A stretch of DNA of 64,000 nt from Hyphomicrobiales bacterium (GTDB lineage Bacteria; Pseudomonadota; Alphaproteobacteria; Rhizobiales; OSC116): contig NVUH01000008.1 of NCBI GenBank assembly GCA_002401855.1, positions 21,126 through 85,125 on the forward strand. The letters run 5' to 3'. Numbering within the stretch: position 1 is the stretch's first letter; each line of letters begins with the position of its first letter. The translations under genes and the position numbers were made by a program. Under the pieces are notes generated by a model. It had not been told where the DNA came from and made no database searches. It saw only the letters and a program-made list of their open reading frames with translations. Below, piece by piece: positions 1 through 64,000 of this stretch.

Positions 1-1
1 A

Positions 2-613
2 GTGGCGGTATCGTGGATTACACCTGCACTGGGGCGGCTAAAAATAAAATATCCTGACTTTGCTTGCGCGGTTGAGATCGTTGACCATCTGGGCATGCAA
101 ACTTTGGTCGGCAGCCGCTCTCATGATGTTGCGGTGGCGTCTTTGCCATTGGGCAGGCCGTCATCGAGATTGACCGAGCACCCGTTATGTGAGTTTGCTT
201 TTGAGGCGATTTTTCATAAAACTCATCCTTTGGCGGCGCAAAAATCGGTTTCTGCGGCTGACATTGCGCAATTTCCGATCATCGGTTTATATCAAGGCCA
301 AATTGGCCGCACGCGGCAAGATGAATTTTTTCGCTCGCAGAATATTAACATCGTTCCGCAAATTGAAACCTCGTCCTCTATCGTCGCGCTGTCGCTTTGT
401 CAGCAAAATTTCGGCATCGCTTTGATGCCGTCAGTTTATATGATGTCAAATCAATATCCGAATTTAACCAGCCGACCGACCAACCCAATACGCAATATCA
501 GCTTTGGCGCGGTCACCGCAGAAGGGCAAAAATTATCCAGTTTTCAAATGGAATTTTTAACCGAGTTAAAAACCATCGCCGATGATTGGCAAACCATGTC
601 TGCCGCACATTAG
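2..613 (+). CDS. LysR-family transcriptional regulator, C-terminal effector-binding part only (5' end lies outside the window)
   Basis: The ORF is open to the window edge. The translation looks like the periplasmic-binding-protein-like effector domain of LysR-type regulators. No wHTH is present because the N-terminus is missing. Confidence 0.7.
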   Translation: MAVSWITPALGRLKIKYPDFACAVEIVDHLGMQTLVGSRSHDVAVASLPLGRPSSRLTEHPLCEFAFEAIFHKTHPLAAQKSVSAADIAQFPIIGLYQGQIGRTRQDEFFRSQNINIVPQIETSSSIVALSLCQQNFGIALMPSVYMMSNQYPNLTSRPTNPIRNISFGAVTAEGQKLSSFQMEFLTELKTIADDWQTMSAAH

Positions 614-622
614 CTTTGATGA

Positions 623-1945
623 TTATAACCTAGCCAACCAAATAGAGATTTGCGGGAAAATGGCTAGAATAACCAAACCAACAACCATCGCCAATACAAA
701 TGGCATGGCGCCACGGAATATATCGCCAACCTTTAAATCGGGGTCATTCATCGCCGCCTTGATGGTGTAGACTGACAGGCCAAAGGGCGGGGTCAACAAA
801 CCCATCTCGACCGCTACCACAGTCATCACCCCAAACCAGATTAAGTCGAACCCAGCTTGTTGCGCGACAGGCAATGCAATCGGCAATAATATCAGCATGA
901 TTGAGATGGAATCAATCAAACAACCAAGCAAAATTACAATCACCAAAAATAATAGCAAGAAACCATAGGGGCCTAAAAAATCACCCAGCAATATCTCGCC
1001 CAACATATTTGGCAGGCCAGACATGGCCAACATGCGGCTAAAAAACGTTGCCGCCATGATTAGAAACAACACCGATACGGTGATATGGCCAGATTCGACC
1101 AATAGGTTCCAGAATATTTTAAGCGTCAAAGAACGGCGCAACAAGGCAATCACCAAAGCGCCAGCAGCGCCGACAGCGCCCGCTTCGGTTGGGTTTAAAA
1201 ACCCACCATAAAGCCCGCCCAATACCAAAGTTACCAATGAAAATATCGGCAAGGCTTTGCGAATTATGTCAAGGCCTGAAAGCTCCTCAAACTCAACATC
1301 CTTAGCTGCGTCATCACCTGCTTCAAATACAAAGTCTTTTCGCCACATCGCCATACCAATAATCGCGAGCGAAAATAAGCCTGCCAATAATAAACCAGGC
1401 CCAACACCCGCTAAAAACATCCGTCCGACAGATTCTTCGGCTAGCACGGCATAAACAATCATCAATAAAGATGGTGGAATGAGCATGCCCAATACCGAGC
1501 TGCCCGCCACCACGCCGGTGGCAAAACGTTTGGTATAACCGTGCCGCGTCATTTCGGGCACTGCCACTTTTGAAAACACTGTGGCCGAGGCAATCGATAC
1601 ACCGGTGATAGATGCAAATACCGCATTGGCAAACACCGTCGCTACGCCTAGGCCGCCAACCAATTTACGCATCAGCCGTTCGAACACGTCAAACGTATCC
1701 TTCCCGACCCCCGAAACGGTCACCAACAGCCCCATCAAAACAAATAATGGCACGACCGCAAATAAATATTCACGCAAGCTATCATTGGCAACTGAGCCAA
1801 TCATGCTCATCGCCACCCGCTCGTTGCGGATCATCATCACACCGCCGAACGAAACCAATAACATGCCCACGCCAATCGGCATGCCCAATGATATGGCCAA
1901 AATTAAAATACCAATTGCCAAAATGCCAATTTCTATGCCTGTCAT
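623..1945 (-). CDS. dctM: TRAP transporter large permease subunit (DctM family)
   Basis: A 440-aa polytopic hydrophobic ORF of typical DctM length and composition. Its start abuts the stop of the DctQ-like ORF. Confidence 0.9.
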   Translation of the reverse strand: MTGIEIGILAIGILILAISLGMPIGVGMLLVSFGGVMMIRNERVAMSMIGSVANDSLREYLFAVVPLFVLMGLLVTVSGVGKDTFDVFERLMRKLVGGLGVATVFANAVFASITGVSIASATVFSKVAVPEMTRHGYTKRFATGVVAGSSVLGMLIPPSLLMIVYAVLAEESVGRMFLAGVGPGLLLAGLFSLAIIGMAMWRKDFVFEAGDDAAKDVEFEELSGLDIIRKALPIFSLVTLVLGGLYGGFLNPTEAGAVGAAGALVIALLRRSLTLKIFWNLLVESGHITVSVLFLIMAATFFSRMLAMSGLPNMLGEILLGDFLGPYGFLLLFLVIVILLGCLIDSISIMLILLPIALPVAQQAGFDLIWFGVMTVVAVEMGLLTPPFGLSVYTIKAAMNDPDLKVGDIFRGAMPFVLAMVVGLVILAIFPQISIWLARL

Positions 1946-2524
1946 TTATTCTTCTTCCTTCAGCGCAAAAATGGCTTTTATGCCTGTAATCACATGGATA
2001 AAAAATTGTATCGCCGCAACTGTAATGCCAATTAAAATCATCAATCTAAATGGCCATGTCGGTATGGTTAGCACGCCTGTCACGCCAATATAATTGTCAA
2101 ATTTCAAATCTTTTAAGAGAATTTTATAGGTAGAATTGGCAATAAATCCGCATAATACCGCGCCCACTAAATCCCACATGGCTTTAACAAACATACCAGC
2201 GCGTGGGAATTTTGCGGTGAATGGTGGCAAAAATAATTCGGTACGGGCTAAACGTTCATGCCTTACGGTCGTGCCTAACTGCAAAAACACAATCATCACC
2301 AATGTCAACGCGCCCAGCTCTGACACCAGCGGCAGCGAGCTGCCAAACAGGTTTCTCATCACCACATCAGAGCAGATAATGATCATCAACACGCCAATTA
2401 ATATGGTGCCAATGGCACCTAGGCCATCTGCAATGATAGACCAATAACGTGATAACCAATGGCTTTGCCGCTCCCATTTAGGAGCGACAAAATTATTGTT
2501 TTTCTCATTCACTATATTTTCCAA
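1946..2524 (-). CDS. dctQ: TRAP transporter small permease subunit (DctQ family)
   Basis: 192 aa with about 4 hydrophobic segments, sandwiched between the DctP-like and DctM-like ORFs. Confidence 0.8.
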   Translation of the reverse strand: MENIVNEKNNNFVAPKWERQSHWLSRYWSIIADGLGAIGTILIGVLMIIICSDVVMRNLFGSSLPLVSELGALTLVMIVFLQLGTTVRHERLARTELFLPPFTAKFPRAGMFVKAMWDLVGAVLCGFIANSTYKILLKDLKFDNYIGVTGVLTIPTWPFRLMILIGITVAAIQFFIHVITGIKAIFALKEEE

Positions 2525-2565
2525 ACCTAGATAGAGTATAGTATTACATTGAGTTTATTCAGAAC

Positions 2566-3645
2566 TTAATTCAAGTCCCAATTGCGCAATGGTGTTTCAC
2601 CTTTTTCGCGCAAACCATCCATATAAGCTTTCAAGAAAGCTTTGGCTGGAATGCCGCGGGCTTCGGTCGCTGCTACCCATTCACCAGCAAGATCTGGCAA
2701 TCTATCAATCCATTGTTGGCGCATTTCTTCGGACATAACAGAAATGGTCACGGGGACATCTTGGTCTTTGCCAAGTTCAACCATTTTATCCATAAAGATT
2801 TCATGGCGGGTGATCATATCTTTGGCATGCTCATCAGAATAATACTGACCAGCGGCAAGCATGGCGTCTTGGATTTCTGTATCTAAACTATCCCATGTGT
2901 CTTTATTGATGGCCAAACCACCAGAGAATACCGTACCAAAGTTAACCCGTGTGATGTAAGGTGCCACTTCATAAATTTTAGTTGGCAATACACCTAGCGC
3001 CAATGACAATGCACCATCAGACACACCTGTTTGAATGTCGGTATAGAAAGTTGGTAACGCACCATCAACCGCTGTCGCGCCCACGCCGCGCAACCATGTG
3101 CCTAGCACACCAGGGGCGGATAATTTAACGCCAATTAGGTCGCTCAAATCATTGATTGGTTTTTTGGTATAAAGATCATAACTATCTGAGCCAGTTGCGC
3201 CCAAATAAACCAAATTATACTGTTCCCATTCCTTTTTAAAGGCGGGGAAGGTTTCGTATAATTCGCCCAATGTGCCCAATTGTGCAGGTACATTTGTGGT
3301 GGTAAACGGCGTAAAACCTGTTACTTGGCTCAATGGCATTTTGGCAGCTTCTAAATATGAGAATACCCAACCAATGTCTGTCACACCTTCTTCAACCGAA
3401 GTGAGTGTGGCGTTGGCTTTGTATAATTGACCACCAAAAGCTTCTTGCCAATTGATTTTATAATTGCCCGTTTTGGCCAAAATTTCATCAACTTTTGGCA
3501 TAAAGTGAGATTGGATAAAACCAATCCACGGAATGACGGTTGGATGGCTTGACGCAACAGTGATGTCCACTGTTTCTTCGGCCATGGCGGCAGGTGCAAA
3601 ACTGACCGCTGCACTTAATAGCAATGCGCTTAGTATTTTCTTCAT
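2566..3645 (-). CDS. dctP: TRAP transporter substrate-binding protein (DctP family)
   Basis: 359 aa with the signal peptide MKKILSALLLSAAVSFAPAAMA, in the usual position upstream of the QM pair. Confidence 0.85.
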   Translation of the reverse strand: MKKILSALLLSAAVSFAPAAMAEETVDITVASSHPTVIPWIGFIQSHFMPKVDEILAKTGNYKINWQEAFGGQLYKANATLTSVEEGVTDIGWVFSYLEAAKMPLSQVTGFTPFTTTNVPAQLGTLGELYETFPAFKKEWEQYNLVYLGATGSDSYDLYTKKPINDLSDLIGVKLSAPGVLGTWLRGVGATAVDGALPTFYTDIQTGVSDGALSLALGVLPTKIYEVAPYITRVNFGTVFSGGLAINKDTWDSLDTEIQDAMLAAGQYYSDEHAKDMITRHEIFMDKMVELGKDQDVPVTISVMSEEMRQQWIDRLPDLAGEWVAATEARGIPAKAFLKAYMDGLREKGETPLRNWDLN

Positions 3646-3681
3646 TTTTTTTCCCTCTTTGTTGGACTACTTCTTCGTTAT

Positions 3682-4071
3682 TTATTTAATTGTAAATGTC
3701 TGGCTGGATTTATTCAGGGTGATGGTCACACTGCCTTCATTAATCAACCAAGGCCTGACCTTAAATTCGCGCGCCCCACATATATGCATCGGGTCACGTT
3801 TGGCAATCTCGATGGCTGCGGCGCGTGAAGCGGCACGAACCACCACAAGCCCCTCGCCTTCCCAGCTTTCTTCATCATCTGTCCACATCGGGCCAGCTGC
3901 GTAAAGCACGCCTTCGGCTTCAAGCGCTACCTGAAACTCAAGATGTTTTTCTAAATTTTGAAATATAGATTCAAGCCCATTTGTGGCCGTGGTAAAAATA
4001 GCATAAAGCTGTTTTTGCAACATTTCACTACTGGCTTGCATCACGTCTGCGCGTGGTACTGATTTTAACAT
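3682..4071 (-). CDS. YciI-like (YCII domain) protein
   Basis: 129 aa. The C-terminal half (GLVVVRAASRAAAIEIAKRDPMHICGAREFKVRPW) matches the YCII-fold pattern. It lies 19 nt downstream of the CoA-transferase gene. Confidence 0.55.
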   Translation of the reverse strand: MLKSVPRADVMQASSEMLQKQLYAIFTTATNGLESIFQNLEKHLEFQVALEAEGVLYAAGPMWTDDEESWEGEGLVVVRAASRAAAIEIAKRDPMHICGAREFKVRPWLINEGSVTITLNKSSQTFTIK

Positions 4072-4090
4072 TTTTCTCCTCCCAAAAAAT

Positions 4091-5242
4091 TCAATTATTG
4101 CGGCTCAATTCAGCACGTATTTCATCACCATGTTCATCCAAAACGGGCGGTGCCATAACGTCTAAATTTGGTTTTCCATCAAAATTATAAGGTGCGCGAA
4201 CTGTTGTAAAACCACCCTCTAGCGGGTTGATATCCGATACATTCTGCGCTTCAACTTTAATGTTTAAATGCAGAGCTTGCGGGTCTTCTAACGCTTCATC
4301 GGCATCATAAGCGGCTGAATGCGGCACTTCTTTTGCCAGCAATAAAGCACACCATGCATCGCGGGTTTTGGTGGCAAATACTGGCGTTAAAATATCAATT
4401 AAATCCTCTTGGTGCTTAATCCGCTCAAGCCGTTCTTCAAACCGTGGATCAGTTAGCAATTCCAACTTGCCCGTGGCTTCAATAAACCCTTGCCAAAATT
4501 TTGGTGGCGATGACATATGAATAGCCACCGATTTACCATCTGAACATACAAATGTGTATGATTGCGAAACCTTAGGACGGCTTAATGGCCCCATCACTTC
4601 ACCTTCAGATAAATAATGCGTAAAACTATCTAAATTAAAATGACACATGGCTTCAAGCATCGAAATGTCCAAACGCCTGCCTATGCCAGTTTTAGCAACC
4701 TCAAGTAAAGCTGCCATAATGCCCAAAGCGGCATATTGTCCTGTGACTGAATCGGCAATCGCAGGGCCAATCACCCGCGGTCTATCTGGCGGGGTGAGCA
4801 AACGCAAATAACCACTAGCAGCTTGCGCCACCGTGTCAAATGTCGGCCTGTCAGCCGAGGGGCCATCAGTACCAAAACCTGTAATGGCGCAATAAATAAG
4901 CTTGGGGTTAATCTTGCGCAAATCGGCTTCACCAACACCCAACCGCTCGGCCACACCCGGCCTAAAATTCTGAATAAACACATCAGCAGTTTTGATCAGC
5001 GCATGAAATGTCGCCAAATCATCGGCCTGTTTGGTATCGAGCGCAATGGAGCGTTTGTTGCGGTTATAAGTCTGAAAATGCGGTGAATATAAACCACCTT
5101 TAAACGCCCTAAATGGGTCGCCTGTTACAGGCCGCTCAACCTTAATCACATCAGCGCCTAAATCGGCCAAATGCATGCCCGCAGCGGGGCCTGTAATATA
5201 TGTGCCAAGCTCGATAACCCGAATGTCTTTCAATATCTTCAT
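4091..5242 (-). CDS. Family III CoA-transferase (CaiB/BaiF/Frc type)
   Basis: MKILKDIRVIELGTYITGPAAGMHLADLGADVIKVE is the canonical family III N-terminus. I set the start at the ATG at 5242. The longer ORF to 5383 would overlap the upstream gene by 131 nt and adds a non-homologous leader. Confidence 0.85.
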   Translation of the reverse strand: MKILKDIRVIELGTYITGPAAGMHLADLGADVIKVERPVTGDPFRAFKGGLYSPHFQTYNRNKRSIALDTKQADDLATFHALIKTADVFIQNFRPGVAERLGVGEADLRKINPKLIYCAITGFGTDGPSADRPTFDTVAQAASGYLRLLTPPDRPRVIGPAIADSVTGQYAALGIMAALLEVAKTGIGRRLDISMLEAMCHFNLDSFTHYLSEGEVMGPLSRPKVSQSYTFVCSDGKSVAIHMSSPPKFWQGFIEATGKLELLTDPRFEERLERIKHQEDLIDILTPVFATKTRDAWCALLLAKEVPHSAAYDADEALEDPQALHLNIKVEAQNVSDINPLEGGFTTVRAPYNFDGKPNLDVMAPPVLDEHGDEIRAELSRNN

Positions 5243-5252
5243 ATAGTCACTT

Positions 5253-6062
5253 TCACTCAGACTTATCTTGTGGCTTAGGCTGCTCGCCATCATAATCAAT
5301 GGCCAAATCAGCATTATGCGACATAATAAAACCAATAGAACGGGTGGATTCTTCAAACAAATGCGCCACCAAGCCCGCCGCACGCGCCAATAAAGGCACG
5401 CCTTTCATGGCTGCCAATGGCCAACCCGCATCTAACATCACTGCTGGAATGGCGCCCGAAACGTTGATCGGCAATGGCCGATTGATAATTTCTGGCGCAT
5501 GTTTGGCAAGCAAACGCAGCATTTCAATATTCTCGCCCGTCACACCATGTTCATCAGCCAAGGCCAATAAAACATTCGCCCGTGGGTCGCCCGCACTATG
5601 TTGCGGGTGGCCAAGGCCAGGCACTTTTTGGCGGGTGGCTTTTAAGTTTTTAAGGCTGTTAATCGCCGCCTCTTCCCTGCTGATACCGCTATCTTTGGCA
5701 TCTTTTATGGTGGCGACAATATATTGCCCTGCAATTTCAGAGCTGCCTGCCACCACACTGCCCATGCCAAGCAAGCCCGCTGCCATCGCGCCTTGCCATG
5801 CATCTGGGCCTGCCGCTAAGGTCATACGCGCCGCTTGCACACTTGGCACAAGGCCATGTTCGGCAATCGCCACCATGCAAGCATTGGTCATCATTTTTTG
5901 TTTTTCATCAGGGTTTTTACCTGTCACCAATAGCCAAAAATAATCAGTAAAATCAGTTTTGCCGATCAATTCGCTACACAGATCAAACCCACGCACAGTC
6001 ACACCTTCAGCGTCCGAAGTTGCGATGGCGGTGAATGATTGATCTTGTTTACCTATTCTCAT
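5253..6062 (-). CDS. Short citrate-synthase-family protein (citryl-CoA-lyase-like)
   Basis: 269 aa. It contains GLGHPQHSAGDPRA, which resembles the citrate synthase GHRVY...DPR signature. It has the ~270-aa short form usually annotated as citryl-CoA lyase. Confidence 0.7.
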   Translation of the reverse strand: MRIGKQDQSFTAIATSDAEGVTVRGFDLCSELIGKTDFTDYFWLLVTGKNPDEKQKMMTNACMVAIAEHGLVPSVQAARMTLAAGPDAWQGAMAAGLLGMGSVVAGSSEIAGQYIVATIKDAKDSGISREEAAINSLKNLKATRQKVPGLGHPQHSAGDPRANVLLALADEHGVTGENIEMLRLLAKHAPEIINRPLPINVSGAIPAVMLDAGWPLAAMKGVPLLARAAGLVAHLFEESTRSIGFIMSHNADLAIDYDGEQPKPQDKSE

Positions 6063-6083
6063 TAGCTTATTCTTTCTGTATCA

Positions 6084-6449
6084 TTAGGTCTGGATAGACG
6101 GATAATCTTTGCCGACCCAATGTTCGAGCTTTGCCGCATATTCAAGCTGAAAGGCCAAGGGGCCTTTTTCTTTCATATAATCTTCTTCATAAATGGCGAT
6201 ATAAATGGTCAGGCATAAAAAGAAATGCGCGCCCATTTCAAACAAAGCCACATAATCATGATCAATCAAAATTTTGCGCTCTTCCGCGGTCAACGAATGA
6301 ACACTGCTCATTTCAGCTTCATTCAACCGTGGGCCAATAGATTGCTCCCACGAGGCCACCATAGCTGCAGGATTTTCCTTATAACGCGCCAATAATTCAG
6401 GGTCGCGATCGATTTGAAATAGGAATTTATTGACATAATATTTGCTCAT
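6084..6449 (-). CDS. LigA-like small subunit of a class III extradiol dioxygenase
   Basis: 121 aa. MSKYYVNKFLFQIDRDPELLARYKENPAAM and LTAEERKILIDHDYVALFEMGAHFF resemble the LigA (protocatechuate 4,5-dioxygenase alpha) family. It overlaps the LigB-like gene by 4 nt. Confidence 0.7.
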   Translation of the reverse strand: MSKYYVNKFLFQIDRDPELLARYKENPAAMVASWEQSIGPRLNEAEMSSVHSLTAEERKILIDHDYVALFEMGAHFFLCLTIYIAIYEEDYMKEKGPLAFQLEYAAKLEHWVGKDYPSIQT

Positions 6450-7324
6450 GACTTGACTCCTCCTGGCTTTTCTCCCTCAGGATACCATGTGAAATAGGCT
6501 TCCATCGTGTGAAACAAATCTAAACTATCGACATAATCCGCTTGCTGATTTGGCCCTGCAATGCCCAACATCAAAATAAACTCCATAAAGCCGCCTGTGG
6601 CATTGCCCGATTTGGCGAGGCTTTCATGGGTTACATTTTCCAAAATGGCGTCAATGTCGCCATTGCGTAACCATTCAATGGCCTGATGGTCAAATTCCGG
6701 GTCTGGCCCTGTTTCTTTAAACATACGCGGCCCACCAAGTTCGAGCGATAAATGCCCCGAACCAATGGCGGCAATGCGTTTATCAGATGGATATTCATCA
6801 ATAATTTCGCGGATCGCACGACCAAGCTGGTAAAAACGCTTAGGTGATGGCAATGGCGGAGCAAAAATATTGGCATATATCGGCACGACAGGTAAGTCAT
6901 TATCAGGCCGCACGGTGATGATTGGGCAAATAATTGAATGATCAATTTTCAACTCATTGCTAAACGCAAAATCAAACTCACGGTCAAGCAAGCCCTGATG
7001 CATAAAGTTAGAAAGATCTTCATCGCCTTCAAGCACATATTTGGGAATTGAAAATTCGCGCTCCTCATTATAGAAAGTCGCGTCATAACGCGGCGCTTTG
7101 CCAATTAAGAATTGCGGATAATTGTCTAAGAAAAATTGATGAAAATGATCCGCGCCTATCATCACCAGAATGTCTGGTTTGGCTTTGGTTAATGTTTCGC
7201 GATAGGCTTCAATCTTACGCTTCCACTCTGCGGCCTGCGGCATTTGCTGCTCAACGGGCATGGTGGTGGCTTTTAAATAAAATGGGTGATGTGTTGTGGC
7301 TAGTGTTGCAACTAGTTTTGCCAT
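6446..7324 (-). CDS. LigB-like catalytic subunit of a class III extradiol ring-cleavage dioxygenase
   Basis: 292 aa. It aligns by eye to LigB blocks: ATTHHP (N-terminal His), ILVMIGADHFHQFF (cf. VILVYNDHASAF), KIDHSIICP (cf. DVDHGCTVP) and AAIGSGHLSLELGGPR (cf. WGTGGMSHQLQGPR). Confidence 0.8.
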   Translation of the reverse strand: MAKLVATLATTHHPFYLKATTMPVEQQMPQAAEWKRKIEAYRETLTKAKPDILVMIGADHFHQFFLDNYPQFLIGKAPRYDATFYNEEREFSIPKYVLEGDEDLSNFMHQGLLDREFDFAFSNELKIDHSIICPIITVRPDNDLPVVPIYANIFAPPLPSPKRFYQLGRAIREIIDEYPSDKRIAAIGSGHLSLELGGPRMFKETGPDPEFDHQAIEWLRNGDIDAILENVTHESLAKSGNATGGFMEFILMLGIAGPNQQADYVDSLDLFHTMEAYFTWYPEGEKPGGVKS

Positions 7325-7369
7325 TCAAATGCCCTCCCTATGGTCATTTTCGTGTGTTTCTAATTTATT

Positions 7370-7387
7370 ATTTCGCCTAACGAAAAT
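7370..7387. promoter_or_regulatory. Candidate IclR operator, copy 1 (ATTTCGCCTAACGAAAAT)
   Basis: Imperfect inverted repeat ATTTCG-N5-CGAAAAT, 46-63 nt upstream of the ligB-like start. It is 17/18 identical (21/22 with flank TATT) to the reverse complement of 8427-8444. Confidence 0.6.
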
Positions 7388-7494
7388 TATTTCGTATTAA
7401 TGATAGGCGATTTATGCTATAAGTGTCAAGGCTATATTATTGACGGTTAATAAGGCCTATGCTAAACAGCAGTTAACGGCAATTAGGAGGCATT

Positions 7495-8298
7495 TTGCAA
7501 AATTTGGAACAAGACAAAGAACTGTTAGATGCTCTGGCACGCGGCCTGATGGTTATTGAATCTTTTGACCAAGAGCAGCCCGAAATGACCTTAAGCGAAG
7601 TGGCGCGCAAAACTGACATCAAGCCTGCTACCGCACGGCGCATATTGCGCACCTTGGTGGCCTTGGGTTATGCCCGCATTGTCAATAAACGTTATTTACT
7701 GACCCCCAAAATATTGGGGCTTGGTGCTGCCTATTCACGCTCCGCGCAGCTAGAAGAAGCGTTTATGCCTGAGCTAAAACGTTTGGTCGGCAAATATGGT
7801 GATGCCTCATCGGTGACTATATTGGCTGATAATGAAATTTTTTATGTGGCGCATTTTAGCGAGCAAAAAGGCAGCCGTGTTTCTGCCGATGCGGGCATCA
7901 CTTACCCCGCCTACCCTGCCTCGATGGGGCGGGTATTATTGGCTGGTTTAAACGATCAAGAACTTGACCAATATTTTGCGCAGGTCGAATTTGAAAAGCG
8001 CACCGAGAATACCGAAACCAACCCCAGCATATTGCGTAAAATCATTCAAACAACCCGAGAAGTTGGTTTTTCTTCCACCAGAGACGAGCTGTTTTATGGC
8101 GTAACGGCATTGGCTGTGCCCATCGTGGTCAACCGCGGCACGGTGATCGCGGCGATCAACTCCTCTGGCTATTCAGGCAAAGTGACAATGGATGAATTGA
8201 TCGATCAGCGGTTGGATGATTTACGCATTTCAGCCGATAGAATCGCCGATACATTGTTACGCTACCCTTCATTGCGCCATTCTATCGAACGTTCATAA
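7495..8298 (+). CDS. IclR-family transcriptional regulator
   Basis: 267 aa with a wHTH (LSEVARKTDIKPATARRILRTLVALGY) followed by an IclR effector domain. The TTG start lies 4 nt after AGGAGG. The gene is divergent from the ligB-like operon. Confidence 0.9.
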   Translation: MQNLEQDKELLDALARGLMVIESFDQEQPEMTLSEVARKTDIKPATARRILRTLVALGYARIVNKRYLLTPKILGLGAAYSRSAQLEEAFMPELKRLVGKYGDASSVTILADNEIFYVAHFSEQKGSRVSADAGITYPAYPASMGRVLLAGLNDQELDQYFAQVEFEKRTENTETNPSILRKIIQTTREVGFSSTRDELFYGVTALAVPIVVNRGTVIAAINSSGYSGKVTMDELIDQRLDDLRISADRIADTLLRYPSLRHSIERS

Positions 8299-8426
8299 CT
8301 CACAAAACATCAATGGTTTCCGTGCTATATGCCAAGAATATTCAACGCAAGAAGCGCTATATTCGGCAGATAAATTAACCCTTATTTGACAAAACCCAAC
8401 TTCCTACATAGTCTATATTAGAAATA

Positions 8427-8444
8427 ATTTTCGTTAAGCGAAAT
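8427..8444. promoter_or_regulatory. Candidate IclR operator, copy 2 (ATTTTCGTTAAGCGAAAT)
   Basis: Reverse complement ATTTCGCTTAACGAAAAT differs at one base from copy 1. It lies 36-53 nt upstream of the amidohydrolase ATG, downstream of a possible TTGACA (8386-8391). Confidence 0.6.
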
Positions 8445-8479
8445 ATTTCCAATCAAACTTACCGAGGGAGGAAGGTAGA

Positions 8480-10006
8480 ATGTGTAAATTATGTGATGAG
8501 GGAAAACCACAATTAATCTGTGGATCACGCAGAGATTTCATAAAAACAGCGGCCATAGCAGGCACTGCCACAGCGGCATCGACGGTTTTGGGCGTGACCA
8601 GTGTCAACGCCGCTGAAACCGCAGCTACGATGAGCAGCATGCCCAAAGATGTTGGCAAAACAGGCCGTAAAACCATCATCAAAGGCGGCGCCATCTTATC
8701 GATGGATGACAAAGTTGGTAATTTTGAAAAAGCCGATGTGTTGCTTGATGGCAAAAAAATTATCGCCATTGGCCCCAATCTTGAAGCTGCCGATGCCGCG
8801 ATCATTGATGCCGAAGGCATGATCGTCATGCCCGGGTTTATCGATACCCATCACCATCAATTCGAAACCGCATTACGCAGTTTTTTAGCCGATGGTATTT
8901 TGGTCAATGATGGCCAACCGCACAGCGCCTATAATTATTACGAAACTATTTTGCAAAAATTCTCAATGGTTTACCGCCCATCTGATGTTTATATCAATGA
9001 ATTATTCGGCTCCATCGCGCAATTAGATGCGGGTGTCACCACGGTGATGGATGTCTCGCAAATTCACCATTCACCCGAACATTCCGATGCGGTGATTTCG
9101 GCCTTAAAAGATGCGGGTCGGCGCGCCGTGTTTGGTTATTTTGAAGGCTGGGGCGATGATGCCAAATATCCAGATGATGCTGCCCGCATCAAAACCGAAC
9201 ATTTTGCCTCTGACGACCAGCTGTTAAGCATGGTTATGGGTGGTGAAATTTATTTGCCGGGCTATGAAAAAGCCTGGAAAGTCGGCCGCGATTTAGGCAT
9301 GCCCATTGCTTTACATGTTGTCGGCACATTTGGCATGGCAGGCACTTTTGATGAGCTAGCTAAAGCTGGCGAATTTGGCGATGACAATATTTTCATTCAC
9401 ATGACAGGCATGTCCGACATGGCTTGGAAAATCGCCGCCGATGCAGGCGCGCATGTTTCCCTATCTGTGCCGATTGAAATGACCATGCGCCACGGCATGC
9501 CGCCCATTCAAAAAGCTTTGGATTTGGGCATGCAGCCTTCTCTTTCCAGCGATGTTGAATGCACCATGACGGCAGACCCGTTCACCCAAATGCGCTCAGC
9601 GATGACTTTACAACGTGCATTCATCAACGAACGGGCGTTATCGGGCGAGGAAGATTTACCAGAATTGGTCACATCAAATGATGTCATCCGTTTCGCCACA
9701 TTGGAAGGCGCAAAAGGCCTGAAATTAGATGGCAAAACAGGCAGTCTAACGCCCGGTAAAGAGGCCGACATTGTGCTGCTTGATGCCAATGCCATTAATG
9801 TCACCCCGCTCAACCATGTACCGGGTGCTGTGGCAACATTGATGGATCGCTCAAATGTTGATAGTGTTTTAGTGGCAGGTAAAATCCGCAAATGGCGCGG
9901 CACAATGGTTAATGTAGATCTGGATAAATTGCGGACGGAATTAACCGCCAGCCGCGATTACCTATTTGAAGCCGCTGGCATCAAACAAGATCTATTTCGC
10001 AAATAG
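8480..10006 (+). CDS. Tat-exported amidohydrolase-superfamily enzyme (TRZ/ATZ / aminohydrolase-like)
   Basis: Twin-arginine motif SRRDFIKTAAIAGTATAAS followed by VNA-AE. Metal-binding HxH context (GFIDTHHHQFE). Strong RBS GAGGGAGGAAGG. 508 aa. Confidence 0.8.
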   Translation: MCKLCDEGKPQLICGSRRDFIKTAAIAGTATAASTVLGVTSVNAAETAATMSSMPKDVGKTGRKTIIKGGAILSMDDKVGNFEKADVLLDGKKIIAIGPNLEAADAAIIDAEGMIVMPGFIDTHHHQFETALRSFLADGILVNDGQPHSAYNYYETILQKFSMVYRPSDVYINELFGSIAQLDAGVTTVMDVSQIHHSPEHSDAVISALKDAGRRAVFGYFEGWGDDAKYPDDAARIKTEHFASDDQLLSMVMGGEIYLPGYEKAWKVGRDLGMPIALHVVGTFGMAGTFDELAKAGEFGDDNIFIHMTGMSDMAWKIAADAGAHVSLSVPIEMTMRHGMPPIQKALDLGMQPSLSSDVECTMTADPFTQMRSAMTLQRAFINERALSGEEDLPELVTSNDVIRFATLEGAKGLKLDGKTGSLTPGKEADIVLLDANAINVTPLNHVPGAVATLMDRSNVDSVLVAGKIRKWRGTMVNVDLDKLRTELTASRDYLFEAAGIKQDLFRK

Positions 10007-10019
10007 CAACACTCCCCAT

Positions 10020-10045
10020 GAAAAGACGCATTTATGCGTCTTTTC
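10020..10045. terminator. Bidirectional rho-independent terminator hairpin
   Basis: GAAAAGACGCA-TTTA-TGCGTCTTTTC is a perfect 11-bp stem with A/T runs on both sides. It lies between the convergent amidohydrolase and thuB-like genes. Confidence 0.8.
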
Positions 10046-10082
10046 TACTTATACTCGACAAGTCTACTTATATTCTGCAAGC

Positions 10083-11141
10083 CTATTTATGATCTCCAAG
10101 CGCTTGATCGAGAATTTTTTGCAAGGCAGCACCACGGGCAAATGTTGGCTCTAATGATTTTTGTTCACGAATTGATTTTACAAATTTTTGATAGATTGTG
10201 TCCACCTCAGGTGTTTCCACCTCATGCCATGTCTCAGTTTCTAAATCCTCAGCAAGGCAGGCGTTTAGGCGGCTGATTTTCTTTTCAAACAACACTTCCA
10301 AACCGCCCTTATCGCCATAAATGCGCAGGCGTAAATCATTATGATGGCCAGATGCAAAACGCGTGGCACTAATCGTGCCCAAAGCGTTGTTTTCAAGCTG
10401 CATATGCATGACAAAACTATCATTGGCATCAAGCGGATATTCACCAATCTGATTGTTTGGTGCTTTATCAAAAGTATGTAATTTACAATCCATATTTTGC
10501 GGCATTTGCCCCGCAATATAGGTGGCAAAATCAATGATATGAATGCCAACATCGCCCAACACACCTTTTGAGCCATGCTCGCTAGATAATCGCCACAACC
10601 ATTGACTTTCAGTTTTCCAATCGCCCCAAGCAGGCTGGGTCAACCATGATTGCAAATAAGATGCTTCAAAATGTTTCACCTCACCAATCGCGCCTTCAGC
10701 CACCATTTGCGCGGCTTTTTGCACTGCCGCGACATCGCGATAACTTAAATTGACCATATTCACGACGCCCATTTTCTGGGCTAAATCGGCCATTTCTTGC
10801 GCCTCTGGATATGATGTGGCCAATGGTTTTTCACATAAAACATGCTTATTCGCCGCTAAAATTTGCATGGTCGTGGCGTAATGAACTTTGTCAGGTGTCA
10901 CGTTTGAAACCGCATCAAATTCACCCCATGCTAGCAAATCATCTAACGAGGTGAATCTATGTTCAATGTCATACTCATCACAAAATTTTTGCAACAAAGC
11001 TTCATCCATATCCAAACCCGCAACAACGGTCACATCTGGGTTATCATTATAGGCCGCAGCATGGTTGTTGGCCATGCCACCCGTACCAACAATTGCAATT
11101 CGCGTTGGGGCGATACGGGTTGGTATTGATTTATCTGTCAT
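10083..11141 (-). CDS. thuB: Gfo/Idh/MocA-family oxidoreductase (ThuB-like)
   Basis: Rossmann N-terminus RIAIVGTGGMANNHAAAY. It follows a ThuA-family gene, as in the Sinorhizobium thuEFGKAB locus. Confidence 0.7.
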   Translation of the reverse strand: MTDKSIPTRIAPTRIAIVGTGGMANNHAAAYNDNPDVTVVAGLDMDEALLQKFCDEYDIEHRFTSLDDLLAWGEFDAVSNVTPDKVHYATTMQILAANKHVLCEKPLATSYPEAQEMADLAQKMGVVNMVNLSYRDVAAVQKAAQMVAEGAIGEVKHFEASYLQSWLTQPAWGDWKTESQWLWRLSSEHGSKGVLGDVGIHIIDFATYIAGQMPQNMDCKLHTFDKAPNNQIGEYPLDANDSFVMHMQLENNALGTISATRFASGHHNDLRLRIYGDKGGLEVLFEKKISRLNACLAEDLETETWHEVETPEVDTIYQKFVKSIREQKSLEPTFARGAALQKILDQALGDHK

Positions 11142-11163
11142 ATATCTCTCTTAATTTTGGCGG

Positions 11164-11949
11164 TTATTTAAAACCATCTTCGCCATCTTGGTGCAATCTT
11201 GGCCCACGCTCAACGATTTTCTCAATGGCGTCTTCAACAGGTCTATTGGGCGCATCCGTCACATCTTGCACCCGCGCTTGGGGATTATAAGCCCAATTCA
11301 CCGCATTGGTCAACACAGTTTGCACGTTTTTATCATGATAAGTTGGGTAAGTTTCATGCCCCGGGCGGAAGTAGAAAATATTGCCAGCACCGCGCTTATA
11401 AGTCACGCCAGAGCGGAACACTTCACCGCCTTGAAACCAGCTGATAAATACATTTTCAAGCGGTTCTGGTATGCCAAATGGCTCACCATACATTTCTTCA
11501 TTTTCAAGTTCAAAATAATCAGGCAGGCCTTTGGCAATCGGGTGATTGCGTGATGTCACCCACAGGCGCTCCCGCTCACCAGCTTCGCGCCATGACAAGT
11601 TACACGGCGTGCCCATTAAACGCTTAAAGGGTTTTGAAAAATGCGCGCTGTGCAAAAATATCAAGCCCATGCCGCTCCATACAGCCTCGCAAACCCGCTC
11701 GACCACTTCGTCAGACACATCGCCATGGGCGGCGTGTCCCCACCATAATAATACATCAGTTTCAGCCAAACGCTCGGCGGTTAAGCCATGCTCGGCCTGT
11801 TGCAAAGTCGCAGTTGTGGCGTCTATGTTGGCAGATTTATTTAACGTCTCGGCGATGCAGCCATGCATGCCATTAGGATATAAATCAGATACAGTTTTAT
11901 TGGTTTGTTCGTGAACATTTTCACCCCAAACAACAGTTTTTATTGTCAT
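11164..11949 (-). CDS. thuA: ThuA-family protein (trehalose utilisation)
   Basis: MTIKTVVWGENVHE... is a typical ThuA start. I chose the internal ATG at 11949. The ATG at 11967 abuts the thuK stop and has no RBS. Confidence 0.8.
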   Translation of the reverse strand: MTIKTVVWGENVHEQTNKTVSDLYPNGMHGCIAETLNKSANIDATTATLQQAEHGLTAERLAETDVLLWWGHAAHGDVSDEVVERVCEAVWSGMGLIFLHSAHFSKPFKRLMGTPCNLSWREAGERERLWVTSRNHPIAKGLPDYFELENEEMYGEPFGIPEPLENVFISWFQGGEVFRSGVTYKRGAGNIFYFRPGHETYPTYHDKNVQTVLTNAVNWAYNPQARVQDVTDAPNRPVEDAIEKIVERGPRLHQDGEDGFK

Positions 11950-11967
11950 TATTTTTTCCGCTTTCAT

Positions 11968-12981
11968 TTAAAGAGCTGGCTTGCCCTGTTGATTAAATTT
12001 ATGCAAATTGGCGTTTTGGGGGCGAAGATTGACTTCCGTGCCATTTGCAATTTTTAGTTTTCCTGCTTGACGCACCACTAACGGCTCATCCGCGCCAATC
12101 TCTACATATAAATAATTGTCCGAGCCTAAGTCTTCAGCATGAATCACCTTGCCAGTCCAGAGCTTATCCGAATTATCCTCAACTACAATTTCAATATGTT
12201 CAGGGCGAATACCCAAAGTGTGGCAGTTAAACTCATCAGCAAACTTACCCGTTAAGAAATTCATCTTTGGTGAGCCAATAAACCCGGCCACAAATATTGA
12301 GGCTGGGCTTTCATAAAGCTCACTTGGTGTGCCGACTTGCTCAACAATGCCAGCACGCAAAACGCAAATTCTATCGGCCAAGGTCATGGCTTCAACTTGG
12401 TCATGGGTCACATAAACCATAGTTGTGTCTTGCATATCATGGTGCAATTTAGCAATCTCTAGCCGTGTCGCCACCCGCAATGCGGCATCTAAGTTGGATA
12501 AAGGCTCATCAAACAAAAACACTTTTGGGTCACGCACAATGGCGCGGCCAATGGCCACCCGTTGGCGTTGCCCGCCCGATAATTGTTTGGGCAGGCGCTC
12601 GAGCAAATCTTCGATTTGTAGCATTCGTGCCGCGTTTAGCACGCGTTCCTTCATCTCTTGTTTGGTGGTCTTGGCCAGCTTCAAGCCAAACGCCATATTG
12701 TCATAAACCGTCATATGCGGGTAGAGCGCGTAAGATTGAAACACCATAGCAATGCCGCGTTTAGAGGGGATGACGTTATTGACAACCTCACCATCAAACA
12801 ATAATTCACCGTCACTGATGGTTTCCAAACCCGATATGAGCCGCAATAAGGTCGATTTTCCGCAACCCGATGGGCCGACAAAAACCATAAATTCACCCGA
12901 TTTTATCTCTAAGTCTATGCCCTTAATCACATGCACGGCGCCGTATGATTTATGCAAGTTTTTCAATTGAATGTTAGCCAT
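11968..12981 (-). CDS. thuK: Sugar ABC transporter ATP-binding protein (MalK/UgpC type)
   Basis: Walker A GPSGCGKST, signature LSGGQRQRV and Walker B FLFDEP. Position matches thuK. Confidence 0.85.
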   Translation of the reverse strand: MANIQLKNLHKSYGAVHVIKGIDLEIKSGEFMVFVGPSGCGKSTLLRLISGLETISDGELLFDGEVVNNVIPSKRGIAMVFQSYALYPHMTVYDNMAFGLKLAKTTKQEMKERVLNAARMLQIEDLLERLPKQLSGGQRQRVAIGRAIVRDPKVFLFDEPLSNLDAALRVATRLEIAKLHHDMQDTTMVYVTHDQVEAMTLADRICVLRAGIVEQVGTPSELYESPASIFVAGFIGSPKMNFLTGKFADEFNCHTLGIRPEHIEIVVEDNSDKLWTGKVIHAEDLGSDNYLYVEIGADEPLVVRQAGKLKIANGTEVNLRPQNANLHKFNQQGKPAL

Positions 12982-12993
12982 TATTTACTCCAA

Positions 12994-13827
12994 TTATCCT
13001 TTAACCCCACCAGCGGTGAGGCCAGAAACGATTTTACGTTGAAAAATAAGCACGAGTGCAATGAGCGGTACGGTTACGATTACCGATGCTGCCATAATTG
13101 TGCCCCAAGGGGTTTCATATTGTGATGTGCCAGAAAGTAGCGCAATCGCCACGGGCACAGTTCTGGTGATTTCTGACGATGTAAAAGTCAGCGCAAAAAG
13201 AAACTCATTCCACGCACCAATGAATGCCAGTAAGCCTGTTGTCACCAAAGCGGGCCACATTAAAGGCATAAACACTTTGGTAATGATGTCCCACGGCGTC
13301 GCGCCATCAATGATCGCCGCTTCTTCAATTTCGACTGGCAAGCCCCGCATAAAAGTGGTCAAAACCCATACGGTGAATGGCAAGGTGAAAATCGTATAGC
13401 TTAAAATCAACGCCCAAGGCGTGTTGTAAATGCCCAAATAACGGATCAATTCAAACAAACCCGCCAGCACCGCAATTTGCGGAAACATCGACACGCCCAA
13501 AATGGTCATTAACAACAAGCCACGACCTTTGAATTTTACCCGCGCCAAGGCATAGGATGCGGTGACCGCCAAAAACAAAGCAAATATAACCGTGGTAGAG
13601 GCAACGAATACCGAGTTGGCAATGTTACGCAAAAACGTTCTGCCGCCCAGCACCGAAGCGTAATTTGAAAAGTCAAAACTATCGGGAAAATAATTAACTC
13701 TAAACAGGTCTGTGCCGGTTTTAAGGCTGGTTAGAATCGCGTAATAAAACGGGAATATAGCGATAAACACAACGACAAACACCGCAAAATAAAAACTGAT
13801 TTTCTTGACATAATCCATTGAGGTCAT
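12994..13827 (-). CDS. thuG: CUT1 sugar ABC transporter permease
   Basis: 277-aa polytopic ORF with an EAA-like loop (EIEEAAIIDGATPW). Confidence 0.85.
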   Translation of the reverse strand: MTSMDYVKKISFYFAVFVVVFIAIFPFYYAILTSLKTGTDLFRVNYFPDSFDFSNYASVLGGRTFLRNIANSVFVASTTVIFALFLAVTASYALARVKFKGRGLLLMTILGVSMFPQIAVLAGLFELIRYLGIYNTPWALILSYTIFTLPFTVWVLTTFMRGLPVEIEEAAIIDGATPWDIITKVFMPLMWPALVTTGLLAFIGAWNEFLFALTFTSSEITRTVPVAIALLSGTSQYETPWGTIMAASVIVTVPLIALVLIFQRKIVSGLTAGGVKG

Positions 13828-14810
13828 TGTTCGTCCTTTCCACCTAAGTCAACTTTTCCAAGCCAAATATAAGCCGCCACAAAAATGGCAATGATGGCAA
13901 ATAGCAAGGTCGATTGAGCCGAACCATAAGCGAATTTATCGAATTCAAACAGGTTTTCGCGGCTGATGATTGACATGGTTTTGGTGGCTTTTGAGTTGGG
14001 GGTGAGAACGTAAATCAAATCAAAAATCCGCAACGCATCTAATATTCTAAAAATCACCGCCACCATAAGTGCGGGCCGCACCAGTGGCAAAGTGACTTTA
14101 AAAAACACTTTTATAGGGTGTACACCGTCAACTTTTGCGGCTTCGTACACATCTTTCGGTATCATCTGCAAGCCTGCCAAACATAGCAAAGCCATAAATG
14201 GCGTGGTTTTCCAAACGTCGACAACCAATACCGACATCATGGCGGTGTCGATACTCGCCGTCCACGCAATCTTATGGTCAATCAGGCCAATTTTAAGCAA
14301 GGCATCATTAATGATGCCGAACTGATCATTGAGCATCCAGCCCCACATTTTGGCCGAAACAATTGTGGGTATCGCCCACGGGATGAGAATGGCGGCACGC
14401 ACCAAACCGCGGCCTTTAAATTCGACATTGAGCATCAAAGCGACCAACATACCTAAAACCGCTTCAATAGATACGGATACAAAGGAGAATCTGACCGTGT
14501 TCCAAACTGCATTCCACCATGCAGGGTCAGCTAGTGTGCCGCGCCAGATCACACGGCCTGATGATAACTCACGGTAAGATAAATAATTTTTAAACCAAAC
14601 CCACTCGCCTTCATAAAGGCTGGTTAACGAGGTATCGGTGAAGGAAAAATAAATGGTGCGTAACAAAGGCCACGCCGCAACACAAAATAGCATGACGATC
14701 ATGGGGGCCAAAAACCAAAATGCAGCCCGCACTCGTTGCTGCTGCAAACTAAGTGAATTTGACGTTTTATGGCTGCGCTTCGTCCCGTTTTCTAAGCTAA
14801 AATTGGACAT
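13824..14810 (-). CDS. thuF: CUT1 sugar ABC transporter permease
   Basis: 328-aa polytopic ORF with an EAA-like loop (VYEAAKVDGVHP). It overlaps thuG by 4 nt. Confidence 0.85.
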   Translation of the reverse strand: MSNFSLENGTKRSHKTSNSLSLQQQRVRAAFWFLAPMIVMLFCVAAWPLLRTIYFSFTDTSLTSLYEGEWVWFKNYLSYRELSSGRVIWRGTLADPAWWNAVWNTVRFSFVSVSIEAVLGMLVALMLNVEFKGRGLVRAAILIPWAIPTIVSAKMWGWMLNDQFGIINDALLKIGLIDHKIAWTASIDTAMMSVLVVDVWKTTPFMALLCLAGLQMIPKDVYEAAKVDGVHPIKVFFKVTLPLVRPALMVAVIFRILDALRIFDLIYVLTPNSKATKTMSIISRENLFEFDKFAYGSAQSTLLFAIIAIFVAAYIWLGKVDLGGKDEQ

Positions 14811-14835
14811 AAAATTCTCACAAATTTAAGCCCTC

Positions 14836-14861
14836 GTGTAGATTACTTCAGTAATCTACAC
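14836..14861 (-). other. Intercistronic stem-loop between SBP and permease genes
   Basis: GTGTAGATTACT-TC-AGTAATCTACAC has perfect 12-nt arms. Confidence 0.6.
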
Positions 14862-14880
14862 AGGAGGATTTGTTAAAGGT

Positions 14881-14906
14881 GCTGAGCCATATAAATACGG
14901 CTCAGC
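14881..14906 (-). other. Intercistronic stem-loop / partial terminator after the SBP gene
   Basis: GCTGAGCC-N10-GGCTCAGC is an 8-bp GC-rich stem, 21 nt downstream of the thuE-like stop. Confidence 0.55.
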
Positions 14907-14926
14907 TTTAATGATAGATAATTAAA

Positions 14927-16195
14927 TTACCAACCACTACCTTTTAAATCTTGCAAATCTGCTTCCAAAATTTCGAAGTTTTCTGCTGTTGTGCCATCGC
15001 CCGAAAGAGAGCTATGCACTGCAGACCAGAATTTAGAAGACACTTCGTTATATTTAGATTTTGTTGGTGCTGATGGGCGCGGAACCGCTTGTAAGAACAC
15101 ACTTTTCCAGCTTGGAATGATGGGTTGTTCTCTGGCAATGTCGGCATCATCATAAAGCGCCACGATTGTTGGTAGGTTTGAAGATACCAATGCACGGGTT
15201 TTTTGCGCTTCTTCGCTGGCCAAATATACGGCCAATGAAGTGGCTACATCTATATGCTCAGAATATTTAGACACAGCCACATTCCAGCCGCCTAAAGTGG
15301 CCGCTGATGTATCATGTCCACCACCAGTTGGCAAAGGCACAACGTCAAATTTGCCTTTAATCGGGCTGTCATCACCATTACCTAAACCATAGGCATAAGG
15401 CCAGTTACGCATAAAAACTGCGTTGCCAGTTTGCCATACACCGCGGGCTTCTTCTTCTTGATAAGCCAACACGCCTGCGGGTGAAATGCTGCCAACCCAG
15501 GTTTTCACCAAATCAATGGCGGCGATGGCTTTTACATTGTTAATCGAAATGGTGCCATCAGCTTCAATAATTTGACCGCCACCGAATGATTTCACCCATT
15601 CCAAAGCGTTACAAGTTAGGCCTTCATAGGCATTTCCTTGCCATACAAAACCCCACATATCGCCATTACCAGCAGCACGTTCGGCATCTTGCACCATTTG
15701 TGCTGTTGTGGTCAGCTCTTCCCATGTTTTAGGAATAGAGGCACCATGCTTTTCGAGCAAATCTGTACGATAATAAAGTGCAGGCGCATCGGTGAAAATT
15801 GGCAAAGCCACTAATTTCCCGTTGACGGTTTGAGATTCAATGATTGATTTGAAATGCTTTGGCGCTAAATCTTTTGCAGCATCAGCCAGATCGATAAATT
15901 GTTCAGCCAATTGCGGCGCCCAAATCACGTCTGTTTGGTAAATGTCGATGTCTTTATTGCCAGCGGCTAACCACAAACGATATTGACCAAATTGATCGGT
16001 CGATGAAGATGGCATTGGCACAAATGTAACGCTATTGCCCGTTGATTCTTCCCATGGCGCAACAATTTTTTTAAAGTTTTCCAAAGCGTTACCAGTAACA
16101 CCTGAAACATAATTGATATTTTCGGCATATGCCACGCCACTTAGCAGTAAGGCCGTAGCGACCGATAAAGCGCGGATTTTTAAGTTTTTAATCAT
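14927..16195 (-). CDS. thuE: CUT1 sugar ABC transporter substrate-binding protein
   Basis: The signal peptide MIKNLKIRALSVATALLLSGVAYA starts at the ATG at 16195, with GAGGG upstream. The 40-codon 5' extension in the ORF track is not homologous. Confidence 0.8.
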   Translation of the reverse strand: MIKNLKIRALSVATALLLSGVAYAENINYVSGVTGNALENFKKIVAPWEESTGNSVTFVPMPSSSTDQFGQYRLWLAAGNKDIDIYQTDVIWAPQLAEQFIDLADAAKDLAPKHFKSIIESQTVNGKLVALPIFTDAPALYYRTDLLEKHGASIPKTWEELTTTAQMVQDAERAAGNGDMWGFVWQGNAYEGLTCNALEWVKSFGGGQIIEADGTISINNVKAIAAIDLVKTWVGSISPAGVLAYQEEEARGVWQTGNAVFMRNWPYAYGLGNGDDSPIKGKFDVVPLPTGGGHDTSAATLGGWNVAVSKYSEHIDVATSLAVYLASEEAQKTRALVSSNLPTIVALYDDADIAREQPIIPSWKSVFLQAVPRPSAPTKSKYNEVSSKFWSAVHSSLSGDGTTAENFEILEADLQDLKGSGW

Positions 16196-16261
16196 TTTTC
16201 CCTCATTCAAATTAGAATTCATTTCCCTTATTAAAAACGCTTCAAATTTTAGAAATACAAA

Positions 16262-16279
16262 ATCCAAAACGTTTCGGAT
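16262..16279. promoter_or_regulatory. Candidate LacI-type operator (ATCCAAAACGTTTCGGAT)
   Basis: 16/18 symmetric palindrome centred on CG, 67-84 nt upstream of the thuE-like ATG. It shares the half-site (A/T)TCCAAAA with 17426-17443. Confidence 0.55.
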
Positions 16280-16339
16280 TTTGTAGCATGCAGTCAAAAA
16301 GCTGTCAAGCCGCATCGAAACGTAAAAACTGATTTTATA

Positions 16340-17374
16340 TTAGATTTTGATATTATTAACAGCAGCGGTTGAAGCACGGGTCATAAATTCAAACGGCGCG
16401 ACTTGTTGTAATTTTTTAAGCGGCACACCTTCAATTGTGCCACATAAATATTCTGCCAATGGCCCCCAGCTACTTTCTAGTGCTGAACGGGTCACCGTGA
16501 GGGCTGGATAAAATGCCGACGCACGAAAACGTGGCAATACATCATCATGTGCGACAACAGATATATGCTGAGGGATATCTAATTTCAATGCATCCAACGC
16601 CTTATAAACCCCACGGGCAATCAAAATATTACCAGCAATAATGGCGGTCGGTTTTATCTCGGTATGGGTGAGCAATTGCACTGTAGATACAATCCCAAGC
16701 GACTCGTACATGCCGCCACTACGTATCAAATGGGGGTAAAAAGGCAGGCGACCCGCAGCCAATGCGGCTTGATAACCTTTCAGCCTTGCTGCGGAATAGC
16801 AACTTCCCTCTAAACCATTAATAAGCGCTATATGTTTATGCCCTAGCTTTATCAGGTGCTCAGTCAACGAATAAGCCACCCCATAGTTATCAATGTCAAA
16901 ATACGGGAAATTATTTTCATTTGGCGTGCGCCCATGCACCACAAATGGAAAACTTTTTTCTTGTAAAAAGGCGATTCTAGGGTCATTGATAATTGCCTCT
17001 ACAATCACAAACCCATCTATCGCGCCACTATTTACCAGCTTTCTATAAGCTTCAATCTCATCTTCATTTTTATCTATTATATGAATGATAAATTGCTTAT
17101 TACGTTTGGCAAATTGCGCAGACAGACCAACAATAACATCAAGATAGTTATCACTCGCCTCACCAACTGGTACGCGCGAGACTAAACCCATCACCCCAGA
17201 ACGACCAGAAACCAGGTTTCGAGCCGCAATATTGGGCGAGTAATTCAGCTTTTTAGCGGCTTGTTGCACCCGTAAACGAGTTTTTTCATTCACATCGGAA
17301 TGACCATTAAGCGCCCTACTCACCTGCGTTACCGACAGGTCAAGATACTCGCCTAAATCTTTCAAAGTCGCCAT
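16340..17374 (-). CDS. LacI-family transcriptional regulator (ThuR-like)
   Basis: HTH MATLKDLGEYLDLSVTQVSRALNG followed by a periplasmic-binding-protein-like domain. 344 aa. Confidence 0.85.
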   Translation of the reverse strand: MATLKDLGEYLDLSVTQVSRALNGHSDVNEKTRLRVQQAAKKLNYSPNIAARNLVSGRSGVMGLVSRVPVGEASDNYLDVIVGLSAQFAKRNKQFIIHIIDKNEDEIEAYRKLVNSGAIDGFVIVEAIINDPRIAFLQEKSFPFVVHGRTPNENNFPYFDIDNYGVAYSLTEHLIKLGHKHIALINGLEGSCYSAARLKGYQAALAAGRLPFYPHLIRSGGMYESLGIVSTVQLLTHTEIKPTAIIAGNILIARGVYKALDALKLDIPQHISVVAHDDVLPRFRASAFYPALTVTRSALESSWGPLAEYLCGTIEGVPLKKLQQVAPFEFMTRASTAAVNNIKI

Positions 17375-17425
17375 TTAAAACCCACCCACAACACTGTAAA
17401 TTCACTATGTTCAGGCAAAACTCAC

Positions 17426-17443
17426 TTCCAAAACGATTTGGAA
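17426..17443. promoter_or_regulatory. Candidate LacI-type operator (TTCCAAAACGATTTGGAA)
   Basis: Perfect 7-bp arms TTCCAAA/TTTGGAA around ACGA, 52-69 nt upstream of the LacI-family gene start (possible autoregulation). Confidence 0.5.
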
Positions 17444-17797
17444 AAGCATTATCTAAACAAATACAAGTCTAATACCGCACTATAGCTATCGGTCGACAAA
17501 TTAGTCAACCTAAATAGACAATCAAATATACAGGCAGCAAAAACATAGGCGACAAAAACATATTGGCCAGCGCAACCAATAAGGTATTAAGCAATTTTTA
17601 ACTGTATTTTATTATAATTAACTGTAAATTATTGTACAATATGATGGAAAATACTGCTAACTAATTGAAAACAAACAACTTAAAATACAAACATTACCCC
17701 TTGATTGAATAAAGAAAATGGTATAAAGTCTCCGCGAAATATCAACTAGTCACCTCCCCTCGGCGCTAACTAACTCAGAATCAAAAGAAATAACTAT

Positions 17798-18616
17798 ATG
17801 TCCATTGCTACCGAAGATACGAATCAGAACCAAGATTTCCCAACGCCTAAAAATTGTTTTGCTGAAACTGTAACATCGGTTGAACATTTTACGGATCGGT
17901 TGTTTAAGTTCCGCATCACCCGCCCTGCAAGCTTCCGTTTTCGCTCTGGCGAATTTATTATGATTGGTTTGCCAAATTCCGAAAAACCAGTTTTCAGAGC
18001 CTATTCGATTGCCAGCCCTGGTTGGGATGAAGAAATTGAATTTTATTCGATTAAGGTCGAAGACGGCCCGCTGACGCAACATTTGCAAAAAATCAAAGTT
18101 GGCGACACTATTTTAATGCGTAAGAAACCCACTGGCACATTGGTCAATGATGCGCTCATTTCAGGCAAACGGCTTTACATGTTTTCGACAGGCACCGGCA
18201 TAGCGCCTTTTGCCTCACTGGTGCGCGACCCAGAGACTTACGATAAATTCGATGAAGTTATTCTCACCCACACTTGCCGCGATGTGGCCGAGCTTAAATA
18301 TGGCCAAGAGCTGGTTGCCAACATTAAAGATGACCCACTTTTAGGCGATTTTGTAGGCGATCGCTTGCGTTTATATTCGACCATTACCCGCGAAGATTAT
18401 GAATTTAAAGGCCGCATTACCGACCTGCTTACAAGTGGTAAAATATTCAAAGATTTAGGTGTCGAACCGATTAATCCAGAAACCGACCGCGGCATGATTT
18501 GCGGGTCTATGGACATGATTAAAGACACCAAAGCCGTGCTAGAAAGCTTCGGCTTGGTCGAAGGCGCGAACAATAACCCGCAAACCTTCGTGGTCGAGCG
18601 GGCATTTGTCGGCTAG
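17798..18616 (+). CDS. fpr: Ferredoxin/flavodoxin-NADP+ reductase
   Basis: 272 aa. FAD-binding RAYSIAS motif and NAD(P)-binding MFSTGTGIAPF motif. Confidence 0.85.
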   Translation: MSIATEDTNQNQDFPTPKNCFAETVTSVEHFTDRLFKFRITRPASFRFRSGEFIMIGLPNSEKPVFRAYSIASPGWDEEIEFYSIKVEDGPLTQHLQKIKVGDTILMRKKPTGTLVNDALISGKRLYMFSTGTGIAPFASLVRDPETYDKFDEVILTHTCRDVAELKYGQELVANIKDDPLLGDFVGDRLRLYSTITREDYEFKGRITDLLTSGKIFKDLGVEPINPETDRGMICGSMDMIKDTKAVLESFGLVEGANNNPQTFVVERAFVG

Positions 18617-18653
18617 TTGACATTAAAGACATTTATGAAAAGCGCTTCAAGCT

Positions 18654-19301
18654 TTATGGCTTCGAGGCGCTTTTTGCATTCTGTATGGCTTTCACATAAG
18701 CTGCGGCATTTACGCCAACCTGCTCAGCGGTCATACCCGCCTTATAAAGGCCAGAACCAAGGCCGAAACCACTGGCTCCGACTGCTATAAAATCAGCCAT
18801 ATTATCAGCGTTCACCCCACCCACCGGGAATATCGGCATTTCAGGCGGCAATACCACCGCAATGGCTTTCAGCCCCTTAGTGCCCAATGTATCGGCGGGA
18901 AACATTTTAAGCGCATCGGCGCCCGCTTCAATGGCAGCAAAAGCTTCGGACGGCGTATAAAAACCCGGCGCAGAATAAAGGCCGAGTTGTTTACTGCGTT
19001 TAATCACCGCGATATTGGTATTGGGCGAAACAATGAGCCGCCCGCCAACCGCATGGATTTTTTTAACTTGCTCGATATTTGTAACCGTGCCTGCACCGAT
19101 CACCGCCTCATCACCCATGGCTTGCTGCAAAATTTCAATGCTGTTATAAGGTTCTGGCGAATTAAGCGGAATTTCAATGACCTTTATGCCAGCTTGGTAA
19201 ATAATTTGCGCAATTTCAAGCACCTCTTGTGGCTTCACACCACGTAAAATTGCGATGAGCGGAATGTCAACTAAAGCTGCATTTAATCTGATCGGGGGCA
19301 T
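18654..19301 (-). CDS. dgoA: 2-dehydro-3-deoxy-6-phosphogalactonate aldolase
   Basis: 215-aa KDPG/KHG-aldolase-family sequence (IAILRGVKP..., GGRLIVSPN) directly downstream of dgoK. Confidence 0.8.
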   Translation of the reverse strand: MPPIRLNAALVDIPLIAILRGVKPQEVLEIAQIIYQAGIKVIEIPLNSPEPYNSIEILQQAMGDEAVIGAGTVTNIEQVKKIHAVGGRLIVSPNTNIAVIKRSKQLGLYSAPGFYTPSEAFAAIEAGADALKMFPADTLGTKGLKAIAVVLPPEMPIFPVGGVNADNMADFIAVGASGFGLGSGLYKAGMTAEQVGVNAAAYVKAIQNAKSASKP

Positions 19302-19310
19302 TTAATTTCC

Positions 19311-20240
19311 TTAAAGATTGGCTTGCTTGGCGATAGAGCTCATGCCTGTATAAGCGGCTTTTTCTCCATCGATGAGGCTTGAAGGCAAATCAAATTGTTG
19401 AAGCGCCAGCTGGAATAATTTGTTAAGCGCCTGCGTGCCCACCAAATAAACATGTTGCATATTTTCAATTGCCCGCTGCATTTCTTTAATTTCAGTGCCA
19501 ATTAATATGCCCGAAAGATAGGGTTCAATTTCGTTTTGCTGCAACTCGCCATTGAGCATATTGGTGCGGGCGCTGAATATATGATGCGCCAACCCACCAT
19601 CGGCTTTGGCACATTTAACACCTTTGATAAAAGCTTCATCATCCTCAATTTTGGGTGCAGATGCGGGTTGCGGTGCTAAAATACTGTGCTTTATCAGCAA
19701 GTCATATAACTCGCCTGTCATGTGGGTCGAAAAATCAACAATGCTTTTGTCGGCAATTTTCATCCATTTAGAATGTGTGCCCGGCAAGCAAAAAACTGCC
19801 TGTTTTTCTAGTGCCTGCCCAATCATTTCTATGGCGCCGATGACCTGAGTTTCCTCACCGCGCGCGACATCATATTGCGCGCCACTGGCTTCAGTATCCA
19901 CCCCTGCAATGATGGCAACTTTTCGTGCCTGTGCATTGACAATGTGAGTTAGGTTTTGGCTCAAATCATGCATCTTAACAGGGCAAGTTATATATTTCAC
20001 ATTGCGCCAGCCTTTTTGGCTGCCAACCATGCCTGCCAATATAATTGGTGTTGTTGGCCAATATTTCAGCAGGTCAAACAATACGGGTTCAAATTCATCG
20101 GGCTTTAACTCTAACATGCCTTTGTCAAAATAAATGCGGTCTACCAATTCAGCCTTATCGTCCAGCAAAAATGCGCGGAAGTTAGAGCTGCCCCAATCCA
20201 CACATATCAGCTTGCCTTGGTCTAAAAAATTATCTGTCAT
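19311..20240 (-). CDS. dgoK: 2-dehydro-3-deoxygalactonokinase
   Basis: 309 aa with a DgoK-type N-terminus (LICVDWGSSNFRAFLL). Confidence 0.8.
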   Translation of the reverse strand: MTDNFLDQGKLICVDWGSSNFRAFLLDDKAELVDRIYFDKGMLELKPDEFEPVLFDLLKYWPTTPIILAGMVGSQKGWRNVKYITCPVKMHDLSQNLTHIVNAQARKVAIIAGVDTEASGAQYDVARGEETQVIGAIEMIGQALEKQAVFCLPGTHSKWMKIADKSIVDFSTHMTGELYDLLIKHSILAPQPASAPKIEDDEAFIKGVKCAKADGGLAHHIFSARTNMLNGELQQNEIEPYLSGILIGTEIKEMQRAIENMQHVYLVGTQALNKLFQLALQQFDLPSSLIDGEKAAYTGMSSIAKQANL

Positions 20241-20251
20241 TTAAAATTTTC

Positions 20252-21181
20252 TCACTCAACAAATGCATCAGTCGCTTCATGTTTGCACAACATAAAGCAA
20301 TCAGCAACATGCATAAGCGGCGCGACATCCACATCTGATTTTTTACCATCCAATAGATCGGCAAACCGCGTATAAATACGGTCATATTCAGATGCCAATG
20401 CATCTGATGTGACGAGGCTTTTTCCCGCCAATGAAAGCTTTGCGCCGCCGTTAGATAAAGCCAACATGCCTTGGTCGGTTTCAATGTTAATGTCCCATGT
20501 TTGCGCGCCCGTTTGTAAAAAATCAAATGTCGCGGCGATCGGAATTCCACTGGTGGTTCTAAAATTTAAGTCAGCAGCAATCGGCGTGTGCAAATTTTGC
20601 GGAATGAATAATATACCGTCACTCAAATAAAATTTCTCTGGCAAAATTTCGGTGACAATCGACAGGGCGTTAATACCAGGATCAAACACCCCCAAACCGC
20701 CGGGTTGCCATATCCAATCTTGGCCGGGGTGCCAGCGCCTGACATCCTCTTTCCAAATCACCTCGACACTTTTAATGTCAAGGGTTTTAAGCATTTTTTT
20801 GGCGTTGGATACGGCTGCGGCAAACCGCGAATGCCATGTGGCAAACAAGCTGCAACCATTTTGTTCGGCAAGATCCTGCAATGCCGCGACTTCAGACAAA
20901 GTTGAACCGGGTGGTTTTTCCAACATCACATCGAGGCCAGCTTTTAACGCGGTTTTGGCAATGTCAAAGCGCACTTGTGGCGGCACACATAATGACACCG
21001 CGGTTATGTCTGGTCTGGCTTTGATCATGCCTTCAATGGTGGTAAAAGCATCAACATTGTCTAATGATGCATTGCGGCTGACAATGGCAGCAAGCTCATA
21101 ACCGTCTTGGCGCTCAAGCGAAGGCAAATGCTGGTCTTGGGCAATTTTACCAAGGCCAATAAGGGCTATTTTAACTGTCAT
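20252..21181 (-). CDS. D-galactose 1-dehydrogenase (Gfo/Idh/MocA family)
   Basis: IALIGLGKIAQDQHLPSL ... LEKPPGSTLSEV ... LFATWHSRFAAAV closely resembles Pseudomonas galactose dehydrogenase as I remember it. I prefer the start at 21181 (GGAAAA upstream); an alternative ATG is at 21193. Confidence 0.75.
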   Translation of the reverse strand: MTVKIALIGLGKIAQDQHLPSLERQDGYELAAIVSRNASLDNVDAFTTIEGMIKARPDITAVSLCVPPQVRFDIAKTALKAGLDVMLEKPPGSTLSEVAALQDLAEQNGCSLFATWHSRFAAAVSNAKKMLKTLDIKSVEVIWKEDVRRWHPGQDWIWQPGGLGVFDPGINALSIVTEILPEKFYLSDGILFIPQNLHTPIAADLNFRTTSGIPIAATFDFLQTGAQTWDINIETDQGMLALSNGGAKLSLAGKSLVTSDALASEYDRIYTRFADLLDGKKSDVDVAPLMHVADCFMLCKHEATDAFVE

Positions 21182-21349
21182 ATAATTTTCCATTTAATCT
21201 AAGCGCAGAAAATTGCGTATTCTCAGTTTATACAAGTTATGATATAATGGTCAAATTCAAATATAGCTAATGGTTATAACAATGTGTGTATATCAAACCG
21301 AACCGCAATTTCCACCCCGCTTGTTTAAGGCAGAGTTAAAGGCAAATGA

Positions 21350-22339
21350 ATGACTGAAACTTACATTCCCAATAACGGCCAAGACAAGCTGATTTCTCGC
21401 GGCTTAAAATTCAACCATTTAAGGCTCATCGCCGCGCTGGGTGAAACGGGTCAAATTAGCGCTTCGGCGGCTTTGTTACATATGGCACAACCTTCGGCAT
21501 CTCGGTTGTTATCGGAGCTAGAATATATTGTCGGCAATAAGCTGTATAGCCGCCATCCGCGCGGCATTATTTTAAACGAATCTGGTCTGCTGCTGGCTAA
21601 AAAAGCGCGGCATATGTTGCGCGGGCTTGATGATATGAACAGGCAGATTATCGAAACTGGCGAAGGGCTGCGCGGGGCGGTTAGTGTTGGCGCTGTCACC
21701 ACGCCTGCGCTCGAAATTCTCTTGCCAGTCATTCGCCATGCACGGGTCACGCACCCCAATATTGAAATATCGGTGACTGTCGATACCAGCCCCAAATTGG
21801 CCGAAAGCATGCTCAATGGCAGCATTGATTTTTACATTGGCCGCATCACCGAGGAAATTGACCCAAGGCCATTTCGCACCCGCATCATCGGCAAAGAGCC
21901 ATTGGTGCTGATTGTGCGTTCTGACCACCCGTTGACCCGCGATGCGCCTAAAGATTTGAGTGATTGCACATCTTATGACTGGGTGCTGCAATCCTCTGGT
22001 GAATTGATGCGCCACGCGGTCGAAAAATATTTCGCCGAACATGGCTATAAAATGCCGACACAAATTTTAAATACCAGCAGTGTGATGATGACCTTGGCTA
22101 TCATCAGCCAATCTAATTCTATTGCTCCCGTATCCCACCCGATTGCCGATTTTTATGGCGATAGGGAGGACGGCACGCCCGGCCGCATCGCGCGTTTGCC
22201 AATTGCCAAAGATTTATATGTTACCGATTATTCGCTTATTTCTTCGGCAGATCGCGCGCTTTCACCCGCTTCAGAGGCGATATTTGACTTGGTTAACAAT
22301 CGTTTGGATGTCAATAAAACCATCGAAATAAAAGACTGA
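21350..22339 (+). CDS. LysR-family transcriptional regulator
   Basis: wHTH (LKFNHLRLIAALGETGQISASAALLHMAQPSASRLLSELE) plus an effector domain. Divergent from the galactose dehydrogenase gene. Confidence 0.85.
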   Translation: MTETYIPNNGQDKLISRGLKFNHLRLIAALGETGQISASAALLHMAQPSASRLLSELEYIVGNKLYSRHPRGIILNESGLLLAKKARHMLRGLDDMNRQIIETGEGLRGAVSVGAVTTPALEILLPVIRHARVTHPNIEISVTVDTSPKLAESMLNGSIDFYIGRITEEIDPRPFRTRIIGKEPLVLIVRSDHPLTRDAPKDLSDCTSYDWVLQSSGELMRHAVEKYFAEHGYKMPTQILNTSSVMMTLAIISQSNSIAPVSHPIADFYGDREDGTPGRIARLPIAKDLYVTDYSLISSADRALSPASEAIFDLVNNRLDVNKTIEIKD

Positions 22340-22345
22340 AAAAGC

Positions 22346-23089
22346 TCAAGCGACACTTGGTTTTTGTTGCCGCAATATTTGCCAAAGATTTTCCATCGGC
22401 AAACCAAATTGAGCAATTTCTAGTTCAAAAAAATCGCCTTCTTGCAATCGAATATGCGGCATTTCAAACAATTTAAACGGCGAAAATAACTGAATAAAAA
22501 CATCGCCAGCTAGGCTAGTTTGGTATTTAGAATCCAGTGCTGGAAATGCCGAAAACACGTCATTTAAACCTAAATTATCGTTAAAAATAACCTTACCATT
22601 TCTCACTTGGCTTAAAATACCGTCCATCACCTGCGGCAACCCACCTGTCAAAATTTCTGGCCCCAGAGCAATGACATTGTCTTCAAATTCTAAAGTCGGT
22701 AAAAAACTGTGATTTAGGTTTCGTGCATCAGATAAAATATAAGCCATACAATAGCCAATTGTGAGCAAGTTGCCATCTTGCGCCACCACGCTTATCGCGG
22801 CAATTTTTGGCATGGTTGGCATGTCTTGTTCGCCTGTAACATGCTGCTGAATGGCACTCGGCGCTTCAATAGGCGCAACGAGTTTATGTTCGGTGTATAA
22901 ATGTTGCAAATCAACGGCCTGTTCGAATTCCAAACGATTAATTTGCTCGGCCAAAGTCAGGCTATTTTGTATACATTTTATCACCAATTGATAGGTGGTT
23001 GAAACGCCGCTAAGTGTATAGGCTTCTGTGCCTTCTCGCACCACGACGCTGCGTTTTCCCGCTTGAGTTTTTATTTGCGAAAGTAACAT
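22346..23089 (-). CDS. GguC/FAH-like protein, apparently shortened
   Basis: Both the N-terminus (LSQIKTQAGKRSVVVREG...) and the C-terminus (GDVFIQLF...LQEGDFFELEIAQFGLPMEN) resemble GguC-type fumarylacetoacetate-hydrolase-fold proteins as I remember them. At 247 aa it is shorter than usual. RBS AGAGGGA is present. Confidence 0.45.
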   Translation of the reverse strand: MLLSQIKTQAGKRSVVVREGTEAYTLSGVSTTYQLVIKCIQNSLTLAEQINRLEFEQAVDLQHLYTEHKLVAPIEAPSAIQQHVTGEQDMPTMPKIAAISVVAQDGNLLTIGYCMAYILSDARNLNHSFLPTLEFEDNVIALGPEILTGGLPQVMDGILSQVRNGKVIFNDNLGLNDVFSAFPALDSKYQTSLAGDVFIQLFSPFKLFEMPHIRLQEGDFFELEIAQFGLPMENLWQILRQQKPSVA

Positions 23090-23143
23090 GCTTTCATCCC
23101 TCTTTCAGGCTCTATCCTCAGGCTCTGTCCTCAAGCCCAGCCG

Positions 23144-24226
23144 TCATCTCACCCGCATATCATTGGCATCAAATAGCAAGGCTAATTTTTTGTCAAAACC
23201 AACATTTATCCTGTCACCATTTTTAATATTGCGGCCATCTTGGGTTTCTAAAACCAGTGTTTCATTGCCATCACTTCGCGCGTAAATAAAGCTCTGCCCA
23301 CCCAAATGCTCTAACAAATCAACAGTTAATGAAAACTCGACGTCGGCATTTTGGGTAAAATGCTCAGGACGTATGCCGACCGAAACTTGCGCACCAACAG
23401 CAAGGTTATCGCCGTTCACAGGCAAATCAAAGCTCACTTCATTAAAATCAATTAGTTTTAAATTACATGATGTTGCGCTTACTTTTAGAATCACCGCATT
23501 TAAAAAATTCATTTTCGGCGAGCCAATAAAACCCGCAACAAATTTATTATCGGGGTCATCATAAAGCTCAAGCGGTTTACCAAATTGCTCAACAATGCCA
23601 TCACGCAAAACCACAATTTTATCGGCCAAAGTCATGGCTTCAACTTGGTCATGGGTCACATAAATAATGGTGGTGGCGAGTTGTTTGTGCAAACGCGCGA
23701 GTTCGACGCGCATATGCACCCGCAGCTCGGCATCAAGGTTTGACAATGGCTCATCAAACAAAAACACATCGGGATGGCGCACAATGGCACGGCCGATGGC
23801 CACACGTTGGCGCTGCCCGCCCGAAAGGGTTGCTGGCTTGCGGTCAAGCAATTCATCAAGGCCTAAAATATCGGCGGCGTCTTGAACTTGCTTGGCAACG
23901 TCAGCCTTATTCATGCCGCCAAATTTAAGCGCAAAACCCATGTTTTCGCGCACCGTCATATGCGGGTATAAAGCGTAAGATTGAAACACCATGGCAATGC
24001 CACGTTTGGATGGATCAACGTCATTCATCCGCACATTGCCAATGTGCAATTCACCTACTGTGATGTCTTCAAGCCCCGCAATCATCCGCAATAATGTGGA
24101 TTTACCGCAACCAGATGGCCCGACAAAAACCACAAATTCACCAGATTCAATGTCTAAATCGACACCTTTAATCACTTCAAGACTGCCAAAAGATTTGCGC
24201 ACATCGCTTAATTTAAGATCACTCAT
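23144..24226 (-). CDS. lacK: Sugar ABC transporter ATP-binding protein
   Basis: Walker A GPSGCGKST, LSGGQRQRV and FLFDEP. Last gene of an E-F-G-Z-K arrangement like Agrobacterium radiobacter lacEFGZK. Confidence 0.8.
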   Translation of the reverse strand: MSDLKLSDVRKSFGSLEVIKGVDLDIESGEFVVFVGPSGCGKSTLLRMIAGLEDITVGELHIGNVRMNDVDPSKRGIAMVFQSYALYPHMTVRENMGFALKFGGMNKADVAKQVQDAADILGLDELLDRKPATLSGGQRQRVAIGRAIVRHPDVFLFDEPLSNLDAELRVHMRVELARLHKQLATTIIYVTHDQVEAMTLADKIVVLRDGIVEQFGKPLELYDDPDNKFVAGFIGSPKMNFLNAVILKVSATSCNLKLIDFNEVSFDLPVNGDNLAVGAQVSVGIRPEHFTQNADVEFSLTVDLLEHLGGQSFIYARSDGNETLVLETQDGRNIKNGDRINVGFDKKLALLFDANDMRVR

Positions 24227-24244
24227 ATTTTTCTCGCTTTAATA

Positions 24245-26485
24245 TTATTGCGCCCGAATTTCAACATCGACTGTGCCCAGCCGCTCACCAATCACCGAAA
24301 CCGAAATCAAACCTTTACCGCCAGTGCTGCGCAGCCAAAAACCTGTGGTGCCGCCACGCAAACTCAATTCACTTGGGCCAATAATGCTTGCAGGCCCCGT
24401 TAGTTCAACATGAATGCGCTCGTTAAAAAACGGCATTACATTGCCCACTTGATCAAGCGCCCGCACCATCACCCGCACTTCTTCTTGGTCATCAACAATT
24501 GTCTCATCTGGCTCAACTTGTAATGTGGTTGGCTGCGGGTCACGGTCAAATATATGGCTGGCTACCTGCTTGCCATCAATATAACCAATCACCTCCGCGC
24601 CTTCCCATTTCAAACCCCACTCGCCCATGCCTTCTGCGCCGAAATGCTCAAGCGTCACAATGAAAGGCGGATGCGGTAAATGCGGGTAATTGGCATGGTC
24701 TGGTTTGATGTTTTTAGCCACCGTGTCGCCATAACGGATGCTAATCTCATCAACATTGCTCAATATAATTAGCGGCAATACACCACAAATATTACGCTCG
24801 CCGCGCGCCCAAATGGTCACTGGTTTTAAAATCACTTCGTCCGATGGGTCACATTGGCTGCTATAAGCATAAGCGGCAAATTTCGGTTCGCGGAACATGT
24901 CCAAAACACCATGGTAGCAAATACGGTCACCCGAGCCAAAATCAGCATGGGTATTATAATCAAACATGCACCAGCCAATGCAGCCTGCAATATTGTCATC
25001 CCCATAAGAGGCGTTCAATACCGATAAATGCCGCAAGACATGTTCAGCCAGCCGATCCTCTTGGTCTTGCTTTTTGGTCGGGAACATATGGCCGTTATAT
25101 TCAGTCACCATATAAGGCACAATGTCTTTAAGCCCAGTGGTCTGCTGCTGATCACGCAAAGCAATTCGACCATGGTTTACAAATGGCAACTCATCTTGGC
25201 CTTGCACAAAATCATTCATGGTGAATACGTCTTCCAAAAACTCACTATTGTCGATGCATCTCACACCACCTGTTTGACGTGTTGAATCAAGTTCATGCGC
25301 CAACCTATTGGTTTGCGTATAAAAATCATGATCATCAGCCGATTCATTGACCCGCACACCCCATAGAATAATCGATGGATGGTTCCAATCACGCTCAATC
25401 ATGCGCCGCACATTATCAATCGAAATCTGCTTCCAGCCCTCATCACCAATATGCTGCCACCCCGGAATTTCCTCAAATACCAGCAAACCAATGCGGTCAC
25501 AATGCTGCATAAAATATTTAGATTGCGGATAATGCGAAGTCCGCACAAGGTTGCATTTGAGCATGTTTTTCATGATGTCGGCATCTTTTTCCTGCGCGGC
25601 TTTGCCCATGGCATAGCCCGCATAAGGGAAAGATTGATGACGATTCAAGCCAATAATTTTAAGCGGTTTGCCATTCAAATAAAACCCATCAGGTTTAAAT
25701 TCGGCAGTTCTAAAACCAAATTCATCCGCCACATTGTCTCGACAAGCAGCACTGCTAAATTCCACCGCCATTTTATAAAGTGTCGGGTTTTCAACATCCC
25801 ATAAAGACAGGCCTTTAAGCTCAGAGAATGAAACAGTCGCTGAGTTGGAGGCTATTTCATTCTCTGATTCTGCAATCAGCTTGCCGCCCATATCAAGCAA
25901 TTGCATTTTTAAAATGCCCGAAACGGCGAGATTTTGCGGGTTATATAGATCACAACGTACCGATACAGATTTAGCATCAGTCAATTCATTGCCAGTTTCA
26001 ATTTTAATATTTGCAATCGAGATTGGATCAACAACTTTTAACCAAACATCACGATAAATGCCCGCATAAGTTAGATAATCAATGCGGTCACCAAAGGGCG
26101 GTATGTCGGGGTTCTCACTGCCATCAATCTTAACACTAAGCAGATTCTCCCCCTCATTCAACTTACCCGTCAACCGCACTTCAAACGCGGTATAACCATC
26201 TGCATGAGCACCAATCTGCTCACCATTCAAATAAACCGCACTGTCAGCCATCGCACCATCAAATATCAAGCTAATCTCTTTGCCTTCAAATGCCGCATCC
26301 CATTCAATTATTTTCTGATAGGTAAACGGTTTTTGGTAATCCGCCTCATCAAAATAATTATACGGCAAATCCACCGCATTGTGAGGCAAGGTCACATCTT
26401 CACCCGCCGCAAAACGTGTTGCCAATTCGCTAGAAAACCCCTGATGAAAAACCCAAGCTTGGTTATATTTAACTAAATTATGCAT
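24245..26485 (-). CDS. lacZ: Glycoside hydrolase family 2 beta-galactosidase
   Basis: 746 aa. GH2 blocks present (NAVDLPYNYFD..., HPSIILWGVRVNES acid/base region, VTEYNGH nucleophile region). Confidence 0.8.
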   Translation of the reverse strand: MHNLVKYNQAWVFHQGFSSELATRFAAGEDVTLPHNAVDLPYNYFDEADYQKPFTYQKIIEWDAAFEGKEISLIFDGAMADSAVYLNGEQIGAHADGYTAFEVRLTGKLNEGENLLSVKIDGSENPDIPPFGDRIDYLTYAGIYRDVWLKVVDPISIANIKIETGNELTDAKSVSVRCDLYNPQNLAVSGILKMQLLDMGGKLIAESENEIASNSATVSFSELKGLSLWDVENPTLYKMAVEFSSAACRDNVADEFGFRTAEFKPDGFYLNGKPLKIIGLNRHQSFPYAGYAMGKAAQEKDADIMKNMLKCNLVRTSHYPQSKYFMQHCDRIGLLVFEEIPGWQHIGDEGWKQISIDNVRRMIERDWNHPSIILWGVRVNESADDHDFYTQTNRLAHELDSTRQTGGVRCIDNSEFLEDVFTMNDFVQGQDELPFVNHGRIALRDQQQTTGLKDIVPYMVTEYNGHMFPTKKQDQEDRLAEHVLRHLSVLNASYGDDNIAGCIGWCMFDYNTHADFGSGDRICYHGVLDMFREPKFAAYAYSSQCDPSDEVILKPVTIWARGERNICGVLPLIILSNVDEISIRYGDTVAKNIKPDHANYPHLPHPPFIVTLEHFGAEGMGEWGLKWEGAEVIGYIDGKQVASHIFDRDPQPTTLQVEPDETIVDDQEEVRVMVRALDQVGNVMPFFNERIHVELTGPASIIGPSELSLRGGTTGFWLRSTGGKGLISVSVIGERLGTVDVEIRAQ

Positions 26486-26505
26486 TTTATACTTTCAAAA
26501 ATAAA

Positions 26506-27333
26506 TTATTTCACTGCGCCCAGCATGCCTTGCACAAATTGTCGCTGCATTAAGAAAAAGATTGCCAGTGTCGGCAATGTGGCCATGATCGTGCCGACCA
26601 TCACCACACCATAGTCTGGATAATAAGCTGATGCCAAAGACGAAATAACCAGAGTGATGGTTTTTAACTCATTCGATTGCAACACTATCAACGGCCACAA
26701 ATAATTGTTCCAACTTGCCATGAATACAATGATAAAGGCCGCCGCATAAGTCGATTTCATCACAGGCAGATAGATATAGATAAATATTTGCCACTCTTTA
26801 AGGCCATCCACCTTGGCGGCATCGCGCAATTCACCGGGGAAAGCCTTGGTGCTTTGGCGGAAATAAAAGATAATGAAAGCCGAAGCCAAACCCGGCAAAA
26901 TAATCGCCGCATGGGTGTTGATTAAACCCACTTTGGCGATCGAAATAAACAGTGGAATCATCAAAGCCGCAAACGGTATCATCAAGGTCAGCAATACAAT
27001 GGTATAGAGCCGCTCGCGTGGTTTGGAGCGAAACACTTCAAACCCGTAGCCCGCCATAGAGGCGATGCCAAGCGTAAAAAAGCATGAAATGATGGTGATT
27101 TTTGATGAATTCCAAAAGATAAGCGGCACATCAACTTGCTCAAAAAACTTGGCGACATTGATTAGAAACTGATCACCAAAGCTGGCTTTGCCTTTGGCGA
27201 TGTCAGTGGTATTATTGGTCGCACCAATCACCATCCATATAAATGGAAAGATCGATAAAAATGCCATAAAGGTTAAAAAGACATAGGTGAAAAAGTCAGC
27301 AAAATTCAATTTTAAGGATAGGTTTTTCATCAT
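26506..27333 (-). CDS. lacG: CUT1 ABC transporter permease
   Basis: 275-aa polytopic ORF with an EAA-like loop (LRDAAKVDGLKEW). Confidence 0.85.
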   Translation of the reverse strand: MMKNLSLKLNFADFFTYVFLTFMAFLSIFPFIWMVIGATNNTTDIAKGKASFGDQFLINVAKFFEQVDVPLIFWNSSKITIISCFFTLGIASMAGYGFEVFRSKPRERLYTIVLLTLMIPFAALMIPLFISIAKVGLINTHAAIILPGLASAFIIFYFRQSTKAFPGELRDAAKVDGLKEWQIFIYIYLPVMKSTYAAAFIIVFMASWNNYLWPLIVLQSNELKTITLVISSLASAYYPDYGVVMVGTIMATLPTLAIFFLMQRQFVQGMLGAVK

Positions 27334-28220
27334 TTACGCTCCCGTGACACTCTAAATTGCAAGTAGGCCAATATCACCACAATCAATACAATCACATAAG
27401 ACACGGTGGCCGCATAGCCATAGCTTGGCATGAATTTAAAGGTTAGATTAAATATATAAAGTGACAGAGTGAGGGTCGAATCCGAAGGCCCACCAAGGGT
27501 TAGAATGTTGACCTCATCAAATAATTGCAAGGTGCCAATGGTCGAGGTGACGGTGGTGAATAAAATTACAGGTTTCATCATCGGAATGGTCAACGAAATC
27601 ATCCGTCGCCACGCCGAAATGCCGTCAATGCGTGCCGCTTCATATATGGATGAATCAATATTTTGCATGGCAGATAGATAAAAAATCATATTATAACCAG
27701 TCCACCGCCATGTGATGGAAATAATGATGAGGGTCTTTGCCCAAAAAGGATCGGTCAGCCAGCCAATCGGGTCATCAACAATGCCAATAAACATCAAGCT
27801 TTGGTTGACCACGCCATCAATGGCAAACATCGATTTGAACAAGATGGAATAAGCCACAAGCGAGGTGACACAGGGCAAAAAGATGGCGGTTCGAAACCAT
27901 CCACGCGCCCATAAGTTAGATTTATTAAGCAAAGACGCCATGATGAGGGCCAAAAATATCATAATCGGCACTTGAATGGCCAAAAATGTCATGGTATTGA
28001 CCAAAGCTTTTATAAATATCGGGTCGTTGGCCAGTCTGACAATATTGTCAAACCCGCCAAATTTGGTTCTAATCCCTTTGCCAGTTTGGAACGACATCCA
28101 TAACGACCATAGAATCGGATATATCATAAATATACCCATCAGTACCAAGGCGGGTGAGACAAACATCCACCCCGTGATGTTTTTATAGCGGCCTAATTGT
28201 TCGGCACGTTGTGATGACAT
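27330..28220 (-). CDS. lacF: CUT1 ABC transporter permease
   Basis: Start set at the ATG at 28220 (MSSQRAEQLGRYKN...). The 40-codon extension would run into the SBP gene's 3' flank. EAA-like loop IYEAARIDGISAW. Confidence 0.85.
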   Translation of the reverse strand: MSSQRAEQLGRYKNITGWMFVSPALVLMGIFMIYPILWSLWMSFQTGKGIRTKFGGFDNIVRLANDPIFIKALVNTMTFLAIQVPIMIFLALIMASLLNKSNLWARGWFRTAIFLPCVTSLVAYSILFKSMFAIDGVVNQSLMFIGIVDDPIGWLTDPFWAKTLIIISITWRWTGYNMIFYLSAMQNIDSSIYEAARIDGISAWRRMISLTIPMMKPVILFTTVTSTIGTLQLFDEVNILTLGGPSDSTLTLSLYIFNLTFKFMPSYGYAATVSYVIVLIVVILAYLQFRVSRERK

Positions 28221-28270
28221 AATATTTCTCAGATTTTTTCTGCACTGACTTTCACGAAAAGCAGATTTAA

Positions 28271-28298
28271 AAGGAGGGGGCAAAAATGCCCTCTCCTT
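28271..28298 (-). other. Intercistronic stem-loop after the SBP gene
   Basis: AAGGAGGGGGC-AAAAAT-GCCCTCTCCTT (one mismatch), located between the lacE-like stop and the lacF-like start. Confidence 0.55.
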
Positions 28299-28308
28299 CG
28301 GGAAGAAC

Positions 28309-29586
28309 CTATTGAGTTTGGCTACGCACTTGCGCATCAATGGCTTTTAAAGCCTCTTCAATAGGCATGCCATCTTTAATGGCTGGCAATAAAGCCACCA
28401 CAGCACTGTCAGCTTCTGGCGTATAAACACCATAATTAACCGCAGGGATTTCGCCTAACCATTCAGAGAAATTCTGCCATACAGGCTCGTTGTTAAAGAA
28501 CGGGTCTGGAGTTTGATAAGCATCACCATCACGCGAGGCCATTAATGAACCCACAGCACCACGGTCTTGCAAAATGGTTTGATAGAAACCAAGATCTTTG
28601 GCATAAATTTCGTCTAAGAAATCAATTGCGATGTCTTTTTCATCGGCTGTTTCCAACACATACCAGCTAGACCCACCAAGGTTAGAGGCATTTTTGCTGC
28701 CTTCAATGTCCAAACGCGGCACAGGTGCAACGCCCCATTTGCCCGATTGATCTGGTTGTGATTTCACCGTGCCGATCATCCACACACCAGACACCACAGA
28801 AGCGGTTTCGCCAGAGGTGAATGAGCCGACATATTCAGCCCAACCAGCAGCTGGTTTATACATATTGCTTTGTTGTAATTTTTGCTGAACTTCTAAAGAT
28901 TTGGCCAATGCTTCATTGCCAATAATGTTAAGCTCTTCGCCAGATTTGTCAAAATACCATTGACCGCCAGATTGCATCATAATGCGGGTTAAGCCAGCAT
29001 CATTAGGGTCAAGACCCATCATTTTATGCCCGGTTTTATCAACCACAGCTTGGCCAATCTCTAAATAACGATCCCAAGTGATATTTTGCATATCAGCAGG
29101 GCTGAAACCAGCTTCGGCTAAATAATCGATGCGGTAAAACAAGCCCGTAACACCCGAGTCAAATGGCATGCCATATACTTTGCCATCAACACTCATCAGC
29201 TCGACTTTATAAGGAGCAAATACCGAATGATCGACAACCGCGCCAATTTCTGCAAATGAGCCGGGGAAGGCTTGTAAATATCTTTGTGAGTAATAATCTT
29301 CAATCAACACAATGTCAGGCAATACATTGGTTGCGCCAGAAGCCAGAGCCACTTGCAATTTTTGTTCAACATCGGCTTTGGCAAAATCGACAATGTTAAA
29401 AGTTATGTCGGGGTGGGTTTTCGAGTATCGATCGGCCGCCTCTTGCATAATTTTAACGTTAAAATTAGGATCCCAGCACCAAATGGTCACTTCTTCAGCA
29501 CTTGCCACGTTGGCCGCGGCCAAACTTACGCTGGCAACCGCAAGTAATGAGATGCCTTTGAGCCATGTTTTGATTGGTTTTTTCAT
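28309..29586 (-). CDS. lacE: CUT1 ABC transporter substrate-binding protein
   Basis: 425 aa with signal peptide MKKPIKTWLKGISLLAVASVSLAAANVASA. First gene of the lac-like operon. Confidence 0.8.
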   Translation of the reverse strand: MKKPIKTWLKGISLLAVASVSLAAANVASAEEVTIWCWDPNFNVKIMQEAADRYSKTHPDITFNIVDFAKADVEQKLQVALASGATNVLPDIVLIEDYYSQRYLQAFPGSFAEIGAVVDHSVFAPYKVELMSVDGKVYGMPFDSGVTGLFYRIDYLAEAGFSPADMQNITWDRYLEIGQAVVDKTGHKMMGLDPNDAGLTRIMMQSGGQWYFDKSGEELNIIGNEALAKSLEVQQKLQQSNMYKPAAGWAEYVGSFTSGETASVVSGVWMIGTVKSQPDQSGKWGVAPVPRLDIEGSKNASNLGGSSWYVLETADEKDIAIDFLDEIYAKDLGFYQTILQDRGAVGSLMASRDGDAYQTPDPFFNNEPVWQNFSEWLGEIPAVNYGVYTPEADSAVVALLPAIKDGMPIEEALKAIDAQVRSQTQ

Positions 29587-29859
29587 TATTTCCTCCCTGA
29601 AATAATATGAATTAATGTCACTATTAAAATGAAGAAATTACCGACCCAGTTTTAGAACGGTTCTAGTCATTCATTCTCACCAATGGTATTGAGTCAATGG
29701 ATATCATGTCAAATTCGGATTTAACGAGTGGATATAACAAAAATATTATGTCAAGAATGATATGTAAATTTAGCTATATCAAAATTACGGATTTAAATTT
29801 GACAATTAACCCGTTCTGATTTCTCTTTACAAGTTCAAACATAAAGAGGGAACATACTT

Positions 29860-31875
29860 ATGACCATAACCAAATGGGGCATTATCGGCCCGGGCGGCAT
29901 CGCGCATAATTTCGCCGATGGCTTAAAAGAAGCCACATCAGGAACGCTCATCGCCATTGGCAGCCGCTCAGCAGAAAGACGCGCCACATTTGGCGATGAT
30001 TATAACATCGCCACCGACAAACGCTATGCAACCTATAAAGCCCTAGTTGCCGATCCCGAAATTGATGCCATTTATGTATCCACCCCTCACCCGTGGCACG
30101 CCAATTTGGCCATACTCGCCATGCGCGCAGGCAAAGCTGTGTTGGTCGAAAAACCTGCGGGCATGTGCGCTGCCGAAGTGATCACCATGACCGAGATTGC
30201 CACGCAAGAAAATGTATTTTTTATGGAAGCCTTTATGTATCGCTGCCATCCACAAATCGCGAGGGTGCTCGAGATTATCAAATCTGGCGAGATTGGCGAA
30301 ATTAATCACATTAAAACCCATTTCGGCTTCCATGCAGGGTTTGACCCTGAGTCTAGGCTTTACAAAGCGGCATTAGGCGGCGGCGGTATTTTGGATGTTG
30401 GCGGTTATCCTGCTTCGTTAGCGCGGCTCATCGCAGGCGCGGCGATTGACAAGCCGTTCGATAACCCGACAGTGGTTAAAGGCAACGGCATAATCGGCCA
30501 AACAGGCGTTGATGAAGTGGCCTATGGCTTGCTCAAATTTGCCAGTGGTTTTACTGCCGAAATTGCTGTAGCGATTGCCCGCAATATGGACAATAGAGCG
30601 ATTGTTTATGGCACAAAAGGCAGCATCCGCATTGATGACCCATGGGTACCAGGGCGCAACGCTGGGCCTTCGGACACCACATTAGAGGTTACGGTTGAAG
30701 GCAATGCCCGCACCGAGCAGCTTCGGAATAAAGAGCATCTTTTTGCGTTCGAGGCCGAGTTGGTTTCAAAATCCATCGCCCAAGGTTTAAAACAAGCCCC
30801 CCACCCTGCACCAAACCATGCCGATTCAATCGGCAATAACCAGCTGTTAGATGCATGGCGTAAAGAAATTGGCTATGCAGCAATTGGCGAAACGCCTGCC
30901 ACCATCCGCCAGCTAAATGGCGTCGTGCCCGAGGGCTTGCCTGCCATGCCCAAAATTAAAATTGATGGCATCAAAACCCCCATATCGCAACTCATTTTAG
31001 GCTGCGACAACCGCGACACGTTGGCGGATGGCACAATTGTTTGGGATGCATGGTTGGAAGCCGGCGGCAACGCCTTTGACACGGCGTTTATTTATGGCAA
31101 TGGGCAGCACGAAAAACTACTAGGCGATTGGATTAAGGCACGCGGTGTTGCCGATCAAATCAATATCGTGGCCAAAGGCGCACATTCGCCCTATTGCACA
31201 CCGCGCACCATCACCACGCAATTAGATATCTCACTTGAACGTTTAGGTTTAGACTCAGTGCCGATTTACATTATGCACCGTGACAATCCCAATGTACCGG
31301 TTGGCGAATTTATCGATGCGTTAAATAAATTACATGATGCTGGCAAAATTGGTATTTTCGGTGGCTCAAATTGGTCAATCAAACGTTTCAATGAAGCCAA
31401 TGATTATGCCGCGAAGAACAACTTACAACCGATGAAAATCCTCAACAATAATTTGTCATTGGCAGTGATGGAAAGACCTGTGTGGGATGAATGCATCTCG
31501 TCTAACAATGTTGCAACACTCAATTTCTTACGTAATAATGATATAATGCATCTATCTTGGTCCTCACAAGCGCGCGGCTTTTTCTTGCCCGAAAATATCC
31601 GCAGCAAATTACCCGATGAGTCTGGCCCTGAGCAATGTTTCGGGTCTGCCGCAAACGAGGAGCGCCGCAAACGCGCCGAAACCATCGCCGCAGAACATAG
31701 CGTTTCCACCCATAATGTCGCCACGGCATGGGTGCTTGGCCAAAGCTTTCCTTCCTTCGCGCTCATCGGGCCGCGCAGCCCCGGCGAAATCGTCTCAACT
31801 ATGGCGGGTGTCAATCTCAACTTAAGCACAGCAGACATCGCATGGCTGAATTTAGAAAGCGATGCACGATCATAA
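29860..31875 (+). CDS. Two-domain oxidoreductase: N-terminal Gfo/Idh/MocA domain fused to C-terminal aldo/keto reductase domain
   Basis: Residues 1 to about 340 carry a Rossmann start (WGIIGPGGIAHNF) and an EKP motif (VLVEKPAGM). Residues from about 365 onward look like an AKR (LGCDN..., AFDTAFIYGNGQHEKLLG, IFGGSNW). It is a single uninterrupted 671-aa ORF. Confidence 0.8.
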   Translation: MTITKWGIIGPGGIAHNFADGLKEATSGTLIAIGSRSAERRATFGDDYNIATDKRYATYKALVADPEIDAIYVSTPHPWHANLAILAMRAGKAVLVEKPAGMCAAEVITMTEIATQENVFFMEAFMYRCHPQIARVLEIIKSGEIGEINHIKTHFGFHAGFDPESRLYKAALGGGGILDVGGYPASLARLIAGAAIDKPFDNPTVVKGNGIIGQTGVDEVAYGLLKFASGFTAEIAVAIARNMDNRAIVYGTKGSIRIDDPWVPGRNAGPSDTTLEVTVEGNARTEQLRNKEHLFAFEAELVSKSIAQGLKQAPHPAPNHADSIGNNQLLDAWRKEIGYAAIGETPATIRQLNGVVPEGLPAMPKIKIDGIKTPISQLILGCDNRDTLADGTIVWDAWLEAGGNAFDTAFIYGNGQHEKLLGDWIKARGVADQINIVAKGAHSPYCTPRTITTQLDISLERLGLDSVPIYIMHRDNPNVPVGEFIDALNKLHDAGKIGIFGGSNWSIKRFNEANDYAAKNNLQPMKILNNNLSLAVMERPVWDECISSNNVATLNFLRNNDIMHLSWSSQARGFFLPENIRSKLPDESGPEQCFGSAANEERRKRAETIAAEHSVSTHNVATAWVLGQSFPSFALIGPRSPGEIVSTMAGVNLNLSTADIAWLNLESDARS

Positions 31876-31882
31876 AGCAAAA

Positions 31883-31907
31883 AAGGGCGGCCAATTAAAC
31901 CGCCCTT
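31883..31907 (+). terminator. Rho-independent terminator candidate
   Basis: AAGGGCGG-N9-CCGCCCTT, 8 nt after the stop of the fusion gene. The T-tract is weak. Confidence 0.55.
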
Positions 31908-32009
31908 CATTCATTGTCTATTTCGCATTGTCTATTACGAAATGTTTATTATGCAATTGATTTTAATGATGATATAATTTCAAACGAATCCAAATAATCG
32001 AATGAAATT

Positions 32010-32468
32010 ATGCCCTCAAATATCACCATCTATATCGATGCCGACGCCTGCCCCGTTAAAGACGAGATTCTAAAAGTCTCCTACCGCCACAAATTAAAAG
32101 TCTTCATGGTCAGTAACCAATGGATGCGTCTAGAAGTTGGCAAATTGGTTGAAAAAATTGTGGTGTCCGAAGGCGCTGATGAAGCCGATAACTGGATTGC
32201 CGAACATATTGGCGCGCAAGGCATCTGCATCACCGCCGACATTCCACTGGCCAAACGTTGCCTCGATCAAGGCGCCCTCGTCCTAGGCCCGACAGGCAAA
32301 CCATTCTCAACCGAAAATATTGGCATGGCGCTCGCCATGCGCGAGCTAAACCAACATTTACGCGAAACAGGCGAAAGCAAAGGCTACAACCCCAGTTTTA
32401 CCAAGGCTGACCGCTCACAATTCCTACAAGCGCTGGAAAGCGCCATCCAAAAGCTAATCAATCGCTAA
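32010..32468 (+). CDS. YaiI/YqxD-family protein (UPF0178)
   Basis: 152 aa. ITIYIDADACPVKDEI is the characteristic family start. Confidence 0.8.
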   Translation: MPSNITIYIDADACPVKDEILKVSYRHKLKVFMVSNQWMRLEVGKLVEKIVVSEGADEADNWIAEHIGAQGICITADIPLAKRCLDQGALVLGPTGKPFSTENIGMALAMRELNQHLRETGESKGYNPSFTKADRSQFLQALESAIQKLINR

Positions 32469-33409
32469 CCTAATTCACGACCTATTCTCACCGCCCGCTC
32501 TAACCTTGGCGTTGCAATATTTTGATCTTTCGCATAATTAAGCAAAACCTCGCAGGTGGTTAGAACATCTTGCGGATTTGAATGGCTTTCCACCATAATT
32601 TTCAAAGGCTTATAAAATTTCCACCCTGCCCATAACAAGCCACTGCCAAACCATGTTGGCAATTTCATCAATGCAATTTCAGACCTATGTAATTTAAAAT
32701 CGACACCACGTGCCTTCAGCAATGGCAATAATTCTCGGCTATTGAGAATAACATTCTTACGATGCTTGGCATGTTCAAACACCGCGGAACCAGAACCTGC
32801 CAATATTTGCTCAATGTGCATGCCACCATTGAAAATAAAATGCACCAATAACCAGCCCCTCATGTCTGCCTGCTCCGAAATTTTAAACCCAACCTGTTCA
32901 AATAGCGTTCTGGCTTCAATTTCGCGGGTATTGAGCGATGGGTTAAAACTACCAAACATCACTGCACCCATTAACAAGCCCCGCAATTTGCCGTTAGGAA
33001 AACCGCCTCCACCCTGCGGAAACCCCCAAACCACTTGATCTGTAGGAAAGCCATGCGCCGTTTTCAACGGTTCATCCCAAAAATTATTAAATATCAACAA
33101 TGTCGCATTGCCAAGCCTCGGGGCAAGATATTGGGCAGCGGCGGCAAAACTATGGTGTGACACACTGACAATGATCAAATCAAAATCATGATCATCATCT
33201 AGTGTGGTGATCAATTTTGTCGGCAGAGTTTCTACAACCTGTTTTTTTGCGCTTTTGCTTCGTGCATCATATATTTCAACATCAACAGTCTCGCCATATT
33301 GTTTTAAACGAGCGGGACGCACAAAATACTCCACTTCGTGTCCAGCATTTGCAAACGCCCAGCCATACAAAGTCGAAATTACACCACGTCCAAACATTAG
33401 AATTTTCAT
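32465..33409 (-). CDS. Ketopantoate-reductase-like (ApbA/PanE family) NAD(P)-dependent oxidoreductase
   Basis: 314 aa with a Rossmann N-terminus MKILMFGRGVISTLYGWAFANAGHEV. Confidence 0.65.
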   Translation of the reverse strand: MKILMFGRGVISTLYGWAFANAGHEVEYFVRPARLKQYGETVDVEIYDARSKSAKKQVVETLPTKLITTLDDDHDFDLIIVSVSHHSFAAAAQYLAPRLGNATLLIFNNFWDEPLKTAHGFPTDQVVWGFPQGGGGFPNGKLRGLLMGAVMFGSFNPSLNTREIEARTLFEQVGFKISEQADMRGWLLVHFIFNGGMHIEQILAGSGSAVFEHAKHRKNVILNSRELLPLLKARGVDFKLHRSEIALMKLPTWFGSGLLWAGWKFYKPLKIMVESHSNPQDVLTTCEVLLNYAKDQNIATPRLERAVRIGRELG

Positions 33410-33452
33410 TTCTTTGCCTTTTTTGTTAAGTTAAATATAAATATATAACTTG

Positions 33453-33469
33453 CTTGTTATAATAACAAG
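33453..33469. promoter_or_regulatory. Candidate TetR operator (CTTGTTAT-A-ATAACAAG)
   Basis: Perfect 8-bp inverted arms, 44-60 nt upstream of the KPR-like start and immediately downstream of the TetR gene. Confidence 0.5.
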
Positions 33470-33527
33470 TATTTTAACAAGGAAATAACTCAATATAGTT
33501 AAATTTAAAAAGGGCTGTTATTAGGGC

Positions 33528-34145
33528 TTAAACAACCTCAATGCCATTTAATATAAGCTTGATTAATTCTTGTCCAGTTTTTTTCGGATCAATCTGGTCA
33601 TCACTAAGCGCCATCTGAATGACAGTGCATATCGTTTTTATCAAAATTCGACTGATCAATTTAGGGTCAATGTCTTGGCGAATATAACCATCAATCATGC
33701 CTTGGCGCAAATCATTCTCTATATTGTCAATGGTCCGATTGCAAAACGCCTCCAACTCTTCAAAAGCCAGAAATTTTCCGCTTGTATCCGACAGAATGAT
33801 CAGCAAAACCCGCGAATATATCATATCTTCATCAGATATATCAAATGCCTTTTCAATGGTTTTTACCAACGAAGACAGGTCTTTTTTAGGTTCGGGTATT
33901 TCTTGATTGTTATTAAACTCATCAATTATAAACTTAACCAGCTGCTTCTGAAAATTATCTTTAGATCCAAAATAATGCGCAGGCAAACCGCGGCTAAACC
34001 CCGCCAACTCACCCAACTCAGCCAACGAAAACCCATCAAGCCCTTTTTCAGATGCCAAGCGAACACCCGCCACAAAAAGCCGCCTTTCGGCCGCCTCGCG
34101 TCTTTCACCTTGGGTTCTTTTTTTAGGTTGCTCATTCATGTGCAT
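33528..34145 (-). CDS. TetR-family transcriptional regulator
   Basis: 205 aa. HTH region FVAGVRLASEKGLDGFSLAELGELAGFSRGLPAHYF. Confidence 0.85.
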   Translation of the reverse strand: MHMNEQPKKRTQGERREAAERRLFVAGVRLASEKGLDGFSLAELGELAGFSRGLPAHYFGSKDNFQKQLVKFIIDEFNNNQEIPEPKKDLSSLVKTIEKAFDISDEDMIYSRVLLIILSDTSGKFLAFEELEAFCNRTIDNIENDLRQGMIDGYIRQDIDPKLISRILIKTICTVIQMALSDDQIDPKKTGQELIKLILNGIEVV

Positions 34146-34165
34146 CAGTTTTTACATGATTTTAG

Positions 34166-35224
34166 CTATTTGTCGAGCGTCAAACGTATCCCGTCAGAAT
34201 CAAACAAATGGGCAGCGCTTACATTAAATTCCAATCCAAACTTATCGCCAATATTCAGCTCAGTATTGCCATGATGACGTATCAGCACCTGCCCCAACCC
34301 GTCAACTTGCGTATAAATGTTAGAATCCGAACCCAAACGCTCCACCACCTCCGCAGTGCCAACCACATGGCCTTTATCCTGCGCCACAATGGCAATATGC
34401 TCAGGCCGAATACCAAAACTCACTGCCGCGCCCCCACCGCTCATGCCAATCAAAGCGCCGTTAACCAGCTGTAATTCCGCGCCAACCCGTTTCACGTCAA
34501 AAATATTCATCGTGGGAGATCCAATAAAATTAGCGACAAACAGGTTAGCTGGAGATTGGTAAAGCTCTAATGGCTTACCAATCTGTTGTATTTTTCCTTC
34601 ATTTAACACCACAATGCGGTCGGCTAAAGTCAGCGCTTCAACCTGATCATGAGTCACATAAATCATCGTCGCGCCCAAACGCTGGTGCAATTTGGCAATT
34701 TCAAGCCGCATCTCAACCCGCAAAGCAGCATCCAAATTCGACAACGGTTCATCAAACAAAAACGCTTTGGGGTCACGCGCAATGGCGCGCCCCATCGCAA
34801 CACGCTGTCTTTGTCCCCCAGACAACGCCTTGGGCAATCGATCAAGCAAGCCCTTCAGACCCAATGTATCAGCCGATTTTTGAGTGCGCTGGTCAATAAT
34901 TTGCGCTTTTTCTCCGCGTATTTCTAAGCTAAAGCCCATATTACGCGCCACATCCATATGTGGGTAAAGCGCATAAGATTGAAACACCATGGCGATGTCA
35001 CGGTCACGCGGCGCCAGCTCATTGACCAGCTCATCATCAAATAGCAAATCACCCGCAGTGATCGGCTCAAGCCCCGCAATCATCCGCAAAAGCGTCGATT
35101 TCCCGCAGCCCGAAGGTCCGACCAAAACAATGAATTCACCATCTTGTATCTCAAGATTAATGTCATTCATCACCTCGACATCACCATAAGATTTAGATAT
35201 TCTACGAAGTTGAATATTGGACAT
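34166..35224 (-). CDS. Sugar-type ABC transporter ATP-binding protein
   Basis: GPSGCGKST, LSGGQRQRV, FLFDEP and a MalK-like C-terminal domain. Confidence 0.9.
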   Translation of the reverse strand: MSNIQLRRISKSYGDVEVMNDINLEIQDGEFIVLVGPSGCGKSTLLRMIAGLEPITAGDLLFDDELVNELAPRDRDIAMVFQSYALYPHMDVARNMGFSLEIRGEKAQIIDQRTQKSADTLGLKGLLDRLPKALSGGQRQRVAMGRAIARDPKAFLFDEPLSNLDAALRVEMRLEIAKLHQRLGATMIYVTHDQVEALTLADRIVVLNEGKIQQIGKPLELYQSPANLFVANFIGSPTMNIFDVKRVGAELQLVNGALIGMSGGGAAVSFGIRPEHIAIVAQDKGHVVGTAEVVERLGSDSNIYTQVDGLGQVLIRHHGNTELNIGDKFGLEFNVSAAHLFDSDGIRLTLDK

Positions 35225-35236
35225 TTTTGCTCCTCC

Positions 35237-36079
35237 CTAACCTTTCACCGCGCCAGATGTTAAACCCTGCACCAAATAACGTTGTATGAAGATAAAAAAC
35301 AAACAGCTCGGCACCAGCGCAAACACACCCGCCGCCATCATCTGCCCCCAATCGACCGAGAATTTAGACACAAAGGTCAACAGCCCGACAGGGAAGGTCA
35401 TTTTATCGTTAGAATTGATCAGCATGATGGCGAATAACAGTTCGCTCCACGCGGCGGTAAATACAAAACCCAAGGTCGCCGCAAGGCCAGGCAAAGTGAG
35501 CGGAAAGACGACTTTACGCACTGCCTGCAGCCGCGTACAGCCGTCTATCATCGCGGCTTCCTCTAGATCTTTAGGTATGCCATCAAAAAACGACTGCATT
35601 AAAAATGTCGCAAAAGGCACATTAAACGCCGTGTAAACCACAATCAGGCTGGTCAAAGTGTTGAGTAAGCCCATGCCCGATATAATCCGATATATCGGCG
35701 CAATAATAATTAGCAACGGAAACATCTGCGTGATCAACATAATGCCAATGATGATTTTTTTACCCCTAAATTGAAAGCGCGAAAAAGCATAACCCGCCGC
35801 CGCCGCAAGTACCGTGGTCAACGCCGCTGTGCCAAACGAAACAAATATACTATTTTTGAAATAAATCAAAAAATCAGTATAAAGCAACACCGATTTAAAA
35901 TTATCAAGGGTAAATTCAGACGGCCACAAAGCTACCCCATCGCTATAAATAAGCTTTTCAGGTGTGACAGAAATTTTCAACAACCAATAAAGCGGAAATA
36001 ACGCAAAGGCTAAATAAAGCGCCAGCACAATATATTTACTGATCGTCCAACCGACTGCTGGCTTGGCAAAAACACTCAT
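35237..36079 (-). CDS. CUT1 ABC transporter permease
   Basis: 280-aa polytopic ORF with an EAA-like loop (LEEAAMIDGCTRL). Confidence 0.85.
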   Translation of the reverse strand: MSVFAKPAVGWTISKYIVLALYLAFALFPLYWLLKISVTPEKLIYSDGVALWPSEFTLDNFKSVLLYTDFLIYFKNSIFVSFGTAALTTVLAAAAGYAFSRFQFRGKKIIIGIMLITQMFPLLIIIAPIYRIISGMGLLNTLTSLIVVYTAFNVPFATFLMQSFFDGIPKDLEEAAMIDGCTRLQAVRKVVFPLTLPGLAATLGFVFTAAWSELLFAIMLINSNDKMTFPVGLLTFVSKFSVDWGQMMAAGVFALVPSCLFFIFIQRYLVQGLTSGAVKG

Positions 36080-36080
36080 A

Positions 36081-37034
36081 TCAATTCACCCTGACAAATT
36101 TTTGGCGCATTTTTAACAATAAAGTTGCGAAGATTAACAGCAAAACCAACAACACCACCGAAACCGCTGATGCATAACCAAAATCCAGCTTTTTAAACGC
36201 GGTGAGAAAAATATAAGTCGAAAGAATTTGCGTAGAATTTGCAGGGCCACCACTGGTCATCACATAAATAAAATCAGCAAAATTAGCAATCCAAACGGTG
36301 CGCAACATCACGGTAATCACAATCATCGGCGCTAAAAATGGCAGCGTGATTTTAGAAAAAACTTGCCATTTGGATGCACCATCAATCGCCGCTGCTTCAT
36401 ACATTTCATCAGGAATTGATTGCAAAGCAGCCAATAATGTAATGGCAAAAAACGGAATGCCAAACCACACATTGGCGGCAATCGGCCCATACATGGCGAT
36501 GCTCGGATCGGCCAATATATTATACGGCTCATCCAATATCCCAAGCGCAAACATCCAATGCGACAAAGGCCCAATCACAGGGTTAAACAACCACGCCCAC
36601 GTCAGAGCCGATAAAAATGTTGGCACCGCCCACGGCAAAAATATAAGCGCTTGAAAGAATTTTTGCCCCTTAAAACCAGCTTTTAACAGCATGGCCAAAC
36701 CAAGGCCTAACGAGAATTGCAAAATAACCGAGGTGAACGTCCACCAAAAGGTATTGCGCAAGGATTTATAGAATTTACGGTCTTGATAAATATCTTCAAA
36801 ATGTTCAAAGCCAATCCAACCCGTGTCAGAAGGCCGAAATAGAGAAATAGATTGAAAGGCATATGAAATACCAATCACCAAGGGCACAAAAATCACCAAA
36901 CATATCAAGATAATGCTCGGCGATAAATATAAAAACGGCTCTAACTTTGGTGATTTAAAAATCTTCCACCCCTGACCTTTTTGGTCAGGAGCAAAATTTT
37001 TGTTGGTGGTTAAACTCATTGAGTTTTCATCCAT
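36081..37034 (-). CDS. CUT1 ABC transporter permease
   Basis: 317-aa polytopic ORF with an EAA-like loop (MYEAAAIDGASKW). An alternative start at 37019 forms an ATGA overlap with the SBP stop. Confidence 0.85.
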   Translation of the reverse strand: MDENSMSLTTNKNFAPDQKGQGWKIFKSPKLEPFLYLSPSIILICLVIFVPLVIGISYAFQSISLFRPSDTGWIGFEHFEDIYQDRKFYKSLRNTFWWTFTSVILQFSLGLGLAMLLKAGFKGQKFFQALIFLPWAVPTFLSALTWAWLFNPVIGPLSHWMFALGILDEPYNILADPSIAMYGPIAANVWFGIPFFAITLLAALQSIPDEMYEAAAIDGASKWQVFSKITLPFLAPMIVITVMLRTVWIANFADFIYVMTSGGPANSTQILSTYIFLTAFKKLDFGYASAVSVVLLVLLLIFATLLLKMRQKFVRVN

Positions 37035-38284
37035 TCAGCATGCGCTTCAGTTAAATACTCTGCCCACATATTGGCCAATTCTTCAGCAGTATGTTCACCC
37101 AATAAAGCTTCTTGTGATGTTTCCAAAACCAATTGGTCGCTGAAATAACCCCATTGCTCCAAATAAGATGGCATAATGGTCGGCACATATTCGGCATTGT
37201 TCAGCTCAGTGAACCAACCTGCAAATTGCTCAGTTTTAAAATGCGGATCTTGATCAGCACCTTTATGCACGGGGATCACACCCACACGTTTCGACCAGAT
37301 TGCATTATTTTCAGGTGATGACAAATGCGCCACCAAATTCCAAGATGCATCTTTAGCTTCAGTAGAATTAAACACTGACCAACCTGCATAACCAATGGTT
37401 GGGAAAGCTTTGCCAGACGGGCCAACAGGCATCGGAATGACCGCAAAATCATCTGGGCTCATCCGCTCAGCAATGGCGATTAACGCATCAGGGTCTTGGT
37501 CTAAAAATGCACAAGTACCAGAATAGAAGCCCGCAACAATTTCGTTAAAGCCCCAGTTGACAGAATCCTTAGGTGCGTAACCTTTTTGATACATGTCGAG
37601 CAAGAATTGAATGCCCTTAATTGAACCGGGTTCGTTCAAACGGCTCTTGCCATCTTCAGTGAAAAATTCATTGCTGCCGTTCATAGTGGCGGCAAACATA
37701 ATCCAACCATTGGTGCCACCACGGCTACCGCGTAAGCAATAACCCGATTTACCGGGCAATTCAGATACAGCAGCAGAAGCGGCCATAAATTCTTCCATAG
37801 TTTTCGGCGGTGCATCTACACCCGCTTCGGCCAATAGTTTTTTATTGTAGAACATGGCCCGCAAATAAAAGCCGTATGGCACAAGGTATGCCGTTTCACC
37901 ATGGCCACCATAACGCGCCATTTGCATGGTTTTGTCGGTCAATGTTGCGCCGTCAGACCAGCCTCTAATGCGGTCTTCTAAATCCATCAATTGGCCAGCT
38001 GCGGCATAAGATGCCACCCAGCTATCAGGCATTTCTACCACGTCAGGCGCGTCTCCACTTGATACCATAACGGCAAGTTTTTCAAAAGCTTGACCCCATG
38101 GCAGCGAAATCACTTCAACATCCACATCAGGGTGAGCAGCCTCATAGCTATCAACCATGGTCATCAATGTTTTGGTACGCTCTGGGCTGGTAATCACTTC
38201 AACCAATCTCAGTTTGGTGTCGGCAAATGCAGGTGCTGCAATCATCGCCACCGTGGCGGTTAACGCCATCAATATTTTTTTCAT
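37016..38284 (-). CDS. CUT1 ABC transporter substrate-binding protein
   Basis: Signal peptide MKKILMALTATVAMIAAPAFA from the ATG at 38284. About 420 aa. Confidence 0.8.
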   Translation of the reverse strand: MKKILMALTATVAMIAAPAFADTKLRLVEVITSPERTKTLMTMVDSYEAAHPDVDVEVISLPWGQAFEKLAVMVSSGDAPDVVEMPDSWVASYAAAGQLMDLEDRIRGWSDGATLTDKTMQMARYGGHGETAYLVPYGFYLRAMFYNKKLLAEAGVDAPPKTMEEFMAASAAVSELPGKSGYCLRGSRGGTNGWIMFAATMNGSNEFFTEDGKSRLNEPGSIKGIQFLLDMYQKGYAPKDSVNWGFNEIVAGFYSGTCAFLDQDPDALIAIAERMSPDDFAVIPMPVGPSGKAFPTIGYAGWSVFNSTEAKDASWNLVAHLSSPENNAIWSKRVGVIPVHKGADQDPHFKTEQFAGWFTELNNAEYVPTIMPSYLEQWGYFSDQLVLETSQEALLGEHTAEELANMWAEYLTEAHAEWMKTQ

Positions 38285-38310
38285 TTTTCCCTCTTTTTGT
38301 TGCTCATCGC

Positions 38311-39477
38311 TCACACGATGCTTTGGCTTAAGGCCGATGCAAAATCAGCCCAAAGATCTTCGACATCCTCCAACCCGATGCTCAAACGCAGCAGATTTGC
38401 AGACACATTAAATTCCTGTAAAGAGTTTTTTTCACCCGCTTGGGCGAGCGTAATTTTGGTCGGTACAATCAGACTTTCAAACCCGCCCCAGCTTACCCCC
38501 AACTTAAATATTCTTAGATGGTTGCACAATGTGCGCACATCAATTTTCGGGTCAAGCTCAACCGAAAACAAGCCTGCTCGCCCTGTTAAACCCGGCACAG
38601 ACCCGGCTTTTGGTGAGTTGATTTTGACAATATTTTCAGTTTTTTCCAACCGCTCAATAAATATATTGGCCGATTTCTGATGCGCCATCATGCGAATGTT
38701 CAAAGTTCGCAACCCACGCAGCAATAAAAACGCCTCAAATGGCGCCAATTTCCCGCCCAAAAGCGTCAACGAATGTTCGCGAATTTGGGTGATGGTTTGC
38801 TGGTTGGAAATCACCACACCCGCCACAGTGTCAGAATGGCCAGAAATATATTTTGAGGCACTATGTATGACAATGTCTATGCCCAATTCTAGCGGCCGCT
38901 GAAATATCGGTGTTGCCCAGCTATTGTCAATCAATGTGGTGCAATTATGAGCCTTAGCGTGAACTGCGACTTTACCCAAATCAACAGTTTCAAACACCAT
39001 GCTATTGGGGCTTTCCAAATAGGCCATGGTCACACCTGCCAGCAAATCGGAGTCATTTTCAAATGCCGCAACGGGATGATAGGTAACATCCACCCCCATC
39101 GGTTTTAATATATGTTCAAAAAACCTAAAACTATCTGGGTATACATTTTCAACCACAGCCAGACGATCACCAGGTTTGATAAATGCCAAAATACTCGAAG
39201 ATATCGCCGCCATGCCCGAAGCAAACGCCACCGCCGCTTCGCCACTTTCTATCTTGGCCATCATACCCTCAAAAGCACTGACAGTCGGATTTTGCACGCG
39301 GGTATATATAGGCTGATTGGTACGGCCTGTGGCACGGTCTTCAAACGCGTCATAATCCTCAAAAGTAAACAATGAAGTTTGCACAATCGGCGGCGTCACA
39401 CTGCCCGCACCATCCTCATAAACCGCCGTTAAAATAGTGGCGATAGATGGTTTTTTGTCTGCAGTATCAACGCTCAT
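38311..39477 (-). CDS. Cys/Met-metabolism PLP-dependent enzyme (cystathionine gamma-synthase / beta- or gamma-lyase family)
   Basis: 388 aa. Family blocks include TPPIVQTSLFTF and HSASKYISGHSDTVAG (PLP lysine context). It overlaps the GntR stop by 11 nt. Confidence 0.85.
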   Translation of the reverse strand: MSVDTADKKPSIATILTAVYEDGAGSVTPPIVQTSLFTFEDYDAFEDRATGRTNQPIYTRVQNPTVSAFEGMMAKIESGEAAVAFASGMAAISSSILAFIKPGDRLAVVENVYPDSFRFFEHILKPMGVDVTYHPVAAFENDSDLLAGVTMAYLESPNSMVFETVDLGKVAVHAKAHNCTTLIDNSWATPIFQRPLELGIDIVIHSASKYISGHSDTVAGVVISNQQTITQIREHSLTLLGGKLAPFEAFLLLRGLRTLNIRMMAHQKSANIFIERLEKTENIVKINSPKAGSVPGLTGRAGLFSVELDPKIDVRTLCNHLRIFKLGVSWGGFESLIVPTKITLAQAGEKNSLQEFNVSANLLRLSIGLEDVEDLWADFASALSQSIV

Positions 39478-40234
39478 TGATGATGGCTTTCACTTCAGTT
39501 TGAACAATGTCCAATATTTCCTGCATCACCCGTACGGCTTCGTCAGCATTGCCTTCAACCACATATTTAGCCAAGTTACGATGTAAAGGAATGGAAGCTT
39601 CGCCAAGCCGTGCTTCACCTAATGGTTCCACATAAATATCATTAAATACATCATGCAATTGCTTGATCATTTGACCAAATAACGGGTTACCCGAGGCCTC
39701 ATTTATCGCACCATGAAACAAAGCATCCGCCTCGCGCCAATCATCGCCCATCTCAAAATCATACATTAAAATTTCAAGCCGCGCCGAAATTAACCTACGC
39801 TGCTTTTCGTTGGCATTTATAGCCGCCAAACGTGTGGCTTCAATCTCCAAAACCGACCGTACACCATGAGTTCGAAGCAAACTTTCGGCTTCTAATTTTA
39901 GAGTGATCGGCACATAGATAGAATTAGACGAAACCTCAGCGGCGAGTATCGTGCCCGCGCCTTTATTGCGGGTGATGATGCCCATGCCCTGCCAAGATTT
40001 TAGCGCTTCACGAATGGTCGAGCGACCGACATTTAGCTTTTTCGCCAATTCATTTTCGGTTGGTAAACGATCACCAATTTTTAAACCCGCAGCTTCAATC
40101 ATTTCAATTAATGCGTCAATCACTTCCATATCTCGGGTGCGTTTTTTAATAGGCCGCAACGCGCGAATGACATTGTTATTGGCGCTTTTTTTTACGTTTT
40201 TCGCAGATTGAGGATTTTTGTTTTTAGTGTTCAT
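39467..40234 (-). CDS. GntR-family regulator (FadR/FCD subfamily)
   Basis: wHTH (LPTENELAKKLNVGRSTIREALKSW) plus an all-helical C-terminal domain. Confidence 0.85.
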   Translation of the reverse strand: MNTKNKNPQSAKNVKKSANNNVIRALRPIKKRTRDMEVIDALIEMIEAAGLKIGDRLPTENELAKKLNVGRSTIREALKSWQGMGIITRNKGAGTILAAEVSSNSIYVPITLKLEAESLLRTHGVRSVLEIEATRLAAINANEKQRRLISARLEILMYDFEMGDDWREADALFHGAINEASGNPLFGQMIKQLHDVFNDIYVEPLGEARLGEASIPLHRNLAKYVVEGNADEAVRVMQEILDIVQTEVKAIINER

Positions 40235-40267
40235 TAAAAATTCGCCCTTTTTTGTAAAATATTATCT

Positions 40268-40282
40268 CATTGTCTGACAATG
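40268..40282. promoter_or_regulatory. Candidate GntR operator (CATTGTC-T-GACAATG)
   Basis: Perfect 7-bp arms containing the FadR-type core TNGT-N-ACNA, 34-48 nt upstream of the GntR start. Confidence 0.55.
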
Positions 40283-40420
40283 TCAAATACTATGTTTTAA
40301 ATTCGTATAAAGACATTAAAATCACAACCAAAATTAACTGATTGTGAGGTTTTATTTAGGTAAAAAAATAAGTTAGGTTAAGCGTCTCGCTGCGCAATCC
40401 AATCAAATTCAGAATGGTTT

Positions 40421-40920
40421 TCAAACCGACATTTGCGCAATGGCCTCCTCAAGCGCCGCAATGTCTGCCACTTTTTCAGCAATCCCGCCTTGAGCGCCCG
40501 CATGAGCGGTAAAATCAATATCCGATGGCCGCACCAAATTCGGCGCACTATCAAGAAAATTGTTAACCGAACGACCATCCGTTGCGCCTTGCAAACGGTT
40601 GATGCACTTAAACCCACGGTTATCCAACAAAACCACAATGTCACGCTCAGGCAAAGCCATTTTCGCTCCCATGCCAGCCGCAATTTCATAGCCCATACAG
40701 GAATAGCCATATTCCATATGATAGCTGTTGGGCTTACTGGCTTTCCATAATTTTGCAACTTACCAGACAAGCGATCTGCCGCACATAATGCCACGCCATT
40801 GTCATCAAGTGAGCGTTGCACCGCCGCAATCACATCGCAAGTTTTAGACATTTGCTCAATCAAGCTCGCAAATTCCGTGGAGCTGGTTGCCTTTGCCCAA
40901 CTGATCTGGCAGCGTGCACA
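40421..40920 (-). pseudogene. iolD: iolD remnant (TPP-dependent trihydroxycyclohexane-1,2-dione hydrolase), 5'-deleted, frameshifted and internally deleted
   Basis: Frame A reads ...LIEQMSKTCDVIAAVQRSLDDNGVALCAADRLSGKLQ. Frame B then continues KLWKASKPNSYHMEYGYSCMGYEIAAGMGAKMA...LDNRGFKCINRLQ, with the frameshift near 40755-40762. The segment that should hold the GDG TPP motif is missing, and only about 160 of about 610 codons remain. Confidence 0.75.
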
Positions 40921-41028
40921 TCATTATCGATGCGTACCTTATGACGGCCATTAATCCACCCTGTCTACAGTGGCGGTGCTTACATTTTCGGCTTTGGCTA
41001 AATCGTAAATCATAGGTATTTTGGCCAT
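40921..41028 (-). pseudogene. LacI-family regulator remnant (N-terminal HTH only)
   Basis: ATG at 41028 gives MAKIPMIYDLAKAENVSTATVDRVD*. A 1-nt shift continues INGRHKVR, matching the LacI HTH pattern (..D.A..A.VS.ATVDRV.N.R). The rest of the gene is absent. The junction with the iolD remnant is approximate. Confidence 0.5.
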
Positions 41029-41148
41029 TTTTTCACTTTATTGATTTGATCACATCATCGTAAATGATGATTTGTGCAAAAATAAATTAAGCTAAGCTTG
41101 ACCGCAACCGATTTGTGTATTTCTATCTGGTAACTAGGGGAACGATAA

Positions 41149-42042
41149 ATGATTCTATACGGCACGAATCCGATTGCATGGTCAAATGATGATGACCAAA
41201 CATTAGGTCAGAATATAAGCTTAGAACAATGTCTCATCGAGACCGCCGAAATAGGTTTTGACGGCATCGAAAAAGGACATAAATTCCCCAATAATGCGCC
41301 CGACATGGTCGACACGCTCTCACCATATAGTTTAAAATTTATCTCCGGCTGGTGGTCACTTAATTTACTTAGCCATGATGCCGAGGCCGAAATTACGGTA
41401 ATGAGTGATCATCTTGACTTGCTACAGGGCTGCGGCTGCAGAGTGGCAATTTTGTGCGAAACCTCAAATGCTATTCATAGCGATAATGACCACCCACTGA
41501 CCGATAAACCAAATCTTGCCGCCAACGAGTGGGCGCAATTTGGCGCACGTCTCAGCCAAGTGGCAGCACATATTCGGCAGCGCGGCATCATACCTGTTTA
41601 TCATCATCATATGGGCACCATCGTGCAGACCGCCGATGAAATTGATTTATTAATGGCCAATACTGACGAGAATTTAAGCCTGCTACTCGATACAGGCCAC
41701 GCGTATTTTGGTGGTGCCGACCCGGCGCAAATCGCTCAAAAATATATGAACCGCATTCATCATATCCATGCCAAAAACATCCGATTGGATGTCATGCAGC
41801 ACGTGCTGACCCAAGGCTTAAGCTTTTTAGATGGCGTGCGCGAGGGCGTGTTCACCGTACCTGGCGATAAAGAGGGCTGCGTGGATTTCACATCAGTGCT
41901 CAATGTTGCTGCCCAAAATAATTATAACGGTTGGGTGGTGATTGAGGCCGGGCAAGACCCAGATGTGCGCCACCCCTATTTTTACCAAAGCATGGGTTTA
42001 AAAGCCTTAAAAGCATTTGCGCGTGATGCGGGTTTGGAATAG
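41149..42042 (+). CDS. iolE: Inosose dehydratase
   Basis: 297 aa. [20 protein letters not shown]... is the characteristic IolE start on a xylose-isomerase-like TIM barrel. Confidence 0.85.
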
Positions 42043-42075
42043 TCTGGCTTTACACAAGTTATTCAAGAGTGATTT

Positions 42076-42312
42076 ATGATACCCTTATTTATTTTCATTT
42101 GCGCTATTTTTGGTATTCTTTTGGCCAAATTCGTTAAGAATATGAATTTTACGCTCATCTATATTTTATTAACAGCGACAGGGCTCATATTGTTTCTGTT
42201 TGGTATTTACGTGTTCAGCGCACCGTCTATTTCGGCGGCGATCGGCTCGATTGCTTTCACTCTGGTGTTTATGGTGACATATTTGGGCGGTAAAAAACGC
42301 AACAATAAATAA
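42076..42312 (+). CDS. Small hypothetical membrane protein
   Basis: 78 aa with three hydrophobic stretches and a basic tail (GGKKRNNK). I recognise no homology. Confidence 0.35.
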   Translation: MIPLFIFICAIFGILLAKFVKNMNFTLIYILLTATGLILFLFGIYVFSAPSISAAIGSIAFTLVFMVTYLGGKKRNNK

Positions 42313-42368
42313 GTTTATTGTCATCATATTCATTCGAGTGTAACAGTCAAAAGTTTAAAAAGCAGCGG

Positions 42369-43091
42369 CTAACCGACGAAATCACTGACAAAATAACCAA
42401 TATAATAAGCCGTAGCAGAGGCTACCACGCCAATAGCCAACGTCTCCGCCCCAGATCGCCACCAGCTTGCCAGCGACCATTTGCTCTTAATCGCGCCGAT
42501 TAAAAAGAAGGCTATGACTGTGCTGATTAAAGCGGTCTCAAACGGTTTTTCGAGTCCCAAAAAATACGGCAATAGTGGTATAGAGCCAAAAATCAAAAAC
42601 GCCAAAAAAGTACTAAAACCCGACATTAACGGCGCGCGCAAATGTATCGCCAAGCCATATTCCTCAGCCAACATGGTGTTAATCCACACTTTTGGGTTGG
42701 ATGTGATGGCCGAAACCGTATCCTCCAAAGCCTGCCCGTTAAGCCCCTTAGCCGCATAAATCTGCCGTATTTCCTCACGCTCACCCTCAGGGTTTTGGTC
42801 AATATGTTTTTGCTCAATCTGCCGAAACCGCTCCAGCTCATCCACCTCAGTTTTGGTGCCGCTATAATTGCTCGCCGCCATCGAAAACCCATCCGCGATC
42901 AAGTTAGCCAAGCCCAAAACCACAATCACTTTGATCGAAAGCCCTGCTCCCACAACCCCCGCCACAATGGCAAAAGTGGTGATTGCGCCATCAATGCCGC
43001 CATAAACCCAATCCCGCAAATAATTAGGTTTATTTTCAGCGGCCAATCGGTCATGAATGGCCGCTCGCGTGTGTAAATGTTCCAATGCCAT
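42369..43091 (-). CDS. VIT1/CCC1-family iron/manganese transporter
   Basis: 240 aa. Family blocks LRDWVYGGIDGAITTFAIVAGV and the acidic cytoplasmic helix (EQKHIDQNPEGEREEIRQIY). Confidence 0.85.
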   Translation of the reverse strand: MALEHLHTRAAIHDRLAAENKPNYLRDWVYGGIDGAITTFAIVAGVVGAGLSIKVIVVLGLANLIADGFSMAASNYSGTKTEVDELERFRQIEQKHIDQNPEGEREEIRQIYAAKGLNGQALEDTVSAITSNPKVWINTMLAEEYGLAIHLRAPLMSGFSTFLAFLIFGSIPLLPYFLGLEKPFETALISTVIAFFLIGAIKSKWSLASWWRSGAETLAIGVVASATAYYIGYFVSDFVG

Positions 43092-43103
43092 TTTTTCTCC
43101 TCC

Positions 43104-44300
43104 TCATGCCTCAACAGGTGTGCCGAAAATCGCAATGACAAAGCCCAAACAGGCCAAACCAATATAAAGATAAAATCGCAAACTTCGATCGCCAGACTTA
43201 TAAGCAAAAACCGCCGCAATGATGGCCTGCAAACCATAATAAAAAGCAAAAGCGCGCGAGGCATAACTTATAATGCCAAAAATATTAACATTCCACGTCA
43301 AATAAAGCCCGATCACCACCAAAATCAAATAGGCATATTGCGGTTTTATTTTACCGCCAGTAAGCTCCGACATCAAGCCGCCAGAGCCTCCTGTATCAGC
43401 AATGGCTGCGCTAAATTGGGCACTCAACGCAGCCACAATTAGCATGGCAGGCAATATCGGCGCGACCACAACCATCATGTCAATAATCGCGGTTTCAGAC
43501 AGGCCAAAATCTTCAGGTTTAAAAATATAAGCAATCAGGCCAATATAAATAATATAAATAGCAGAGGATATATATTGGGCAAACCGCATCGAATTTATGC
43601 GGGTTATGCTGTCATATTCATCACCCAAATAACGCGATGTCTCAAAGCCTTGTATGGTGACAATCAAGCCAAAGCTCAAAGTAATCAGCGGCCAACTCAA
43701 ATCTTTAGAGGGGCTGAAAATCAGTTCATTATGCACAATATGCTCGGCATTAAACAACATCAAACCCACCAGCAAGCCAATGATAATGGCAAGTTTTAAA
43801 CTCACCGATATTTGCTCCAACCGTTCCAGCGCATGAAAACCGCGTAGCCAGCCAACCAATAGAATAAAAATCAAAATGCCACTAGTTAGGATTTTAGCAT
43901 TGGTGGCGTCAGGCATGTCGCTTAACCGCACACCAAACGCGCCAAATAGGTTCAGATAATAAGCCACTGATACAATATAAGCAAAGGCCAAAACCCATGA
44001 AGATAGAGTTTCAACATGTGCCAAATATTTACCCGTCGGTTGCGCGGCATGCATCTTAATGTTAAAGCGAATGACCATGCCAAATAAAAACCCAACAAGG
44101 CACAAAGCTGCCATGGCGACAGGTGCAAAGCCACCAAAATTCTGGGTCAATATCGGGCCTAAAATCAAAAACCCACTGCCAATAATCGACGCCAACGGCG
44201 TGATGGTGGCACGCCAGAATTTATTCTTCACCAATTTAGGCAAAAACAATAATGCGCCAACCAGCACGGTGGCCAAAACAATGATAATGTCAGTGATCAT
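43104..44300 (-). CDS. Uncharacterised polytopic membrane protein (about 11 hydrophobic segments)
   Basis: 398-aa ORF, 12 nt upstream of the VIT1 gene on the same strand. Coding is well supported by length and composition, but I cannot assign a family. Confidence 0.7.
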   Translation of the reverse strand: MITDIIIVLATVLVGALLFLPKLVKNKFWRATITPLASIIGSGFLILGPILTQNFGGFAPVAMAALCLVGFLFGMVIRFNIKMHAAQPTGKYLAHVETLSSWVLAFAYIVSVAYYLNLFGAFGVRLSDMPDATNAKILTSGILIFILLVGWLRGFHALERLEQISVSLKLAIIIGLLVGLMLFNAEHIVHNELIFSPSKDLSWPLITLSFGLIVTIQGFETSRYLGDEYDSITRINSMRFAQYISSAIYIIYIGLIAYIFKPEDFGLSETAIIDMMVVVAPILPAMLIVAALSAQFSAAIADTGGSGGLMSELTGGKIKPQYAYLILVVIGLYLTWNVNIFGIISYASRAFAFYYGLQAIIAAVFAYKSGDRSLRFYLYIGLACLGFVIAIFGTPVEA

Positions 44301-44312
44301 AATTAGCTATAT

Positions 44313-44939
44313 TTATACCTTGGTGGTGCGCAAATAAGGCCTAATCTCATTCCAACCCTGCGGAAATAAATCTTTGGCCGCCTCATTGTCAATCGATGGT
44401 GGAATGATCACGTCATCACCCAGTTTCCAGTCGGCAGGGGTGGCAATGCTTTTGGCATCGGCCAATTGCAAGGCATCAATCACCCGTAAAATTTCATCAA
44501 AATTCCGCCCGACATTCATCGGATATGTCAGAGTGAGGCGAATTTTTTTATTAGGATCAATGATAAACACCGAACGCACCGCCTGAGTGGCGCTTTCTTG
44601 TGGGTGAATCATCTCATATAATTTCGCCACTTTTAAATCTGGGTCGGCAATGATCGGAAAGGTCAGCACGGTATTTTGTGTATTGTCGACATCAATAATC
44701 CATTTTTTATGCTCGTCAACCGTATCGGTCGATAAGCCAATCGGCTTTACATTACGGTTGGCAAACTCGCCTGAAAGCTGTGCTGTGCGCCCCATTTCAG
44801 TGGTGCAAACAGGGGTAAAATCAGCAGGATGGCTAAAGAAAAATGCCCAACTATCGCCTAACCATTGATGAAAATCAATCGGGCCATTGGTGGTTTCAAC
44901 GTCAAAATTTGGGGCTGTATCGCCAATTCTAATGCTCAT
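44313..44939 (-). CDS. 1-Cys peroxiredoxin (Prx6 type)
   Basis: 208 aa. The motif FSHPADFTPVCTTE contains the peroxidatic Cys. Confidence 0.9.
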   Translation of the reverse strand: MSIRIGDTAPNFDVETTNGPIDFHQWLGDSWAFFFSHPADFTPVCTTEMGRTAQLSGEFANRNVKPIGLSTDTVDEHKKWIIDVDNTQNTVLTFPIIADPDLKVAKLYEMIHPQESATQAVRSVFIIDPNKKIRLTLTYPMNVGRNFDEILRVIDALQLADAKSIATPADWKLGDDVIIPPSIDNEAAKDLFPQGWNEIRPYLRTTKV

Positions 44940-45066
44940 TTCAGTCTCCTTGGTTTATTGTTGTATATTAGATAAAACTAATATATATCTAGTGTAACAG
45001 AATTACAATATGTAGGTGCAGGCAAATTGTCACGTCTACCCCCCACATGAATATGAAACGAATTAT

Positions 45067-45732
45067 ATGTCCCCAAATTGGATAGAACAATTTCAAGGCC
45101 TCGCCAGCTTAGATGCATCCATTAAAAGCTTAATGACACAGAAAAGCAACATTATTTCTTACGCAAAAAATAGTGTCATTTTTGGCTCTGGCAAAGCGCC
45201 AGATCATTTTTTATTATTGTTGGAAGGCACAGTGCGGGTGCAACAGCTGTCAGAAGCGGGGCGCGAAATTGTGCTTTACCGCGTGCATGCAGGCCAATCT
45301 TGCGTGCTGACCACGGCTTGTTTGCTGGCTTATGAAGATTATGCCGCCGAAGGCATTGCCGAATCCGAGGTCAAAGCGATGGCCTTACCGCGTGTGGTTT
45401 TTAATCAGCTCATCGCGCAATCAGATGAGTTTAGACGCTTTGTATTTTCGGCCTATTCACGCCGCATGACCGATTTATTCGCGGTGATTGAGGATATTGC
45501 GTTCCAACGGATGGACATTCGCTTGGCGCAAAAATTACTCGAATTGGTTGATGAAGATGCACAAATCAAATCCACCCATCAAAAAATGGCCGCCGAATTG
45601 GGCTCAGCACGCGAAGTTATATCGCGCCTCTTGCAAGAATTTCAACGCCGCAATTGGATTGCCCAAAGTCGCGGGACCATAAAATTATTAAACCGAGGAG
45701 AAATTAAAAAATTAGCCACAACAAATAGTTAG
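45067..45732 (+). CDS. Crp/Fnr-family transcriptional regulator (no FNR N-terminal Cys cluster)
   Basis: A cNMP-binding-like beta-roll followed by the HTH MAAELGSAREVISRLLQEF, which carries the FNR-type E--SR recognition motif. Start set at the ATG at 45067. Confidence 0.85.
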   Translation: MSPNWIEQFQGLASLDASIKSLMTQKSNIISYAKNSVIFGSGKAPDHFLLLLEGTVRVQQLSEAGREIVLYRVHAGQSCVLTTACLLAYEDYAAEGIAESEVKAMALPRVVFNQLIAQSDEFRRFVFSAYSRRMTDLFAVIEDIAFQRMDIRLAQKLLELVDEDAQIKSTHQKMAAELGSAREVISRLLQEFQRRNWIAQSRGTIKLLNRGEIKKLATTNS

Positions 45733-45745
45733 CTAAATATCAAAT

Positions 45746-45759
45746 TTGATGCAAATCAA
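45746..45759. promoter_or_regulatory. FNR-type box TTGAT-GCAA-ATCAA
   Basis: Perfect match to TTGAT-N4-ATCAA, with extended arms AATTTGAT/ATCAAATT. It ends 90 nt upstream of the yeeE-like ATG (box 45746-45759, ATG at 45850). Confidence 0.7.
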
Positions 45760-45849
45760 ATTGTGCATAAACCGCATTTTAGTAACAATGTCACAGAAGA
45801 ATAGTTTTTCAGCCTATAAGTATGTCGAGAAAATAACTAGGAAATTATT

Positions 45850-46281
45850 ATGGAAACACTATTCACGCCCTATCAGGCACTTGGCGGCGGCGCACTTATT
45901 GGCCTCGCATCAGTCTTATTAATGTGGACACATGGCCGCATCATGGGCGCCACAGGCATTTTAGCTGGCTTTTTCACACCCACATCAGTGGCTGATTGGG
46001 GCTGGCGTGCCGCTGTCTTGCTTGGCATGATCTCTGCACCATTGGCCTATTTGTTGGTCAGCGGCAATATGCCGGCGTTCAATGTGCCGGTTAGCACAAA
46101 TATGCTGATGATAGGTGGGGTGATTGTTGGCTTTGGCGTCACATTAGGCAGTGGCTGCACATCTGGTCATGGGGTTTGTGGCATGGCACGTTTGTCCCCC
46201 CGCTCCATCGCCGCCACTTTAACATTTATGCTCACCACCGCGGTCACCGTATATATCGTGCGCCATATTCTAGGCCTCTAA
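45850..46281 (+). CDS. YeeE/YedE-family sulfur-compound transport protein (half-size)
   Basis: 143 aa, hydrophobic. The motif GSGCTSGHGVCG is typical of the family. Confidence 0.8.
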   Translation: METLFTPYQALGGGALIGLASVLLMWTHGRIMGATGILAGFFTPTSVADWGWRAAVLLGMISAPLAYLLVSGNMPAFNVPVSTNMLMIGGVIVGFGVTLGSGCTSGHGVCGMARLSPRSIAATLTFMLTTAVTVYIVRHILGL

Positions 46282-46296
46282 ACTAAGGAATGTAAA

Positions 46297-46734
46297 ATGA
46301 AAATAATCACTGCATATATTATTGGCCTGATCTTTGGCCTCGGCATTTCAATCTCGGGCATGTCCAACCCCGCCAAAGTGTTGAATTTTTTCGATGTTGC
46401 GGGCAGTTGGGATGGCAGCTTGGGTCTCGTTATGGCCGCTGCGCTCATTTTGGCCTTCATCGGCTATAAACTGGTTTTTGCTCAAAACAAACCTTTATTC
46501 GGAGCCAATTTCTTCGTCCCTGCTAACCGCAAATTAGATACAAAATTGCTGTCTGGTTCAGCTATTTTTGGCATTGGCTGGGGTATTTCTGGCTTTTGCC
46601 CTGGCGGCTCATTGCCAGCCATTGGCAATGGCAGTGTCGAGATTATCCAATTCACCATAGCGCTCATTGTCGGCATTTTCTTGGCTAAAGCTGCGCTTAA
46701 ATTAGTCGCAGTCAAAGCGATGCCCAACTCTTAA
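46297..46734 (+). CDS. YeeE/YedE-related membrane protein (second half-size partner)
   Basis: 145 aa, hydrophobic (GWGISGFCPGG). It is the usual partner ORF of the preceding gene. Confidence 0.75.
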   Translation: MKIITAYIIGLIFGLGISISGMSNPAKVLNFFDVAGSWDGSLGLVMAAALILAFIGYKLVFAQNKPLFGANFFVPANRKLDTKLLSGSAIFGIGWGISGFCPGGSLPAIGNGSVEIIQFTIALIVGIFLAKAALKLVAVKAMPNS

Positions 46735-46754
46735 TCAAACGAAGGAGAAAAAAT

Positions 46755-47639
46755 ATGTCTAACTATCCTATAAATATGGATCTCATCCCCAGCGTCGAAG
46801 CGTTTTTTGACCCTGCCACCAATACCATCAGCTATGTGGTCATCGATCCTGCCACCAAAGCTTGCGCCGTTATCGATAGCGTGATGGATATGGATTATGC
46901 GGCAGGCAAAATTACCTATGATCATGCCGATAAAATGATTGAATTTATCGAGCGCAATCAGCTTAAACTCGAATGGTTGATCGAAACCCACGTGCATGCC
47001 GATCATCTTTCAGCCGCACCTTATATACAGCAAAAATTAGGTGGCAAAATCGGCATTGGCGCCAACATCACCATCGTGCAAGAAGTTTTCGGCAAAGTGT
47101 TTAACGAAGGTACCGAGTTCCAACGTGATGGCAGCCAATTCGACAAATTATTTGTCGAAGGCGACACATATATGATTGGCGATTTACCAGTTTTTGTCAT
47201 GCACACACCAGGCCATACACCCGCATGCATGGTGCATGTGGTGGGCAATGCTGCATTTGCTGGTGATACATTATTCATGCCCGACGGCGGCTCAGCGCGT
47301 GCCGATTTCCCCGGCGGTGATGCGGCCGAGCTTTATAACAGCATTCAAAAAGTGTTGAGCTTACCCGATGATATGCGCTTATTCATGTGCCATGATTATG
47401 GTCCCAATGGCCGCGACATCGAATGGGAAACCACAGTAAAAGCTGAAAAAGCCCATAATATTCATGTCGGCGCGGGCAAAACCAAGCAAGAATTTGTCGA
47501 TTTTCGCACCAAACGCGATGCCGAACTGGCTGTGCCTAAACTAATCATCCCTTCCTTGCAAGTCAATATGCGCGCGGGCGATGTGCCGTGTGATGAAGAT
47601 GGCAACCCGATGCTTAAAGTGCCGATTAATAAATTATAA
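46755..47639 (+). CDS. MBL-fold persulfide dioxygenase (ETHE1/Blh type)
   Basis: 294 aa with the metallo-beta-lactamase motif THVHADHLS. The length and context match type II persulfide dioxygenases. Confidence 0.75.
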   Translation: MSNYPINMDLIPSVEAFFDPATNTISYVVIDPATKACAVIDSVMDMDYAAGKITYDHADKMIEFIERNQLKLEWLIETHVHADHLSAAPYIQQKLGGKIGIGANITIVQEVFGKVFNEGTEFQRDGSQFDKLFVEGDTYMIGDLPVFVMHTPGHTPACMVHVVGNAAFAGDTLFMPDGGSARADFPGGDAAELYNSIQKVLSLPDDMRLFMCHDYGPNGRDIEWETTVKAEKAHNIHVGAGKTKQEFVDFRTKRDAELAVPKLIIPSLQVNMRAGDVPCDEDGNPMLKVPINKL

Positions 47640-47653
47640 TGAGGAGCCAAATC

Positions 47654-48079
47654 ATGGACATTAAACGCCTGTCAAAGACATTATCAGTCTGCGCGCAAAT
47701 TTCACCTGATGACTTAAAGGCCGTCAAAGCTCTGGGCTTTGGCGCGATTATTTGCAACCGCCCTAATGATGAGACTACAGATCAACCAAGCTTTGAGAGA
47801 ATTGCAAAAGCCGCCGAGGCGGCTGGGTTGACAAGCAGTTACATTCCAGTTGTTGGCGGGCAGATTAGCGATGAAGATGTGGCATTGTTTGAAGCGGCAA
47901 CCGATCATCTTGCTCAGCCCATTTTGGCCTATTGCCGCACTGGCACGCGCTGCACCATATTATGGTCACTCAGCCAAGCAGGGCAACAATCTGCTGATGA
48001 CATTTTGGCCAGCGCAAAAGCCGCTGGATACGACATGTCAACACAACTTGAACGCATGAATAATAAAATCAAAAACTAA
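47654..48079 (+). CDS. DUF442 / TIGR01244-family protein (PTP-like Cys-loop domain found at the N-terminus of Blh)
   Basis: MDIKRLSKTLSVCAQISPDDL... with the loop AYCRTGTRC. The ATG at 47654 is preceded by GAGGAG. Confidence 0.7.
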   Translation: MDIKRLSKTLSVCAQISPDDLKAVKALGFGAIICNRPNDETTDQPSFERIAKAAEAAGLTSSYIPVVGGQISDEDVALFEAATDHLAQPILAYCRTGTRCTILWSLSQAGQQSADDILASAKAAGYDMSTQLERMNNKIKN

Positions 48080-48100
48080 AACCTGTTGGCAGGAATGACT

Positions 48101-49849
48101 ATGAAATTAAGCAAACTAAAATCATATTTCCCGATTTTCGATTGGGGGCAAAGCTATAATAAACACGCCTTTTCCAACGATATGATTGCTGCGGTGATTG
48201 TGACCATCATGCTCATCCCGCAATCTTTGGCCTATGCATTATTGGCTGGCTTACCTGCCGAAATGGGGCTTTATGCCTCCATCGCGCCGATCATTCTTTA
48301 CGCCATTTTCGGCACCAGCCGTGCTTTGGCAGTTGGCCCCGTGGCCGTTGTGTCGTTAATGACAGCAGCGGCGATTGGTAATATTGCCGAAGTTGGCACA
48401 ATGGGCTATGCTGTGGCCGCCATCACTTTGGCAGGGCTTTCAGGTGTTATTTTGCTACTTATGGGGGTGTTTAAACTCGGTTTCTTGGCCAATTTCCTGT
48501 CGCATCCGGTCATTGCAGGTTTCATCACCGCATCTGGTGTGCTGATCGCCGCCAGCCAACTCAAACATATTTTAGGCATCGATGCGCATGGCCATACATT
48601 GCTAGAATTATTAAGCTCACTCTTTACACATTTACCTGAGACAAATTACAAGACGTTGATCTTGGGTGTTTCAGCAACCTTATTCTTGTTCTGGGTGCGC
48701 AAGGGCTTAAAACCCGCTTTACTAAAACTTGGCCTCAGCGCCCGCATCGCCAATATTCTCACTAAAATCGGCCCTGTCGCCGCCATTGTCACCACCACAC
48801 TCATCGTTTGGGGTTATGATTTTGCCGCACAAGGCGTACGCATTGTTGGCGATGTGCCACAAGCCCTCCCGCCGCTAACTTTACCATCTTTTTCACCCGA
48901 TCTGTTAAGCACTTTGCTCATTCCCGCCCTGCTCATATCTGTCATTGGGTTTGTCGAATCCATCTCAGTCGCGCAAACTTTGGCGGCCAAAAAACGCCAA
49001 CGCATCGAGCCTAATCAAGAGCTTATCGGCCTTGGTGCTGCCAATATTGGCGCGTCTCTTACAGGCGGCTTTCCCGTCACAGGTGGTTTTTCGCGCTCGG
49101 TGGTTAATTTTGATGCAGGTGCAGAAACCCCCGCGGCGGGTGCTTTCACCGCCATTGGCTTGGCCATAGCCGCTGTCTCCCTCACCCCATTAATTTACTT
49201 TCTGCCCAAAGCCACCTTAGCTGCCACCATCATTGTTGCGGTTTTGTCATTGGTCGATTTTAGCATTCTCAAAAAAACATGGGTCTATTCAAAAACCGAT
49301 TTTGTGGCAGTTGCTACCACCATTTTACTGACGCTTATATTTGGCGTAGAAATTGGCGTTTCAACAGGCGTTATCCTATCCATCGCCCTATTCCTCTACA
49401 AAACCTCGCGCCCCCACATTGCCGAGGTTGGCCTCGTGCCCGACAGTCAACATTTCCGCAATATCAACCGCCATAAAGTCATCACCGATCCACAATTACT
49501 CACCATCCGCATTGATGAAAGCCTATATTTCGCCAACGCACGGTTTTTAGAAGATTATATTTATGATCGGGTGGTCGGCGATTGCCACATTAAGCATCTG
49601 GTTTTAATGTGTTCCGCGGTCAATGAAATAGACATGAGCGCGCTCGAATCGCTCGAGGCCATCAATACAAGGCTTGATGACTTGGGCATAAAATTACACC
49701 TGTCCGAGGTCAAAGGCCCCGTCACAGATAAATTAAAGCGCACACATTTTTGGCAAAAATTAACAGGCGAAATATTCCTATCACAATATGACGCCTATAA
49801 AAAACTAGCCCCTGATGAGGCTATCAAGAATTTCAACCACTTTATTTGA
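48101..49849 (+). CDS. SulP-family anion transporter with C-terminal STAS domain
   Basis: About 580 aa with a SulP membrane domain and a STAS tail ([15 protein letters not shown]...). The start is ambiguous (TTG 48086, ATG 48095 or ATG 48101). Confidence 0.85.
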
Positions 49850-51187
49850 AGCTTGTTGCATATTGGCAAAAGCTTCATGCGAGGCAGCGTTGTTGCCTTT
49901 GGCAAATTCGGCAGCCGCCAGTTTGCCAAAATCATGCACTTGTTTGTGCGGCGCTTCGAGTTGTTTAAATGCTGGGTGATTGGCAATGCGGTCATCTGAT
50001 ATCGCATCACACCATTTGCCAAGGCGACAAGAATGATGATCCGCCAATTCGTTATGTTTTAAATTATTCAAACCAACCAACATTTCAGCGAGATTCTTTT
50101 TCCATAAATAATGGTCAGATTTGGCGCGGTTTAAAACATAATTTTCAATGTTACGGCCATCAAGTGCGCTAAATAATTGCTCAATAATTTGCTCTGAACC
50201 TTTAACCGCGGTGATCACTTCATCCGCCATTTTAGAGGCTTTCACGCTGCTATCGGCGATTTTATTCACCCCAACTGCCAATTCGCGAGTGGCTTCGGTC
50301 TGCTCGCTCAACACATTGGCAATGTCGGTCATGCCGCCTGCCGTTTCGCTAACAATGGCAGCAATTTCTTGAATGTTATTTTCAGTTTCTTCGGTTAATT
50401 GTTGAGTGTTGACAACCGAACCATTGGCCGCCTCAAATGATTGCAACAACTGCTGCACGTCATTATGTAGAGAGGTAATCTGTTGGTTGATATCCTCAGT
50501 GGCTTTTTGAGTGGCGGTAGACAAGCTTTTCACCTCGGCTGCAACAACCGCAAATCCTTTGCCCGCATCACCAGCGCGCGCGGCTTCAATGGTGGCGTTT
50601 AGCGCCAAAAGGTTGGTTTGTTGGGCAATCTCATCAATGGTGCTGACAAAACTCGAAATTTGATTCACCGCGCTCGATACCGCCTTGGTTTGCGCTTCCA
50701 TCGAGTTCATCGCGTCCGATGTGACTTGTGCCGATTCATTGGTTTTTTGCACATTGGCAAGGCCTGTTGTCATCATGCTATCGGCATTTTGCATTTTATC
50801 CGATGACGATTTTGCCGTGTCCGAGATTTGCCCAATCGAGGCATCAAGCTCCTCAATAGCGGAGGCCATTGAGTTAGAGTTAGATTCAATTTCTCGTATA
50901 TCACCCGTGATTAATGACACCGCTGCCATAGAATTGCTGGCGCCAACAGAAAGTGCCACTGCCCGCGTCAAAGCTTCTTCATTGCGCAGTTTAATGGCCA
51001 CGGCCAAATGCTCAATTGGCTGTGCTATGTCACGGGGCAAATTATCTAATGCAAGCACTTCGCCTTTTTCAATGGCGTCCAATGCCAGTTTTAATTGAAT
51101 TGCAATATGGGCGCTATCAATTTCCTGTTCAACCGCCAACTCAACAACATTCTCTGAATATTCTACTTTTTTACCAAAACCTAACAT
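49805..51187 (-). CDS. Soluble methyl-accepting chemotaxis protein with C-terminal CZB (chemoreceptor zinc-binding) domain
   Basis: No TM segment. The MCP signalling hairpin is present ([32 protein letters not shown]). The C-terminus carries the CZB motif [10 protein letters not shown]. Confidence 0.85.
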
Positions 51188-51279
51188 TTGACCCCTAGTC
51201 TATAACACCTATTAATTGTCAAACAATATAGGCTTTACTTAGTTAATTTTTGGCAAATTTTGTGTTCATTTTCACAAAG

Positions 51280-52656
51280 TTATTGAATATTATGTATGGC
51301 GCAATTATGGCGCTGGCACACTGGGCATGTGGCGCCAATGCGCACCAATTGACCAGCGTCCTTCAAATCAACACTATCCGAATAAACCATTGATTTTGCG
51401 TGTATATATTTACACCCAAGGCCGATGGAGAAATGCCGCAACGGCTTGCCAAAACGCCTAACACCTTTGGTGATGGTGCGGGCAATACAAAAATAAACCT
51501 GCCCATCTGGGGTTTCTGACAATTGCACATTAATCCGCCCGGGCTGCATAAAGGCGGCATAGATATTCCAACGCGGGCAAGCTGTGCCATAACGCGGTAT
51601 TTTAATGCCCGAAAGTGAGAAGCGTTTAGATATATGCCCGGCAATGTCAGTGCGCACAAAATGAAAGGGGATGGCTTTGGCACCAGGTTTTTGCATACTG
51701 GTCAAACGGTGGCAAGCCTGCTCGAAACTGACATTAAAATAATGGCACAGCAAGTCAATGTCATAACGGGTTTGTTTGGCTTTTTTTAAAAAACCATCAT
51801 AAGGCATCATAATACAGGCCGCAAAATAGCGGCTCAAAACCTGCTCCAAATAATTATTAATGCGCTCATCTTCAAAATTTGCACCTTCAATAATGTCATC
51901 AATTTCATTTTTAGCGGCATAAAGGCCAATATGCTCCGCAAGGCAGAAAATTTGGCTTTGTTCAGGCGAAAAATTTGAAATGTTTAAAACACCAGTTTCC
52001 ACATTAAATTGCGCACTCTCATCATCAGGTAATTCTGCAATTATAGTGCGAATGGCAAAACTATTAACGGCAAATGCCTTCAGACCATGAAACAGACCTT
52101 CGCCCATTAAATCAACATCCAGCCTCACGCGCTCAGCAGCCTGCTCAAGGACGGCAAAATAATTACTCTGGCTTTGAATGAAATCAGACACCAATTCAGC
52201 CATATATTCAGGTGAAGCTTCAGTATCAAATTGCGCAGCCTCTCCGTCAACACCGGTTATGAATTGATTGATTAGTTTTTGATTTTGCTTTTGACGCATA
52301 TTATATTTGTCAAACAAGCGGATCATGGCTTTGCCAATTTCGGGGTTTTCAGCGGTTAAGTCGGTAATGTCTTGGTTGGTGATGGCAAAATCTGCAAATA
52401 TGTCATCAGCCAATAATTCAGATAAATCATTGGTCAATTGCACGTCGGTATTTTGGCTCAACTCATTGACATTTATATCGAATATATCTGCCAATTTTAG
52501 CAAAAGATTGGCAGTTAAACCGCGCCTATTGCGCTCAATCAGGTTTAAATAACTGGCACTAATGCCCAATTCTAAGGCCAGATTTTTTTGGTTTATATTT
52601 CTATCACGGCGTAATTTTTTCAATTTACTGCCAATGTAAAGCGCTTGCTGAGACAT
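51280..52656 (-). CDS. XRE-family HTH regulator with DUF2083 / ImmA-like domain (ScfR/RamB/PrpR type)
   Basis: N-terminal HTH (LRRDRNINQKNLALELGISASYLNLIERNRR) plus a large C-terminal domain ending in a Cys-rich tail. Divergent from aceA. Confidence 0.8.
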   Translation of the reverse strand: MSQQALYIGSKLKKLRRDRNINQKNLALELGISASYLNLIERNRRGLTANLLLKLADIFDINVNELSQNTDVQLTNDLSELLADDIFADFAITNQDITDLTAENPEIGKAMIRLFDKYNMRQKQNQKLINQFITGVDGEAAQFDTEASPEYMAELVSDFIQSQSNYFAVLEQAAERVRLDVDLMGEGLFHGLKAFAVNSFAIRTIIAELPDDESAQFNVETGVLNISNFSPEQSQIFCLAEHIGLYAAKNEIDDIIEGANFEDERINNYLEQVLSRYFAACIMMPYDGFLKKAKQTRYDIDLLCHYFNVSFEQACHRLTSMQKPGAKAIPFHFVRTDIAGHISKRFSLSGIKIPRYGTACPRWNIYAAFMQPGRINVQLSETPDGQVYFCIARTITKGVRRFGKPLRHFSIGLGCKYIHAKSMVYSDSVDLKDAGQLVRIGATCPVCQRHNCAIHNIQ

Positions 52657-52802
52657 AGTTGTTTTCTGTCTAAAATTTACAATATTGCCGATATTGACTG
52701 TAAATAATTTACACCAATACCCTAATTTTCTTCAAATATATTGCATTACCCTACAAAATGTCAATAATTTACTTATCTCATCGATAATCGAAAGGAAAAG
52801 CT

Positions 52803-53054
52803 ATGAGCCAGTCAACAATCAACAATAAAGCACAAGATGCTACGAACGAAGAATGTTTAACCATCATTTCACCATTGGCCAACGCCACTATATTTGAATT
52901 TCACCGCCAACGTCTGGCCAAACAGGGCTATTTATTGGCCTCCAAAGTTCAATTGCACCGTTTTGAACTTGTCGATGAAGAAGCGGTTAAAACCCAATTA
53001 TTCGACGGCCAAAGCTATTATTCTGCCACCTATATCAAATCTAAAAATTCATAA
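52803..53054 (+). CDS. Hypothetical small protein upstream of aceA
   Basis: 83 aa. AAAGGAAAAG lies upstream of the ATG. The gene ends 11 nt before aceA. I recognise no family. Confidence 0.45.
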   Translation: MSQSTINNKAQDATNEECLTIISPLANATIFEFHRQRLAKQGYLLASKVQLHRFELVDEEAVKTQLFDGQSYYSATYIKSKNS

Positions 53055-53065
53055 AGGCTAAAAAA

Positions 53066-54664
53066 ATGTCACAATATCAAGAAAACATCCGCGCCGTAGA
53101 GGCGCTAAAAGCCGAGCATGGCACATCATGGGGCGGCATCGAAGCCGAATCCACAGCCCGTATGCGCGCACAAAATCGCTTTAAAGACGGCATCGCCATT
53201 GCAAAATATACCGCCGACATTATGCGTGCAGATATGGATAATTACGATAAAGACAGTTCGCAATATACCCAGTCATTAGGCTGCTGGCATGGTTTTATCG
53301 GCCAACAAAAAATGATTTCAATTAAGAAACATTTCGAAAACAGTACGGATCGCCGCTATCTCTACCTATCTGGCTGGATGGTCGCCGCCTTGCGCAGTGA
53401 ATTTGGCCCGTTGCCCGATCAATCGATGCACGAAAAAACCAGCGTGGCTTCATTAATCGCCGAGCTTTATACATTTTTACGCCAAGCCGATGCCCGCGAA
53501 CTAGGCGGTTATTTCCGCGAATTAGATGCGGCGCGCGAAGCAGGTAACGAAGTTGCAGCCCAAGGCGCACAACAAAAAATTGACAATCATGTCACTCATG
53601 TGGTGCCGATTATTGCCGATATTGATGCAGGTTTCGGCAATGCTGAAGCCACCTATCTGATGGCCAAACAAATGATCGAAGCGGGCGCTTGCTGCATTCA
53701 AATCGAAAACCAAGTGTCAGACGAAAAACAATGTGGCCATCAAGATGGCAAAGTAACCGTACCACATGAGGACTTTCTGGCCAAAATTCGCGCCGTCAGA
53801 TATGCGTTTTTAGAGCTGGGCATTGATAATGGCATCATTGTCGCCCGCACCGATAGCTTAGGCGCGGGCCTGACCAAACAAATCGCTGTGACCCAAAAAC
53901 CAGGCGATTTAGGCGATCAATATAATGCGTTTTTAGATTGCGATGAGATCAGCACAGACGAAATGCAAAATGGCGATGTGCTGATCAAACGCGGCGGCAA
54001 ATTGCTACGCCCCAAACGCCTCGCGAGCAATCTATTCCAATTCAAAGCCGGCACGGGTGAAGCGCGTTGTGTGCTTGACAGCATCACCTCATTGCAAAAT
54101 GGCGCAGATTTAATCTGGATTGAAACCGAGAAACCGCATATCGCCCAAATTGGCGCCATGGTATCGGCGGTGCGCGAAGTCGTACCTAACGCCAAATTGG
54201 TTTATAATAACAGCCCGTCATTTAACTGGACGCTCAATTTCAGACAGCAAATATTCGATATAATGAGCGATGCTGGACAAGATGTTTCTGCCTATGTGCG
54301 TGCCGATTTAATGGATGTAAAATATGATAAAACCCAGCTTGGCATAGATGCCGATGAAAAAATCCGTACTTTCCAAGCCGACAGCTCACGCGAGGCGGGT
54401 ATTTTCCATCACCTGATCACGCTACCGACCTATCACACCGCGGCGTTATCGACTGACAATCTAGCCAAAGATTATTTTGGCGATCAAGGCATGTTGGGCT
54501 ATGTGGCCAATGTGCAACGCCAAGAAATTCGCCAAGGCATTGCCTGTGTTAAACATCAAAATATGTCAGGCTCAGACATGGGTGATGATCATAAAGAGTA
54601 TTTCTCTGGCGATGCGGCTCTAAAAGCTGCAGGCAAAGACAATACAATGAATCAATTTGGTTAA
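53066..54664 (+). CDS. aceA: Isocitrate lyase (long, ~530-aa form)
   Basis: 532 aa with the catalytic signature KQCGHQDGK (cf. KKCGH). The long N-terminal form is as seen in Pseudomonas-type AceA. Confidence 0.95.
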   Translation: MSQYQENIRAVEALKAEHGTSWGGIEAESTARMRAQNRFKDGIAIAKYTADIMRADMDNYDKDSSQYTQSLGCWHGFIGQQKMISIKKHFENSTDRRYLYLSGWMVAALRSEFGPLPDQSMHEKTSVASLIAELYTFLRQADARELGGYFRELDAAREAGNEVAAQGAQQKIDNHVTHVVPIIADIDAGFGNAEATYLMAKQMIEAGACCIQIENQVSDEKQCGHQDGKVTVPHEDFLAKIRAVRYAFLELGIDNGIIVARTDSLGAGLTKQIAVTQKPGDLGDQYNAFLDCDEISTDEMQNGDVLIKRGGKLLRPKRLASNLFQFKAGTGEARCVLDSITSLQNGADLIWIETEKPHIAQIGAMVSAVREVVPNAKLVYNNSPSFNWTLNFRQQIFDIMSDAGQDVSAYVRADLMDVKYDKTQLGIDADEKIRTFQADSSREAGIFHHLITLPTYHTAALSTDNLAKDYFGDQGMLGYVANVQRQEIRQGIACVKHQNMSGSDMGDDHKEYFSGDAALKAAGKDNTMNQFG

Positions 54665-54714
54665 GCCAAGTTGGTTAAGCCGAGTTGGTTAAGCCGAGTT
54701 GGTTAAGCCGAGTT
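54659..54714. repeat. Tandem repeat, 4 x 14 bp (GGTTAAGCC[A/G]AGTT)
   Basis: Read directly from the sequence. The first unit contains the aceA stop codon (TAA, 54662-54664), and units 2-4 are identical. Confidence 0.95.
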
Positions 54715-54773
54715 GATTCATTCTCCCCAGATCTGCGTCACCCACCAGTGTGGCGTAGATTTTTTTCCACCAA

Positions 54774-55541
54774 TCAATATGCCTCATGCGGCCATGCCGC
54801 TTGGCTAAACACCCCACCATCAATGCCGATGGTTTGACCAGATATAAATGATGCGGCCTCTGAGCATAAAAACAACACCGGCCCTGCGATGTCCTCAGGC
54901 GTGCCAACCCGCCGCAAGGGGGTTATTTTAGACCATATCTCATCATAATCAGGCGCTTCAATTAACGTGCGCTCGGTCAATATCGCACCAGGCGCTACAC
55001 AATTGACGTTAATCCCATATGGCCCCAACTCACCAGCCGAGACTTTGGTAAATTGCTCAATACCGCCCTTGGATGCGGTATAATCCACCAGTTTCGGAAA
55101 TGCCAACTTATTACAACCCGAACCCAAATTAACAATATAACCCGATTTCTCACTGGCAATCATCGCCTTAGCCGCATGCTTGGTGTGCAAAAAACAACCT
55201 TTCAAATTGGTTTTGAGCACATTATCCCAGTCAGCCTCGCTCAAATCCAATAATGATGACCAGGTTTGAATGCCCGCATTGTTAATCAAAACATCAGGTC
55301 CTGCACCAAACCAATCGCCCACTTTGGTGTAAAACTTCATCACTTCAGCCTCAACACTGACGTCACTTTCCAACGCCAAAGCCCGACCACCGCCAGCTTC
55401 AATATCTGCCACCACTTCACTAGCGGCCTCAGCATCAGCCACATGGTTAAATGCCACCGCATAGCCGTCACTCGCAAATGATTTAACCAAATGCCGCCCA
55501 ATGCCCGAACTTCCGCCAGTTACAATTGCTAATTTTTGCAT
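54774..55541 (-). CDS. Short-chain dehydrogenase/reductase (SDR)
   Basis: TGGSSGIG cofactor motif, NNAG, and the YTASK catalytic Y-x3-K. 255 aa. RBS GAGGG. Confidence 0.9.
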   Translation of the reverse strand: MQKLAIVTGGSSGIGRHLVKSFASDGYAVAFNHVADAEAASEVVADIEAGGGRALALESDVSVEAEVMKFYTKVGDWFGAGPDVLINNAGIQTWSSLLDLSEADWDNVLKTNLKGCFLHTKHAAKAMIASEKSGYIVNLGSGCNKLAFPKLVDYTASKGGIEQFTKVSAGELGPYGINVNCVAPGAILTERTLIEAPDYDEIWSKITPLRRVGTPEDIAGPVLFLCSEAASFISGQTIGIDGGVFSQAAWPHEAY

Positions 55542-56191
55542 AATCCCTCACCCTTTAAATATATTCGCACATTAGCAAATATCAGGCGGATCACAATGAA
55601 ACTATTTTGACAATAAAATTATTTAGACTCAGGGGGGTATGTGCAACAACCTTAGGGTCTTCACTTAAGCCACATATTTTATTCTCAAATTGGTTAAAAA
55701 CCACTTGAATTATATAATGTTTTATGGTCAGCAACCCGCAATAAATTTATATTCATTCTGATGATAATGCTGACTTTAATTCAAACCAACAATACCAATA
55801 TATTTTGTAAATCCCTATCATTCTCATTTGGCTAGAATGATTATAAGTAAACAATATTAAGCAATAGAATTTTTGCGAATTTAAATTAATTTGATATATG
55901 TCACGTAAATAAATAATCACCCGTTATTACAATACACTACCAAAATATCCTCACTAGATATTTACTTGGTTATTGTGATTGGGTTTTGATTACGGTGCTA
56001 TTAATAATGATTCTAATTATAAATTAGCTGGACGAAAGGCTCAAAATGGGCTTAACTAATATATTAGTGGGGCAAAACTTTAAATTGGTATGGTCTACTA
56101 AAGACGTAACATTAAACGGCATATTGATGGTTCAATTCCTTGGGAGGGAATCGAACATATTTCACAATATCCGCAACGGGAGGAATGAATT

Positions 56192-57889
56192 ATGAGTGAA
56201 AGCTCTACAGGGGGCATGTTTTCATTTTTAATGAAGGAAAATATCGTCGCAAAACCAGGCTTTAACCGCTGGTATGTACCACCAGCTTCAATCGCCATTC
56301 ACATGTGCATTGGCTCAGTTTACGCTTGGTCTATTTTTAACCCAGCGCTCACCAAAGAACTTGGCGTGATCGCTTCAGCTGGCGATGACTGGTCACTATC
56401 ATCTGTGGTGTGGATTTTCTCTACCGCCATCGTATTTTTAGGCTTAGCGGCAGCATTTGGCGGCAAATGGCTCGAAAAAGTTGGCCCACGCGCGGTCGGT
56501 GTGGTGTCAGCATTCTGTTGGGGCGGCGGTTTCTTAGTCGGTTCAATCGGCATTGTCACTCATCAATTATGGCTCATTTATCTAGGTTATGGTGCCATTG
56601 GCGGGGTCGGCTTAGGCTTAGGCTATGTATCGCCCGTATCTACATTAATCCGTTGGTTCCCCGATAAGCGCGGCATGGCCACAGGCATGGCCATTATGGG
56701 CTTTGGTGGCGGCGCAATGATTGGCGCCCCCTTAATTAGATGGTTACTCGCCAGCAATGCCAAAGCGCCAGATTTTTTAGGCGCCGAATCAACTGTCACA
56801 CTCATCACCGAGAATGGCCGCCGCTTTGCCGAAACAGCAGCAGGTAAAATCGAAGTTGTGATTTCTGCTGCAACCGAAACTGCCGAAGCGGGTGTTTATG
56901 CCGTTGGCACAGGCAATACAGGTGCTGCAGCCACTTTCATCACACTTGGCATCGTCTATTTCATCGTCATGATGATTGCGTCATTCTTATATCGCGTACC
57001 TGCAGCGGGTTGGAAACCAGAAGGTTGGGATTCAACAACTTTGACCTCCAAAAAAATGGTCACCGAAAAAGATGTACATATTGATCAATCGCTTAAAACA
57101 CCACAATTTTGGCTTATCTGGATTGTGCTATGCTTTAATGTGACGGCGGGTATCGGCGTCATCGGCGTTGCCAAAACCATGATGAATGAAATTTTTGGCG
57201 ATTTGGCTCTTGTCACCGCGGGCTTTGCTGCCACGTATGTGCTGATGATTTCAGTATTCAACATGACAGGTCGGTTTTTCTGGGCCACTATATCGGATCA
57301 TATTGGGCGTAAAAACACCTATTTCTGGTTCTTTATTTTGGGCATTATTTTATACTTATCCATCCCGTATTTCGCCACAGCTGGCGGCACCACGGCCTTG
57401 GTAGGTTTCTATATTGCCACCATGATTATTTTCACCATGTATGGCGGTGGCTTTGCCACAATACCCGCCTATTTGGCCGATATTTTCGGTACATTGCATG
57501 TTGGCGGTATTCATGGCCGGTTGCTCACTGCATGGTCAACCGCGGGTGTGTTAGGGCCTTTTGCCATTACATATTTGCGCAATATGTCCAAAGACAGCGC
57601 GATTGCTGATTTGGCATCAAAAGTCGATGCCGCTGCGTTTGCCGAAAAATTCGGCGCGCCGCTTGATCAACTCACAACATTGGTCAGCGCCAATACTGTG
57701 ACTATCGCAAAGTTGATGGAGCTTGCTCCAACAGGAACGGTCGACCCAACGTCAAGCCTTTACAATACAACAATGTATGCAATGGCTGGCCTGTTGGTCA
57801 TTGGTTTAATCGCCAATTATATGATCAAAGCGGTTGGTGAAGAACATCATGTTGAAAACACACATGGCGAAACTGCACCTGCAGAATAG
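56192..57889 (+). CDS. MFS transporter, oxalate/formate antiporter (OFA) family, long form
   Basis: 565 aa. N-terminus NRWYVPPASIAIHMCIGSVYAWSIF is typical of OFA proteins. There is a large central loop. RBS GGGAGG. Confidence 0.8.
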   Translation: MSESSTGGMFSFLMKENIVAKPGFNRWYVPPASIAIHMCIGSVYAWSIFNPALTKELGVIASAGDDWSLSSVVWIFSTAIVFLGLAAAFGGKWLEKVGPRAVGVVSAFCWGGGFLVGSIGIVTHQLWLIYLGYGAIGGVGLGLGYVSPVSTLIRWFPDKRGMATGMAIMGFGGGAMIGAPLIRWLLASNAKAPDFLGAESTVTLITENGRRFAETAAGKIEVVISAATETAEAGVYAVGTGNTGAAATFITLGIVYFIVMMIASFLYRVPAAGWKPEGWDSTTLTSKKMVTEKDVHIDQSLKTPQFWLIWIVLCFNVTAGIGVIGVAKTMMNEIFGDLALVTAGFAATYVLMISVFNMTGRFFWATISDHIGRKNTYFWFFILGIILYLSIPYFATAGGTTALVGFYIATMIIFTMYGGGFATIPAYLADIFGTLHVGGIHGRLLTAWSTAGVLGPFAITYLRNMSKDSAIADLASKVDAAAFAEKFGAPLDQLTTLVSANTVTIAKLMELAPTGTVDPTSSLYNTTMYAMAGLLVIGLIANYMIKAVGEEHHVENTHGETAPAE

Positions 57890-57904
57890 CACTTATAATA
57901 ACTT

Positions 57905-57942
57905 GGCTGAGCGATTTTAACATCGCTCGGCCATTATTTTTT
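57905..57942 (+). terminator. Rho-independent terminator
   Basis: GGCTGAGCGAT-TTTAAC-ATCGCTCGGCC followed by ATTATTTTTT, 16 nt after the MFS stop. Confidence 0.75.
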
Positions 57943-57996
57943 CGAGCTATATCAATTTTCAACCACATTCATTAAAAATGGATTTGTAAGTTTACC

Positions 57997-58026
57997 TTGT
58001 GATTTTGTATTCATTGTAATTATAAT
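57997..58026 (+). promoter_or_regulatory. Candidate sigma70-type promoter for fdsG (TTGTGA-N18-TATAAT)
   Basis: Consensus -10 TATAAT at 58021-58026, about 60 nt upstream of the fdsG start. The -35 element is weak. Confidence 0.35.
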
Positions 58027-58083
58027 AGTTGTAATCATTGATTTAGGCTCAAACTGAATTAATATAGTATGTAATGTTTAAAG

Positions 58084-58542
58084 GTGGTTCGGGTGGCAAC
58101 AAATTTAGATATATATCCGCTGGAAAGCAAGATAAAACTGGTCTGCGCCGACCATGGCAATGCGGCCGATATGCTGCTGGAAATATTGCACGCCGTTCAA
58201 GCGTTTAACCGCTATATCCCCGAAAGCGCCTACCAAATTATCGCCGATTGCTTAAATCTTTCACGCGCTGAAGTTTATGGCGTGGTGACTTTTTATCACG
58301 ATTTTCGGCAAAAACCACCGGCCAAAAAAATAGTCAAATTATGCCAATCCGAGGCTTGTCAATCAATGGGCTCAGTTCAATTAAAAGCCGATATTGAAAA
58401 AGGCCTCAACTCAGATGTGGCAATTGAAACCATTTACTGCCTGGGCAATTGCGCCCTAGCCCCCTCAGCCCTAGTCGATGGCCAAATTTATGGCCGCCTA
58501 GATGCCGACCAGCTCAGCGCACTGATTGGTGGTACTGCATGA
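58084..58542 (+). CDS. fdsG: NAD-dependent formate dehydrogenase gamma subunit (NuoE-like, 2Fe-2S)
   Basis: NuoE/thioredoxin-like block (YGVVTFYHDF, CQSEACQSMG, CLGNCALAP). GTG start at 58084, or at 58093 (5 nt after AAGGTGG). Confidence 0.85.
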   Translation: MVRVATNLDIYPLESKIKLVCADHGNAADMLLEILHAVQAFNRYIPESAYQIIADCLNLSRAEVYGVVTFYHDFRQKPPAKKIVKLCQSEACQSMGSVQLKADIEKGLNSDVAIETIYCLGNCALAPSALVDGQIYGRLDADQLSALIGGTA

Positions 58543-60068
58543 ATATTGTATACGTCCCCAGAGACACGGCCAGCGTGTCAGTCGGCGCCGATACCGTCGC
58601 GGCAAAATTCAAAGCAGCAGGCTATAAAGTCATCCGCAACGGTTCACGCGGCGCGGCATGGCTTGAGCCATTGGTCGAGATTGACACACCAGATGGCCGC
58701 GTCGGCTTTAGTTGCGTGCGGCCTTCAGATGTCGATGCGCTGATTAATGATGCCTTTGGGCATGATGCCCCGCATCTGTTAGATGTCGGCCTGATTAAAA
58801 ATATCGATTATTTCAAAAAACAAACCCGACATATCTTTGCCAAATCTGGCGAAATTGATCCGTTATCAATCGATGATTACATCGCCCATGGCGGATTTAT
58901 TGGCCTAAAAAAATGCCTCAAAATTGGCGCACAAGCATCAGTTAAACAAATCCTAGATTCAGGCCTGCGAGGCCGCGGCGGCGCGGCTTTCCCAACGGGT
59001 ATAAAATGGCAAACCACATTAGACGCGGCAGCGGACCAAAAATATGTGGTGTGTAATGCAGATGAAGGTGACGGCGGCACCTTCTCTGATCGCTTGGTGA
59101 TGGAAACTGACCCAATGGCGCTGATAGAAGGCATGATTATATGCGGCGCGTCAATCGGCGCCACAAAAGGTTATATTTACCTGCGCAGCGAATACCCGCT
59201 TACCAAAGAAATCCTCGGAGAAGCCATAGAAAACGCCTACCAAACAGGCTGGCTAGGCAAAAACGTCGGCGGCCTAGGCTTACATTTTGACTTAGAATTA
59301 CGCATCGGCGCAGGCGCTTATATTTGCGGCGAAGAAACATCTCTGCTCGATAGCCTAGAAGGCAAACGCGGCATGGTGCGCGCCAAACCACCTCTACCCG
59401 CCATCCAAGGCCTATTCGGCAAACCGACCATCATCAATAACGTCATCACCTTGGCCTCCGTGCCAGATGTCCTAGCCAATGGCGCAAAAGCCTATGCCGC
59501 ATTAGGCGTTGGCCGCTCAACAGGCACATTGCCATTTCAACTAGGCGGCAATATCAAACGCGGCGGCATGGTCGAGGTCGAGTTTGGCCACACATTGCGC
59601 GAAATTATTGAAGATTTCGGCGGCGGTACTTTATCAGGCCGCCCGATCAAAGCCGTACAATTAGGCGGCCCCCTAGGCTCCTACATTCACCCCGATGAGC
59701 TAGACACTGTACTAGATTACGAAAAATTCGCCGAAATTGGTGGCGCCGTCGGTCATGGCGGTATCGTGATATTTGATGACACAGCCGATATGGCTGCACT
59801 CGCACGGTTTGCGTTCCACTTTTGCGAGGTTGAAAGCTGCGGCAAATGCACCCCATGCCGCATCGGCGCGGTGCGCGGCGGTGAGATTTTAGATAAAATA
59901 GCAGATGGCGAAAATGTAGCCGAAAATTTCGCCTTATTAGATGATTTATTCGATGTGATGGAAGTCGGTTCACTATGTGCAATGGGCGGCCTAACCCCCA
60001 AACCCGTACGCAGCATATTAAAGCATTTTCCAGCAGAATTAGGCTTAAAACAGGGAGTAGAAACATGA
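58539..60068 (+). CDS. fdsB: NAD-dependent formate dehydrogenase beta subunit (NuoF-like, FMN/NAD/4Fe-4S)
   Basis: GLRGRGGAAFPTG and ESCGKCTPCR motifs. The ATG at 58539 forms an ATGA overlap with the fdsG stop. Confidence 0.9.
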   Translation: MNIVYVPRDTASVSVGADTVAAKFKAAGYKVIRNGSRGAAWLEPLVEIDTPDGRVGFSCVRPSDVDALINDAFGHDAPHLLDVGLIKNIDYFKKQTRHIFAKSGEIDPLSIDDYIAHGGFIGLKKCLKIGAQASVKQILDSGLRGRGGAAFPTGIKWQTTLDAAADQKYVVCNADEGDGGTFSDRLVMETDPMALIEGMIICGASIGATKGYIYLRSEYPLTKEILGEAIENAYQTGWLGKNVGGLGLHFDLELRIGAGAYICGEETSLLDSLEGKRGMVRAKPPLPAIQGLFGKPTIINNVITLASVPDVLANGAKAYAALGVGRSTGTLPFQLGGNIKRGGMVEVEFGHTLREIIEDFGGGTLSGRPIKAVQLGGPLGSYIHPDELDTVLDYEKFAEIGGAVGHGGIVIFDDTADMAALARFAFHFCEVESCGKCTPCRIGAVRGGEILDKIADGENVAENFALLDDLFDVMEVGSLCAMGGLTPKPVRSILKHFPAELGLKQGVET

Positions 60069-62950
60069 GTTTGACCAAACAAACAGATTATGGCACACCC
60101 GAGATTAAACCCGCCGTCTATGGCGAAGCATTAGACTATGTCACCGCCACCATAGACGGCGAACAAGTCACCGTGCCCAAAGGCACCTCGATCATGCGCG
60201 CGGCCAAACAGCTGAATGTCGACATCCCCAAATTATGCGCGACCGACAATATAAATGCCCACGGCTCGTGCCGCATGTGCGTGTGTAAAGTCGAAGGCCG
60301 CCGCGGCATGCCCGCCTCTTGCACCACACCGATTGAAGAGGGCATGAGCGTTACTACAGATGATGCCGATATCACAAAATTACGCAAAGGCGTGCTAGAG
60401 CTCTACATGTCCGATCACCCATTCGATTATACGAACGGCAAAAAAACTCCAAATATCGAAAACGAGCAAAGCTATGGCGATTGCGAATTAGAAGGCATGG
60501 TGGCAAAGGTCGGCCTGACCGAAGTGCGCTATGGCTTCGAAGGCAAAAACCATTTTGATACCGAGATTGACACCTCAAATCCTTATTTTCAATTTGACGG
60601 CGCCAAATGCATCAGCTGTATGCGCTGCGTGCGCGCGTGCGAGCAAGTGCAAGGCAGTTTCGCCATCACCACCGCAGGCCGCGGGTTCGATTCAAAAATC
60701 GTCGCCGGCATGAATGAAGGCTTTTTGGCCAGCGAATGCGTCTCCTGCGGCGCCTGCGTGCAAGCCTGCCCAACCGACACCTTGGTCGAAAAATCCGTGG
60801 TCGAAATGGGCCAACCTGATCGCGAAGTTAAAACCACCTGCGCCTATTGCGGCGTCGGTTGCTCCTTCATCGCGCAAATCAAAAACAACGAAGTCGTGCG
60901 GATGATACCCGATAAAGACGGCGGCGCAAACGATGGCCATTCCTGCGTCAAAGGCCGCTTTGCATTTGGTTATGCCACCCATAAAGACCGCATCACCAAA
61001 CCCATGATTCGCGATCACATTCACGATCCATGGCAAGAAGTTTCTTGGGAAACCGCCATAGGATTCGCCGCCTCACGCTTTAAAGACATTCAGAAAAAAC
61101 ACGGCCGCAAAGCCATTGGCGGCATCACCTCATCACGCTGCACCAATGAAGAAGTGTTTGTCGTGCAAAAACTGATCCGCGCCGCCTTCGGCAATAATAA
61201 TGTCGATACCTGCGCCCGCGTTTGCCATTCACCCACGGGCTACGGCCTCAACCAAGCGTTCGGCACCGCCGCAGGCACTCAGGATTTCGAAAGCGTCGAA
61301 CATAGTGATGTTATTTTGCTGATCGGTGCCAACCCCACCGATGCCCATCCCGTATTCGGCTCACGGATGAAAAAACATCTGCGCGCAGGCGCAAAACTAA
61401 TCGTCGCCGACCCCCGCGCCATCGATCTAGTGCGCAGCGTACATGTTACCGCTGATCATCATTTGCCATTGTTACCTGGCACCAATGTGGCATTAATCAA
61501 CGCCCTAAGCTATGTAATTGCCACCGAAAACCTCATCGACAGAGACTTCGTCGCCCAACGCTGCGACCCAGAAACCTTCAAAGCGTGGGAAGATTTTGTC
61601 ATTCTGCCCGAAAACTCGCCCGAAGCGCAAGAGGTCATCATCGGCGTCAAAGCCGCTGACATAAGAGCCGCCGCTCGCACCTATGCCAATGGCGACACAT
61701 CCGCCATCTATTACGGCCTCGGCGTCACCGAACACAGCCAAGGTTCAACCATGGTGATGGGCATTGCCAACCTCGCCATGGCGACAGGCAATCTAGGCAA
61801 ACGCGGCGGCGGCATCAACCCACTTCGCGGCCAAAATAACGTACAAGGCTCATGCGACATGGGCAGTTTCCCGCACGAATTACCAGGCTATCGCAGCGTG
61901 GCCGATGACGAGGTGCGCGGCCAATTCGAAGCCCATTGGAAAGTCAAACTAGACAATAAGCCGGGCTACCGCATCCCCAACATGTTCAAAGAAGCCATCG
62001 ATGGCAATTACCGCGGCATGTATGTACAAGGCGAAGACATCGCCCAGTCAGACCCCGATACCCAACATGTCGAAGCCGCGCTCATGGCACTAGATTGCCT
62101 AGTGGTACAAGATCTTTTCCTCAACGAAACCGCCCGCTTCGCCCACGTCTTCCTACCCGGCACCAGCTTTCTAGAAAAGAACGGCACATTTACGAACGCC
62201 GAACGCCGCATCAACCGCGTGCGCGAGGTTATGCCGCCCATTACAGGCAAGCACGAATGGGAAGTCACTCAAGACCTAGCCATCGCCATGGGCTACCCGA
62301 TGAATTACACAGACAGCGCCGAGATTATGGACGAAATCGCCGCCCTCCTGCCCACATTCGCCCACGTATCGCTCAATCGCTTGGACAAAGACGATGGCCT
62401 CCAATGGCCTGTTAACGAAGCCGCCCCAGATGGCACTCCCATCATGCATGTCGGCGAATTCGTCCGCGGCAAAGGCAAATTCTTCGTCACCGAATTCACC
62501 CCGACGACCGAAAAAACCAACCGCAAATTCCCGCTTCTCCTCACCACAGGCCGCATCTTATCCCAGTATAATGTCGGCGCCCAAACCAGGCGCACAGAAA
62601 ACAACGTCTGGCTCGAAGAGGATGTCCTAGAAATCCATGCCTCAGACGCCGAATTACGCGGCATTGCCGATGGCGATCTGGTGCAAATCTCTTCACGCAA
62701 AGGTTATATTGCGCTTAAGGCCGAAATTTCCGAACGTATGCAACCGGGCGTGGTCTACACCACATTCCATCACCCCGAATCCGGCGCCAATGTCATCACC
62801 ACCGAAAACAGCGATTGGGCAACCGATTGCCCAGAATATAAGGTAACTGCCGTGCAAATACGCCTCACCAACGACGTATCACCATGGCAAAGTGAACGTG
62901 CCGATACGGTCGATGCCCAGCGCATCATTCAAGTACAGGTTGCTGAATGA
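60065..62950 (+). CDS. fdsA: NAD-dependent formate dehydrogenase alpha subunit (molybdopterin, Cys type)
   Basis: N-terminal 2Fe-2S and 4Fe-4S Cys clusters plus an MopB domain. 961 aa with no in-frame TGA. ATGA overlap with the fdsB stop. Confidence 0.95.
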   Translation: MSLTKQTDYGTPEIKPAVYGEALDYVTATIDGEQVTVPKGTSIMRAAKQLNVDIPKLCATDNINAHGSCRMCVCKVEGRRGMPASCTTPIEEGMSVTTDDADITKLRKGVLELYMSDHPFDYTNGKKTPNIENEQSYGDCELEGMVAKVGLTEVRYGFEGKNHFDTEIDTSNPYFQFDGAKCISCMRCVRACEQVQGSFAITTAGRGFDSKIVAGMNEGFLASECVSCGACVQACPTDTLVEKSVVEMGQPDREVKTTCAYCGVGCSFIAQIKNNEVVRMIPDKDGGANDGHSCVKGRFAFGYATHKDRITKPMIRDHIHDPWQEVSWETAIGFAASRFKDIQKKHGRKAIGGITSSRCTNEEVFVVQKLIRAAFGNNNVDTCARVCHSPTGYGLNQAFGTAAGTQDFESVEHSDVILLIGANPTDAHPVFGSRMKKHLRAGAKLIVADPRAIDLVRSVHVTADHHLPLLPGTNVALINALSYVIATENLIDRDFVAQRCDPETFKAWEDFVILPENSPEAQEVIIGVKAADIRAAARTYANGDTSAIYYGLGVTEHSQGSTMVMGIANLAMATGNLGKRGGGINPLRGQNNVQGSCDMGSFPHELPGYRSVADDEVRGQFEAHWKVKLDNKPGYRIPNMFKEAIDGNYRGMYVQGEDIAQSDPDTQHVEAALMALDCLVVQDLFLNETARFAHVFLPGTSFLEKNGTFTNAERRINRVREVMPPITGKHEWEVTQDLAIAMGYPMNYTDSAEIMDEIAALLPTFAHVSLNRLDKDDGLQWPVNEAAPDGTPIMHVGEFVRGKGKFFVTEFTPTTEKTNRKFPLLLTTGRILSQYNVGAQTRRTENNVWLEEDVLEIHASDAELRGIADGDLVQISSRKGYIALKAEISERMQPGVVYTTFHHPESGANVITTENSDWATDCPEYKVTAVQIRLTNDVSPWQSERADTVDAQRIIQVQVAE

Positions 62951-63762
62951 GTGAAGGTGTAAAATCTGTCAATGCGCACTTAAATAATGGCGTAAAAACC
63001 AAGTCAAAAACTTGGGTGCTGCCAGAAGAATGTCCGATTGCCATATACATTGATGGCGAGAGTGAAAAAGGCGAAACCTACGCCGTTATGTTGACCACAC
63101 CGCTTGATTTGATTGATTTTGCTTACGGGTTTTGCTTAAGCGAAGGCTTGGTAAAAGCCACTGATGCCATCATCAGCGTCAAACAAAAACTTGCGAGAGA
63201 TGGCGTCGAGCTGCATGTCAAATTGAATGATGACGCGTATGACCGCTTCCAAATCATCGAGCGCCGCCGCCGTTTGGCGGGCGCATCAGGCTGTGGGGTT
63301 TGTGGCCTCACCTCCTTATCACACATTGTCGAAGACTTGCCAAAAATTGACAGTGAGCTCACCATCCGCATTGCTGCCATTCAAAAAGCCAGAGTCCAAT
63401 TGCGCGATCACACACCGCTCAATCAAAGCAGTTTTTCAGTTCATGCTGCGGCGTTTGTCGATAAAGATGGCGATATCCTGCTGGTTCGCGAAGATGTTGG
63501 GCGGCATAATGCTTTAGACAAATTATGCGGCGCTCTCACCCAACAAGATATTGACATCAGCCAAGGTTTTGTGCTGCTGACCAGCCGCTTTGCCTACGAA
63601 TTGGCCCAAAAATGCATTAAATCTGGCGTGCCGATTGTGATTTCCATCTCAGCCCCAACCACAATGGCGGTTAACATGGCAAAAAAAGCCAATATGACAT
63701 TTGCGGCCTTTGATGGTGACAGTGATTTAATGGTGTTTTCAAATGCAGAAAGACTAATTTAA
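62947..63762 (+). CDS. fdhD: Formate dehydrogenase accessory sulfurtransferase FdhD
   Basis: 271 aa with SGCGVCG and DVGRHNALDKL motifs. Overlaps the fdsA stop by 4 nt. Confidence 0.9.
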   Translation: MSEGVKSVNAHLNNGVKTKSKTWVLPEECPIAIYIDGESEKGETYAVMLTTPLDLIDFAYGFCLSEGLVKATDAIISVKQKLARDGVELHVKLNDDAYDRFQIIERRRRLAGASGCGVCGLTSLSHIVEDLPKIDSELTIRIAAIQKARVQLRDHTPLNQSSFSVHAAAFVDKDGDILLVREDVGRHNALDKLCGALTQQDIDISQGFVLLTSRFAYELAQKCIKSGVPIVISISAPTTMAVNMAKKANMTFAAFDGDSDLMVFSNAERLI

Positions 63763-63980
63763 GGCTTGCTGGCGCTGATGGCAAAGCGATGCTGAACACT
63801 GCGATCTAAAAATTTAAAAAACCCCAAGCCTTTGGCTTGGGCGCGGTGAATGGTCGATAAATCAGTCTGTACAATAATCTGCTCAAAACCAATGTCAGTT
63901 AACATCTCCACCACCGCAACCGATGTCACACCTTGGTTAAAATACACCCGCTGTAAAATATGATTATGAGTTTTCATCAT
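63759..63980 (-). CDS. Hypothetical protein (possibly the 3' part of a longer gene that continues past the window end)
   Basis: The frame stays open upstream of the ATG at 63980 up to position 64000. I recognise no family with confidence. Confidence 0.25.
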   Translation of the reverse strand: MMKTHNHILQRVYFNQGVTSVAVVEMLTDIGFEQIIVQTDLSTIHRAQAKGLGFFKFLDRSVQHRFAISASKP

Positions 63981-64000
63981 TTGTGCATCGCGGCCATGCC

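Follow-up and report, generated by a model that had tools for sequence, protein, structure and literature searches.

What does an operon break down, and by what route, when it sets LigAB-type ring-cleavage subunits beside a CoA-transferase and a short citrate-synthase-family (CS-like) protein? The question is raised by a locus in a 64-kb window (the whole stretch of DNA that was analysed). It consists of eight co-directional genes on the minus strand, which code for LigB-like, LigA-like, CS-like, family III CoA-transferase and YciI proteins and for DctPQM. Nine genes had been counted in the initial annotation; the operon is real and co-directional, and the count is eight. The coordinates, strands and family assignments given there were all borne out by profile searches (Pfam and others), and the reported spacing of 41 nt or less agrees with the measured range, from a 4-nt overlap up to 41 nt. 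The IclR gene described opposite the operon was also recovered (7495-8298, plus strand), with matches to HTH_IclR and IclR_C. An amidohydrolase gene (8480-10006, plus strand), which belongs to the conserved module, had been overlooked, and the quinone reductase and YciI (TftG-like) context was likewise left out of the earlier reading. The window holds a real, widely recurring and uncharacterised bacterial cluster, predicted to serve the breakdown of an oxidation-prone aromatic compound. Full-text searching of the literature turned up no description of a LigBA/CS-like/CoA-transferase module.

A pattern search of species-representative genomes gave 599 matches, and 568 of them encode relatives. 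Co-occurrence was counted in the best 80 LigB-anchored loci from species-representative genomes of Alphaproteobacteria and Actinobacteria. The LigB-like relatives are 65-87% identical and are spread over two phyla. CS-like and CoA-transferase genes accompany the LigB-like gene in 67 of these 80 loci, and the CS-like gene is paired with the CoA-transferase gene in 67/67. The amidohydrolase joins this set in 57 loci, and the IclR regulator as well in 56; counted singly, the amidohydrolase stands alongside the module in 57-59 of the 80 and IclR in 65, the latter also being present in most CS-anchored loci. LigBA occurs without a CS-like or CoA-transferase partner in 13 of the 80. The recurrence of the combination exceeds chance, and the association of LigAB-type subunits, CoA-transferase and short CS-family protein that was pointed out initially is real and strongly conserved.

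The LigB-like catalytic subunit (292 aa; 6446-7324, minus strand) matched Pfam LigB (PF02900) with 105 bits. The gene for the LigA-like small subunit (121 aa; 6084-6449, minus strand) begins within the last 4 nt of the LigB-like gene, and the Pfam LigA score of the protein was marginally under the cut-off (25.1 vs. 25.3 bits); the two genes are directly adjacent in this order in 79 of the best 80 loci. Foldseek comparison of the LigB-like protein with DesB and LigB structures gave TM values of 0.74-0.78, and DesB, a gallate dioxygenase, was the closest solved structure. The metal-binding His/His/Glu residues, on which the initial annotation had made its reading depend, are kept in part. In profile alignments His12, His60 and His129 are retained, the first two being metal-binding histidines, but Gly245, an invariant Gly, occupies the position of the Glu242/Glu239 ligand, and Leu194 that of the catalytic His195/His192. 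His191 and Glu195 are invariant in the family, and across the relatives the active-site changes are correlated, the gain of His191 accompanying the loss of Glu245. A remodelled metal site of His12, His60 and His191 is predicted from this residue pattern, with Glu195 as the probable acid-base. The protein is predicted to be a non-canonical ring-cleaving dioxygenase in the role of hydroxyquinol 1,2-dioxygenase (HQDO). The AlphaFold model has low confidence near residues 60-76 and 192-205.

The CS-like protein (269 aa; 5253-6062, minus strand), annotated as 'citryl-CoA lyase', matched NF004868 with 301 bits (cut-off 193) and Pfam Citrate_synt. Its closest PDB entry was 6hxp, the Hydrogenobacter citryl-CoA lyase (E 3.5e-27). 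It retains the oxaloacetate-binding DPR and LLAR arginines and the His320 equivalent, and carries a new motif, GHPxH. The catalytic Asp (Asp375/Asp1026 equivalent) is Ser or Ala in 67/67 loci, and the His274 equivalent is missing from all 67; in the window, NVS stands where NVD is expected, and His274 is replaced by Val. The description 'citryl-CoA-lyase-like' therefore holds for the family match and fails at the catalytic residues. Because both equivalents are absent, the standard retro-Claisen mechanism cannot be assumed, and without the acetyl-CoA-enolising residues a Claisen-type cleavage would require another base. A C-C cleaving or otherwise CoA-ester-transforming activity is predicted for this enzyme. 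These residues bear on the reading proposed initially, canonical LigAB-type cleavage of protocatechuate, gallate or a similar catechol, with a citrate-like hydroxy-polycarboxylate from the fission product converted to its CoA thioester, which a genuine enzyme of the citryl-CoA lyase type would then cleave in a retro-Claisen reaction. The family memberships upheld by HMM searches, the closeness to DesB, the retained arginines and His320 equivalent, and the absence of ligCIJK genes among window ORFs of at least 230 aa all fit it. The lost Glu ligand and catalytic His of the LigB-like protein and the lost Asp and His274 equivalents of the CS-like protein tell against it, as does the lack in the conserved module of a hydratase for making the tertiary alcohol.

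Decisive for the reading of the substrate was a scan of metagenomes with the CS-like protein as anchor, from which 80 loci were taken. LigBA was found in none of them and an intradiol dioxygenase in 16. The best PDB matches of the latter were hydroxyquinol and chlorohydroxyquinol 1,2-dioxygenases (E 1e-55 to 1e-65), whereas catechol 1,2-dioxygenases reached only 1e-37. The loci with this enzyme carry HQDO instead of LigBA on a shared CS-like/CoA-transferase/IclR backbone, and the two dioxygenases occur together in 0 of the 160 loci examined. The CS-like and CoA-transferase sequences of the LigBA and HQDO loci are interleaved, at 70-83% identity. Since the Neorhizobium LigBA loci group more closely with HQDO loci from soil than with the marine LigBA loci, at least two exchanges of the dioxygenase must have taken place. 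The interchange on the same backbone indicates a benzenetriol or hydroxyquinone substrate; it does not favour the protocatechuate or gallate substrate and 'citrate-like' fission product suggested before, and, the exchanged partner being no protocatechuate or gallate dioxygenase, we consider that first route very unlikely. A hydroxyquinone-type substrate is also in line with the YCII protein, with the WrbA or Flavodoxin_2 quinone reductases that lie within the cluster in many sister loci, in contrast to this window, and with the PnpA/HbpA-like phenol hydroxylases of some actinobacterial versions of the module. A Rhodococcus plasmid operon has an extra flavin hydroxylase and an alpha/beta hydrolase.

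The amidohydrolase (508 aa), encoded downstream of the IclR gene, belongs to the TRZ/ATZ / guanine-deaminase-like group (NF006056, 421 bits, cut-off 391; Pfam Amidohydro_1/3). Its N-terminus has a twin-arginine (Tat) signal, composed of SRRDFIK, a hydrophobic stretch and VNA|AE, and TRRDFLK is found in about 12 marine orthologs. Judged by this export signal, the enzyme is predicted to be periplasmic and the first to act. Its family would allow for catabolism of an N-heterocycle: a hydroxylated ring of the pyridine or pyrimidine type would be deaminated or opened by the amidohydrolase, LigBA would cleave a dihydroxy-N-heterocycle, and the CoA enzymes would degrade the dicarboxylate in a variant of the maleamate pathway. 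Such a context does surround a LigB-like relative at 40% identity, which adjoins RidA, creatininase, a DHOase-type amidohydrolase and a luciferase-like monooxygenase, and the hydroxylase and hydrolase added in Rhodococcus would suit it. We regard it as quite unlikely: LigBA is replaced by HQDO on the same backbone, characterised HQDOs use carbocyclic triols, soil HQDO versions of the module are devoid of the amidohydrolase, and an exported enzyme, as predicted here, could not act on a cytoplasmic ring-fission amide.

The YciI-like protein (129 aa; 3682-4071, minus strand; Pfam YCII, 45 bits) occurs in 20 of the best 80 LigB-anchored loci, which form the TRAP subgroup, and in some of the TRAP-type loci that the metagenome scan recovered, among them L098, a confirmed HQDO locus. 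To our knowledge, one YCII enzyme has been characterised, TftG, which converts a substituted hydroxyquinol to hydroxybenzoquinone. The TRAP transporter (623-3645, minus strand; TIGR00786, 321 bits) comprises DctP with a Sec signal (2566-3645), DctQ (1946-2524) and DctM (623-1945), each matching its Pfam family, and is conserved within the marine alphaproteobacterial subgroup. The divergent regulator is of the PcaR/PcaU/PobR type; its score against TIGR02431 is 235 bits (cut-off 285). A putative control region (7325-7494) separates it from the LigB-like gene. A promoter scan placed there a promoter-like site, TTGACA-18-TATCAT (7429-7400, minus strand), which agrees with 11 of 12 consensus positions, and direct reading of the sequence revealed a short inverted repeat, TTTCG-N5-CGAAA (7371-7385).

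The family III CoA-transferase (4091-5242, minus strand; Pfam CoA_transf_3, 339 bits) most likely starts at 5242 (MKILKD), which gives 383 aa; the longest ORF, from 5383, would run into the CS-like gene. Its nearest families, succinate-glutarate, oxalate and mesaconate CoA-transferases, all scored under their cut-offs, and the substrates of these relatives are aliphatic dicarboxylates. As initially noted, no canonical lower pathway is present: ligCIJK-type and meta-cleavage genes were not found among ORFs of at least 230 aa in the 64-kb window, and neither were beta-ketoadipate or maleylacetate reductase (Fe-ADH family) genes. Hydroxyquinol dioxygenase genes usually adjoin maleylacetate reductase, yet no Fe-ADH maleylacetate reductase was found among the tested sister-locus neighbours. 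The CoA-transferase and the atypical CS-like enzyme may be the missing downstream route. The order could also be reversed, so that the CoA-transferase activates an imported aromatic acid, for example of the tertiary-alcohol quinol-acetate or aroyl-acetate type, and the CS-fold enzyme splits off a two-carbon side chain as acetyl-CoA; after reduction of the freed quinone or benzenetriol, LigBA or HQDO would open its ring, and genes at other sites in the genome would supply the enzymes for the fission product. LigBA and HQDO would then need no common product despite their 70-83% identical partners, the carboxylate transporters (TRAP, TctC) and quinone reductases in the clusters would be accounted for, and the regulator resembles PcaR, the type that governs the beta-ketoadipate pathway. 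We nevertheless find this order unlikely, given that no maleylacetate reductase was found among the tested neighbours or the window ORFs of at least 230 aa, and given the retained arginines for a dicarboxylic oxo-acid and the aliphatic dicarboxylates used by the closest CoA-transferases. Also against it, and in favour of a replaced lower pathway, is the independent report in a 2026 preprint that many marine SAR116 genomes encode hydroxyquinol dioxygenase but lack both maleylacetate reductase and a complete beta-ketoadipate pathway.

We tentatively favour an IclR-controlled module for an oxidation-prone benzenetriol- or hydroxyquinone-type compound, with the CoA-transferase and the CS-like enzyme taking over from the customary lower pathway; we infer the substrate class, the order of steps and the CS-like reaction. 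The Tat-exported amidohydrolase would act in the periplasm, most likely displacing an amino or other leaving group, or hydrolysing an amide. Its family is known above all for deaminating N-heterocycles, and this counts against the scheme, as does the N-heterocycle-type context of the 40%-identical LigB-like relative. The anionic product would be taken up through the DctPQM TRAP system; hydroxyquinol itself has no carboxylate, which TRAP binding proteins usually require, and this also speaks against the scheme. In the cytoplasm YciI would ready the triol, assisted by quinone reductases, and the LigB-like/LigA-like heteromer would open the ring, the job of HQDO in sister loci. Equal products of LigBA and HQDO are assumed here, as extradiol-fold and intradiol enzymes normally yield different ones. 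The CoA-transferase would activate a ring-fission dicarboxylate of the maleylacetate type, and the CS-fold enzyme would convert or cleave the CoA ester, so that the pair substitutes for maleylacetate reductase and the beta-ketoadipate steps, with CoA recycled by the acyl-CoA product. A further point against the scheme, besides the 13 loci in which LigBA has no CS-like or CoA-transferase partner, is that simple cleavage of maleylacetyl-CoA would yield maleate, for which the conserved module has neither an isomerase nor a hydratase.

The module can be compared with several known systems. The LigB-like protein shares the class III extradiol fold (PF02900) with LigAB protocatechuate 4,5-dioxygenase and the DesB/GalA gallate dioxygenases, along with the two-gene beta/alpha arrangement, translational coupling and the three conserved histidines. 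It differs from these enzymes in the invariant Gly, the Leu at His195 and the invariant His191/Glu195, in having the genomic partners of a hydroxyquinol dioxygenase, and in the absence from the window of the ligCIJK or galBCD lower pathway. The hydroxyquinol pathway consists of hydroxyquinol 1,2-dioxygenase and maleylacetate reductase, as in tftEFGH of Burkholderia cepacia AC1100, chqAB and pnpEF. Sister loci resemble it in holding a bona fide HQDO on the same backbone, some versions of the module have upstream phenol hydroxylases, and the module shares a quinone reductase (sister loci) and a YCII (TftG-family) protein with it. The differences are that LigBA replaces the intradiol enzyme in the window, that no maleylacetate reductase was found among the tested neighbours, and that a CoA-transferase and a CS-fold protein are always there instead. 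In its short CS-family fold, its His320 equivalent and its two oxaloacetate-binding arginines, the CS-like protein agrees with the citryl-CoA lyases, both the Hydrogenobacter thermophilus enzyme (Ccl) and the corresponding module of ATP-citrate lyase; unlike these, it lacks the Asp of NVD, has GHPxH, and is partnered by a CoA-transferase, not citryl-CoA synthetase, in an aromatic catabolic context. The proposed CoA-transferase/lyase logic is that of the itaconate (Ict/Ich/Ccl), malate (SmtAB/Mcl) and citramalate pathways, in which a dicarboxylate receives CoA from a family III transferase without any outlay of ATP, a C-C bond is then cleaved, and the released acyl-CoA can recycle CoA. The lyases of those pathways are of the HpcH/CitE or HMGL type and are unconnected to aromatic ring cleavage, whereas the putative lyase of the present module has the CS fold and accompanies a predicted ring-cleaving dioxygenase.

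The operon under study comprises eight genes on the minus strand (7324-623), one fewer than the nine co-directional genes counted in the initial annotation. Adjacent genes overlap by 4 nt at most and lie 41 nt apart at most, as claimed there, and every gene family that it named was recovered in profile searches. The first gene encodes the LigB-like protein (6446-7324; Pfam LigB, PF02900, E 4e-30, 105 bits). The LigA-like gene (6084-6449), which overlaps it by 4 nt, scored 25.1 bits against a Pfam LigA cut-off of 25.3. Downstream, on the same strand, lie the genes for a short citrate-synthase-family (CS-like) protein annotated as citryl-CoA lyase (5253-6062), a family III CoA-transferase (4091-5242), a YciI protein (3682-4071; Pfam YCII) and a TRAP transporter. 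The latter is complete, with DctP (2566-3645), DctQ (1946-2524) and DctM (623-1945) each matched in Pfam and TIGR00786 scoring 321 bits against a cut-off of 268. In comparison with solved structures, DctP gave weak matches only and YciI gave none, so that no pointer to a YciI ligand was obtained. For the CoA-transferase, the most likely start is 5242 (MKILKD); the longest open reading frame would run into the gene upstream. An IclR gene resembling PcaR/PcaU (7495-8298) runs divergently to the operon, and an amidohydrolase gene (8480-10006, 508 aa) lies 3′ of it. Of the promoter-like sites in the region, the best (TTGACA-18-TATCAT; 7429-7400, minus strand) was located ahead of the LigB-like gene. 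An inverted-repeat search of the control region at default stringency returned none. A short inverted repeat, TTTCG-N5-CGAAA, and the third TTTCG that follows it occupy 7371-7394, in the stretch separating the divergent LigB-like and IclR genes, and are a possible IclR operator. Rfam searches detected no RNA element in the whole window at gathering thresholds, or in 1-10300 at E values up to 1, and thus no riboswitch that would hint at the ligand.

The window derives from a metagenome scaffold. Among its open reading frames of at least 230 aa, no ligCIJK, meta-cleavage, beta-ketoadipate or maleylacetate reductase (Fe-ADH family) gene was found, and at that size the absence of a canonical lower pathway near the operon, noted earlier, was borne out. 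The remaining genes concern sugar uptake and oxidation, regulators, an isocitrate-lyase-family protein and a formate-dehydrogenase-like set. A sugar-use cluster at 10083-17374 (LacI regulator, sugar ABC transporter, ThuA and a GFO_IDH_MocA oxidoreductase) is unrelated to the module and not conserved with it. The GFO_IDH_MocA gene (10083-11141) was considered as a LigC and rejected on account of these neighbours and the same lack of conservation. At 51280-54664, a ScfR-type regulator (HTH, Peptidase_M78 and ScfRs domains) is divergent from the 532-aa isocitrate-lyase-family protein. The NAD-linked formate-dehydrogenase-like set (58449-63762) consists of a Nuo51-type FMN subunit, a 991-aa molybdopterin subunit with Fe-S domains, and FdhD. 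A 398-aa protein (43104-44300), which adjoins a VIT1 iron-transporter-family gene, had no Pfam match on scanning, and its precomputed record holds PF27187 (APC_Aq_097) only.

A scan with one genome per species returned at least 568 relatives of the LigB-like protein, close ones (65-87% identical) occurring in Alphaproteobacteria and Actinobacteria. Gene neighbourhoods were compared in the best 80 loci of these relatives. The LigA-like gene follows the LigB-like gene in 79 of the 80. The recurrence of the gene combination, which the initial annotation had put forward for checking, was confirmed: the CS-like protein and the CoA-transferase accompany the LigB-like protein in 67/80 loci, far above chance. 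The amidohydrolase, overlooked in that annotation, is part of the conserved module, as it occurs together with both CoA enzymes in 57 loci, 56 of which have IclR as well. TRAP and YciI genes mark a marine subgroup that includes the window (20/80), and a Flavodoxin_2/FMN_red quinone reductase was found in 17 to 30 of the 80 loci, depending on the method. The LigB-like/LigA-like pair (LigBA) stands without the CoA enzymes in 13 loci, two of them truncated contigs, and no conserved partner genes were identified in these 13. In Rhodococcus and Arthrobacter, a LeuD-like gene that follows LigA was considered as a hydratase subunit and left out of the module, since it scores as genuine LeuD and occurs in only 3/80 loci.

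The fold of the LigB-like protein resembles that of DesB and LigB (Foldseek TM 0.74-0.78). Class III dioxygenases bind iron through a 2-His-1-carboxylate site, formed by His12, His61 and Glu242 in LigB and by His12, His59 and Glu239 in DesB. Residues were assigned with the use of HMMER alignments to DesB, LigB and MhpB and of a 25-sequence alignment, which agreed. His12, His60 and His129 are retained. Thus both histidines of the presumed His/His/Glu metal site are present, but the glutamate is replaced by an invariant Gly245. The catalytic acid-base histidine (LigB His195, DesB His192) aligns to Leu194. The LigB-like family has instead an invariant His191 and Glu195 within the motif GxGHLSLELGGP, and more distant relatives keep the glutamate ligand. 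Analysis of 69 full-length representatives of the wider family revealed three classes at positions 191, 194, 195 and 245: canonical (Gly, His, variable, Glu), intermediate (Ser or Asn, Leu, Glu, Glu) and the window's clade (His, Leu, Glu, Gly or Gln). Because the gain of His191 tracks the loss of Glu245 across these representatives, a metal site of three histidines is suggested. The AlphaFold model of the protein has a mean pLDDT of 68 and is weak precisely at the loops bearing these residues.

The His191/no-Glu245 clade also includes a 40%-identical LigB-like/LigA-like pair, P0137 (L090, 6111-7336; L091, 4762-5987). Its neighbours are RidA, creatininase, a DHOase-type amidohydrolase, a CMD-like protein, a luciferase-like monooxygenase and dienelactone hydrolase, which looks like a different, N-heterocycle-type setting for the clade. 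The neighbourhoods of relatives with 33-36% identity on Agrobacterium K84 and Polymorphobacter plasmids were uninformative, and P0146 lies on a 1-kb contig. Of two window proteins looked up for their context, one is not on record and the other lies only on a short contig.

A second scan, anchored on the CS-like protein, yielded 80 metagenome loci. The CS-like protein, CoA-transferase and IclR occur together in nearly all of them, and LigBA in none. Sixteen of these sister loci, all without LigBA, carry a gene for an intradiol hydroxyquinol 1,2-dioxygenase (HQDO); the window and the 80 LigB-anchored loci have no such gene, so that LigBA and HQDO are mutually exclusive over 160 loci. The enzyme matched hydroxyquinol and chlorohydroxyquinol 1,2-dioxygenases at E values of 1e-55 to 1e-65, versus 1e-37 for catechol 1,2-dioxygenases. 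In all five TRAP-type loci examined (L098, L100 and L106-L108) it takes the place of LigBA next to IclR, with CS-like proteins 70-74% and CoA-transferases 72-80% identical to those of the window; four of the five also have the amidohydrolase (65-75% identical). In the larger soil group, the order is WrbA quinone reductase, alpha/beta hydrolase, IclR, CS-like protein, CoA-transferase, MetE-like protein, TonB receptor, small VOC protein and the same intradiol dioxygenase. The CS-like and CoA-transferase sequences of LigBA and HQDO loci interleave. For instance, the CoA-transferase of a LigBA locus (L004) is 83% identical to that of an HQDO locus (L100) and 79% identical to that of another LigBA locus (L036), and the LigBA loci of Neorhizobium resemble HQDO loci from soil more than they resemble LigBA loci of marine origin. 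It follows from this interleaving that the ring-opening enzyme has been swapped on one backbone at least twice. Such a swap usually marks two enzymes that serve one purpose. Among the sister-locus neighbours tested, none was an Fe-ADH maleylacetate reductase.

Two further observations concern the sister loci. In a marine locus (L108, 1867-4545), a phenol-hydroxylase-type flavoprotein (FAD_binding_3 and Rng_hyd_C) and a second hydroxyquinol-dioxygenase-like gene lie upstream of the amidohydrolase. Single-domain MetE-like proteins (Meth_synt_2/URO-D; L174, 4916-6073 and 9934-11076; L107, 3593-4615; L085, 4959-5984) recur where the module carries HQDO, and also in the LigBA version of Aminobacter MSH1; in some marine loci they occupy the place that LigBA has in others. 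A possible role is the demethylation of methoxylated precursors.

The CS-like protein belongs by profile to the short CCL subfamily (NF004868, 301 bits versus a cut-off of 193; PF00285, 82 bits). For comparison, the citryl-CoA lyase of Hydrogenobacter, ATP-citrate lyase and citrate synthase were aligned with it, and residue equivalences were taken from the PDB alignments and textbook citrate synthase numbering. In the catalytic triad (pig citrate synthase His274, His320 and Asp375; ACLY Asp1026), only the His320 equivalent is retained. The catalytic aspartate (NVD) is replaced in 67/67 loci, by serine in alphaproteobacterial proteins, including that of the window, and by alanine in actinobacterial ones; the His274 equivalent is valine, phenylalanine or isoleucine, and valine in the window. 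The oxaloacetate-binding arginines (pig Arg329 and Arg401) have invariant counterparts in DPR161 and LLAR227, and a new motif, GHPxH, is present. The loss of Asp and His274 argues against ordinary acetyl-CoA enolate chemistry. The strong conservation of both the LigB-like and the CS-like proteins argues for active sites that are remodelled, not dead. The CoA-transferase matches PF02515 over its full length (339 bits, profile positions 1-365 of 366) and fell into no characterised substrate subfamily among formyl-CoA/oxalate, succinate-glutarate and mesaconate, as the equivalogs scored far under their cut-offs (e.g., 209 versus 750 bits).

These data bear on the scheme of the initial annotation, in which a canonical LigAB cleavage is followed by a true citryl-CoA lyase. 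It was partly right, in its notion of a new lower-pathway logic, but the chemistry it assumed is probably wrong; with key catalytic residues missing and HQDO as the interchangeable partner, we regard that scheme as very doubtful. Each protein lacks a defining catalytic feature. We therefore advise against classifying the LigB-like protein as a LigAB protocatechuate or gallate dioxygenase, or the CS-like protein as a citryl-CoA lyase, and the annotations "protocatechuate 4,5-dioxygenase" and "citryl-CoA lyase" are probably wrong. Alternatively, the CoA enzymes might act first, trimming a side chain and releasing a quinone, in which case LigBA and HQDO need not give one product. This order of events is rather unlikely: it is harder to reconcile with the absence of any maleylacetate reductase close to the loci tested, and with the oxo-acid-binding arginines that the CS-like protein retains.

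The amidohydrolase was assigned to the PRK08204 subfamily of the TRZ/ATZ and guanine-deaminase-like group (NF006056, 421 bits versus a cut-off of 391). It contains the metal-binding HxH motif (DTHHH, residues 122-126), and its nearest solved structures are 8-oxoguanine deaminase, atrazine chlorohydrolase and triazine hydrolases. Its N-terminus is a twin-arginine signal (SRRDFIK, a hydrophobic stretch and VNA|AE), kept in about 12 marine orthologs and absent from the Neorhizobium and actinobacterial ones. The window's enzyme should therefore act in the periplasm, ahead of TRAP uptake. Before the twin-arginine motif, a conserved cysteine motif, M-C-[KR]-[LF]-C-x(6-9)-C-P, was observed in the window (8480-8530) and in the L004-L036 orthologs; it survives even in orthologs without an export signal (Neorhizobium). 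The family membership of the amidohydrolase, together with the RidA, creatininase, DHOase-type amidohydrolase and luciferase-like monooxygenase that adjoin the 40%-identical LigB-like relative, would suit a pathway for N-heterocycles. Such a pathway is hard to square with the LigBA/HQDO exchange and with a periplasmic amidohydrolase, and we consider it improbable.

In our preferred reading, which we put forward tentatively, the substrate would be a hydroxyquinol- or hydroxyquinone-type compound. The exported amidohydrolase would displace an amino or similar group, or hydrolyse an amide, to give an anion that TRAP can bind. YciI might act as does TftG, the YCII-family dehydrochlorinase that serves the hydroxyquinol pathway in Burkholderia. 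Quinone reductases may help to set the redox state, LigBA would open the ring, and the two CoA enzymes would dispose of the maleylacetate-type product, recycling CoA. A bolder version, which we consider somewhat unlikely, is that a LigB-fold enzyme with a three-histidine site and without the extradiol-steering histidine does the very ring opening of HQDO, and that the CoA-transferase and an Asp-less citrate-synthase-fold enzyme form a new CoA-dependent route for maleylacetate-type products, replacing maleylacetate reductase and the beta-ketoadipate steps.

The breakdown of polyphenols, lignin fragments, nitrophenols and chlorophenols is funnelled centrally through hydroxyquinol and related triols. 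In the textbook scheme, maleylacetate reductase acts once the ring is open, and the beta-ketoadipate pathway comes next. If true, the bolder version would account for the many marine and soil bacteria with hydroxyquinol-type dioxygenases but no recognisable lower pathway. The module spans hundreds of species in at least two phyla, and full-text literature searches gave unrelated hits and no description of it. A 2026 preprint on abundant marine SAR116 bacteria describes carriers of hydroxyquinol dioxygenase that have neither maleylacetate reductase nor a complete beta-ketoadipate pathway, and suggests detoxification as its role; the module is a concrete candidate for the missing steps in these carriers. 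It also poses two enzymological puzzles, a LigB fold without the 2-His-1-carboxylate site and a citrate-synthase fold without the catalytic aspartate. Among known systems, its CoA logic is similar to that of the transferase-plus-lyase pairs for itaconate, malate and citramalate. As a whole, the module would work like the hydroxyquinol pathway, but with another ring-opening fold and another lower half.

Follow-up and report, generated by a model that had tools for sequence, protein, structure and literature searches.

Two near-identical three-box sites as probable operators of a PcaR-like IclR regulator linking a LigAB-like operon to a Tat-exported amidohydrolase gene

Two near-identical DNA sites, one in front of an operon that starts with a LigB-like dioxygenase gene and the other in front of an amidohydrolase gene, are most likely operators of the adjacent PcaR-like regulator of the IclR family, which would couple the two transcription units. 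Both lie in a window of 64,000 nucleotides, the whole stretch of DNA that was analysed from the genome of a Hyphomicrobiales bacterium. The operator reading is drawn from the co-occurrence of the motif with orthologous iclR genes, in which the half-sites are constant and the spacers free, from a weight matrix built on other loci that picks exactly these two sites in the genome, and from the fit of the motif to the published group-1 consensus and the three-box class of IclR-family sites. The preliminary description had proposed the operator of an IclR repressor; the operator part of this claim is supported by the co-occurrence, the matrix and the group-1 fit, while the word repressor is a deduction from the position of the sites.

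The first copy of the motif, ATTTCGCCTAACGAAAATTATT (7370–7391, plus strand), and the second, ATTTCGCTTAACGAAAATTATT (the reverse complement of 8423–8444), differ at a single base and have the same orientation relative to their own downstream genes, both as originally described. The identity extends to 25 nt with one mismatch (GAAATAATTTTCGTTARGCGAAATA, 8421–8445 on the plus strand and 7369–7393 on the minus strand). The distance to the start codons, first given as 36–63 nt, was approximately right, the actual gaps being 45 nt to the ATG of the ligB-like gene at 7324 (minus strand) and 35 nt to the ATG of the amidohydrolase gene at 8480. The core had been described as an imperfect inverted repeat of two boxes (ATTTCG-N5-CGAAAAT). 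The core stands but is a perfect 5+5 repeat, TTTCG-N5-CGAAA, and the simple two-box form has to be given up for a third half-site, (C/A)GAAA, which lies 4 nt upstream of the core and had been missed. In the orientation of the gene that follows, both sites read (C/A)GAAA-TAAT-TTTCG-TTA(G/A)G-CGAAA-TA, a unit of 24–26 bp with three half-sites of alternating direction, (C/A)GAAA-N4-TTTCG-N5-CGAAA. The 5-bp boxes are centred 9 and 10 bp apart, so that the same face of the helix carries all three. An isolated further TTTCG half-site stands at 7346–7350, some 20 nt before the start codon of ligB; as the sister genome (L009) reads TTTCA there, this half-site is probably outside the operator.

The position of the sites relative to the predicted promoters is the same at both genes (Table 1). 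In a promoter scan the ligB-like operon has a promoter that agrees with the consensus at 11 of 12 positions; its TTGACA is kept at the same distance in orthologous loci, and transcription is predicted to start near 7393, inside box 1. The amidohydrolase promoter was not called by the consensus promoter scan; its TTGACA-N17/18-TAnnnT layout is also found in L019, L024, L021, L026 and L027, and the predicted start lies near 8421, at box 1. At both genes box 1 begins 5–6 nt past the -10 hexamer, which makes the site span about -1 to +24 relative to the predicted start. In 14 of 18 distinct sites an exact TTGACA precedes the central box by 38–48 nt (by 42–48 nt in 13 cases) and is followed 17–18 nt later by a TAnnnT hexamer, and the keeping of the TTGACA distance across sites supports the assignment of these putative promoters and start sites. 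The likely iclR promoter is back to back with the ligB promoter and in this genome is free of operator boxes. Between iclR and the promoter of the amidohydrolase gene the plus strand showed no terminator-like site, so that read-through from iclR into the amidohydrolase gene may occur.

Table 1. Features of the window and of orthologous loci. Positions are those of the window except in rows that name another locus (L numbers), where they are those of that locus; identities are to the regulator of the window.
Feature	Position	Strand	Remarks
TRAP transporter solute-binding protein DctP	2566–3645	-	
YciI-like protein	3682–4071	-	
Family III CoA-transferase	4091–5383	-	listed GTG start, 430 aa
Short citrate-synthase-family protein	5253–6062	-	citryl-CoA lyase subfamily NF004868, 301 bits
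LigA-like small subunit, 121 aa	6084–6449	-	Pfam LigA 25.1 bits, cut-off 25.3
LigB-like class III extradiol dioxygenase	6446–7324	-	first gene of operon
Probable operator O(ligB)	7369–7394	-	boxes CGAAA 7394–7390, TTTCG 7385–7381, CGAAA 7375–7371, then TAAT
Predicted sigma-70 promoter, ligB-like operon	7400–7429	-	TTGACA 7429–7424, 18-nt spacer, TATCAT 7405–7400
Putative iclR promoter	7440–7468	+	TTGACG 7440–7445, 17-nt spacer, TGC-preceded TAAACA 7463–7468; read from sequence
IclR-family regulator, 267 aa, PcaR/PcaU/PobR-like	7495–8298	+	TTG start after AGGAGG
Block with promoter, probable operator and amidohydrolase gene	8322–10083	+	36 bp in its place in L009/G007 (L009 6828–6863)
Predicted amidohydrolase promoter	8386–8414	+	TTGACA 8386–8391, 17-nt spacer, TAGTCT (weak) 8409–8414; read from sequence
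Probable operator O(amidohydrolase)	8420–8445	+	boxes AGAAA 8420–8424, TTTCG 8429–8433, CGAAA 8439–8443, then TAT
Amidohydrolase, 508 aa	8480–10006	+	PRK08204 subfamily, 421 bits
Extra site at predicted iclR promoter, L021	7940–7975		
Extra site at predicted iclR promoter, L026	1030–1060		
Extra site at predicted iclR promoter, L010	3250–3290		
Extra site at predicted iclR promoter, L011	175–205		
Extra site at predicted iclR promoter, L032	5090–5125		
Regulator, L009/G007			98% identity
Regulator, L019			89% identity
Regulator, L024			84% identity
Regulator, L021, L026			75% identity
Regulator, L010			73% identity
Regulator, L011/L023			about 70% identity
Regulator, L027			62% identity
Regulator, L030			56% identity
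Regulator, L032, L034			55% identity
Regulator, L033			54% identity
Regulator homologue, L036			about 50% identity over the 163 residues captured; from class-wide pattern scan

The motif is confined to these two places. With up to 3 mismatches allowed, the two copies are the sole matches in the window, and 100 dinucleotide-preserving shuffles of the window gave none. The search was extended to the whole assembly (3.08 Mb in 50 contigs, 94.7% complete). Here an 18-mer core matches with 0–1 mismatches at these two places only and with 2 mismatches at one place, while up to 3 mismatches yield 14 matches against 15 for a control pattern. The perfect palindrome TTTCG-N5-CGAAA occurs at 3 places genome-wide, two of which are the motif copies. 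The motif is thus real, non-random and no dispersed repeat. An independent weight matrix, built solely from 11 sites of other loci, scores 38.0 bits and 37.8 bits at the window sites. Among the other 6.2 million genome positions none exceeds 21.4 bits, and the best runner-up, C28:843, lies within an ORF. Neither the pattern searches nor two weight-matrix scans of the genome revealed a further regulon member, with nothing above 21.5 bits. As far as the assembly shows, the predicted regulon in this genome would thus consist of exactly these two promoters.

Conservation in orthologous loci points in the same direction. Three-box sites are found beside IclR orthologues of 54–98% identity in about 11–12 further loci, and one more stands beside the roughly 50% identical homologue of L036, of which a part was captured. 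In an ungapped alignment of 17 sites from 12 loci the bases GAA of box 1, TTCG of box 2 and CGAA of box 3 are invariant, and the N4 and N5 spacers vary freely. The third half-site is a constant part of this unit, as (C/A)GAAA lies 4 nt upstream of TTTCG in 17 of 17 aligned sites with G2, A3 and A4 invariant. Fixed boxes with free spacers are the pattern expected of base-specific protein contacts. On the side of the protein, the recognition helix region, P-A-x-A-R-R-x-L-x-T-L, is invariant in 11 of 11 aligned regulators, and an unchanged recognition helix would fit an unchanged half-site. A search of 60 relatives yielded a close orthologue of the regulator (98% identity) in a single genome of the same genus, G007, and homologues of 37–50% identity in four genomes of the same order. 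The exact three-box pattern turns up once each in 5 of 400 genomes of the class, against about 17 control matches; 4 of the matches lie outside the own genome, and only that in L036 adjoins an IclR/lyase/CoA-transferase cluster. The exact three-box pattern alone is therefore an insensitive marker.

In five of the orthologous loci (L021, L026, L010, L011 and L032) an extra site, TTTCG-GTGTG-CGAAA or similar, is found between a TTGACC/TTGACA box and the iclR start, where it overlaps the spacer and the -10 region of the predicted iclR promoter, which would imply autoregulation of iclR in these loci. The window, L009, L019 and L024 have TATGCTAAACA at this place, and since it holds no box, autoregulation seems to have been lost in that clade. 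The genes around the regulator are conserved to different degrees. A pair of genes for a short citrate-synthase-family protein (citryl-CoA-lyase-like) and a family III CoA-transferase adjoins regulator homologues in nearly all sufficiently long loci (noted in the window at 4091–6062 and in L019, L021, L023, L027, L032, L034 and L036) and is absent in L030 and L033. The ring-opening partner, on the other hand, varies: it can be LigAB-like, an intradiol dioxygenase with a Dioxygenase_N domain (L034) or a protein of the DAPG_hydrolase family (L027), and L023 and L036 have none. This arrangement suggests an uncharacterised CoA-dependent lower pathway.

The claim that the amidohydrolase gene and the LigAB operon form one regulon is also supported by other genomes. 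The order of ligB operon, divergent iclR and amidohydrolase gene is kept in L019, L024, L021 and L026, and all four have three-box sites before both the amidohydrolase gene and ligB. In L021 and L026 the two sites of a locus are alike in the boxes only and differ in the spacers, which argues that their similarity has been kept by function and is not merely the result of recent duplication. In the sister genome (L009/G007) the nucleotide sequence is about 93% identical on both sides of a gap in which the block with promoter, operator and amidohydrolase gene is replaced by a short stretch (Table 1), a clean presence/absence difference of 1.76 kb between two genomes of the same genus. G007, which is 91% complete, has no homologue of the amidohydrolase and one operator only, so that the gene and the second site are absent together. 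As more distant loci keep the amidohydrolase gene, the difference is more simply read as a loss in the sister lineage.

The best model of the regulator is that of the PcaR/PcaU/PobR family (TIGR02431), and at 234.8 bits it falls below the curated cut-off of 284.75, so that it is related to this family and cannot be filed as a member. Over its full length it matches the solved structures 2ia2, a putative regulator (E 1.4e-44), and 8eju/8ejv, a regulator of the Pca regulon (E 7e-41), with 8eju as the best named solved relative; these likenesses come from sequence comparison only and include neither a DNA complex nor a ligand comparison. The genome also has about 10 other IclR-like candidates as possible binders, which counts against the assignment of the sites to the adjacent regulator; binding by this particular protein is a prediction. 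Around it, the neighbours are LigAB-like, citryl-CoA-lyase-like, CoA-transferase III, YciI, TRAP and amidohydrolase genes, and there are no pca or pob genes among them. The listed GTG start of the CoA-transferase gene leads to an overlap of 131 nt with the upstream lyase gene, and as the orthologues have 380–399 aa, the true start is probably farther downstream. DctP is followed by DctQ and DctM in orthologous loci. The amidohydrolase carries the twin-arginine motif SRRDFIK close to its N-terminus.

If the operator reading is correct, the regulator probably occupies its site as a dimer or tetramer as long as no inducer is present and would block initiation at both promoters. A metabolite of the pathway, as the presumed inducer, would then release the regulator from the operators, and the LigAB-like/lyase/CoA-transferase/YciI/TRAP operon would be induced together with the Tat-exported amidohydrolase. 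Repression is probable, since at both genes the predicted start lies under the site and the promoter has a consensus -35 box, and within the operator reading it would be clearly preferred to activation. This preference comes from the location of the site downstream of the -10 box, from the -35 box that is perfect in nearly all orthologous promoters and from the extra sites that other lineages have over the promoter of the regulator gene.

The strongest competitor, although an unlikely one, is that the same regulator binds these sites and activates, either over the core promoter in the manner of PcaR or MerR or through a switch between repression and activation as in PcaU. Its closest curated family is PcaR/PcaU/PobR, a group made up mostly of activators, its best named solved relative is the Pca-regulon regulator 8eju (E 7e-41), and the amidohydrolase promoter has a weak -10 box (TAGTCT). 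Both PobR and PcaU activate transcription, and so does PcaR of P. putida, whose site overlaps the -10 region; as the relatives differ in their mode of action, the position of the site alone is no proof of repression. Against activation, the site starts past the -10 box and reaches about +24, a position typical of repression, and nearly all orthologous promoters have TTGACA, the perfect consensus, as their -35 box, which activator-dependent promoters rarely keep. The further site over the regulator's own promoter in L021, L026, L010, L011 and L032 also fits repression.

Much less probable is the alternative raised in the preliminary description, a shared RNA element in the 5'-UTR, such as a small hairpin or switch, which would act after the start of transcription. 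Most of the motif would indeed be transcribed if the predicted promoters hold, and the boxes are able to form either of two 5-bp hairpins. The only hit of an Rfam scan, however, was a miRNA model that scored at chance level (E 0.24, 22 bits, with a gathering score of 70), the fold energies of the predicted leaders are not significant (z -1.76, -1.72, -0.68 and -0.17), and the two copies of the window fold into different hairpins. Neither of the two 5-bp hairpins shows covariation above shuffled controls: hairpin 1-2 has one lone double change, a result that 203 of 500 shuffles reach, and in both hairpins the pairs are either invariant or broken without compensation, the outer pairs being broken in 3–4 of 17 sites. 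Invariant pairs cannot disprove a structure, yet nothing supports one. In addition, the related sites over the -35/-10 spacer of iclR in other loci would escape the transcript. The RNA element is rejected on the Rfam scan, the folds of single sequences and the pair counts of both hairpins.

Least probable of all is an origin of the two copies from a duplication, as its leftovers, or from a dispersed repeat of the REP or MITE type, with no regulatory meaning. The copies do share their spacer bases too (25 nt with one mismatch), and over 25 nt the amidohydrolase copy matches the sister genome's ligB copy at 100% identity, which hints at a recent common origin or at gene conversion. The 3.08-Mb genome holds only two copies, however, and across 400 genomes of the class the exact three-box pattern does not rise above control level. 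Apart from the 25 nt and TTGACA, the two promoter regions show no relationship, and the sites of L021 and L026 are alike in boxes and not in spacers, as expected under selection on protein contacts.

The operator reading gains its value from the functional link that it provides. It ties a Tat-exported amidohydrolase to a cytoplasmic LigAB-like/lyase/CoA-transferase operon and a TRAP importer, and thereby predicts a single pathway from periplasmic hydrolysis through uptake and ring opening to CoA-dependent cleavage. A defined DNA probe and a regulator are now at hand for the search for the inducer, and the conserved site can serve as a specific marker for further members of the regulon in metagenomes. 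A wider reading, to be held only tentatively, is that regulator and three-box operator mark an uncharacterised catabolic module with a citryl-CoA-lyase-like protein and a family III CoA-transferase as its constant core, into which various enzymes for ring opening or C-C cleavage (LigAB-like, intradiol dioxygenase or DAPG-hydrolase-like) would be fitted as swappable parts. If this were true, the periplasmic Tat-amidohydrolase would have joined in this lineage as a cassette that carries its own operator and is gained or lost as a whole, the operator would act as the handle for bringing new genes under the regulator, and the pathway would be a new CoA-dependent lower route for the products of ring cleavage. 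A search of the literature for the combination of citryl-CoA lyase, extradiol dioxygenase, CoA transferase and TRAP transporter found nothing relevant.

Among known systems, PcaU and PobR of Acinetobacter baylyi and PcaR of Pseudomonas putida belong to the same IclR subfamily as judged by the best model (TIGR02431). The sites of PcaU, PobR and PcaR lie upstream of the promoter and the proteins activate; unlike this layout, the site in the window comes after the -10 box. PcaU also differs from the window sites in its third box, a direct repeat that lies outside the palindrome. The score below the cut-off and the targets, which are not pca or pob genes, mean that the regulator cannot be filed as PcaR/PcaU/PobR proper. 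The cores of the sites are nevertheless alike, as the motif of PcaU, TTTGTTCGATWATCGMACAMA, and that of PcaR, ...TCGATWATCG..., have the same TCG-N5-CGA core as the window sites, according to a survey of the IclR family (Suvorova and Gelfand 2021, PMC8222616).

The same survey gives GKTYCRYW3-4RYGRAMC as the main motif type of the family (group 1), lists PcaR, PcaU and PobR with a GTNCG-N5-6-CGNAC motif and predicts that 32 orthologous groups bind three boxes of alternating direction (PMC8222616). It also describes a third half-site for PcaU, PobR and HmgR, that of PcaU being required for binding, and has sites of the TTTCG-N5-CGAAA type for other IclR groups in its supplement. The orthologous group of the regulator with its regulon (LigAB-like, citryl-CoA-lyase-like, CoA-transferase, Tat-amidohydrolase) was absent from those parts of the survey that were searched, and neither "citryl" nor "LigB" occurs in its supplements. 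Compared with group 1 as given there, the window site, TTTCG-C-TTA-A-CGAAA, fits the consensus except for the outermost G/C, its boxes being TTTCG and not the commoner GTTCG. The likeness extends to the inverted TYCG/CGRA boxes 5 nt apart, a TYCR/YGRA repeat with a spacer of about 5 nt that is perfect at both sites, to the alternating third box that stands next to the palindrome at about one turn, as in the three-box class, and to the location in the promoters of genes adjoining the regulator gene, which is conserved in orthologous loci. The operator itself is therefore ordinary, textbook control of the IclR family in an uncharacterised catabolic cluster.

Follow-up and report, generated by a model that had tools for sequence, protein, structure and literature searches.

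Beside a string of genes for sulfide detoxification in Hyphomicrobiales bacterium (GCA_002401855.1 NVUH01000008.1:21126-85125) lies a gene for a Crp/Fnr-family protein, and the locus raises the question of whether this protein controls the string and, if so, from which DNA site and in answer to which signal. The stretch analysed comprises 64,000 nt (hereafter the window), with the region under study at 45067-49849. An earlier, sequence-only reading had proposed that the protein binds an FNR-type box ahead of the first gene and senses sulfane sulfur with a pair of cysteines.

The gene string and its probable regulator

The genes considered are as follows.

44313-44939, minus strand: 1-Cys peroxiredoxin gene, prx (Pfam AhpC-TSA and 1-cysPrx_C; NCBIfam PRK13189, 221 bits)
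45067-45732, plus strand: Crp/Fnr-family regulator (REG), 221 aa (cNMP_binding and HTH_Crp_2; family alignment)
45850-46281, plus strand: YeeE-like half-size sulfur-transport membrane protein, 143 aa (Pfam Sulf_transp)
46297-46734, plus strand: DUF6691/YedE-like half-size membrane protein, 145 aa (Pfam DUF6691, 128 bits; synteny)
46755-47639, plus strand: persulfide dioxygenase (PDO; MBL fold, ETHE1/Blh C-terminal type), 294 aa (Pfam Lactamase_B)
47639-48079, plus strand: stand-alone DUF442 sulfurtransferase, 146 aa (Pfam BLH_phosphatase; TIGR01244, 135 bits)
48086-49849, plus strand: SulP/STAS anion permease, the operon's last gene (Pfam Sulfate_transp and STAS; TIGR00815)

Open reading frames and domain matches agree with the order yeeE/yedE, PDO, DUF442 and sulP given by the sequence-only reading, and the Crp/Fnr-plus-PDO neighbourhood, which that reading proposed to look for elsewhere, recurs in other genomes. 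At least 594 species carry a relative of the regulator in their genomes. Of 80 fetched loci, drawn from Alpha-, Beta- and Gammaproteobacteria, 66 have the regulator gene together with a PDO gene, with or without yeeE/yedE, DUF442(-SQR) and SulP genes, and in most of these 66 it lies directly upstream of the operon on the same strand. Within the genus it is found in three of eight genomes, exactly those carrying this type of PDO (at least 83 % identity), and is missing from the five other sister genomes. This very probably makes the protein a local regulator dedicated to the operon, in line with the control that the earlier reading had proposed. The divergent peroxiredoxin gene is a recurrent, yet only occasional, neighbour of regulator and operon elsewhere: a homologue adjoins the regulator in one related locus (L069) and lies 3' of SulP in the Thalassospira loci.

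In 41 of the 80 loci a homologue of the YeeE half, 65-74 % identical, occupies the equivalent place in the operon, and SulP, a candidate sulfite or thiosulfate exporter, is mostly 63-82 % identical across related loci. The DUF442 protein matches Blh positions 2-136, and PDO matches positions 140-423, the C-terminal half, of NCBIfam bifunc_ST_SDO Blh (365 bits); DUF442 is fused elsewhere to PDO, in Blh itself, or to SQR, in many related loci (DUF442-SQR in L010 and L099). No type II SQR was detectable in the genome, which, as regards the source of sulfane sulfur, counts against the hypothesis favoured below. With a DUF442 sulfurtransferase, an ETHE1-type dioxygenase, membrane transporters and a regulator of its own, the locus has the make-up of a Blh/bigR-type sulfide-detoxification operon, and resembles the bigR-blh operon of Xylella and Agrobacterium in joining a Blh-type module (DUF442 plus ETHE1-like dioxygenase) to membrane transporters. 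It differs in that DUF442 and PDO are separate genes and that YeeE/YedE halves and SulP stand here where TauE is found there. The regulators differ too: BigR/SqrR have the winged-helix ArsR fold, which is unrelated to Crp/Fnr, and are at most analogues of the regulator described here.

Membership of the Crp/Fnr superfamily is clear from the regulator's cNMP-binding-like beta-roll (PF00027, E 8e-14), long dimerisation helix and C-terminal Crp-type winged helix-turn-helix (HTH; PF13545, E 1.5e-12). The beta-roll, a helix at residues 120-160 and the HTH are visible in the AlphaFold2 model (pLDDT 79.7), and the top Foldseek matches are all Crp/Fnr structures. The protein is not a CRP proper: it scores 46 bits against the NCBIfam CRP model, for which the cut-off is 266, and in a profile alignment to Mycobacterium tuberculosis CRP the cAMP-binding Gly-Glu is replaced by Thr-Thr and the Arg by Tyr92. 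FNR and FnrL share with it the fold, the domain order and the E--SR motif, but it is not an FNR proper either, as it lacks the four cluster-ligating cysteines (three N-terminal and one central), including any Cys at the position of FNR Cys122. The best solved relative is PDB 3DV8 (EUBREC_1222 of Eubacterium rectale; HMM E 1e-32, Foldseek E 4e-16, 27 % identity), a structural-genomics entry for a putative Crp/Fnr regulator, which comes from a Firmicute. The family is a large uncharacterised clade within Crp/Fnr, and no published description of it was found in the literature searched.

The recognition helix reads A-R-E-V-I-S-R (45607-45627). The E--SR motif noted earlier is therefore present, and the Glu is preceded by an Arg, as in CRP and in distinction from FNR/FnrL; this Arg had been missed. 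The helix continues as REVISRLL in this lineage, as against REVISRQL in most relatives.

The predicted operator and the FNR-type box

Four sites bear on the question of what the regulator binds.

44865-44878: second perfect TTGAT-N4-ATCAA box, TTGATGAAAATCAA, inside the prx coding sequence (codons for I-D-F-H-Q)
45746-45759: perfect FNR-type TTGAT-N4-ATCAA box, TTGATGCAAATCAA, ending 90 nt before the yeeE ATG at 45850
45782-45794: predicted regulator operator, GTAACAATGTCAC (GTAAC-AAT-GTCAC), one mismatch from GTGAC-N3-GTCAC, centre at 45788
45817-45822, plus strand: predicted -10 hexamer TAAGTA, its 'TA' 29 nt from the operator centre

The promoters of related loci point to an operator other than the TTGAT box. 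GTGAC-N3-GTCAC with at most one mismatch occurs 3' of the regulator gene in 73 of the 80 loci and is perfect in 50, as against about 0.016 perfect sites per locus expected by chance (our estimate, for equal base frequencies). The 72 unique sites in these 73 loci give the consensus tTtgGTGAC-N3-GTCACtGAag, a 13-bp palindrome. In the window the mismatch is confined to one half-site and the flanks also match the family (TTT.GT.AC...GTCAC.GAAG); the site is identical in sister genome G001. Scored with a position weight matrix built from 52 orthologous sites, all from other genomes, it comes 4th to 6th of the roughly 6.2 million positions in the genome and is the only top-ranked site confirmed to be promoter-proximal, the highest scorer lying inside a coding sequence. 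Across the genome, core matches with at most one mismatch show no enrichment (52, as against about 70 expected), so it is position, flanks and orthology that support the assignment. At TGA-N5-TCA, the spacing falls one bp short of that in CRP and FNR sites and is unusual for the Crp/Fnr family; FLP, a Crp/Fnr member with redox-active Cys, has a TGA...TCA spacing that is not FNR-like.

The operator also stands at a fixed distance from the -10 element. Among 62 unique orthologous promoters, 'TA' is found at +29 from the operator centre in 48, and no other offset between +20 and +41 has it in more than 10 %; G001 has TAAGTT at the same offset. Transcription is predicted to start near 45829, which would place the operator centre at about -41. 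The plus strand of the promoter region gave no sigma-70 promoter complete with a -35 element, and the stretch between the regulator gene and yeeE yielded neither a -35/-10 promoter nor a terminator. A site about 41 bp upstream of the start, with a -10 present and no -35, is the geometry of a class II activator, and activation rather than repression is most likely. A dimer of the regulator would bind the palindrome GTAAC-AAT-GTCAC at 45782-45794 and, from this class II site, would switch on the genes for the YeeE half, DUF6691, PDO, DUF442 and SulP.

The TTGAT-N4-ATCAA box is perfect and lies where the sequence-only reading had put it, but its assignment to the regulator is not supported: the box is absent from the orthologous promoters, which carry GTGAC-N3-GTCAC at the fixed distance from the -10, and the window itself retains a site of that type. 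An FNR-type box of 14 bp and a predicted family operator of 13 bp are both present, the box 35 bp upstream of the predicted operator and centred at about -76.5 from the predicted start, which is no canonical class I position; the box is conserved in G001. The genome encodes only two Crp/Fnr proteins, and the second has a C-x2-C-x7-C arrangement with a fourth Cys, an ETVSR helix and FnrL as its best match. Perfect TTGAT boxes number 27 genome-wide, as against about 5.6 expected from composition by our estimate, and 16 are intergenic; such boxes precede nirK and pseudoazurin, and an identical 14-mer stands before pseudoazurin and one other gene. The box is most likely read by this FnrL-type Fe-S regulator, although the Crp/Fnr protein beside the operon may still bind it, since E--SR is kept in its Arg-preceded helix. 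Two perfect boxes occur in the window, where 0.18 are expected, and 1 of 100 shuffles reached two; the one inside prx may be a chance occurrence or may serve as an FNR site at the promoter of the regulator gene or of prx.

Cysteines of the regulator and the possible nature of the signal

Translated from the ATG at 45067, a start backed by the family alignment, the regulator has exactly two cysteines, Cys79 (45301-45303) and Cys85 (45319-45321), within GQSCVLTTAC (the alternative GTG at 45016 would add one Cys). The count, the C-x5-C pair and the want of N-terminal Fe-S cysteines are thus as previously read. In the alignment to M. tuberculosis CRP both residues lie in or beside the equivalent of the phosphate-binding cassette, in an effector pocket that is remodelled and highly conserved (SCVLTTACLLAYEDY). 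The pair as such is not equally conserved. Among 150 diverse relatives (representatives, 31-69 % identity) Cys79 is kept in 145 and is near-universal, but Cys85 is kept in 113 and missing in 25 %; both occur together in 111, figures that are weak evidence on their own at a mean column identity of 72 %. In one sublineage that retains the same operon and a perfect operator, Cys85 is replaced by Gly. Cys79 is hence a candidate sensor residue, whereas an obligatory Cys79-Cys85 bridge is unlikely, since Cys85 is kept in only 75 % and is Gly where operon and operator are the same. Two conserved cysteines, as in a dithiol persulfide sensor, are not seen; loss of the pair is one of the outcomes that the sequence-only reading itself had named as refuting, and it tells against the bridge but leaves Cys-based sensing as such unaffected.

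Our working hypothesis, to which we give somewhat better than even weight, is that a dedicated Crp/Fnr activator acts at the GTGAC-N3-GTCAC-type operator and senses reactive sulfur through Cys79, with FnrL on the TTGAT box. The chemical nature of the signal is suggested by context: the inducer is probably a persulfide or polysulfide made from sulfide, which Cys79 in the remodelled pocket would sense, with Cys85 as an auxiliary partner where present. The separate FnrL-type [4Fe-4S] oxygen sensor would add low-oxygen control, a sensible arrangement because sulfide poisons respiration chiefly when oxygen is scarce. BigR is an established sulfide/polysulfide sensor of a Blh operon that is required for hypoxic respiration (PMC5823870), and the FNR box is a plausible oxygen link in the present operon. 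BigR differs in being a repressor released by Cys42-Cys108 oxidation, where our prediction is class II activation by a protein in which a single Cys is near-invariant. FisR (Cupriavidus, sqr-pdo) is likewise an activator of sulfide-oxidation genes and a listed reactive-sulfur sensor (PMC13467558), but it belongs to another protein family and acts at sigma-54 promoters, as against the sigma-70-type class II promoter predicted here. A 2026 review of reactive-sulfur sensors names only the CsoR, ArsR and Fis families (PMC13467558), and no Crp/Fnr-type sensor of this kind was found in the literature searched, in keeping with the earlier claim that one would form a new class. If its signal is indeed reactive sulfur, the regulator would bring to four the number of protein families known to supply bacterial sulfur sensors.

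One alternative, possible but clearly less probable than our working hypothesis, is an ordinary ligand-binding Crp-type activator in which a small sulfur metabolite such as sulfite, thiosulfate or glutathione persulfide is held non-covalently in the beta-roll pocket and Cys79 merely lines it. Small-molecule sensing in this pocket is the rule among Crp/Fnr relatives, the conserved remodelling of SCVLTTACLLAYEDY and the dispensability of Cys85 in the Gly85 sublineage are consistent with it, and the low AlphaFold2 confidence, precisely at residues 82-91, is what a ligand-ordered element might produce. Yet the residue at 79 is Cys, not Ser or Ala, in 145 of 150 relatives, which suggests that thiol chemistry matters, and the known dedicated sensors of such operons are all thiol-based (PMC13467558).

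The model of the sequence-only reading, in which the regulator binds TTGAT-N4-ATCAA and detects sulfane sulfur by linking Cys79 to Cys85 within one molecule in a tri- or tetrasulfide bridge, we consider unlikely. It draws on the E--SR of the recognition helix, on a perfect box conserved in G001, on the conceivable shift in specificity from REVISRQL to REVISRLL, and on the pair of cysteines in 111 of 150 relatives and also in PDB 3DV8, which keeps C-x5-C (DMCLLSASC) along with a REVITR helix. Against it stand the orthologous promoters, which have GTGAC-N3-GTCAC and no box, the operator of that type kept in phase with the -10 in the window, the bona fide FnrL-type regulator whose regulon uses the same box, and the Gly85 sublineage.

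Slightly less probable still is that the regulator responds to thiol oxidation in general (oxidative or disulfide stress), with no specificity for sulfur species, in the manner of FLP from Lactobacillus casei or CprK from Desulfitobacterium. Both are Crp/Fnr members with redox-active Cys (CprK: PMC2610375) and so precedents for thiol control of such a protein, and a 1-Cys peroxiredoxin is a recurrent neighbour; but the peroxiredoxin is present only occasionally, the conserved regulon is sulfur-specific (PDO, DUF442-SQR, YeeE, SulP) in 66 of 80 loci, and the cysteines of FLP (N-terminal and central) and CprK (the inter-domain Cys11-Cys200) lie elsewhere and serve regulons unrelated to sulfide detoxification. 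Very improbable is a sensor of gas or sulfide that relies on haem or a metal, with the thiolate of Cys79 as axial or metal ligand: CooA can be detected as a relative (E 2e-5 to 3e-4) and has its haem ligands in this part of the beta-roll, and a single invariant Cys would suit the role of ligand, but neither a conserved His nor an N-terminal Pro was recognised as a partner and the neighbourhood has no haem-related gene.

A reactive-sulfur signal, as in our working hypothesis, fits what is found at one of the sister genomes that lack the regulator, in which a PDO paralogue adjoins an ArsR/BigR-like regulator with two Cys, a YgaP rhodanese and TauE.

The regulator gene and its neighbourhood

All of the gene string reported in the sequence-only reading is present at the locus, where the regulator gene is followed by five genes on the same strand, from the yeeE half to sulP.

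Features of the locus, with predicted control elements (window positions)
44313-44939, divergent from the regulator gene: 1-Cys peroxiredoxin (prx)
45067-45732, + strand: regulator, 221 aa, with domain matches to cNMP_binding and HTH_Crp_2
45782-45794 (core): predicted operator TTTTAGTAACAATGTCACAGAAG, one mismatch to the family consensus
45817-45822: predicted -10 element TAAGTA, at +29 from the operator centre
45850-46281, same strand as the regulator: YeeE-like half protein
46297-46734, same strand as the regulator: DUF6691/YedE-like half protein
46755-47639, same strand as the regulator: MBL-fold persulfide dioxygenase (PDO), matching the C-terminal half of Blh
47639-48079, same strand as the regulator: stand-alone DUF442/TIGR01244 sulfurtransferase
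48086-49849, same strand as the regulator: SulP/STAS permease

Like Blh (PMC5823870), the enzymes of the operon would yield sulfite from persulfide or thiosulfate-derived sulfane sulfur, and the membrane proteins of the operon would move sulfur anions. A tblastn search of the window's genome with a type II SQR query gave no match. At 49805-49849, sulP overlaps by 45 nt, 3' end to 3' end, with a convergent gene for a cytoplasmic MCP that has a CZB zinc-binding domain.

The conservation of a Crp/Fnr-plus-pdo neighbourhood, which the earlier reading had left to be checked, is borne out: PDO shares the locus with the regulator gene in 66 of 80 fetched related loci, and in most of these the regulator gene comes immediately upstream in the same orientation. 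The usual order is (DUF2892), (yeeE, yedE), PDO, DUF442 or a DUF442-SQR fusion, and SulP. The first gene past the operator in most related loci is a DUF2892/YgaP-like transmembrane ORF of about 70 aa ending in FCPLY..G..TC (for example in loci L001, L018 and L099, 1470-1679 in the last), which is absent from the window's operon.

Operator, promoter and the FNR-type box

The palindrome GTGAC-N3-GTCAC, with at most one mismatch, is found 3' of the regulator gene in 73 of the 80 loci (50 of these perfect), and the extended family consensus is tTtgGTGAC-N3-GTCACtGAag. Of 62 unique promoters, 48 have a 'TA' 29 nt away from the palindrome centre, compared with 10% or fewer at any other offset from +20 to +41. 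This phasing would place the operator at about -41 from the transcription start, the geometry expected of a class II activator at a promoter that lacks a -35 element. A weight matrix built from other genomes only ranks the window operator 4th to 6th of about 6.2 million positions in the 3.08-Mb genome, and this operator is identical in the sister genome G001, whereas the sequence just 3' of it has diverged. Neither a sigma-70 promoter with a -35 element nor a terminator was found between the regulator gene and yeeE. We propose that the regulator would act locally on the operon as a class II activator, through the operator at 45782-45794, and we infer activation rather than repression. The TGA-N5-TCA spacing within the operator is unusual, since CRP and FNR sites have one base pair more between their half-sites.

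GTGAC-N3-GTCAC with at most one mismatch is not enriched genome-wide (52 found, about 70 expected), and the regulon in the window's genome appears to be a single operon. The top matrix match, at C22:8349, lies within an acyl-CoA-synthetase-like coding sequence and was taken as chance. Also set aside was TGTAA-N5-TTACA in the prx/regulator intergenic region (44993-45007), which has the half-site spacing of the regulator's operator; it is not conserved in G001, scores low with the matrix and is absent from its top matches, so that it is at best a putative site of autoregulation.

The sequence-only reading had instead assigned to the regulator a perfect TTGAT-N4-ATCAA box. The box itself, TTGATGCAAATCAA at 45746-45759, does end 90 nt before the yeeE ATG, but its assignment as the regulator's own site is not supported, since the orthologous promoters all but lack it and carry GTGAC-N3-GTCAC, an operator that the window also has. 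The broader form TTGA-N6-TCAA was rejected as a family operator because it is almost absent near the regulator among the 80 related loci, and, when one mismatch is allowed, it occurs upstream of the operator at only about double the background rate. Thus, an FNR-like box beside a Crp/Fnr gene is not necessarily the site of that protein. The box before yeeE is a genus-specific addition that other lineages lack. It is centred at about -76.5, which is 35.5 bp further upstream than the operator centre.

Only two Crp/Fnr proteins are encoded in the window's genome. The second (contig 40, locus L081 1492-2196, - strand, 234 aa) has a C-x2-C-x7-C motif, a further Cys in the central part and a helix that reads I-E-T-V-S-R; its best match is FnrL, followed by FixK and Fnr. 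Perfect TTGAT-N4-ATCAA boxes number 27 genome-wide against an expectation estimated from base composition at about 5.6, and 16 are intergenic. Their targets include the copper nitrite reductase NirK (TIGR02376, 507 bits), a pseudoazurin gene preceded by a 14-mer identical to the box before yeeE, a rhodanese-like gene and, both identified by eye, superoxide dismutase and coxB. The organism is probably capable of denitrification to NO or beyond. Because the genome holds both an FnrL-type protein and a TTGAT regulon, the box before yeeE is most economically read as a site of the FnrL-type oxygen sensor, through which a low-oxygen input would reach the operon. The adjacent regulator may also bind this box. 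The window contains two perfect TTGAT boxes (0.18 expected); the second, TTGATGAAAATCAA at 44865-44878, lies within the prx coding sequence (codons I-D-F-H-Q), about 190 nt upstream of the regulator ATG, and could either have arisen by chance, from conservation of the protein motif, or serve the divergent promoters as an FNR site.

Cysteines and effector pocket of the regulator

From the ATG start, which the family alignment favours, the regulator contains two cysteines only, Cys79 and Cys85 in GQSCVLTTAC, exactly as first counted. Its recognition helix, A-R-E-V-I-S-R, had been called FNR-type; the E--SR pattern stands, and a CRP-type Arg ahead of the Glu is also present. The best solved relative, PDB 3DV8 from Eubacterium rectale (HMM E 1e-32, 27% identity), keeps the C-x5-C pair. 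Profile alignment to Mycobacterium tuberculosis CRP places both cysteines in or flanking the equivalent of the phosphate-binding cassette, and in the regulator the cAMP-binding Gly-Glu is replaced by Thr-Thr and the Arg by Tyr, which argues that the protein is not a cAMP receptor and that its pocket has been rebuilt around Cys79. In an AlphaFold2 model (pLDDT 79.7), Cys79 ends a strand and Cys85 lies in helix 83-90, the sole segment of the model with pLDDT below 50.

Conservation of the pair, on which the proposed Cys79-Cys85 bridge depended, proved uneven. In a set of 150 proteins that each represent a cluster at 50% identity, and that are 31-69% identical to the window's regulator, Cys79 is present in 145, Cys85 in 113 and both in 111. 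Position 85 is Gly in a sublineage (homologues P0128 and P0271-P0274), of which P0128 and P0273 have Cys79 as their sole cysteine. P0273 and P0274 directly precede the same operon (the P0274 contig stops inside the gene after PDO), and the P0273 locus (L099) has a perfect GTGACTTTGTCAC upstream with TA at +29. In nature the second cysteine can thus be dispensed with, which makes an obligatory intramolecular bridge unlikely and directs attention to Cys79. Reactive sulfur at Cys79 probably switches the regulator on, although the signal chemistry in this scheme is conjectural.

A candidate family of reactive-sulfur sensors

A recent review (2026) lists dedicated reactive-sulfur sensors only from the CsoR (CstR), ArsR (SqrR/BigR) and Fis (FisR) superfamilies (PMC13467558), the same three that the sequence-only reading had named. 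Our search of the full-text literature returned no description of a Crp/Fnr regulator of PDO, SQR, blh or DUF2892, or of one in sulfane-sulfur sensing. RedB of Rhodobacter capsulatus, a possible characterised relative, is reported to have a non-palindromic AT-rich 12-mer motif and an energy-metabolism regulon (PMC9603854). No curated NCBIfam model covers the regulator (best score 56 bits, cut-off 274).

The regulator clade comprises 404 clusters at 50% identity (E<1e-30), and when each species was scanned through a single genome, at least 594 species had a relative; very close relatives, 59-70% identical, occur in Alpha-, Beta- and Gammaproteobacteria. Marine Alphaproteobacteria with heterotrophic sulfide oxidation (Rhodobacterales, Pseudovibrio, Thalassospira) commonly carry the family. 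Within the window's genus, three of eight genomes have the regulator, and these three only have its PDO type (at least 83% identity); the remaining five have a PDO paralogue 47-49% identical. In G006, the one of the five that was compared in detail, the paralogue (49% identical) is divergent from a cassette (contig 2, locus L104) of an ArsR/BigR-like regulator (97 aa, two Cys), a YgaP-type rhodanese-DUF2892 fusion and TauE, which the window's genome lacks. The two arrangements suggest that a sulfide-detoxification cassette has exchanged its regulator for a non-orthologous one, and no other feature of the context argues as strongly for a Crp/Fnr protein that answers a signal of the BigR/SqrR type. 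H2S and polysulfides inactivate BigR, whose Blh operon keeps respiration going under hypoxia (PMC5823870).

We tentatively suggest, as a reading that could well prove wrong, that the clade is a fourth, unrecognised family of dedicated bacterial reactive-sulfur sensors: Crp/Fnr class II activators that would read persulfide or polysulfide at the single pocket residue Cys79, bind the 13-bp GTGAC-N3-GTCAC and switch on SQR/PDO/sulfurtransferase/exporter operons, and that in this genus would be wired with FnrL so as to join sulfide and oxygen at one promoter. If true, sulfur sensing would have gained a new structural solution, in which an activator apparently relies on one key Cys in the old cAMP pocket. 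A known operator would permit regulon prediction over hundreds of genomes and metagenomes, and the 13-bp operator, the transcription start, C79S versus C85S and the natural Gly85 variants all provide testable predictions in hosts that can be cultivated.

Close homologues of the regulator (61-65% identity) with no PDO operon downstream occur at loci L015, L027, L028, L046, L055, L060, L073 and L080, a subgroup with the variant palindrome TGTGAC-N3-(C/A)TCAC. At locus L070 the product of the downstream gene is a membrane protein of 407 aa that matches no Pfam family. Two homologues, P0122 (493 aa) and P0127 (482 aa), are of double length with two stretches matching the regulator and are apparently tandem-fused Crp/Fnr units; a covalent 'dimer' of this kind would be unusual for the family.
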